Origin: Corynebacterium glutamicum ATCC 13032
GTDB taxonomy: Bacteria > Actinomycetota > Actinomycetes > Mycobacteriales > Mycobacteriaceae
Assembly (NCBI RefSeq): GCF_000011325.1
Contig: NC_003450.3
Location: forward strand, 1,800,001-1,832,000
Reading direction: 5' to 3'
Length of the DNA: 32,000 nt
Positions 1-32,000 of this stretch are shown one piece after another; the first letter of the stretch is position 1; every line of letters begins with the position of its first letter. The position numbers and the translations under genes are program-made. The notes under the pieces were generated by a model. It saw nothing but the letters and a program-made list of their open reading frames with translations. It was not told where the DNA came from and did no database searches.

Positions 1-605
<605 letters not shown>

Positions 606-629
606 TCAATCCCTTAAAAGGAGATCATC

Positions 630-761
630 ATGAACTGCCCAAACTGCTCCGAAGACATGACTGTCGTTGATGTTGTTGGTCGTGGTGCCAGCCGAGGTCT
701 GTTGCTTATTGACCCCACCACTCACGTCTGCAGCGACTGCGGATATATCGAAGTACTGTAA
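630..761 (+). CDS. 43-aa zinc-ribbon-like micro-protein (CPNC...CSDC)
   Basis: AAAGGAG Shine-Dalgarno sequence lies 7 nt upstream of the ATG. Two CxxC pairs. Stop TAA 759-761, followed by terminator 807-851. Below the ORF-track size cutoff. Confidence 0.6.
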   Translation: MNCPNCSEDMTVVDVVGRGASRGLLLIDPTTHVCSDCGYIEVL

Positions 762-806
762 ATCAGCACACTCTCACATACCTTTACACCACCCCATACC
801 CTTTAA

Positions 807-851
807 CCCCTGCACTGCTCATCCACAAGCACTGTGCAGGGGTTGTGTTTT
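807..851 (+). terminator. intrinsic terminator
   Basis: CCCCTGCAC (807-815) pairs with GTGCAGGGG (834-842), followed by TTGTGTTTT. Confidence 0.8.
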
Positions 852-872
852 CTAACAAGAAAAGAGACCACC

Positions 873-1310
873 ATGTTCACAGCTTTTAAAAGCAATCCTA
901 CGACCATTAAAAAGCTGGTTTCTGAGCTCATTAATGGCGACGATGCAGCGCTCAACGAACTAGAGCGACACGTCACTAATGAATCAGTCCGTGCTCGCGA
1001 ACTCCCTAATGTCCAGTACAAAGCCACTGCGGGGCGCAACTTCGCCATATCCAAGCTGGTCCAAAATTTGCGTCGCATCAACAAGGCACAAAACAATCCA
1101 CGTGGTGTGCCCACTCATGCCACCGTGATTCTGCTTAAGGAAGACGGCAGCTACGACGGTGAAGAACAGTGGCGCATTCCAGAAAAGGCGATCACTCCGT
1201 TCGACATGCTACGTTCGCCTGACTTCAACCACAACAGGCTGAAGAACCGGCCGCTCATGGTCGAGTCCCAATACCCCTGGGGCGTCCCCGGACTCATTAA
1301 AATGAACTGA
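873..1310 (+). CDS. hypothetical protein, EEQWRIPE/QYPWG family, paralog 1
   Basis: Internal ATG chosen because of the upstream CAAGAAAAGAG RBS context, which is shared with the next gene. Clear homology to 1494..2099. Confidence 0.75.
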   Translation: MFTAFKSNPTTIKKLVSELINGDDAALNELERHVTNESVRARELPNVQYKATAGRNFAISKLVQNLRRINKAQNNPRGVPTHATVILLKEDGSYDGEEQWRIPEKAITPFDMLRSPDFNHNRLKNRPLMVESQYPWGVPGLIKMN

Positions 1311-1493
1311 TCAATCCCTGACACAGCCATTGATTCCGAGGATATGAAAGACCCCCGGACTACCGCGAAATTAACACCGGTGTCGGTACCGGCAACTGCA
1401 TCATTGTCGTTCCTGAACAAGCGCCGTGGTTTAAGCCAGCCATCATCAAACAGGCTTAAAAATACTCAATCGTCCCATTCAAGAAAAGAGCAC

Positions 1494-2099
1494 ATGACCA
1501 TGTACAACGCCGCAAAGACCCTTGTTCCCCAGATTGTTGCTTTCGATGACACAGCAATCATCGCACTCGACCAAGCCGCGGAAGATGAATTCCGCAAGGC
1601 TAACTACCCCGAGGTTAAAGCCAACCAAGAAGCTGCCTATATCCTGGCGGAAGCTGCCCAAAACATTCAACGCATTGCAACAGCTCGTGCCACAGGCGAT
1701 GTCCCAGCGACTGCTCGCGTGGTGCGCATTAAGGGCTCTGAGAAATACTACACCGAGGAGCAGTGGCGCATTCCAGAGAACGCCTACTACCCTCGCAGTA
1801 TGGCTGAATCTCCTGATGCTCACCTTGATGACCGTGGCATCTATATCATCCCAGCTCAATATCCTTGGGGATACGAGGAAATCATTAACCTACCGGCACG
1901 CGCTACCTCTACACCTGCTGTTGCTCCTCGCACTGAGGCTGCTCCAGCTACAGTATCTGATGCTGAGGTCCAGAGCCTGCTTGAGTACTTGCGTACTAAT
2001 GCTTTCGTAAGTCGTCACGACGGCGACACCACGAAGGCCGACATCTTCAACAAGCACGCGGATACTGTCAACAAGCTTGCAGCACTACGTGCACCCTAA
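1494..2099 (+). CDS. hypothetical protein, EEQWRIPE/QYPWG family, paralog 2
   Basis: Same CAAGAAAAGAG RBS context. Shares the EEQWRIPE(K/N)A and QYPWG blocks with 873..1310. Terminator follows. Confidence 0.75.
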   Translation: MTMYNAAKTLVPQIVAFDDTAIIALDQAAEDEFRKANYPEVKANQEAAYILAEAAQNIQRIATARATGDVPATARVVRIKGSEKYYTEEQWRIPENAYYPRSMAESPDAHLDDRGIYIIPAQYPWGYEEIINLPARATSTPAVAPRTEAAPATVSDAEVQSLLEYLRTNAFVSRHDGDTTKADIFNKHADTVNKLAALRAP

Positions 2100-2116
2100 A
2101 CCCACACCGCATAACC

Positions 2117-2160
2117 CCCCTGCATAGGCTGATGTCCAGCCTGTGCGGGGGTTATTTTTT
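2117..2160 (+). terminator. intrinsic terminator
   Basis: 15-bp stem, 2117-2131 paired with 2137-2151 (includes two G:U pairs), followed by TTATTTTTT. Confidence 0.8.
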
Positions 2161-2577
2161 CAACTGAATCATCGGTATCTTGCCATTGTTAGCAATGGCT
2201 GCCACTACACCTAAGGTTGCAACCGCAACAGTCCCGATGAGCTCTGCTTTGTTTTTCGCTAACTTCTGCAACAAACCCTTGTTGTCTTTATCGTGCTCAC
2301 GAGCGTACTCATCTATCCGCGCCATATTCTCCCGAGCTTCTTTCCTAGTTTCTTCAGATTGATTCGGATCGAGCGCAATTTTTGCCCACATCTCTCGACT
2401 GGCTTTAATATCCGCCAAATAAGCATCAGAGCCATGCTCGTTACTTTTAATGACTTGCTCATTAGTTTCGTCCATGGACCCTGTAGCCTGCGACGTTAAA
2501 TTAGCCAGATTTGCTGCCACCTGCGCTGCTGCGGCGTTCTCGTTTGGTGTACCGGAATTCTTCGGCGAAATGCTCAT
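2152..2577 (-). CDS. hypothetical tail-anchored membrane protein
   Basis: AAGGAG lies 7 nt upstream of the ATG on the minus strand. Charged helical N-terminal part and a C-terminal hydrophobic segment (LIGTVAVATLGVVAAIA). Confidence 0.75.
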   Translation of the reverse strand: MSISPKNSGTPNENAAAAQVAANLANLTSQATGSMDETNEQVIKSNEHGSDAYLADIKASREMWAKIALDPNQSEETRKEARENMARIDEYAREHDKDNKGLLQKLAKNKAELIGTVAVATLGVVAAIANNGKIPMIQLKK

Positions 2578-2888
2578 TACATACTCCTTAGCCTCGTAAC
2601 TGTATTACCTCAAGTGTATCCGGTGGACACGACGCAGTAGTAAAAAATTTAGACCACCCTTGCGAATAAAAACTAATAAATACTGTTCACTATATTTTCG
2701 ATAATTTATTAAAACTATTCACCCAAAAGTTTTTGTATCAAAATACACATATTTTAATGACTTTAGCTATACTTCTATCTTGTGACTTAAATGAAAGTCA
2801 CAAACTTTGTTGGGGTTTCTTTAAAGTAAAATACAGAAGTTTCTCTGGCAAAAAACCTCACTACTTTCTACAGAAAGGCGTCTTCCTC

Positions 2889-3422
2889 ATGAAGGCTTCT
2901 CAGACCCTCACCCGCAACACTCGTGCACGCAAGCTCGGCATGGGTATTCTCGCAGCAACTATTATGGCTACCGGTGCACTTGCTGGCACTGCTCCACAGG
3001 CGACAGCAGCAGTAGATACCACTGCGCCATACGTGTCCTATGTCGTTGACATTCCTGGCAAGGTTGGTGAACCAATCAAGCCTCAGTACCTCACCATCTC
3101 CGATCAGTCCGCCTACACCGTGACCTTCAAGTACATGCCATCCTGGTTGAAGTACGACGCAAACAAGAAGATGCTGTACGGTACCCCAACCGAGGTTGAT
3201 GTCTGGACTCCTGAGGTACATGTTGTTGATGCTCATGGCAACAAGACTGTCCGTTACTTCACCGTTGTAGCAGTCCCAGCAAACACTGCACCAACCACCA
3301 CCACGCCATCTACTCCAAAGCCATCTACCCCGCAGGTGACCACCCCAACTACTCCGAAGGCGCCTACCTTGCCAAAGTCCACCTTCGACTGGACCTTGTG
3401 GGGCTCCATCTTTGGTTTCTAG
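2889..3422 (+). CDS. secreted protein with putative Ig-like (He_PIG/cadherin-like) domain and Pro/Thr-rich tail
   Basis: Signal peptide MKASQTLTRNTRARKLGMGILAATIMATGALAGTAPQATA. The MPSWLKYDANKKMLYGTPT...FTVVAV pattern is typical of the putative Ig domain. AT-rich promoter region upstream. Confidence 0.8.
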   Translation: MKASQTLTRNTRARKLGMGILAATIMATGALAGTAPQATAAVDTTAPYVSYVVDIPGKVGEPIKPQYLTISDQSAYTVTFKYMPSWLKYDANKKMLYGTPTEVDVWTPEVHVVDAHGNKTVRYFTVVAVPANTAPTTTTPSTPKPSTPQVTTPTTPKAPTLPKSTFDWTLWGSIFGF

Positions 3423-3455
3423 TTCTCACTAGCACCTCAAAAAGCACCACCTTTT

Positions 3456-3502
3456 AAACAACCCTTGTACTGCACCTTGGTGCACTGCAGGGGTTGTTTT
3501 CT
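3456..3502 (+). terminator. intrinsic terminator
   Basis: Long stem, 3456-3475 paired with 3480-3499, with one mismatch and two G:U pairs and T-rich 3' side. Confidence 0.8.
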
Positions 3503-3527
3503 ATGTGCCAACGAGTTCTTAAGAAAC

Positions 3528-3552
3528 ACAACGACAGCAAAGCTGCGTTCGG
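3528..3552 (+). repeat. conserved 25-nt hairpin element, copy 2
   Basis: Identical to copy 1. Lies 77 nt upstream of ATG 3630. Confidence 0.9.
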
Positions 3553-3629
3553 GAGCATGTGTGAACCCTCGCTGTGCCCGCACTTGCCTGCATACAGCTC
3601 ACTCAACAACACAGAAAGAACCTTTTACC

Positions 3630-3896
3630 ATGCTCAATGCACTCAACGCTGTCCTTGATGTTGTCGAATCTGCTCAAGGGCTGGTCTTTGTCGTCATCAC
3701 TGCTAGCCTGCTCACTCTTGCTGTCATCTACATCAAGAACTATCCCCACGCGCCACAGCCTGCTACCCAACACACCACTGACCAACCAACTGTGCCAGAG
3801 CCGCTGCAGATTCTTGACAACCCTGCTCAGACAACTGCTGCTGGTCTACGCCATGACCTTCATAGCGATCTCTACGCCGAAGAAAAGAGCGCATAA
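3630..3896 (+). CDS. small membrane protein (88 aa)
   Basis: Internal ATG after AGAAAGAA. One hydrophobic helix (GLVFVVITASLLTLAVIYI). Confidence 0.6.
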   Translation: MLNALNAVLDVVESAQGLVFVVITASLLTLAVIYIKNYPHAPQPATQHTTDQPTVPEPLQILDNPAQTTAAGLRHDLHSDLYAEEKSA

Positions 3897-4017
3897 TCTG
3901 TGTCTCGATGTTGCCTGGGATGCTGATGAAAACCTCCCTGTTGTCGTTGAAGTCAATCCTGTAGCGATGCCTGGGTGTTGCGCCTCGGGCGCAGCTGGGT
4001 GCTAACTTAGCACCGCA

Positions 4018-4041
4018 TCAACGCAGCGAAGCCGCGTTCGG
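4018..4041 (+). repeat. conserved hairpin element, copy 3 (degenerate: TCAACGCAGCGAAGCCGCGTTCGG)
   Basis: Alignable to the consensus and still foldable. Lies 92 nt upstream of ATG 4134. Confidence 0.7.
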
Positions 4042-4133
4042 GTAAACCCGTGACAATCGCACGGGGCTTGTTTACCTGACACTCAAGCCCCGTGCACCAC
4101 AACAACCCACCTTAAAGAAAGGTTTTTCCACCC

Positions 4134-4601
4134 ATGTCCGAATTCCCTACACCTACGACTTTTCACGTCGAACCAGAAACGCTTAGCTCCGCCACCGATC
4201 TCACTGTTGATGCACATAAAATCGCAGAACTGCTGCTCAGCACCACTGATTACCGTGTGTTCTACATGCCGCGTCTCGCCGGTGTGACTCCTATCGTGTC
4301 CTACCTCTATGTCTACGATGGTGAAAACTTCCTCATTGTTGGTCGCTCCACTCATGTGCCGTGGGAGTACTACGTTCACTACCCCATCAAGCCATCACGT
4401 GAATTTGGCTCTGCTATTGCTGTGCCTCTCGATGATTCTGATGACCCTTATGATGCAGCAGAAGTTGTTGCTCTAGTAAAGCAGTACATGACGCCCACGC
4501 TCACTCCTGGTGAGGGTTATATGCAGGGCTTTTACAAGGGTCTCACCTTCACCAACCACCTCGATATACATCGACCACTGACCCAGATTATCTCAGACTA
4601 A
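4134..4601 (+). CDS. hypothetical protein (155 aa)
   Basis: AAAGAAAGG RBS. Coding-like composition. No family recognised. Confidence 0.7.
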   Translation: MSEFPTPTTFHVEPETLSSATDLTVDAHKIAELLLSTTDYRVFYMPRLAGVTPIVSYLYVYDGENFLIVGRSTHVPWEYYVHYPIKPSREFGSAIAVPLDDSDDPYDAAEVVALVKQYMTPTLTPGEGYMQGFYKGLTFTNHLDIHRPLTQIISD

Positions 4602-4628
4602 CAGCTATATTCACCCACCTACTTCATC

Positions 4629-4868
4629 TTGTGCCTGAGCAACAACCCTGCTTATGCACTCGCTGTCCCTGCTGACACACTCGCTGTTAATCCCAACAGC
4701 ACACTGCCAGCACAACTTGCCATCGTTGAACACACCACCTTAGGTGCTGTTGTTGCAGTACACACACCAGACGCCCGTACCGGACATCACCTCTATATCC
4801 GATCCAGCGTCACTGCTGAATCAGAGGTCCACACCGGCACGGCAACACCTGTTGAACTGGTCTTTTAA
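4629..4868 (+). CDS. hypothetical protein (79 aa), weak call
   Basis: TTG start with no clear RBS. Retained only because it fills the gap before terminator 4906-4951. Confidence 0.3.
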   Translation: MCLSNNPAYALAVPADTLAVNPNSTLPAQLAIVEHTTLGAVVAVHTPDARTGHHLYIRSSVTAESEVHTGTATPVELVF

Positions 4869-4905
4869 AACTACTTCACTTTTTCGCTTCGTTTTACCCA
4901 CACCA

Positions 4906-4951
4906 GCACGTCACCCTCTTGCATCACGCCGAGAGGGTGACGTGCTTTTTT
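4906..4951 (+). terminator. intrinsic terminator
   Basis: Perfect 14-bp stem, GCACGTCACCCTCT paired with AGAGGGTGACGTGC, followed by T6. Confidence 0.9.
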
Positions 4952-4987
4952 CCTACTTTTCCTCATAACTACAGAAGGGACGCCCTC

Positions 4988-5602
4988 ATGTCTGCTTTTG
5001 ATGAACTCCGCAAGAACTACCGCTACAAGTTCACTGACACCTGGCCGGCCAACGCTGTTACCGGCACCGGCTACTACGCCAACCCAGCTTTTATCATCAT
5101 CTCCGCTGATGCCATGACGCAGAACACCCATGCCGATTCCAATCTCATCACGGTTAAAGAGCACCTTAACACCCTGTTTCCGTACAGCGTACAACGCAAG
5201 GATCGTGCCTTTGTCTCTGAGATCTACACCCCTATTAACCTGCTCGAAGATAATCCAGAACTAGCTCAAGAAATACTCGATGTGCTCGACACCCTGAGCA
5301 ACAACGCTGTTTTTAACGATGCGCACTACAGCGAGCTTGAACTAGAGCGCCTCAATGAATATGTCATCGACACCTTGGCCTATGACATGAAGTCCGACAT
5401 GATGCGCGCCCTCGTTAAGGCCCGACCAGAGGCCGATCTTGAGGCGATGGAAGAACTCGACATTGCCAATATCCAGAGCTGGATTAATCTCCACTCCTCC
5501 ACTGTGAGCGAACACAACGATGGCAGCGTTGATGATGCACCGTTTAATTCTCTCGCATTAGCTGAGATTTATTTGCAACAGCTTGCAGACCACACTGTCT
5601 AA
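4988..5602 (+). CDS. hypothetical acidic protein (204 aa)
   Basis: Internal ATG after AGAAGGGA. No family recognised. Confidence 0.75.
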   Translation: MSAFDELRKNYRYKFTDTWPANAVTGTGYYANPAFIIISADAMTQNTHADSNLITVKEHLNTLFPYSVQRKDRAFVSEIYTPINLLEDNPELAQEILDVLDTLSNNAVFNDAHYSELELERLNEYVIDTLAYDMKSDMMRALVKARPEADLEAMEELDIANIQSWINLHSSTVSEHNDGSVDDAPFNSLALAEIYLQQLADHTV

Positions 5603-5774
5603 GCACGCTGTGTAACTACCACTGATTTTCATCCTCCGCTAGAGGACACCTCTGAGCACGACCGCCATATCGCGTTCATTGTTGATGGTATTTATGACTC
5701 AACCAGGCGCCCCTACGTCATGACGTTTGCGCCCGATCAACTCCACGACATCTGACACAGAAAGAAGATTCACC

Positions 5775-6689
5775 ATGTCTAAGAACAACGCAGCTCACCC
5801 GCAGTCTGTCTTCCATATTCATATCCCAGCACATACCACTATGCACTCTGACCGCTTTGAGCACCCAGACAACGGCTATGGCTACACCATTCGTCAGGAC
5901 ACTGATGCAGAGAACCCGATGACCCATCACGATACGAAAGATGCAGCTCTCTGGGTTCACAACCGACCACGACGCGGAGATACCGTCGCCGATAAGCCAG
6001 AAGGCAATGAGATTCTCGACATCTTTGCCAAGTTCATCTGCGGCCAGCACGATAATGATGACAACCCGTTCGAAGTCTGGTCCGACGGTGACTCGGATGC
6101 ATCACTCATCCGCACCAAGGCGTATGTTGCCGAGCACCACCCCGAACTTATATTCGACATCTCTGCGAAAACCATCACGGGTTATTCCCAAGGCGATTGG
6201 CTCGATGTGGTCTGTGTTACTACTGCCGCCACTTGCGACGAACTTATCCCTGCTGACAGTCTTATTGACATCTACCGCCAGTGGGCTTTTGGTGATGTGT
6301 GGACAGTGATTCCTGATTCTCAGCCAGGTCTCGCAGGTATTTATGCTGACGATCCAGCTGACGCCCTTGCGTACTATCAAGAGAATTTCGAAGATGAACC
6401 CATCTGGGATCTCTTAAGCCGCCACGACGCTGACAAAGACGCCGCAGCACTGGCAGCTGCCTCTGCTGCAGAAAACCACGCACTAGCGCGAGGTACTACC
6501 CCAGTCGTTATCCGTACCCAAGACATCATCACTAACGCGCGATACCTCATGTCTGATAGTGCTGATGACAATCCAGAATACGATCGCGCCTTGGTCGAAC
6601 TTAGTGCTTATCTCTTAAGTATCGACCTCGATGATCGCGTTGCTGCAGAGATGACCATTTTAGGTCGCCCTGTGCCTAAAGAAGGATAA
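5775..6689 (+). CDS. hypothetical acidic protein (304 aa)
   Basis: Internal ATG after GAAAGAAG. Contains GYSQGDW...WAFGDVW blocks. No family I can name. Confidence 0.8.
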   Translation: MSKNNAAHPQSVFHIHIPAHTTMHSDRFEHPDNGYGYTIRQDTDAENPMTHHDTKDAALWVHNRPRRGDTVADKPEGNEILDIFAKFICGQHDNDDNPFEVWSDGDSDASLIRTKAYVAEHHPELIFDISAKTITGYSQGDWLDVVCVTTAATCDELIPADSLIDIYRQWAFGDVWTVIPDSQPGLAGIYADDPADALAYYQENFEDEPIWDLLSRHDADKDAAALAAASAAENHALARGTTPVVIRTQDIITNARYLMSDSADDNPEYDRALVELSAYLLSIDLDDRVAAEMTILGRPVPKEG

Positions 6690-6916
6690 CCACCACACCA
6701 GAAAAGAAGTACCTCATTATGGCTCGAACCACACCTCCACCAGCTGATGTACTCGACATCATCATTTACCACCGTGAAGCAGACCATCGGCATTGATCTT
6801 GCTGAACTGATTCAGGGCCGTGCACTCGGCCAGGCTCAAGGTGAGGCACAAGGCAAAGCTAGTGCAGCAGCCCTTGAGCAGGCACCTCATAATGAGCAGT
6901 AAATAACACACACCAC

Positions 6917-7399
6917 ATGTGCACAGATACAGTTAGTCGCATGTACGCATTCTATATTCTCGACACCATGCTTAATCGTTCGATCAAACAGATTGAGCAA
7001 TGCCTGGATCGACAAGACACCACCATCAGCCACATCATCGCCGATAGCGTGCACGACAAGCTACATGAATATGCAACAACTAATCCACCCTGTGACAGCG
7101 ACAAACAAGCACTTCTCGGTCATGTCGAGCTTGAGATAGCTAGTTTACAGATCATCATCACGAGCATCCATCCTGCAGAGGGCACAGATATGGTGGTGTG
7201 CGGCACAGTCTCAGCATCCGCATCAACATGGTTTTATACCGTTGATGAGGTCTTTACCCAAGGCTGGCGCAGTCACTTTGGGTCAGTGCTTGTCGAAGGC
7301 AGCTTCGCACTGTTGATAGACCCTGACACCTTTGACGTGCACAATCTTGATCTTGTCGGTCAACAACACGTGCACTGGGTGCCAGCTCGACAGCCGTAA
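6917..7399 (+). CDS. hypothetical protein (up to 160 aa; start uncertain)
   Basis: Long ORF with several candidate ATGs (6917, 6950, 6968), none with a good RBS. Confidence 0.5.
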   Translation: MCTDTVSRMYAFYILDTMLNRSIKQIEQCLDRQDTTISHIIADSVHDKLHEYATTNPPCDSDKQALLGHVELEIASLQIIITSIHPAEGTDMVVCGTVSASASTWFYTVDEVFTQGWRSHFGSVLVEGSFALLIDPDTFDVHNLDLVGQQHVHWVPARQP

Positions 7400-7546
7400 A
7401 GAAGTTGTAGGTCTTTTTCGCTTGGGATACTGATGCTCTCCCAAGCGAACATGGGCGGGAGCCCATGTCGGGGTGTTGTGCGAATGGCTGTGTGTCAACT
7501 ACCTCAGCCTGAGAAAACAACACTTATAAAGAAAGACCTTTTACTC

Positions 7547-8116
7547 ATGACTTCTACAACTAACTCCACCGCCATGTTCAACGACCACCTTATCCCTATG
7601 GCAGAGCTTGATGAACAAGCTCTGCGCGACAGCGTTGGTTCTTGGGCACAGTACAAGCACCCGCTTGACCAGCGCAAAGAACCAGAGCTCGTCCTTATTC
7701 GTCGCGTCAACAGCTCAGAGCGTGTGTGGGTCTTAAGTTTCACTGACCTGCGTGCTGATGCAGGTCTTGTGCCTCGTAGCACACCGAATGCTGACCCCTC
7801 CAATATCCGCAATACCATTTTCTCTGTCGCTGTCCGCGATCTTGTCCTTGATCGCTCACTTCCCCGGCTGCTTAACCTCAACGGGCAACCACCAGCAGGT
7901 GAATGGGAAGAAGGCTTTGTCTACGTCGATTATGACCAGAGCGACACCGTAGATGGCTACCTCATTGAGCACAGCGAACCTGTCTCCATTGAAAGTCAAA
8001 CCACCGGTGAAATGCACTATTTCGATAAGGTGCCAGGCGGTGTGGCTGTTACCAACAATCCCGATGGCACTGAACAAGGTGATGCACGCCGCTGGGTAAG
8101 CCACTGGGAATCATAA
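7547..8116 (+). CDS. hypothetical protein (189 aa)
   Basis: Internal ATG after AAAGAAAGA. No family recognised. Confidence 0.7.
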   Translation: MTSTTNSTAMFNDHLIPMAELDEQALRDSVGSWAQYKHPLDQRKEPELVLIRRVNSSERVWVLSFTDLRADAGLVPRSTPNADPSNIRNTIFSVAVRDLVLDRSLPRLLNLNGQPPAGEWEEGFVYVDYDQSDTVDGYLIEHSEPVSIESQTTGEMHYFDKVPGGVAVTNNPDGTEQGDARRWVSHWES

Positions 8117-8136
8117 AAAAGAAAGTAGCACTAGCT

Positions 8137-8424
8137 ATGCCTAATCACCCACCTATTTCCACCTTCGATGACCGTCGCTCTGCTATGCGCGAAGGCATTA
8201 CTGATTACCTTGCCAATACAAATGCAAATGGGTTAGGCGGTTACAGCATCAGCGACACCCACCTCGACAATCTTGCTGAGAAATTCACCCGCACACATGG
8301 TGAAGCACAGTACGATGCCGGCTTTGATCCCAATGATCTTGAACCAGAGACTTTTGTTCGTGACATTGAGATGAGCTGGGATGAGCGTGCTATTGATCGT
8401 GCCCTGATCCACACACAACTGTGA
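8137..8424 (+). CDS. hypothetical protein (95 aa)
   Basis: AAAGAAAG RBS. Homologous to the frameshifted gene that follows. Confidence 0.7.
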   Translation: MPNHPPISTFDDRRSAMREGITDYLANTNANGLGGYSISDTHLDNLAEKFTRTHGEAQYDAGFDPNDLEPETFVRDIEMSWDERAIDRALIHTQL

Positions 8425-8438
8425 AGAAAGAAGCCGCA

Positions 8439-8835
8439 ATGTCCACCACATCCACCTATGAGAGCCGTAAGGCAGCTATTCGCGACGCTATTCTCGCCTA
8501 TGTCAACAACAATCAAGGCTGCTGCACCCTACAGCCTTCATGCCCATGATCTCGAACAGCTTGCTGTAGATCTCACTTTAGTTACCACCTTTGATAGCAA
8601 TGCTGCAGTTGATGTCACGCCAACACATACAGAAGCACCTGGTTTTACCCTGCATGAGGGCACCGATACTGCGCCTATGGCTCCAACCCTGGTCGTACCT
8701 ATTTCCAGCGACATCTCCACAGCCGTTTCGGAAATATCTACATTAGTGCAGCAGGCTCGCACCGACGCAGCAAGCGCCATTCATGAAGCAGAAGCTGAAT
8801 TTTACAACCAACTTGCTGCGGTCCTTGCTCAGTGA
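8439..8835 (+). pseudogene. frameshifted paralog of 8137..8424
   Basis: ATG 8439 follows GAAGAAAGAAG. This frame stops at 8547-8549. Similarity to the upstream paralog continues in the +1 frame (the 8458..8835 track ORF), so the shift lies near 8514-8526. Confidence 0.5.
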
Positions 8836-9232
8836 TTTAATGTGGCCGACACACCCGATCGCGTGCCAGCTAAAAACGCCCTGTTTCACGGGTATTCGCC
8901 TGACTTTGAGTCAGCAAAAAGCGTGCATTCTCACAATAGCAACATCTCAAAAACTAGCCCTGACCTGCACAGTCTAGACTCACTCGCACTTTAACTTAAG
9001 CCTCACATACTTTCGTCACAGTGATGTTACGTAACCACCTCATAGGTCGCTTAAAAATACAGACCCTTGAGGGAGTGCCCTCAATTCTGCCAAAAAAGCA
9101 CCACCGCTATCACCAGCCATCACCACTTCCTGTGCACGGGTTGAGGCGATCGTGTTCCTGTCTGGGCACTGGGCGGTTTATGCATGTTTGTTGCACGGTT
9201 ACTGTACGGGCTCATCCACCACACCTACCCTT

Positions 9233-9264
9233 GCAGCAGTACATTCGTACTGCTACATTTTTTT
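9233..9264 (+). terminator. intrinsic terminator with no convincing upstream CDS
   Basis: Perfect 8-bp stem AGCAGTAC/GTACTGCT with loop ATTC, followed after ACA by T7. Confidence 0.7.
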
Positions 9265-9338
9265 AACGTGCCAACAAGTGCTAACTCACCGCCGTCCAAC
9301 CACTACCCCACTGTCACCCGAGCGTCCAATACTCCAAG

Positions 9339-9457
9339 TGTCGGATTAGGGTAGACCCTGACACGACACTGCCCACAGCACTGTTTAGACTGTCGGACTA
9401 AGCGGTCCCCTGGCATTTCCCAACAGTGTCGGGTTAAGTCTAAGACTTATTCCGACA
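9339..9457. other. res-like recombination site with three subsites (9339-9368, 9391-9425, 9427-9457)
   Basis: Half-sites are TGTCGGATTAGGGT/TGTCGTGTCAGGGT, TGTCGGACTAAGCG/TGTTGGGAAATGCC and TGTCGGGTTAAGTCT/TGTCGGAATAAGTCT, arranged as inverted pairs of 30, 35 and 31 bp. They lie upstream of a serine resolvase. Confidence 0.6.
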
Positions 9458-9760
9458 GTTTATTCGATAATTATGCACCTACTCCGCAATAATACACTCG
9501 GTATACTTTTACACTCAGTGTATATTGTTAGGTCTTTGCTTAGAGTGGGAATTGGCACAACACGCCTTAACAATACGCCCGTATCGTTTCGCAAAAGAAC
9601 GTACTTTAGTTTTGTTAATAAAACCCGCGTATGCATATGTTGACATTGACAACTATTGTTTTAAACAAGTACATAGTTTTGTGTTTTCTACTTCCCTACT
9701 GCTGTAATAATGGAAAGTAGTTTTCATCACACAACACAAAACTATTAAAGGTAGTCTTAA

Positions 9761-10375
9761 ATGTTTGGTAGTAGTTTTAAGGAACAAACAACTAACCCGA
9801 GAAGTCAACGAGTTTCTTATTTGCGTGTCTCTAGCACCGATCAGAATCTGGCTCGACAACGTGAAGCTGTTAACCATTCCGGTCATATTGATCGTGAGTT
9901 CACAGATGAGCTTTCCGGTGGCGCCAAATCACACAGACCTGGCTTGGAAGACTGCATTAATTATCTTCGCGAGGATGATGTTCTTGTCGTCGCATCCATT
10001 GACCGACTTGCACGCTCGCTGGTTGATTTACGCGTCATCATTGACCGCATCACAGACAAAGGCGCATCGGTCATTTTTCTCAAAGAGAATTTGACTTTCG
10101 CTGCAGGCCGCGATGATCCTCGAGCAAACCTCATGCTCGGTATTTTGGGCAGTTTCGCAGAATTTGAACGCTCAATTATTCGCGAGCGCCAAGCAGAAGG
10201 TATTGCCCTGGCAAAAAAGGCCGGCAAGTATGCAGGTCGCCCAAAAGCCCTCGACAAGGAACAAATACAAGAAGCAAAAGATATGATCGCTCAAGGTGAA
10301 ACAAAATCTGCTGTCGCCAAGCATTTTGGTATTAATCGCTCGACCTTGTACGAATATCTCAAAAATCCTGACTAG
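9761..10375 (+). CDS. serine recombinase (resolvase/invertase family)
   Basis: YLRVSSTDQNLARQ contains the catalytic Ser motif. Also SIDRLARS, FAEFERSIIRERQ and the C-terminal HTH VAKHFGINRSTLYEYL. Confidence 0.92.
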   Translation: MFGSSFKEQTTNPRSQRVSYLRVSSTDQNLARQREAVNHSGHIDREFTDELSGGAKSHRPGLEDCINYLREDDVLVVASIDRLARSLVDLRVIIDRITDKGASVIFLKENLTFAAGRDDPRANLMLGILGSFAEFERSIIRERQAEGIALAKKAGKYAGRPKALDKEQIQEAKDMIAQGETKSAVAKHFGINRSTLYEYLKNPD

Positions 10376-10552
10376 ATTGAGAATCAACTATGCGACAAGT
10401 CAACTTGCATACCAGTATCCGAGCACATCCACCCCCGAAAAAATTAGGTAAAGCTTGCCTATTTAAGAAGAACTGCTATAAGATCATCCATACATGCAGA
10501 GCACAGCTTTCACACATAGACATCACTGCACATTTATCTAATGGGAGACTCA

Positions 10553-11548
10553 ATGACAGTTGCACACAAACGAAGTCTGACATGGATCAAGAGACTATCT
10601 GCGACTACATTTGCAGCTTTTCTTGGCATTCAGCTTGTGACCCCCGCTCACTCAATTGAAAACACGACGCAGATTCCAGAAAGCGAATTGCACAACCTCG
10701 GGCTCACAGACGAAGAAATTCAAGAATTCAATCAATATCTCATTGACGAGTCACTCTTTCAAGAGACTGTAGAAACCTCTCCGATCGTAGTCAGCGACAA
10801 TGAAGATGCAGCCCAAGATCCCGGTTTCGGCCTTTTCACCACAAATCCTGTGAAACACACAGATGAGCACATTGGCGCTCTATACTTCTCCGACCTACCA
10901 GGTATTTCCAATCTTACGTGCACTGCCAACTACATCGGTGGAAAATTCTGGACCACAGCACATCATTGTGTTGAAGGCCGCAGTCGCTTCGTCGGCTTCA
11001 TCGAGCAGTCGGACGGACAATATGCAGGCATTGAGCATGTTTACACAAAGTCAAGTGACTACGATATTGCCCTCATTAAAGTGGGATCTGGAATTGACGC
11101 AGAACAGTTCAGCCTCACTCGATCACGCCCTGCGGTTGGAAAAATGCTGGAAGTCGTTGGGTTTGCAGTTGTGAACCCATTCTCCTCTAGAGCAACAATG
11201 GAAGTCACCAACTCAAACACAGTCGCGAACTATCCTATGAGCAACCTGTACTACAAAGACGTATTCTCGGCTAAACCCGCAGGATCATTCCCTTATGTCA
11301 TTTCCGGAGGTGATTCCGGCGCAGCTGTTTGGTCGGGTGAAACCATGTACGGCATTGCTAGTGGCTCTAACGGCAGCACTAAAAACCTAGCAGCAAATGT
11401 TGGACCGCACGTCTCTTGGATCGAACAAACGATGCAAAACAATAGCAATTCCTCTCCCTATGAAATTTTGCAAGCGTTCCGAGGCGGCCTTGCAACGTCT
11501 TACCCCAAATATAATCAAATTAGAGACCTAGTCGACTCAAGTAGTTAA
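10553..11548 (+). CDS. secreted trypsin-like (S1 family) serine protease
   Basis: GGGAGA RBS and signal peptide. Catalytic triad contexts are TAHHC, DYDIALIKV and GGDSGAAVW. Confidence 0.88.
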   Translation: MTVAHKRSLTWIKRLSATTFAAFLGIQLVTPAHSIENTTQIPESELHNLGLTDEEIQEFNQYLIDESLFQETVETSPIVVSDNEDAAQDPGFGLFTTNPVKHTDEHIGALYFSDLPGISNLTCTANYIGGKFWTTAHHCVEGRSRFVGFIEQSDGQYAGIEHVYTKSSDYDIALIKVGSGIDAEQFSLTRSRPAVGKMLEVVGFAVVNPFSSRATMEVTNSNTVANYPMSNLYYKDVFSAKPAGSFPYVISGGDSGAAVWSGETMYGIASGSNGSTKNLAANVGPHVSWIEQTMQNNSNSSPYEILQAFRGGLATSYPKYNQIRDLVDSSS

Positions 11549-11563
11549 GAGGAAACAACAATA

Positions 11564-11941
11564 ATGTTACGAAAAGTATCCATTGCATTGGTCGCATCCG
11601 CCGCTATCTTGGTATCTGTACCTTTCGCACAGGCATCGACCTCAGTGGCACTGTCGTCAGAAAGCTCAGATTCTCTGGGAAGTATTCCAAACGATTTAAT
11701 TGGGGGTCTAGCCGGTTACTTTAATAAAGATCTTACGGAGGAACAGCGCGATGCTATTCGCTTCGGCCCCACCACAGCACAAGAAGCAGAACAGTGCTTA
11801 GCAAAATACGGACTTGGCGGTGAAGGCCCGTGGCCTACTATCGCGGTGTACCCTAACTGCTCTTTCGAGACAATTGAACAAGATTTCTATGATCAAGCGG
11901 TAGCCGAGACTCTCGCAGCAATAGGCATCGGGAGCTCTTAA
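11564..11941 (+). CDS. small secreted protein (125 aa)
   Basis: AAGAGGAAA RBS. Signal peptide MLRKVSIALVASAAILVSVPFAQA. Starts 15 nt after the protease stop. Confidence 0.75.
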   Translation: MLRKVSIALVASAAILVSVPFAQASTSVALSSESSDSLGSIPNDLIGGLAGYFNKDLTEEQRDAIRFGPTTAQEAEQCLAKYGLGGEGPWPTIAVYPNCSFETIEQDFYDQAVAETLAAIGIGSS

Positions 11942-11967
11942 ACAATCAAAGGTACAACCCAAAAAAC

Positions 11968-12011
11968 AAATAGGAACCCTGTACAGAGATCTCTGTACAG
12001 GGTTCCTATTT
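11968..12011. terminator. 44-bp perfect palindrome (probable bidirectional terminator)
   Basis: AAATAGGAACCCTGTACAGAGA|TCTCTGTACAGGGTTCCTATTT, centred on AGATCT. A-rich on the 5' side and T-rich on the 3' side. Confidence 0.75.
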
Positions 12012-12122
12012 ATTACTTACACAACACGTAGTGCCCGAAAAACACAAGACAACAGTGGATGCAGTGGTGCCAGTTGTGCGCGAGAGTCATGTTGCACAGT
12101 ACTGGAAAGAACGACCCTAAAA

Positions 12123-12147
12123 ACAACGACAGCAAAGCTGCGTTCGG
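12123..12147 (+). repeat. conserved 25-nt hairpin element, copy 4
   Basis: Identical to copy 1. TATATT at 12149-12154. Lies 67 nt upstream of ATG 12215. Confidence 0.9.
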
Positions 12148-12214
12148 ATATATTCTCGAACTGCTGTAGTGCATACGCTACAGCCCGCTACCACCGTAAA
12201 AGCGAGAACATATC

Positions 12215-12694
12215 ATGACTGTTGATCTCTACCAGGCACGCATTCCTTTTCAGCGCGATGGCGTGCGCTTTGATCATACGATGATCACCCACATTCAAGC
12301 CGGCCTGCATCTTGGTGGCTGCCGCGCAGCAGGTTTACTGCCTATACCAGCACATATTGATCATATTGTGCGCCTGACAGCCGCAGATTTCTATGACACC
12401 CAGTCAGCACCGCAGCTGCTCAGCAACACTGTGCTTGATGTATTGGACACCACCACTCAAGACTTGAAGGCATTGTGGCCTGTTGCAGAACATATTGCTA
12501 CAACCATTCCTGAATCTGAGAACGTGCTTATCCACTGCCAGATGGGTATCAACCGCTCAGCTGCACTCATGACACGGGTGTTGATGTTGCGCAACGATTG
12601 CACCGCCGATGAAGCAATTGCACTGCTGCGTGATCGACGCTCACCGTTTGTACTGTTCAATGAGCATTTTGTGGAACAACTTCGAGCACTGTAA
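12215..12694 (+). CDS. dual-specificity / protein-tyrosine phosphatase-like protein
   Basis: HCQMGINRS matches the HCX5R(S/T) active-site signature, placed at the expected C-terminal third of the protein. Confidence 0.85.
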   Translation: MTVDLYQARIPFQRDGVRFDHTMITHIQAGLHLGGCRAAGLLPIPAHIDHIVRLTAADFYDTQSAPQLLSNTVLDVLDTTTQDLKALWPVAEHIATTIPESENVLIHCQMGINRSAALMTRVLMLRNDCTADEAIALLRDRRSPFVLFNEHFVEQLRAL

Positions 12695-12712
12695 GCGCTC
12701 AAAGACCCATTA

Positions 12713-12751
12713 CCCCGTGAAGAGAACATTCTCTTCACGGGGTTCTTTTTT
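12713..12751 (+). terminator. intrinsic terminator
   Basis: Perfect 12-bp stem CCCCGTGAAGAG/CTCTTCACGGGG followed by TTCTTTTTT. Confidence 0.9.
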
Positions 12752-12799
12752 CTTGCACGGGTGATGGTTGATGTGGGTGTCTGCGCAAGAAGAGAAAAA

Positions 12800-12824
12800 A
12801 CAACGACAGCGAAGCTGCGTTCGG
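12800..12824 (+). repeat. conserved 25-nt hairpin element, copy 5 (loop GAA)
   Basis: ACAACGACAGCGAAGCTGCGTTCGG. Lies 56 nt upstream of ATG 12881. Confidence 0.9.
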
Positions 12825-12880
12825 GCGAATCGGCGATAATCACACACCACTCTTCCTGAGAGAATCCTGAGGTCATCACC

Positions 12881-13609
12881 ATGTCACCGAACTTCCAAGC
12901 TCGCGGTACTACTGCGCCCACTGTTGCTTTGTCCATGCGCCAGATCGCGCACATCCGTGAAGAAATTAAGAAATCACCACTCGCTGCTTCCGTTTTCATC
13001 ACACCCACCACCAAACAAATGGTTGTCCGAGATCTAGAATCACTGTTCCAGCAGCTCTACCACACAGATCTACCTGAACCATCCATCAAAGACAGTGGTC
13101 TTATCAGTGCTATCGGCTCTAGCGCCGGCAATACCAATAATCCAGCACTCGCCCTAGAAACTCAGATGGCTTACCACCTGGTGCTTGCTATGCACCACAC
13201 CGATGTTGCTACCTGGCACAAGGTGGTGACCAAAAACATCACCGAATCTGCTGCTGCACAAGATGCTGCGGTCGAGCACAGTGCTAAATACGATGCTGTG
13301 TACGATGCCGCACAACTTATGGGCATCACTGTTGAGGAAGGTAATGTCGGTAGCATCGCTATTGCCTTTAGCACAGCACGTGCAGACGGTAAATCTGATT
13401 GGTGTGTTTCCGGCATCAGCCGCTACATCGAGGTCACCGAAGCCTTGGATGCTGCGCGAGCTGTCACTAAAAATACTGCTGCGCTCAATAAAACTGCTCT
13501 ACCAGACGTGCAGCCGGCGCCGGTTGTGCATTCAGCACAGTTCATGAACAAGTCCGCACACGATCATGGGGTTAATACTGCGGAAAAAGATCAACCAACC
13601 CTGTTTTAA
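12881..13609 (+). CDS. hypothetical protein (242 aa)
   Basis: TGAGG RBS. Coding-like composition. No family recognised. Confidence 0.7.
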   Translation: MSPNFQARGTTAPTVALSMRQIAHIREEIKKSPLAASVFITPTTKQMVVRDLESLFQQLYHTDLPEPSIKDSGLISAIGSSAGNTNNPALALETQMAYHLVLAMHHTDVATWHKVVTKNITESAAAQDAAVEHSAKYDAVYDAAQLMGITVEEGNVGSIAIAFSTARADGKSDWCVSGISRYIEVTEALDAARAVTKNTAALNKTALPDVQPAPVVHSAQFMNKSAHDHGVNTAEKDQPTLF

Positions 13610-13636
13610 AAGACTGTCCATTTAACAACCACATCG

Positions 13637-13681
13637 TTACCCCCGAACAGTCTTTTAAAGGCTATTCAGGGGTAATTTTTT
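13637..13681 (+). terminator. intrinsic terminator, member of the TTACCC...GGGTAA repeat family
   Basis: TTACCCC pairs with GGGGTAA, followed by T6. The loop AGTCTTTTAAAGGCTATT is related to the loops at 14581 and 16230. Confidence 0.85.
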
Positions 13682-13779
13682 CGCCACACTCCCAATATCT
13701 ACCAAAAATGGTGATCTATTATACATAATGGAATTACCAAAGCTTCATATCACTTTTCCACAGCCTGAAAGAACATACT

Positions 13780-14520
13780 ATGTCCGCAGCTTTACCTCAC
13801 ACAGCAGCAGATCCCGTACACACCACCCCAGCGAAACCGCTGCTCGATCATGTCTTAGATTCACTAGGACGCAGCATCATCAGTGGTGAAATGGAAGCCG
13901 GTAGCACATTCAAACTGCAAGACATCGGTGAAAAATTCGGTATCTCCCGCACCGTCGCCAGAGAAGCCATGCGTGCCTTAGAGCAACTTGGGTTGGTGGC
14001 CTCATCGAGACGAATTGGTATTACAGTGCTCTCGCACGAGCACTGGGCTGTCTTTGACAAAGCCATTATTCGCTGGCGCCTCGAAGATGAGCGTCAACGT
14101 GAACAGCAACTGCAGTCACTCACCGAACTTCGTATTGCCATTGAACCAATTGCTGCACGCAGTGTTGCCCTTCATGCATCGAGCGCAGAGATTGCTATCA
14201 TCGGTGATCTTGCTGCACGAATGCGTAACCTCGGTGAAGCTGGTCGTGGCGCATCACAAGAATTCCTAGACGCAGATGTGAAATTTCATGAGCTTATTTT
14301 GCAGTATTGCCATAATGAGATGTTCGCTGCCATGGCACCACCCATAAAAGCTGTACTAGTCGGGCGCACCACACTTGGCCTTCAACCCGATCGACCTGCC
14401 GAAGAAGTCTTGGACAATCATGATGCTCTCGCACACGCACTAAGTGTTCGTAATGCAGACCTCGCCGAAAAAGCATCCAGGAGCATTCTGAATGAGGTGC
14501 GCGACGCACTGACCTCGTAA
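13780..14520 (+). CDS. GntR-family transcriptional regulator (FadR/FCD subfamily)
   Basis: N-terminal winged HTH (FGISRTVAREAMRALEQLGLV) and an all-helical C-terminal domain with His-containing FCD-like motifs. Confidence 0.9.
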   Translation: MSAALPHTAADPVHTTPAKPLLDHVLDSLGRSIISGEMEAGSTFKLQDIGEKFGISRTVAREAMRALEQLGLVASSRRIGITVLSHEHWAVFDKAIIRWRLEDERQREQQLQSLTELRIAIEPIAARSVALHASSAEIAIIGDLAARMRNLGEAGRGASQEFLDADVKFHELILQYCHNEMFAAMAPPIKAVLVGRTTLGLQPDRPAEEVLDNHDALAHALSVRNADLAEKASRSILNEVRDALTS

Positions 14521-14560
14521 TTGCCACTAAACGAGTCACTACACAATTACATCGCTCATT

Positions 14561-14618
14561 GTTACTTAATTACCCTTTAATAGTCTTTTACAAGGCTGTT
14601 AAAGGGTAATTTTTTATT
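14561..14618 (+). terminator. intrinsic terminator inside a 58-bp exact repeat (copy A)
   Basis: The 58-mer is identical to 16210-16267. 12-bp stem ATTACCCTTTAA/TTAAAGGGTAAT followed by a T-run. Confidence 0.9.
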
Positions 14619-14886
14619 AGTTTGCTTAAAGCCTATTACATGACAATTACAGCACAATTGAAAAGTCACTTAAGCGCACGCTAAAAGCGAATTGTAGAGG
14701 GTTATTTTTTTCGCAATTAAAAGCCTTTTGCGACACAAATAGGACAACAAAACAAAGATGCATTAACTCTAAAAGAACAAAATTAATCAATCAGAAAAAC
14801 ATATTGAATACTTATAAATTTCTGACATACTCATTAATGAGATATTCGAAGTCTTTATCAAAATGATTAACAAAAGGAGTATGTTT

Positions 14887-15654
14887 ATGTCGCTAAAAAC
14901 TCGCCGAATATTCGGCGCACTTGCTGTTTCGCTATCAATCTCTTTCTCAGCCATTGCTACACCTGCAGCATCCGCACAAGAACTAGTGGTGAGCACATCA
15001 GCAGTAAACGAATTTGGTGTAGTTACCAGTGACATCACGGCTGAGCAAATTCTTCAGGCGCAAGATCTAATCGCTGAGATGAAACAGTCAGAGGACATAT
15101 ATGAGTATTTCGGTGCCTTGTCTGACGTTGAACAGAGATCCATCATTGCAGCTGTAAAGGAAAATCCATATCTCATTGAGAACGAATCACCCCGTATGAG
15201 AGTCCAAAGTGAAACACCCGACGAGGAAACACCTGATAAGAAAAAGCCGAGCAAAACCTACAAGCTCTATATGAGCATTCTCGAAATGATGTCATGTATC
15301 AATCTTGTTGATGTTCCGTCATGTGCCCAAGCCCTTAAAGCGGCAAATATAGCTGAACGCGAGGCCAAGGCCCGTTACCCCGATTCGGTCACTAATGGTA
15401 AAGGCGATGCCCTTCGTCATTGTGCATGGAGCGCTCTCATGACTATTCGAATCGGAAAAGATGCAGCCGAAAGAATTGGTAACGCTCATGAAACCGTTGT
15501 GAGAGGTGAACCCGAAGAAAGAGAAATGGATCTCATCAATAACGCGCTGGGTAGAGACATCGGCGAAAGATTCATCATCAATGGCGATGAAACGGGTGCG
15601 CTCAGTACTTGTGTATCCATGGCTAATATCGGGCTACTTCATACTCTGTTGTAA
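14887..15654 (+). CDS. secreted protein (255 aa) with GDALRHCAWSA...AHE motif
   Basis: AAAGGAG lies 7 nt upstream of ATG 14887. Signal peptide ends in ATPAASA. No family I can name with confidence. Confidence 0.75.
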   Translation: MSLKTRRIFGALAVSLSISFSAIATPAASAQELVVSTSAVNEFGVVTSDITAEQILQAQDLIAEMKQSEDIYEYFGALSDVEQRSIIAAVKENPYLIENESPRMRVQSETPDEETPDKKKPSKTYKLYMSILEMMSCINLVDVPSCAQALKAANIAEREAKARYPDSVTNGKGDALRHCAWSALMTIRIGKDAAERIGNAHETVVRGEPEEREMDLINNALGRDIGERFIINGDETGALSTCVSMANIGLLHTLL

Positions 15655-15672
15655 ACAAAGGAAGTTTCTATC

Positions 15673-16131
15673 ATGAAAATCAAGAAATTCAGCATCACAG
15701 CGCTAGCCTCAGTTCTAATGCTCACGGGTTGCGCGACCAATCACAGCTCACCTCTGTACAGTTATCTGAATGCGTCAACATCAACCACTGTTGAACAAGT
15801 ACGTCTCAGCGATCTTTACGGTGAGCAGTGGACCGAGTTCGCTCTTGTCTGCCCCTACACCACAAAAGACGAGGTAAAAGAAGAGCTTGGTATAAAAATA
15901 AACACCTACCTCACCGATTCGACCGATGACAGTAGTAACGATATTGTGCTCAGGGATAAAGACGGTTCATATGATTGGATCTATTTCAACAGATTCGACA
16001 TTGTGTACCTCTGCAACGGCTCAGCGGAAAATCTAAAAATCTACCCCATTGATTCAGTTCTAGAATTTGAGCATAGAGACGACTACGGTACCTGGAAACT
16101 GAGCGCTATCACAGAGCCGGGTAATCAATAA
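15673..16131 (+). CDS. lipoprotein (152 aa), paralog of 17803..18222
   Basis: AAGGAAG RBS and lipobox LTGC. Shares the block LYGEQWTEFALVCPYTTKDEV with the other lipoprotein. Confidence 0.8.
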   Translation: MKIKKFSITALASVLMLTGCATNHSSPLYSYLNASTSTTVEQVRLSDLYGEQWTEFALVCPYTTKDEVKEELGIKINTYLTDSTDDSSNDIVLRDKDGSYDWIYFNRFDIVYLCNGSAENLKIYPIDSVLEFEHRDDYGTWKLSAITEPGNQ

Positions 16132-16209
16132 TAACGCGGACACTTAAGTACCTTTTATCGGTCGATTAAGTGTCTACTGTTTATCCGCTACCAAACCACG
16201 CCGCTAATC

Positions 16210-16267
16210 GTTACTTAATTACCCTTTAATAGTCTTTTACAAGGCTGTTAAAGGGTAATTTTTTATT
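16210..16267 (+). terminator. intrinsic terminator inside a 58-bp exact repeat (copy B)
   Basis: Identical to 14561-14618. Confidence 0.9.
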
Positions 16268-16359
16268 CGTTTGTTTTTGGGACCATTAAATGTCAATTAC
16301 ATGTCGAGTAAGTGACACTTACAGCGCAATTGAATAGTCACTTAAACGCACGCTAAAAG

Positions 16360-16385
16360 ACAAATGACAGCGAAGCTGCATTCGG
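16360..16385 (+). repeat. conserved hairpin element, copy 6 (ACAAATGACAGCGAAGCTGCATTCGG)
   Basis: Carries paired C to T and G to A changes on opposite stem arms. Lies 65 nt upstream of ATG 16451. Confidence 0.85.
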
Positions 16386-16450
16386 ATACACACCTGAAGA
16401 ACACTCTTCACCACTAGCATTCCACCAACGCCTCGGAAAGGGCTATCTCC

Positions 16451-16639
16451 ATGTCTGTTGACGATCTTTACGCTGTTGCTCTCGATACTCACACCGGTAA
16501 GCCTATCCCCTGCGTACTCTGTGAAAATGCTCCACAGATTGTTATCTACGATGGTTGCTGCTCGCTTGCATATACCCAAGCACTTGGCGATCTCGCCGAA
16601 GCGGAATACTACGGCGCCGATCTTGCTGCAGCTGCCTAA
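16451..16639 (+). CDS. small hypothetical protein (62 aa)
   Basis: GGAAAGGG RBS. Headed by hairpin copy 6 and followed by terminator 16660-16716. Confidence 0.45.
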   Translation: MSVDDLYAVALDTHTGKPIPCVLCENAPQIVIYDGCCSLAYTQALGDLAEAEYYGADLAAAA

Positions 16640-16659
16640 ACAAACTTCATAGAACGACA

Positions 16660-16716
16660 AAAACCCCGCCTCAGAATATTGCACAACGCAATAGCTGAAG
16701 CGGGGTTTTTGTTTTC
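16660..16716 (+). terminator. intrinsic terminator
   Basis: CCCCGCCTCAG pairs with CTGAAGCGGGG, with a flanking A-run and T-run. Confidence 0.85.
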
Positions 16717-16830
16717 TGACTCAAGGTGCCAGTTTCCATAGTCAAGATTCCCAATCAACATTTAAGTATATGTGAATTATTAAAGTTATACAACTTAATT
16801 AATCAATAACTTCTCACTTCACCAACGCAA

Positions 16831-16889
16831 CAACCCCGCTATCAAGAGTTGCATCAAGGCAACAAATGAAGCGGGGTTGTGTTTTCTTG
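16831..16889 (+). terminator. second, related terminator-like hairpin (CAACCCCGCT...AGCGGGGTTG + TGTTTTCTT)
   Basis: 10-bp stem with an inner GTTGC/GCAAC hairpin. No CDS between it and the previous terminator. Confidence 0.6.
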
Positions 16890-17131
16890 CAGGCTTCGTC
16901 TTAAGGAAACTAATTATTAGTATATACCAACACAAAACCATTAATCAACTTAGTTATTATATATCACCCTCCATATAACCCATTCTGGATTGCAGGATTA
17001 CCACATACACGCCTATCGCGTTTCTCTATTTTAATTAATATAATTAATGTAGTTTATTAACCTATTATGCAATGACATTTTTTAATAATTAACCACGTCA
17101 CAACATTCTCTCAGATCACAGAGGTTCGCTC

Positions 17132-17806
17132 ATGCGCCACACCACGTCAGCCACATCAACTACATCTATTATTAAGCGTGCTATGACCATTAGTGCCGCT
17201 GTTCTTATTGCCAGCGCTGTTGGTCTCACAACCAGCGCAAGTTCGCTCAATACTCTCAGCGCTACATCACCTGAATCACCCGATCAGGCAGCCACTGTGT
17301 CACAGGCTGAATCAGATAGTGAATTAGATGACGGCATGAAAAAGCTTGCAACCAAGATCCTTAATCGCGCTGACAACGCTGAAAATAATGATGACACCGG
17401 CAAAAACCTCAACAATGATGATAAGAAGCTCAACACGAAGCAGCCGCAGCGCCCTGCTGAAAAAGTTGCCCAGGCGATCGAGCTAAGCCTTGATACCACC
17501 ACGAATGCAGAAAAGCCTGATAAAAGTTTTCACCATGAAAAACCCGTAAACGCCTATGTCACAAGTGTCAGCTACAACAAAAGCAATGACACCTGGACTA
17601 TCAAACCATCAGACAGCGCGGTGAATACACCGACCAATGATGCTGAGCGCATCAGCAATATCATCCAAGAAGCTCGCGACCTCGGTCTCAGCGACGATGA
17701 ATCCTTGACGCAACAGATCGCATTTCACGCTCATGCTGCTAATTATTTAGTCACCGAATGGGTACTTCGCGGCTATCAGCTTGCTAACCCGAAGGTGCTT
17801 CCATGA
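17132..17806 (+). CDS. secreted protein (224 aa)
   Basis: AGAGG RBS, signal peptide and a low-complexity acidic/Asn-rich middle. Its stop overlaps the next start (ATGA). Confidence 0.75.
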   Translation: MRHTTSATSTTSIIKRAMTISAAVLIASAVGLTTSASSLNTLSATSPESPDQAATVSQAESDSELDDGMKKLATKILNRADNAENNDDTGKNLNNDDKKLNTKQPQRPAEKVAQAIELSLDTTTNAEKPDKSFHHEKPVNAYVTSVSYNKSNDTWTIKPSDSAVNTPTNDAERISNIIQEARDLGLSDDESLTQQIAFHAHAANYLVTEWVLRGYQLANPKVLP

Positions 17807-18222
17807 GAAAACAACGACGCATGATGATGGCTGTAGGGTGTGCCGGAATCTTGAGTACCCTCGCTGTCGGCCTCACGGCGTGTAGCAATGACGCTGCGCT
17901 ATCCGATTTCTTCGAGTCGGCATCGCTTCGAGATCATCTCGCTGCGCACACACCAGGTGAATCGTCTCGTGATACCGCAACTGTGAGTGTGTCTCTACAT
18001 GAGTTCTACAGCGTGCAATGGACTGACTTCGCCATTGTATGCCCAGGAATCTCGCGTGATGACATTACTGCAGCTCTTGATAGTACCGTTGTTGGTGATA
18101 ATTATGATGATATTCCCGCAACAGGTTTACCCGACACAGCAAGCGCACTCGTGACCAACACCCATCCAGGAGCGTACCGGCCAGACCCGCCTCTAATGCA
18201 GAGCTCACCGCTAGACAAGTAG
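17803..18222 (+). CDS. lipoprotein (139 aa), paralog of 15673..16131
   Basis: Lipobox LTAC. Block FYSVQWTDFAIVCPGISRDDI. Translationally coupled to the upstream gene. Confidence 0.8.
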   Translation: MRKQRRMMMAVGCAGILSTLAVGLTACSNDAALSDFFESASLRDHLAAHTPGESSRDTATVSVSLHEFYSVQWTDFAIVCPGISRDDITAALDSTVVGDNYDDIPATGLPDTASALVTNTHPGAYRPDPPLMQSSPLDK

Positions 18223-18471
18223 TGCACTTTAAGCTTGCCGCGCCAACCGCCCCGTCATTCGCCCCACCAACTCTGTTCCCAATCGTAAGCAGGGATTGAT
18301 GAGACAAGACAATGCCAAAACAGAGTAAAACGATATCATTCCTATAACAATTATGGGATTTTGTACAGTAAGTCACATTTCGTGAAAATATATGCAACAG
18401 TAGAAGTCAGGCGAGATCGTTCCGCAACTTGCCAACTCCACACACACCCATTTCACTGATTGGAATGTGAC

Positions 18472-18777
18472 ATGAGGAAACTAGCTTCGATTGGTATTGC
18501 AATAGCATTATCGCTTGCAATCACTCCTACTATTCAGGCGAATGAAATAATCACGCCTCAAGCCATGGATCGAATTGCAGTAAAGTGCAATGTCCACAAA
18601 ATTTGGTCGGTTCCAAGCTTGAACAACTATGACGGTTGGGTCGTAGTTGGTCATGCCTATTCTAAGGTTGAGGCTGAAAAAAGGGCCAATACTTTCGTCC
18701 CATTTGGTCATACTAAACGTCATTGCCTTCCGGTACCTATTGACCGCTTTCCGTTTGAAGGACTTAACCGAAGTTAA
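18472..18777 (+). CDS. small secreted protein (about 101 aa)
   Basis: Signal peptide MRKLASIGIAIALSLAITPTIQA. Weak RBS. Confidence 0.55.
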   Translation: MRKLASIGIAIALSLAITPTIQANEIITPQAMDRIAVKCNVHKIWSVPSLNNYDGWVVVGHAYSKVEAEKRANTFVPFGHTKRHCLPVPIDRFPFEGLNRS

Positions 18778-18797
18778 GGTGCTAGGCGAATCAACTC

Positions 18798-19169
18798 ATG
18801 CGAAAAACTTATGTCTTTCTAACTCAATTTATTGTAGAAAAAGGCAATGAAAGTAACGCCTACAACAGATATCGCGAACGAGTGCAGAATCTATTGGCTC
18901 TGGACGGTGTTGATGTAATTTCAGTTTCTAAAAACCTTCAGCAGGCTGAAAAAGCTTATGGATGGGAGTCGCTTTCCGACCAATATCAAATGGAGCACGA
19001 CGGTAAATATCCAGAAAACCATATTCTGTGCGATGTTTACACTGTGGTCGTTCTAAATGACATAGAGAAATTTGAAGAAGCTGCTGAACTCTTGATCATG
19101 GATGACCGAGACGTGAGTGTTGATGCTTTCCCCAGTCGCGTCGACGCTTTCGAACAGGTGCTGTTTTAG
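18798..19169 (+). CDS. hypothetical protein (123 aa)
   Basis: ORF with AT-richer codon usage that matches its neighbours. No family recognised. Confidence 0.55.
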   Translation: MRKTYVFLTQFIVEKGNESNAYNRYRERVQNLLALDGVDVISVSKNLQQAEKAYGWESLSDQYQMEHDGKYPENHILCDVYTVVVLNDIEKFEEAAELLIMDDRDVSVDAFPSRVDAFEQVLF

Positions 19170-19635
19170 AAGGGAAATAGACAGCATCAACGCTTCGCGG
19201 GTAAGCCAGCAGAGCAAGATTCATGGGCATGAGTCGTAAGACAGACCGTGACGGCACCGCATAGCCACTGTACAGTTGCTGTTAACTAGGACTATCTCTT
19301 TTCCTGCCCTGAATGGCGAGCAGAAGATCGTTGCGTAACCCATCAGAATTTTCTGCAACCAAAGACCGCACTTTGTATCAGCAAAGTGCGGTTAATACCA
19401 ATTCCCGGAAAGTAGAACATGGGGAGATTTAATGAGGAAGCAGTACCGAACATGCATGAAAGAGAGACAGGCAAATAGCCGACCAGAGCGTATAAAGGTA
19501 CCATACACACCCTGTCAACCGATGACATAGTCATTCCACCCGAATGAGTAGTCACACAACCAAGACAAATCACAACTGTATTACCCCACCGGATGGTGTA
19601 AAAAGCACGGAAGACTTGATTTAAAGGGTCCACTA

Positions 19636-19695
19636 CCGATTAAGGCGATTGGGTACCGGAATTCCAGAAAGTCGGTACCCAATCACCTTAATCGG
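19636..19695. repeat. long inverted repeat (23-nt arms, 22/23 match, 14-nt spacer)
   Basis: CCGATTAAGGCGATTGGGTACCG ... CGGTACCCAATCACCTTAATCGG, followed by TTTCTT on the + strand. Confidence 0.85.
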
Positions 19696-19744
19696 TTTCT
19701 TACTTACTCTGGAAAACAACTCCCTAGGAAGCTGTTACAAACAG

Positions 19745-19954
19745 TCACTCATCAAATCCTGAATCAGTCGCAGTACCTTCTGTGGATTGATCACTGTCAG
19801 CGATGGATACTTTCTGCCGACGTTTCTCCATCAGTTTTTTAGAACCTCCGACCAGCCCTACACCTGCTAACAGCACCAAAGATGCTCCTACAGAGCCCTG
19901 AACCCTGCCCTTGTGCAGTCCTTTATTAAAACCATGTCCCCACTGCGCACTCAT
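19745..19954 (-). CDS. small membrane protein (69 aa)
   Basis: GGAG lies 6 nt upstream of the ATG on the minus strand. One TM segment (ASLVLLAGVGLVGG). Downstream of the KAP gene on the same strand. Confidence 0.5.
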   Translation of the reverse strand: MSAQWGHGFNKGLHKGRVQGSVGASLVLLAGVGLVGGSKKLMEKRRQKVSIADSDQSTEGTATDSGFDE

Positions 19955-20177
19955 ATGTACTCCAAACTATTGACATCTACGGTAGATACGAGTCTAGTGC
20001 GATCTCGATGCAGTGCTTACCCGCACCACCAGCAGAGGTAGCGACAGTTGAAGGACACCTTTAGTACGATTACCGGATCCTCTATCATTTAATGCAGTCG
20101 CCGCTGATGGTGAAATTTATTCACCTGACTCCTTACACGCTATGCCAGAATTAATTGAAGTCATGACCTCAGCCTCA

Positions 20178-22391
20178 TCAATCGACTATAGAATCTGCGA
20201 TACTGTAGCCCCCTAATCGTTCTCGAGTGAAATCACTTCTTCCAGTCTCCAGTGCATATGCGACAACTTTTCGCTTCCCTTCCCAGCTAAAATCCGTGAA
20301 CTGTATCTTACCTAGTTCTACATCTACTTCAGACTTGGTTATAGCCCGTAGAGAATCAGGTACGTACCGTGAAAACAGACTATGCTGAAAAGAATCTATC
20401 CATGCACCACCGCTTGGTCCCTGTCGCGAAGAATACACAGTCGTTAAGAAAAGCACTCCAATATCTATCACATCAAACTGATGTTCCTCTATACCACTTT
20501 GCAGAGACTTCAGCACTGAAGAAAAATTCGAGCTTTTCGCCAAAATACCAAGCGAATATGGACCTAAATCCCAATCTGAGGGGTCCTGATTCTTCAATAC
20601 ACTTAAAATTCTAGCTTCGGTCTTTATATTAACTTTACGAAAAAGCTCAAGGCCACTTACATCATTACCACAGGCTCTAGCCCTTTCCCCCACCTGGTTT
20701 AACCAGAAAGCAGCCTCATTAAGCGTCATCTCAGAAAAGAATTTCTCATAGAGTTGTTCCACTGGTAATTGAGGCAATGCACCAAGAATCGAGCACGCAT
20801 GGGAATACAGGTCACTGAATATGCCGCTCATACGCACTTGACGACCTTTATCATGCATACCATTAGCAGCGGTGAATAACACCTCAACTGCCATGTGCCT
20901 AACACCCTCTCCATCAAGTCGATCAATTGCTAGAGGAAGCTTTTTCATCACTGATGCCACCATGTCATTGTCATCGGAGTTAATTAAATCGACGAAACCC
21001 ATAGCATCGTCCGCATTAGATAGATACTTATCCAACTGTTCATCACTTATGACATGTCCAGGTCTTTGAAACATGAGGTACGTGTCAAAATAAACTTCCG
21101 TCGAGATCCCCCTCTCACGATGCATTCTCGTACTAGGGTGATCCGAAAGACGTGGGAAAAGGAACAAAAGCATGGTCTTTAAAAGATCCATCTGCTCGTT
21201 GTTCATCCCCTCACATAATTGCTTTTCCCAACCGGGTTTCTGCGAGCCTGTCGTTCGACCTCCTTGAAGCAATACTTCCTTCGCTCGAGAAAGACGTTTA
21301 TACACAGACGGAAAAACAATTCGAATGGTCGCAAGTATTGTGAGATCAACGCCGTTAACTTCACCTGATCCATATATCCGAGTCCAGTTGGTTAGTAGAG
21401 CAGCAAAACGGTGCAACAGCCTCGGCGTGACCAGAGTCTTTTCCCAGACATCGAACATTCTCGACTTCACTAGTGCAAAGTCTTCAGGATCACCCGATAG
21501 CGAAACACCCTGGAAAAGCTTGTCAAATAATGCACTGAGCTCTTTCTCTATTTGAAATGATGTCAGAGGCGGAACATCGAAAGGATACTGCACGATTTTC
21601 TCCATGAAACGCAAAGCATCATCTTCGCTACCACCTACAGCTGTCGATCTGGCTAGCGTCGTTAACAGTGATTCTTCTTCATAAACCAAAAGATAATTCA
21701 CCTGCGGGAATCGTCCAAGCAAGCGTATTACTTTCATTAACAGCGCCAATTCATCAGTATGGAGGCGATCAATATCATCGACGACAATGAGAATTCGCTT
21801 GTTCAGATCTTTAAAATGGTTCGCAGCACGTGTATACAGCGTTGGCCACGAATCTTGCTCCTGTTTCCATGTCTTATATACAGCGTTTGCAGCATCTACT
21901 CCTTTTGAGAGCGCAAGTGCTTCTAGGACACCAAACCCTCCGACCCCACCTGCAATTGACCCAATCGTGCTAAAGGTTTTCTGCAGAACAGTTTTGATCT
22001 TTTGGCCGGTCTTATCATCAGGTACCGTCCCAACGATTACTCGGTAAAACTCCTCAATCAAAGATTGCGGGTCAGAGGCCACCCACGGGTTGAAATCAAC
22101 GATTGTCCATTTTTCGTTCGATAGAGATTCTTCCGAGCGAATCAAATTAACAAGAGATGTCTTACCACTGCCCCACTGACCAGTAAGACTGAAAACAGTG
22201 CTCGCTCCCCAAGGTGCCACATCGCAGATTATATTTGCCAGCTGGGCTGAATACGCAGAACGCTCGAAACGATCCTCAGAGATCTTAGTAATAGGCAAGT
22301 CTCGACCAGATACTGAATCTCCATCAGTTTTTACCGTGTTGTTTTTTGCCGCATCTGAAAATGGGGTAAACAGTCCGCTCATTTCTAGCAC
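20178..22391 (-). CDS. KAP-family P-loop NTPase
   Basis: Walker A is LTGQWGSGKTS and Walker B is ILIVVDDIDRL, in the KAP-typical context. A Gly-rich hydrophobic segment (TIGSIAGGVGGFGVLEALAL) lies between them. Start is either GTG 22391 or ATG 22382. Confidence 0.88.
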   Translation of the reverse strand: MLEMSGLFTPFSDAAKNNTVKTDGDSVSGRDLPITKISEDRFERSAYSAQLANIICDVAPWGASTVFSLTGQWGSGKTSLVNLIRSEESLSNEKWTIVDFNPWVASDPQSLIEEFYRVIVGTVPDDKTGQKIKTVLQKTFSTIGSIAGGVGGFGVLEALALSKGVDAANAVYKTWKQEQDSWPTLYTRAANHFKDLNKRILIVVDDIDRLHTDELALLMKVIRLLGRFPQVNYLLVYEEESLLTTLARSTAVGGSEDDALRFMEKIVQYPFDVPPLTSFQIEKELSALFDKLFQGVSLSGDPEDFALVKSRMFDVWEKTLVTPRLLHRFAALLTNWTRIYGSGEVNGVDLTILATIRIVFPSVYKRLSRAKEVLLQGGRTTGSQKPGWEKQLCEGMNNEQMDLLKTMLLFLFPRLSDHPSTRMHRERGISTEVYFDTYLMFQRPGHVISDEQLDKYLSNADDAMGFVDLINSDDNDMVASVMKKLPLAIDRLDGEGVRHMAVEVLFTAANGMHDKGRQVRMSGIFSDLYSHACSILGALPQLPVEQLYEKFFSEMTLNEAAFWLNQVGERARACGNDVSGLELFRKVNIKTEARILSVLKNQDPSDWDLGPYSLGILAKSSNFSSVLKSLQSGIEEHQFDVIDIGVLFLTTVYSSRQGPSGGAWIDSFQHSLFSRYVPDSLRAITKSEVDVELGKIQFTDFSWEGKRKVVAYALETGRSDFTRERLGGYSIADSIVD

Positions 22392-22627
22392 TGTACCGTG
22401 CTAAATCTTGGCACATGCAGCAATATCGGTGGGACACATCATCCATCGCTGTGTGCTAGAACCGCCGTATGTTAATAAGGCCTACTACGCCCCTGCAGAG
22501 ATTCTAGTTCTCCTTCTTAAAACGGATATACCATCCAACTCTTAAGTCGCCGTATACATCGACTTTTCGGCTTCATATGAGATGCTATTTACCTACTTTT
22601 CCAGTGGTGTGTCATAAGATCCGAAGC

Positions 22628-24325
22628 ATGACTGTTTTCCATGATTTTGAAATAGTAGTTACCCCAAATCCTGATGCCCCAGAAGCTTTGCAAAAAATAG
22701 GAGAACAATACTGGATAATCTCGGAGATTAACCCAGATCTGAAAACTGTTCAATGGGCGCAGAATGTCTCAGATATTGACCATCAACCCTGGTCATCTTC
22801 CGCCTACCTCGCTGCTGCAGCAGCAGTGGATGCTACAGTCCCTACCGCACATTGTAGTGCATGTGATTCTATCTTGACGTTAACGTCTCGTGCCGCAGTG
22901 AGCGAGGTACTACGAGAGCGACCTATAAAGTGCAAAAAGTGTACCCCCAAGATTGATGAACACATCAAAAAAATATTAGACCCAGCAGCCCAGGCGAGAC
23001 AAAAAGAACGCGCTGCGCGAAAACGGGAAGAAGACTGCAAAAGGGCGCAACAGCGGCTTGCAGATCAGAAGGCGCGAGAGGCGCGACAGCTGCTAGATAT
23101 TGAACGTCAGCAGGTGATTGCAGATCGCTATGGGCCGTTGGTGAATATGCATAGCGACGCTGTGCTAGCGGGTGCTTCAATAAGAGCAAAAATAGGTGCT
23201 CTCGCAACTATTTACGGTGCTCAAAACTTAGAGAATGTCATTCACTCAGTTAGTTTTACTGACAGACGTATTTCTCCCGATGGACAACTGTCGAAAGAAT
23301 TATTTCGCGAAGCTTGGAGCGCAAACCTTCTTATCCCTGATCCATCTTCTGATGTGGAAGCGTTTGCGTGGAGCGAAAAGAATTCCACTGAGCTAGCGGG
23401 AGGCATATTCGTTGAGAAAATGCTATTTACTGTCCCGGACACAGGCCGCTCCAATAACCGTGTCCAGAGCTTCTCAGAAGAACTTCGTAACCACATTTCT
23501 TTGAAAGATATGTATTCTACACAACGTGAAGAGCTATTAGACCTTGCCTACGAGCTCATGGTGGGGGAAGCAGTACGTTTTGCTAACTTCCGCCTTTATG
23601 ATCAGAATCTCCCACCACTTACTGAAGCAAATATAGACAAATTGAGAGCCCATCTACGTGAGGCCGCAGCTAGTGCGTCACTAGGAGTGTTATATCTAAT
23701 GGTGTGGCGATCTGTAAAAGACGCAGCTGCAGCGCACACTAAACATACAAGAATGAGCAAAGAAAATGCGACAACGCATAGTGTTACAAAAGTTTCTATC
23801 TTTGTTGACCAATTATTAAGCGGAACATTCCCTTGTTCAAAGCCTTTTCACGAATCTTCACAAGTCCCACTGAGTGAAGCCACCAAGATAGTTTTTAATT
23901 TGATTATGGAGTCACCGCCGATGGAAACTGAGCCGAGTGTGCTGCGAAATTCCCTCCAAGAACACTCGGATTGGGAGCTATTGCAACAGTGTGATGAGAA
24001 GATTCCTGATCGGGAGTTTCTGATGGAGTGGTTATATCAAGAACAGACGTGGACTGCAGAGCAATTTTTTGATGCTCTAGCTATGGTTTCTTCTAGCGAG
24101 TTTCGTATATGTGCACCTGGATGTGCGCATCAAGTAAGTGCAGACATCGCTACACAAGTCTTAGAATTCCACGATCGAGTGTCTTTCCATGACGATCGTA
24201 AAAGCGCCATGCTTGCTGCTGAAGCAACTATTATTGGTAACAAAATTGGTTCACAAGCACGGGCCGGAGACTTTGTTTTAGGTGAAGTAATCACCAAGCT
24301 GCAGAACATACCTGGTGAGGTATAA
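22628..24325 (+). CDS. hypothetical 565-aa protein with CxxC...CxxC zinc ribbon and highly charged coiled coil
   Basis: CSACDS...CKKC, then AQARQKERAARKREEDCKRAQQRLADQKAREARQLLDIERQQ. The rest is unrecognised. Divergent from the KAP gene. Confidence 0.75.
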   Translation: MTVFHDFEIVVTPNPDAPEALQKIGEQYWIISEINPDLKTVQWAQNVSDIDHQPWSSSAYLAAAAAVDATVPTAHCSACDSILTLTSRAAVSEVLRERPIKCKKCTPKIDEHIKKILDPAAQARQKERAARKREEDCKRAQQRLADQKAREARQLLDIERQQVIADRYGPLVNMHSDAVLAGASIRAKIGALATIYGAQNLENVIHSVSFTDRRISPDGQLSKELFREAWSANLLIPDPSSDVEAFAWSEKNSTELAGGIFVEKMLFTVPDTGRSNNRVQSFSEELRNHISLKDMYSTQREELLDLAYELMVGEAVRFANFRLYDQNLPPLTEANIDKLRAHLREAAASASLGVLYLMVWRSVKDAAAAHTKHTRMSKENATTHSVTKVSIFVDQLLSGTFPCSKPFHESSQVPLSEATKIVFNLIMESPPMETEPSVLRNSLQEHSDWELLQQCDEKIPDREFLMEWLYQEQTWTAEQFFDALAMVSSSEFRICAPGCAHQVSADIATQVLEFHDRVSFHDDRKSAMLAAEATIIGNKIGSQARAGDFVLGEVITKLQNIPGEV

Positions 24326-24370
24326 CTTCTGCGTCGTCCAATTAGTCTATGACTATTTTTCTCGACGCTG

Positions 24371-24592
24371 ATGGAGAAGTCGTGGATTTTCGCCCGTAAC
24401 CACCAAGAACTCGCCGAGGTACTCCTCGAACATCTCGACATCACCCATGACAGCGATCTCGTGCGCCTCGCAGCAGCGTGTCTCGACTGTGAGGTCGATG
24501 CCGTCATGTGGGTAGAAGACAAAGACAATGAACCACCACTCAACAGTTTTTTCACACTCAGTGCAGTGACACTACTCAACATCTATCTATAG
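24371..24592 (+). CDS. small hypothetical acidic protein (73 aa)
   Basis: Codon style matches the 0-18 kb backbone. No clear RBS. Confidence 0.4.
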   Translation: MEKSWIFARNHQELAEVLLEHLDITHDSDLVRLAAACLDCEVDAVMWVEDKDNEPPLNSFFTLSAVTLLNIYL

Positions 24593-24956
24593 AAAAGCCA
24601 TCAACGCCCCTCACAGAAAAAGTGATGAGGTGTTGATGGCGTTGACAGAGTTGCCGCACATCCACAGGCGAGCGCAAACAACACACCTGCGACATCCGTG
24701 TGAATTTCTACCCGTCAATGACCACAAGGTGAACCCGTGGCTTACTCAAGTGAAGTGCCCCAGGTTTTGTTCCGTTTGAGTAGATGGGAAAATCTGAGGC
24801 ACTTCATACCGGCACACTTGATCTCTGTGCACATAGCGATACTGATGTTCAGTTCCGGCCACTCAACACAGCGCTGACATTCCACTACAATGCAGACTCT
24901 GCAGTATGGGAACTCGCGCCATTTGACTAACACATCCACAAAAAATAACCCTCGTA

Positions 24957-25002
24957 GTAGCTTAAACAAGCTGCTGCGGGGGTTATTTTTTTACTTTTAC
25001 AT
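24957..25002 (+). terminator. intrinsic terminator
   Basis: 15-bp stem, 24957-24971 paired with 24980-24994. It includes three G:U pairs that only work on the + strand RNA. T-run follows. Confidence 0.75.
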
Positions 25003-25174
25003 GCAAACCCATACAGTGACTCCTGCCGGCAACAAGCCCCATAAATCGACGTGATAAGCCGGTGCGACTTCCTCCGGGAGATTCCTGCGAACTCACTTTT
25101 TCGACCATGATCTCCCATCTTTTGATATCCTCTCCACCCTAAAGAGTGGAGATTCCGGCTCAAAGAGCGGTGGT

Positions 25175-25606
25175 TCAAGCTGCCTCTGAATTACGCTCCA
25201 CGAAACCCTCAAGCCCCGGAGCTACCCACCCTACGGGGAGTGACCACAAGTGAGACAGATCAGGTCTAAATGATGTGCGCTCCTCTTCGAGCACAAGTGC
25301 AGCAAAGTCTTCTTCGAGTGTTGCACTCATGAGAGATTGACCTGGAAAAACAAAAGAAATTTCACCAGGCGTGGAAAGAGCCGTCACAAACACCAGATGG
25401 ACCAATTGCCCTTTATATATTTCTTCACGAGCAACATCAGCCTTGTTAATATCTTCCCATTCAAGAAAATGGTTCTTCAGCTTCCTACCCTTCAGAAGCT
25501 TTTCAATATAATCACGTCCATCTGAGCCATCTAATAAACCTACGCAGCATTCATAGCTTGAATGCTGCTCAGAAAGGAACAAGAGAATCAGTTTGTCGGA
25601 ATACAT
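25175..25606 (-). CDS. hypothetical protein (143 aa)
   Basis: AGGAGAA RBS lies 8 nt upstream on the minus strand. AT-richer codon usage. No family recognised. Confidence 0.6.
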   Translation of the reverse strand: MYSDKLILLFLSEQHSSYECCVGLLDGSDGRDYIEKLLKGRKLKNHFLEWEDINKADVAREEIYKGQLVHLVFVTALSTPGEISFVFPGQSLMSATLEEDFAALVLEEERTSFRPDLSHLWSLPVGWVAPGLEGFVERNSEAA

Positions 25607-25747
25607 GCCTCAATTCTCCTATCCTATTCCTTATTTAACTACGGCCTATCGTACAGGGAAGATAAGTCGCCTTATTGATATCGCAGCCCAATACGCGCCC
25701 CTGCTTCAGCGGGTCCGACCCCCGGATGGTGGACACGGAGGATTTGA

Positions 25748-26644
25748 TCAGGAAGCAGATCTCAGGATAGCAGGACCGCGCTCCTCAAACACGACCGGAG
25801 CCAGATATCTACACCAGGAATGCCGGCGAACCGTGTTGTAACGGGTACACCAGCGGAAGACGTCCCGGCGACAGCACAATTGATTTTCAAAGGTCTTGGA
25901 ATCCTGCAGGACTTCCCGCTTCATCGCGGCATTGAAAGACTCCGCCAAAGCGTTGTCAGCACTGGTGCCAATTGATCCCATCGACTGCCTGATCCCTAGT
26001 TTCTTACACGTCTCCTGAAACGCATGAGACGTGTAAACGCTGCCGTGGTCGGAGTGAAAAATCGCACCTTTGAGGTTTCCACGCTGGTCTTTAGCCATGA
26101 GCAGCGCGTCCTGGACCAAGCTCGTGCGCATGTGATCTGCGATAGAAAAGCCCACCAACCTGCGGGAGTAACAGTCAATGACCGTGGCCAGGTACATATT
26201 CGACCCATCCTGAATTGGCAGATAGGTGATATCCCCGACATAGAGCTGGTTCGGCTTGTCAGCGGTGAACTTCCGGCCGACAAGGTCAGGGAACACTGTC
26301 TTGGTTTTGTCCGGCACGGTGGTGGTGACCTTGCGTTTCTTTGTGTATCCGAACAGCTTCAACGATCGCATGATCCGGGCAACCCGCTTGTGGTTCGCAA
26401 GGTCATGGCCGATCTGGTCTTTGAGTTCAGCCGCGATTCGTTTGGCCCCATAACAGCCACTGTGAGTGGTGAATACAGTCTTGACCTGGACCCCAAGAAT
26501 AGCGTCGCTGAGCAGGCGTTTTTCACGCGTGAAGGCGGTGCTTTTCCATTTGTAATATGAGGAACGATTGAGCTTCAACACGTCACATATCCGCTTAACC
26601 GAGTAGGTCTTTCGAGCGTCATCAACGAATCGGAAGCGGATCAC
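25748..26644 (-). CDS. IS3-family transposase OrfB (DDE integrase core)
   Basis: DDE contexts are YVGDITYLP, FHSDHGSVYTS and DNALAESFNAAMKRE. Confidence 0.92.
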   Translation of the reverse strand: MIRFRFVDDARKTYSVKRICDVLKLNRSSYYKWKSTAFTREKRLLSDAILGVQVKTVFTTHSGCYGAKRIAAELKDQIGHDLANHKRVARIMRSLKLFGYTKKRKVTTTVPDKTKTVFPDLVGRKFTADKPNQLYVGDITYLPIQDGSNMYLATVIDCYSRRLVGFSIADHMRTSLVQDALLMAKDQRGNLKGAIFHSDHGSVYTSHAFQETCKKLGIRQSMGSIGTSADNALAESFNAAMKREVLQDSKTFENQLCCRRDVFRWCTRYNTVRRHSWCRYLAPVVFEERGPAILRSAS

Positions 26645-26937
26645 CAGTTCGTCTCTTCCGCGAAATATTTGGCCGCTTTCCGCAGGATGTCACGCTCTTC
26701 GCGGAGGAGTGCATTTTCCTTTTCAAGTTGGCGGATCCGTTCAGCTTCGGACAGCGCGGTGGCCGTGTTAGCGCCATGTGGAGTTGAGTTGGCCCCGTAT
26801 TTAGTAATCCAGTTTTTAAGGGTCATTCGGTTGATTCCGAGATCATTGGCGATCTTCTGGATCGAGGTGCCGGCGGAGTTCTCGTAGAGCGCGACAGCGT
26901 CGCGCTTGAACTCCTCTGTGTAGGTCTTGCGTGGCAT
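26641..26937 (-). CDS. IS3-family transposase OrfA (HTH + leucine zipper)
   Basis: IQKIANDLGINRMTLKNWI and LEKENALLREERDILRKAAKYFA. The stop overlaps the orfB GTG (GTGA). Confidence 0.92.
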   Translation of the reverse strand: MPRKTYTEEFKRDAVALYENSAGTSIQKIANDLGINRMTLKNWITKYGANSTPHGANTATALSEAERIRQLEKENALLREERDILRKAAKYFAEETNW

Positions 26938-27106
26938 GGTGGCAGATTACCTTTCCCAGCATCATGCTTGTTTCAAGGTGTCCACCATCCGGGGGTCAGG
27001 TCCAGCTTCAGCTTTTGAACTTCTCCACATTGGATGACATCAACTAAGCGAGTGCGGACATACTGCAGAAACAAATGGTTTCCTCACTTCCTTCTATGAA
27101 ATCCAG

Positions 27107-27397
27107 CTAGGTGCAGCCTCTGAGCTCCCTACTAGAAAATCGCGCATAAGTTCCAGTACACCGATCACGAATGGCGTTGCTTGACATCCTCCCCGCCCTC
27201 GACGTGCGGGGCTGGCGCGTATACCGAGAGGTCACTTCTGCATCAACAACGCAAAATACTGGATAACCACCAACATCAATGCCTGTATTAATAGTGCTGA
27301 CATGCTGCAGCCTCTGCCTATAAAGCGCATCAACACGAGACTGCGCACTATCATGCGGTGAGCTGTGAAATTCTTTTGCTAAAGTGCGATACACCAT
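27107..27397 (-). CDS. hypothetical protein (96 aa), weak call
   Basis: ORF reading away from the AT-rich repeat field. Poor RBS and an Arg/Ser/Thr-rich C-terminus. Confidence 0.3.
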   Translation of the reverse strand: MVYRTLAKEFHSSPHDSAQSRVDALYRQRLQHVSTINTGIDVGGYPVFCVVDAEVTSRYTRQPRTSRAGRMSSNAIRDRCTGTYARFSSRELRGCT

Positions 27398-27419
27398 AAG
27401 CTCTATTGTCCCCTACGTG

Positions 27420-28620
27420 CTCGTTTCTGGCCTTTTAGTAAGCACCAGGAATAAGCGCCGATGAAGACACAATCATACCGACAATTAATCGTGCCGATAT
27501 GAGCTCTTAAAAGACAGCATAAAACGAGTTTTTCAAAAGCCTATTAAGTGTCAATTACGACGTGCATTAATAGATACTCAATCACCTTAAATTGTTGACA
27601 CACTCCACTAAAACAGGTCTATTAAAAGACAATTGAATTACGCCCTAGTAGTACTTGTTTCAGGCCACCACTTAGAAGGCTTTTAAGTATCCACTATGTA
27701 TCAATTATCTAGAACCTTTAGTGACTTTGAAACGGCAGTACTCTATTGGCTCTTAATGGTCAATTACATAACAATTATATTGAGCCTTTGAAACAACTCA
27801 CTCTGCTGCATATTAAAAGGTCGATTAACTAACGATTGAATTGATCCTTAAAAAGCCTTTATCTATCGCATTATGAATAAATATTTAATCGACCTTTAAT
27901 AGTGACCTAAAAGCCTTTTAAAAGCCAACGCATTCAGTGACTTTTAAAAGGCTATTAAGTGTCAATTGAATTGCCTTGTTACTGGCTTTTAAAAGGCTAT
28001 TAAAGAACACTCCCCTATTGTCTTTTAATCGTCACTTAATCGACCTCTAAAAGGTAACTAATTGACTCTTGAGTGACACATATTTAATTGACCTTTAAGT
28101 AACGATTATAAGGCAATTAATGTGACCAAATAAAGACACGTAACTGACTAATCTTTATCTGACTATTACAAGGCTTTAAAAGAGCACTTATGTGTCGATT
28201 AAGTGTCTACGCAATAACTGTGCTTTAAGAGGCTTTAAAAACTACAATTGAATCGACCACTAATCGTTACTTAAATGACTATTAACAAAAGTCACTTTTA
28301 GAGCACCGCAAAAGCCTTTTAATGGTCACGCAATAAGCCTTTAAGTAACAATTAAATAAGTGGCTTTAAAATCACTACTGCAGCACGATTGAAAGGTAAT
28401 TAGCGGTCGATTAAGTGTCAATTAATTAATAGTGATTCAAAATCTCATTAAAGCGCAATTCAATTGACAGCTAATAAGCCCTTAAGTAACAAATACTTTA
28501 TCCGTACTTTAAGGGCACGCTAAAAGCCTTTTAATCGACATCTAATTGTCATAACGCTTCGATGCGCCCATGGGAATACACTTAGCGGTCGATTAAATGG
28601 ATACTAAGTAGCAATTAGCC
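27420..28620. repeat. 1.2-kb ORF-free AT-rich field of degenerate TTAA-punctuated short repeats
   Basis: No ORF of 60 codons or more on either strand. Recurrent words include CTTTTAAAAGGCTATTAA (27941 and 27986), (G)GTCGATTAAGTGTC (28194 and 28405) and TTTAAGTAAC (28094 and 28339, with variant CTTAAGTAAC at 28481), plus CAATTGAAT and AAAAGCCTTTTAA. Some words are shared with the terminator flanks at 14.6 and 16.2 kb. Confidence 0.8.
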
Positions 28621-29501
28621 AGAGTCGCGTGACAGAGTTGTGGCGCACAGTAGCACATCACCCCTACCCCCGTGCATCTCTTAATTAGCACTAAAACAAC
28701 ATTTATCTACTTTATGCTGTTTAGTTTTAACGGACTACTACCCCCACCATTGCGGGACAGTGTAACGGTATTGTCCGCACTAAAAGTGACTGAAATATGG
28801 CTACAGAGCTGCCTGCAACGAGCATCCAATTCAAGCCGACAACGAGCTTGTAGAAACGCAGCTACAGCGGACACCAACGAGCCAGCAACGCATGATCTAG
28901 CGGCCTGAAACAGGCGCCTTGAAGCCCGCCACAATGTCGCAACAAGGTCGCAACAATAGCCCGGAAAACTCCCCAACGGACTGTTGAGGCAATCAGCTTG
29001 AGTCACCCAACAAGTGCCCCAGCGAGCCTGCTCTATCGGTTGCGAAATCGGCCTCAGCAGGCTCTCTCAAACACTTGAGAAAAACTCTGCAGCAAACCTT
29101 CCTCACGCCCCGCAACAAGACCTCACAAGACTGCAACGGCTGCTAGAAAAAGCTCCTATAATTCCTCGCAGCAAGCTCCCAGAAACACTGCCGCAGCACC
29201 GTTTAAAACCCGCCACAGAATTACAGCAAACCCCTCAGCGACACTGCTGAAGCACTGTCGCATGTCGCAGCCCTCCGTGAGCCCAGAACCCCTTAAAAAT
29301 ATCCATTCCAGGACCTCTTAAACGGTCTCTACAGGGGCTGAAAAAGCACTTATCAAGCTACAACGTCTGCTTCATCTCTATCACCGGTATATTCCAGTGG
29401 GACCCTCGTTCTCGTGCCTCGAACCCCACTGAAATACACCGGCGTCGCACTCGCTTCGCTCATATATACAGCAGACCTCTCCTACCTGGGAAAACGCAAA
29501 A

Positions 29502-29562
29502 CCGTATACACGTATATACGGCTGAAATCGGCAAAAACCGCTGCCGTATACACGTGTATATG
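29502..29562. repeat. two palindromic CCGTATACACGT(A/G)TATA sites spaced 42 bp apart
   Basis: Sites at 29502-29521 and 29544-29562. The second contains the perfect 14-bp palindrome TATACACGTGTATA. Each is preceded by an A-run. Confidence 0.8.
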
Positions 29563-30764
29563 AACTTAATTTCCCCAGCTTAACAAGCATATTCGCCCCT
29601 TTTCTGGTCGCTAAAGCTCCCGCCACAGGGGAAAAAGAATGAAAGGGCATAAGGGGGTGTGACGCATTGAGCCTTTCGCTGCGCTCAATTCTCAATCCGA
29701 TCGGCATAGCCGATACACCTGGTTTGCTGACGCAAACCCCCGTCCTTCGGACGGCCCTTATCACCCAGCTCCCAAGCCAAAGAGGGGTCAGTTGCTGCGC
29801 TGTCTTTCCTCCCCTCTTCGTCTTCCGCTGTGTGCCCCTTCGGGGTGCCCCTAACAACCACCGATGTGGCTGGCGCCACGATCTTTTCGGTGGTTGTCAT
29901 TCAAGCCCTTGAGACACCAACCTGACTGCAGCTGTCGCTGCGTCATGCCTGTAGGTTCGCTGCGCTCACTGGTGTTACGGGCTTTCAAGACAGGCGTGCT
30001 GCGCGGCCCTCATAATCGTTGTGACGATTCTTCGTTGCCCGCTGCGCCCGCGACGCGCCTAAAAGCAATCACCTTTGCACGGCTGCTGCTCCGTTCTTCG
30101 AACTCCCACATCAGCTCGCACAGCCCGTTGAAGGCGCGCTAAAAGATGAAAAGATCCTGCAACAAAAACGGTTGCAAAAAACTCAAGGGAAGCTCGCTAC
30201 GAAACCTCTCGTTTCTTCGCAAGCGGTGCGCGACGCACACTTAAAAAACACTCTCGCAACACTCGCTCAATTACTACGTTCAAGAGTCCAACCAACACAA
30301 CAAACCAAGCTCTAAGAATCCGAAAATATCAGATAATTATGCACCCCTTTTAATATCAACAAAGGTACTCAGAAGTTCATTAATTACTCACCCACATAAT
30401 TTATGAAAACTCTGTCCCCGTAGGCGCACAATGGATGCCGTGGATTAGTAGCAAAAAGTCTGACTCAAGGCAAGCGCTCGCAACCTACGGTTGCTTCTCG
30501 CGCTTGTGCACGTGTAGTGAGTTGGGTTCTTTTTTTGCCCGAGGTTGAGGTAAGCGATTCTCGGTTTCACCGATCATCGCGCCAGGCGGTGCCTGGCCGG
30601 ATGAACTTGGGAGTGTTGGGTGCGCAGCCTCGCCGCCCGGTGGGTGGTTGCTATGAAAGAAAAGCAACCCGCCCCACAAACACATACAATTAACTTCTAT
30701 ATTTAGTAAATAAATAACTAGTATTTTTAATGACTTACAAATATCAAGAAAGAATCTATTCCTT

Positions 30765-32000
30765 ATGTCCGCATTATCTAGACCGCACAAGATCGCCACC
30801 GGCGTTGCTGTCGCAACTCTTACCCTCACCTTGTGTACCTCTGCTGCCGGCGTTGTCCATGCAGCGCAACAATCCATCAGCGGTCCAGAATCCTCCTGTG
30901 CTTTTAATCAACAGCGTTGGGATGACAGCAAAGTTAAGCTTGACGACACCATCGCTACGGCCAAAAACTCATTGGTACAAACAGGCGAACTGCACCGCAA
31001 CGAACAGGATCTACTTACTGGCTATCTTTTCCAGCAACCGCACAGCAGCAATTACCTTGCACTCAACAACGCTTATGCCGATGCCGTAGCAATCAAAGAC
31101 AGCTTTGTCCGCCCAACATGTGACGGTTCTAAAGAGTCCAAGATTGCCAGCGAACACGCCGTGTCTGAGGTTGTGGGTGCAGTGAATGTACTCGCCCGAG
31201 CACAAAAAGCGCTGCAGATTAACTCCGACACCTACGAACAGCAACGTCGTTGTGATGCCCTTCGTCTAGCAAGCCGAGATGAATCAGATGTTCTTATGCG
31301 CATTGATCGCACCATGCTGCAGCTTCGTCGCACACTAGCTGACATTGACCAGGCGTCCACAGACATTCGCGATATTCGGGCTCAAACAACAAGCTTTGAA
31401 CGTGATCTTGCCCGCGAGCAAAAAGAGGCCGACGCAGCAGCACGTGCTCAAGCTGTAGACACTTCGACCACACCAACATCAAGCACAGAAGATCGTGTCA
31501 ACGACATTCTTAAAGAGTCCCGTACCGATCACAGTGGCGACAGTTACACGCGCTCAACGACAACGAGCGCACAAAGCACTGAGCCGGATTCTGCAACCAA
31601 CACCTCATATCTGTCACGTCGTCTCGACAGCCTGGAACGCAGTGCGCAGCATATTGATCTCAATACCCAGTGCGACAACCTCGATGATCTTCGTGAACTC
31701 ACCAACAATGACACGCGTGATCACACCGGCTCCGTCATTTCCATTGCCGATCAACTCACAGACATCACCAATGAAATCAATGAATTACGCGATAGCACTT
31801 TTGCCACCAGAGACAGTGCCCAACAAGCACAGGATCAGGTAATTGCTCAACGTGAAGAACTGCAACGAGCAAAGGAAGCACGACTAGAAGAACAGCGACT
31901 CGCCAAAGAAGCAGAAGAGGGCGCTCGCAACGCAGCAATTCAGGAACGTGACGCGGCCGAAGCAGCACTGCGTGAAGCACAAGACCTCCTCAGTCGCCTC
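30765..32000 (+). CDS. secreted coiled-coil protein, 3'-truncated by the window edge (412 codons open)
   Basis: Frame checked codon by codon from ATG 30765 to base 32000 with no stop. Signal peptide MSALSRPHKIATGVAVATLTLTLCTSAAGVVHA. Long charged heptad-like stretches. Absent from the ORF track because it has no stop in the window. Confidence 0.8.
   Translation, partial: MSALSRPHKIATGVAVATLTLTLCTSAAGVVHAAQQSISGPESSCAFNQQRWDDSKVKLDDTIATAKNSLVQTGELHRNEQDLLTGYLFQQPHSSNYLALNNAYADAVAIKDSFVRPTCDGSKESKIASEHAVSEVVGAVNVLARAQKALQINSDTYEQQRRCDALRLASRDESDVLMRIDRTMLQLRRTLADIDQASTDIRDIRAQTTSFERDLAREQKEADAAARAQAVDTSTTPTSSTEDRVNDILKESRTDHSGDSYTRSTTTSAQSTEPDSATNTSYLSRRLDSLERSAQHIDLNTQCDNLDDLRELTNNDTRDHTGSVISIADQLTDITNEINELRDSTFATRDSAQQAQDQVIAQREELQRAKEARLEEQRLAKEAEEGARNAAIQERDAAEAALREAQDLLSRL

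Follow-up and report, generated by a model that had tools for sequence, protein, structure and literature searches.

The KAP-family NTPase gene and the divergently transcribed gene for a 565-aa protein studied here are probably independent neighbours in a mobile, AT-rich region (very probably CGP3) of the window, i.e., of the whole 32,000-nucleotide stretch of DNA that was analysed. The former encodes a stand-alone, distantly PifA-like KAP NTPase that most likely works on its own in phage defence or exclusion, and the product of the latter belongs to a separate protein family. The features considered are the following:

20178..22391, minus strand: gene for a KAP-family (PifA-like) P-loop NTPase (ORF; Pfam KAP_NTPase, PADLOC PifA)
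21372..22262, minus strand: KAP NTPase domain, residues 44-340 (Pfam KAP_NTPase)
22158-22181, minus strand: Walker A motif GQWGSGKT, residues 71-78 of the KAP protein
21909-21965, minus strand: hydrophobic, Gly/Ala-rich insert between Walker A and Walker B, residues 143-161
21768-21791, minus strand: Walker B motif LIVVDDID, residues 201-208 of the KAP protein
20178..21371, minus strand: C-terminal region of the KAP protein, about 400 aa without a recognised domain
22392..22627, no strand: divergent intergenic spacer between the KAP gene and the 565-aa gene
22628..24325, plus strand: gene for the 565-aa protein, a member of an uncharacterised actinobacterial mobile-element family
22853..22942, plus strand: zinc-ribbon motif CxxC-x22-CxxC (C76, C79, C102, C105)
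22982..23131, plus strand: long charged helix, residues 119-168 (AlphaFold secondary structure H119-168, composition)
23990..24130, plus strand: second Cys/His cluster (C455, C495, C499, H501), nearest clade only
19745..19954, minus strand: gene for a hydrophobic, single-pass protein of 69 aa, located downstream of the KAP gene
19365-19392, minus strand: terminator-like hairpin
25748..26937, minus strand: IS3-family insertion sequence flanking the block (NCBIfam transpos_IS3, 2.4e-89), with orfA at 26641-26937 and orfB at 25748-26644
9761..10375, plus strand: gene for a small serine recombinase (resolvase; Pfam Resolvase, 3.7e-38, and HTH_7)

Judged from its sequence, the product of 20178..22391 is a KAP P-loop NTPase, and its nearest defence model is PifA. 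The protein comprises 737 aa if translated from the GTG start; gene callers in public assemblies chose the ATG at 22382 instead, which gives 734 aa. The Pfam profile KAP_NTPase (PF07693) matched this protein with an E-value of 7.4e-85 (285.2 bits; curated cutoff 20), residues 44-340 being aligned to profile positions 1-293 of 293. Both motif patterns, GxxxxGK[ST] for Walker A and hhhhDD for Walker B, are present. The KAP signatures listed in an earlier, sequence-only reading of this DNA (GQWGSGKTS, VVDDIDRL, and the hydrophobic insert) were recovered, the insert being borderline for a membrane helix (Kyte-Doolittle mean of 1.59; the peak in PifA of plasmid F reaches only 1.27). No domain was detected by the Pfam scan past residue 340 of 737. 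This C-terminal region is kept only in the nearest relatives (46-48% identity, 98-99% coverage), and the alignment with most other KAP homologues is restricted to the N-terminal 55-65%. The number of homologues retrieved at E<=1e-20 was 350; these were mostly proteins of about 700 aa and of actinobacterial origin.

Two starts had been considered for the divergent gene. The start at 22628, giving 565 aa, was borne out by homologue alignments and by gene callers, while the alternative at 22577 (582 aa) was not favoured. In the 565-aa protein, an N-terminal alpha/beta domain with a zinc ribbon is followed by a helix of 50 residues and an entirely helical C-terminal region. Its AlphaFold model, computed from a 40-sequence alignment, has a pLDDT of 93; a 3-sequence alignment gave 49.5. 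The CxxC...CxxC ribbon and the Arg/Lys/Glu/Gln stretch that had been noted in this protein as a coiled coil are both present. Namely, C76, C79, C102, C105, and also R88 are invariant across 40 family members, and residues 119-168 form an Arg/Lys/Glu/Gln/Ala-rich helix with pLDDT mostly >90 in the model, a possible coiled-coil stalk. In the helical domain of the family, E314 is invariant and R317 near-invariant. Only the nearest clade of the family shares the second Cys/His cluster; distant members match up to approximately profile position 445.

The designation of this protein as an orphan did not hold. A profile search (E<=1e-3) assigned it to a family of 419 clusters (50% identity) of proteins of about 560 aa. 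All traced relatives originate from chromosomal islands, ICEs, and plasmids of Actinomycetota, and the nearest one is found in C. deserti. A metagenome scan with a 10-sequence alignment of the family yielded 3 loci; the scan of viral contigs yielded none. Pfam, NCBIfam, PADLOC, and PHROGs contain no match to the 565-aa protein, nor did scanning 40 members of the family with PADLOC and PHROGs give anything meaningful. Pfam analysis of 60 members together with extended and fused ones left the core uncovered; a few members carry TPR or SEC-C and one displays a weak wHTH. When PDB was searched with the family alignment as a profile, no match had an E-value below 0.19, and Foldseek comparison of the pLDDT-93 model with PDB and BFVD gave no match at E<=1e-3. 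The top Foldseek matches, acyl-CoA dehydrogenases and transporters, reached TM scores near 0.1 only and were set aside.

The spacer between both genes measures 236 bp from the GTG start of the KAP gene, in agreement with the earlier estimate of about 235 bp, and 245 bp from the ATG start. It contains no convincing shared operator, only short imperfect repeats. The 69-aa single-TM protein predicted downstream of the KAP gene was confirmed as well, with one hydrophobic segment (residues 18-36; Kyte-Doolittle 1.72). As a conserved companion of the KAP gene it was rejected: no homologue occurs beside any KAP relative, so the 69-aa gene probably lies outside any conserved unit. The GC content of the block, 45.4%, is lower than that of the window (47.8%), of bases 1-9000 (50.4%), and of the IS (53.8%); this, together with the IS3 element, agrees with the description of the region as an AT-richer accessory segment adjoining an IS. 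The stretch at 27-32 kb contains few convincing ORFs. The resolvase gene, separated by about 9.8 kb from the gene for the KAP protein, is regarded as context only. Rfam and tRNA scans of the window gave no matches, and the 5.1-kb block had no megablast match in plasmid or phage collections. The region probably represents the CGP3 cryptic prophage of a C. glutamicum ATCC 13032-type genome. Its location at 1.81-1.83 Mb fits that of CGP3, and the resolvase and the IS3 element of the window match cg1929 and cg1950-51, which PMC5137423 names as genes of CGP3.

The sequence-only reading had proposed that the KAP gene and the ribbon/coiled-coil gene form a divergent two-gene defence module, and had itself made this dependent on synteny in other genomes. 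In a lineage-specific module of this kind, the 565-aa protein would partner the KAP protein as its sensor, regulator, or effector, both being co-regulated from the divergent spacer; the adjacent, divergent position of the genes, the spacer of about 240 bp, and their common low GC content are compatible with it. The genes are, however, not syntenic at the independent loci compared, which refutes the module by the test that the earlier reading had set for it. No KAP ORF was found within 5-8 kb at any of 18 independent loci bearing 565-aa relatives (KAP HMM and tblastn; the HMM used in these neighbourhood scans detects PifA of the F plasmid at 7e-34). Likewise, none of eight independent KAP-homologue loci contained a member of the 565-aa family (family profile and tblastn); among the eight are two Corynebacterium plasmids and a 10-kb contig carrying a relative of 46% identity. 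Several contigs with close KAP homologues are too short to display neighbours. Recurrent neighbours were revealed neither for the 565-aa family, in an all-against-all neighbour comparison, nor for the KAP gene, at the KAP-homologue loci. All assemblies of the lineage show the same arrangement, but the pairing is known only from these copies in one genome lineage, which are 100% identical and therefore count as no independent evidence. Also, the spacer lacks a shared operator-like repeat, and the 565-aa protein is unrelated to PifC. We consider the two-gene module very improbable. The pair corresponds to no named system in PADLOC-DB v2 and no paper on a KAP plus zinc-ribbon pair was found, as the earlier remark that no described system has this pairing would suggest. 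Most likely, the two genes are unlinked neighbours that do not constitute a conserved unit; a functional link specific to this lineage may exist despite the missing synteny elsewhere.

The neighbourhoods of KAP homologues are variable and defence-rich, IS-rich, or mobile. Depending on the locus, neighbouring genes include the following: SIR2_2 plus HTH; an Eco57I-type methylase; and resolvases. On plasmid pCOCCU, the homologue occurs with AbiEi/AbiEii and IS elements, and on plasmid pCE3 with a MobF relaxase and an IS. KAP homologues were present in 101 plasmid records and in none of 50,697 phage records. The latter result, the frequent position of homologues on plasmids beside relaxases and replication genes, and the suggestion that phage restriction is perhaps not the primary function of PifA (PMC13552941) could mean that the KAP NTPase serves the mobile element itself (maintenance, regulation, or membrane-associated signalling) and not immunity, with phage exclusion as a side effect at most, a view already put forward for PifA of plasmid F. 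This is unlikely in our opinion, given that four unrelated stand-alone KAP proteins conferred strong phage protection (PMC13552941) and that homologues of the KAP gene repeatedly adjoin bona fide defence genes. The least probable of the explanations is that one or both genes are decaying, silenced cryptic-prophage cargo without current function. It would suit the AT-rich region, the neighbouring 27-32 kb poor in convincing ORFs and, if this is CGP3, a position beside the IS, at which the CgpS silencer peaks are strongest (PMC5137423). Both ORFs, however, are full length in comparison with their homologues (95-99% coverage, 0 frameshifts), and all invariant family residues are retained, whereas the 565-aa gene copy in Rhodococcus JCM 9791 is visibly frameshifted.

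The KAP gene as a single-gene, PifA-like defence candidate is suggested by the defence-rich surroundings of its homologues and by the antiphage precedent of stand-alone KAP proteins (PMC13552941). In this scheme, the C-terminal region would sense a phage product or bear the effector function, and the protein would be switched on when the KAP domain binds or hydrolyses NTP. Infection would then abort or be blocked, perhaps at the membrane in the manner of PifA of plasmid F. The following were counted against such single-protein defence: the borderline insert; the likeness to PifA in the NTPase part only; the lack of pifC; and the absence from the phage records.

For the 565-aa protein, our best guess is that of an autonomous mobile-element conflict or establishment protein. 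In the genomes compared, the family is carried singly on plasmids, ICEs, and islands, with no conserved KAP partner, and several of its loci adjoin GmrSD, Abi, RT, DndB-like, methylase, or NACHT-like genes. The N-terminal zinc-ribbon domain would bind a nucleic-acid or protein target, and the protein would dimerise through the long helix. Only tentatively do we suggest that it founds an undescribed family of autonomous single-gene mobile-element conflict proteins (defence or anti-defence) of Actinomycetota with a fold absent from PDB and BFVD.

The pairing proposed earlier is of little importance, since the two genes form no conserved two-gene unit. Taken separately, the genes are of modest interest. 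Cryptic prophages slow phage CL31 beyond the effect of the CglI restriction-modification system, and the prophage-free strain MB001 amplifies this phage faster than the restriction-modification deletion strain, which implies further prophage-encoded defence (PMC8002715). If the window represents CGP3, the KAP NTPase is a concrete and easily testable candidate for this prophage effect on CL31, and C. glutamicum offers well-developed genetics and a prophage-free reference strain. Of the two, the 565-aa family, which is uncharacterised, has the greater novelty. Being sizeable, restricted to mobile elements, confidently foldable, and unannotated in the libraries searched, it is a reasonable target for defence and anti-defence screens in Actinobacteria. 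No known system is close to the 565-aa protein; its four-cysteine zinc ribbon is of a generic type, as in many nucleic-acid-binding proteins.

Among the defence models of PADLOC, the KAP protein was best matched by PifA (PDLC02361; 3.4e-57, 192.5 bits), with residues 29-501 aligned to profile positions 6-500 of 720. BLASTP comparison with PifA of plasmid F gave 23% identity over 363 aa (E 5e-24, residues 29-364). The abortive exclusion mediated by PifA is triggered by the phage proteins gp1.2 and gp10 of T7. Both proteins possess a KAP_NTPase domain, are similar in size (737 versus 741 aa), display equal spacing of Walker A and Walker B, and are encoded on a mobile element. In contrast to PifA of plasmid F, the KAP protein belongs to an actinobacterial host, scores 192 bits versus 963 for F PifA itself, and cannot be aligned in its C-terminal third, the similarity being confined to the NTPase part. 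A pifC gene or pifCA operon was not found: the gene upstream of the KAP gene is divergent, and the 565-aa protein was rejected as a PifC analogue, as it does not resemble F PifC (E 3.8).

QatA of the QatABCD system is a KAP-type NTPase as well, and was the runner-up in PADLOC (2e-11) with a weak NCBIfam match (8e-5). This system was rejected: the NCBIfam QatA score was 21.5 bits versus a cutoff of 600, and PADLOC detected no QatB, QatC, or QatD in the 16 neighbouring ORFs of the window (the six nearest and ten further ones).

By description, the KAP protein resembles the stand-alone KAP NTPases, EF_KAP and three metagenomic proteins, reported in PLoS Biology in 2026 (PMC13552941). In the experiments of that study, single KAP NTPases whose C-terminal regions are uncharacterised gave protection against phages, for which Walker B as well as the C-terminal region was needed. 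Small serine recombinases recently served to mark defence genes, stand-alone KAP NTPases included (PMC13552941). Unlike those proteins, the KAP protein has no N-terminal TM helix, and the recombinase lies about 9.8 kb away versus adjacent. Shared with them are the organisation as a single gene, a KAP domain followed by a domain-less C-terminus of 300-400 aa, a hydrophobic element within the NTPase domain, and an island that also carries a small serine recombinase. The KAP protein presents the combination of a single gene, a KAP domain, and a long domain-less C-terminus, and it does so without a conserved neighbour.

A sequence-only reading had proposed that a KAP gene and its divergent neighbour, which codes for a protein with a zinc ribbon and a coiled coil, act as one defence module:

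20178..22391, minus strand: KAP gene encoding 737 aa when read from its GTG start, or 734 aa from the ATG (22382) chosen in public gene calls
22628..24325, plus strand: 565-aa gene, as placed on the ORF map

The decisive test named for this proposal was synteny of the pair elsewhere, and none was found. A KAP HMM built from 37 homologues, which recovered PifA of plasmid F at 7e-34, detected a KAP ORF in none of 18 independent loci with relatives of the 565-aa gene (L001, L002, L011-L016, L022-L028, L030, L031-33, and L034-35). Conversely, the HMM of the 565-aa family revealed no member in any of 8 independent loci of KAP homologues: L010 and L036-37 (46% identity each); L017; L018; L019-21; L029 (plasmid F); L038 (pCOCCU); and L039 (pCE3). 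Tblastn concurred in both directions. All-against-all comparison of neighbours left the 565-aa gene without a recurrent partner; the only genes to recur coded for generic ABC ATPases (in 3 loci), relaxases (in 2), a D12 methylase (in 2), and an Abi protein (in 2, both Rhodococcus). The pair was seen only in 100%-identical copies of one lineage, which provide no independent support. Since these scans and the neighbour comparison show no co-occurrence and the copies are identical, the divergent arrangement is, on comparative evidence, a chance adjacency, and a two-gene system is not supported.

The label 'orphan' given to the 565-aa protein was contradicted by deeper searching. A word-indexed search returned two relatives only, from C. 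deserti (39% identity) and a metagenome contig (32%). Exhaustive search of 1.84 billion cluster representatives with a profile of these three sequences yielded 419 clusters at E<=1e-3 and 90 at E<=1e-30, with most members being ~560 aa long. All named sources are Actinomycetota. Chromosomal members occur in Corynebacterium, Herbiconiux, Pseudolysinimonas, Rhodoglobus, and Rhodococcus, and plasmid-borne members in Rhodococcus, Streptomyces, and Thermobifida; no member was found in phage records. In a few members, the protein is extended at its N-terminus by ~180 aa or fused to TPRs; distant members match only to about profile position 445. The copy in Rhodococcus sp. JCM 9791 (L016:7977-9661) is split into ORFs of 184 aa and 377 aa, an apparent frameshift or pseudogene, unlike the intact gene of the window.

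Homologue alignments gave no support to an alternative start that would yield 582 aa. The CxxC…CxxC ribbon noted earlier is present (C76xxC79 and C102xxC105) and invariant in 40 relatives, and the claimed charged coiled coil of ~45 residues corresponds to a single charged helix of 50 residues (119-168) in a confident AlphaFold model. This model, computed from a 40-sequence alignment (mean pLDDT 92.9, pTM 0.73), predicts an alpha/beta N-terminal domain with the ribbon, the long helix, and a helical C-terminal region. Y28, W29, C76, C79, R88, C102, C105, and E314 are invariant in the family, and W43, W248, R317, and W360 almost so. A second Cys/His cluster, a putative metal site (C455, C495, C499, and H501; window 23990-24130, within residues 455-501), is confined to the closest clade. 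The family was not recognised by Pfam, NCBIfam, PADLOC, or PHROGs and had no match among PDB sequences; nor did Foldseek match the model to PDB or BFVD. As the structural comparison comprised these two collections, a globally new fold is not claimed. Downstream of the gene lie a 73-aa ORF (24371-24592), also called in public assemblies, and, ~600 bp away, a very strong terminator-like hairpin (24942-24989) with a 20-bp stem followed by a T-run.

Defence genes adjoin members of the 565-aa family in several loci: GmrSD; Abi with RT; methylases with GIY-YIG; DndB-like; and NACHT-like genes. Other loci place the gene among metabolic or replication functions. Taken without a background statistic, the defence-gene neighbours are no more than a hint, and the idea of a new single-gene conflict family seems rather doubtful.

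The block with both genes was described as AT-richer and adjacent to an IS, which agrees with its GC content of 45.4% (50-54% in parts of the surroundings) and a flanking IS3 element. The 69-aa ORF, taken for a single-TM protein, indeed encodes one hydrophobic segment. A resolvase is located ~16 kb from the IS3 element:

9761-10375: resolvase, neighbour of a trypsin-like 335-aa protein (10541-11548)

The trypsin-like protein shows a weak PADLOC match to the Lamassu protein LmuA (1.1e-6). The resolvase/IS3 layout agrees with that of CGP3, where cg1929 codes for a resolvase and cg1950-51 for transposases (PMC5137423). An identical KAP protein is encoded at 1.81-1.83 Mb of chromosome CP115148.1, and the 565-aa protein has its nearest relative in C. 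deserti. Judging from this position, layout, and relative, the window very probably represents the cryptic prophage CGP3 of the C. glutamicum ATCC 13032 type. If so, the strongest signal of the prophage silencer CgpS falls on the IS adjoining the block (PMC5137423), and it is relevant that phage CL31 was amplified faster by the prophage-free strain MB001 than by an R-M deletion strain (PMC8002715). Directly beside the IS3 element, ~1.3 kb (27400-28670) contain no ORF of at least 60 aa, have a GC content of 36% (sliding-window minimum 33%), and gave no match in Rfam and tRNA scans; convincing ORFs are few throughout 27-32 kb.

The signatures claimed for the KAP protein (GQWGSGKTS, VVDDIDRL, and a hydrophobic insert) were borne out. 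GQWGSGKT occupies residues 71-78 and LIVVDDID residues 201-208, and residues 44-340 match Pfam KAP_NTPase at 7.4e-85. The insert, a Gly/Ala-rich hydrophobic stretch between the Walker motifs (residues 143-161), is borderline for a membrane helix (Kyte-Doolittle mean 1.59). Aravind and colleagues reportedly defined the KAP family as NTPases of the P-loop type whose NTPase domain contains inserted membrane segments. We identified 350 homologues at E<=1e-20, chiefly actinobacterial and ~700 aa long. Homologues occur in 101 plasmid records, and none was found in phage records. Because the majority of the 350 align over the N-terminal 55-65% only, the C-terminal ~400 aa appear to be clade-specific.

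Neighbours of KAP homologues differ from locus to locus. SIR2_2 and HTH genes adjoin one homologue, and near others lie resolvases, or an Eco57I-type methylase together with a 175-aa gene; in L019-L021 the 175-aa gene, which has no assigned function, is separated from the KAP homologue by 2 nt. On plasmid pCE3, an HTH gene, a MobF relaxase, and an IS are found near the homologue. On C. occultum plasmid pCOCCU (L038:3172-7055), an AbiEi/AbiEii pair is followed, after a gap of 1 nt, by a same-strand KAP homologue and then by IS21/IS3 elements. Directly downstream of P0009, a 46%-identical homologue from the closest clade, lies a gene for an Lsr2-family xenogeneic silencer (L036:2819-3220), reminiscent of CgpS in CGP3.

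Triggered by gp1.2 or gp10, PifA of plasmid F causes T7 infection to abort at the membrane. PifA is also the best PADLOC model for the KAP protein (3.4e-57, profile positions 6-500 of 720), with a profile score, taken without PADLOC's own coverage thresholds, of 192 bits versus 963 bits for F PifA itself. Aligned directly with F PifA, the protein is 23% identical across 363 residues, which are confined to the N-terminal part. Thus, full-length homology is lacking, as is the pifC operon: pifC is absent from the KAP locus, and the divergent 565-aa protein is unrelated to PifC. The likeness to QatA is marginal, and no Qat partners were found among the scanned ORFs of the window. Protection of E. 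faecalis from phages has been shown for four stand-alone KAP NTPases that are not related to each other, have uncharacterised C-terminal regions, and are encoded close to small serine recombinases; it needs both Walker B and the C-terminal region (PMC13552941, 2026). The KAP protein of the window shares this architecture of a KAP domain plus an uncharacterised C-terminal region, and a resolvase lies 9.8 kb from its gene. From these two features we infer, beyond the observed domain anatomy, a single-protein defence model, in which the KAP domain would be a switch driven by NTP, the C-terminal region would provide the sensor and/or effector, and infection would be blocked or aborted, possibly with involvement of the membrane. 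The KAP protein is a distant relative of PifA, probably PifA-like in its working, and is best filed with the stand-alone KAP NTPases.
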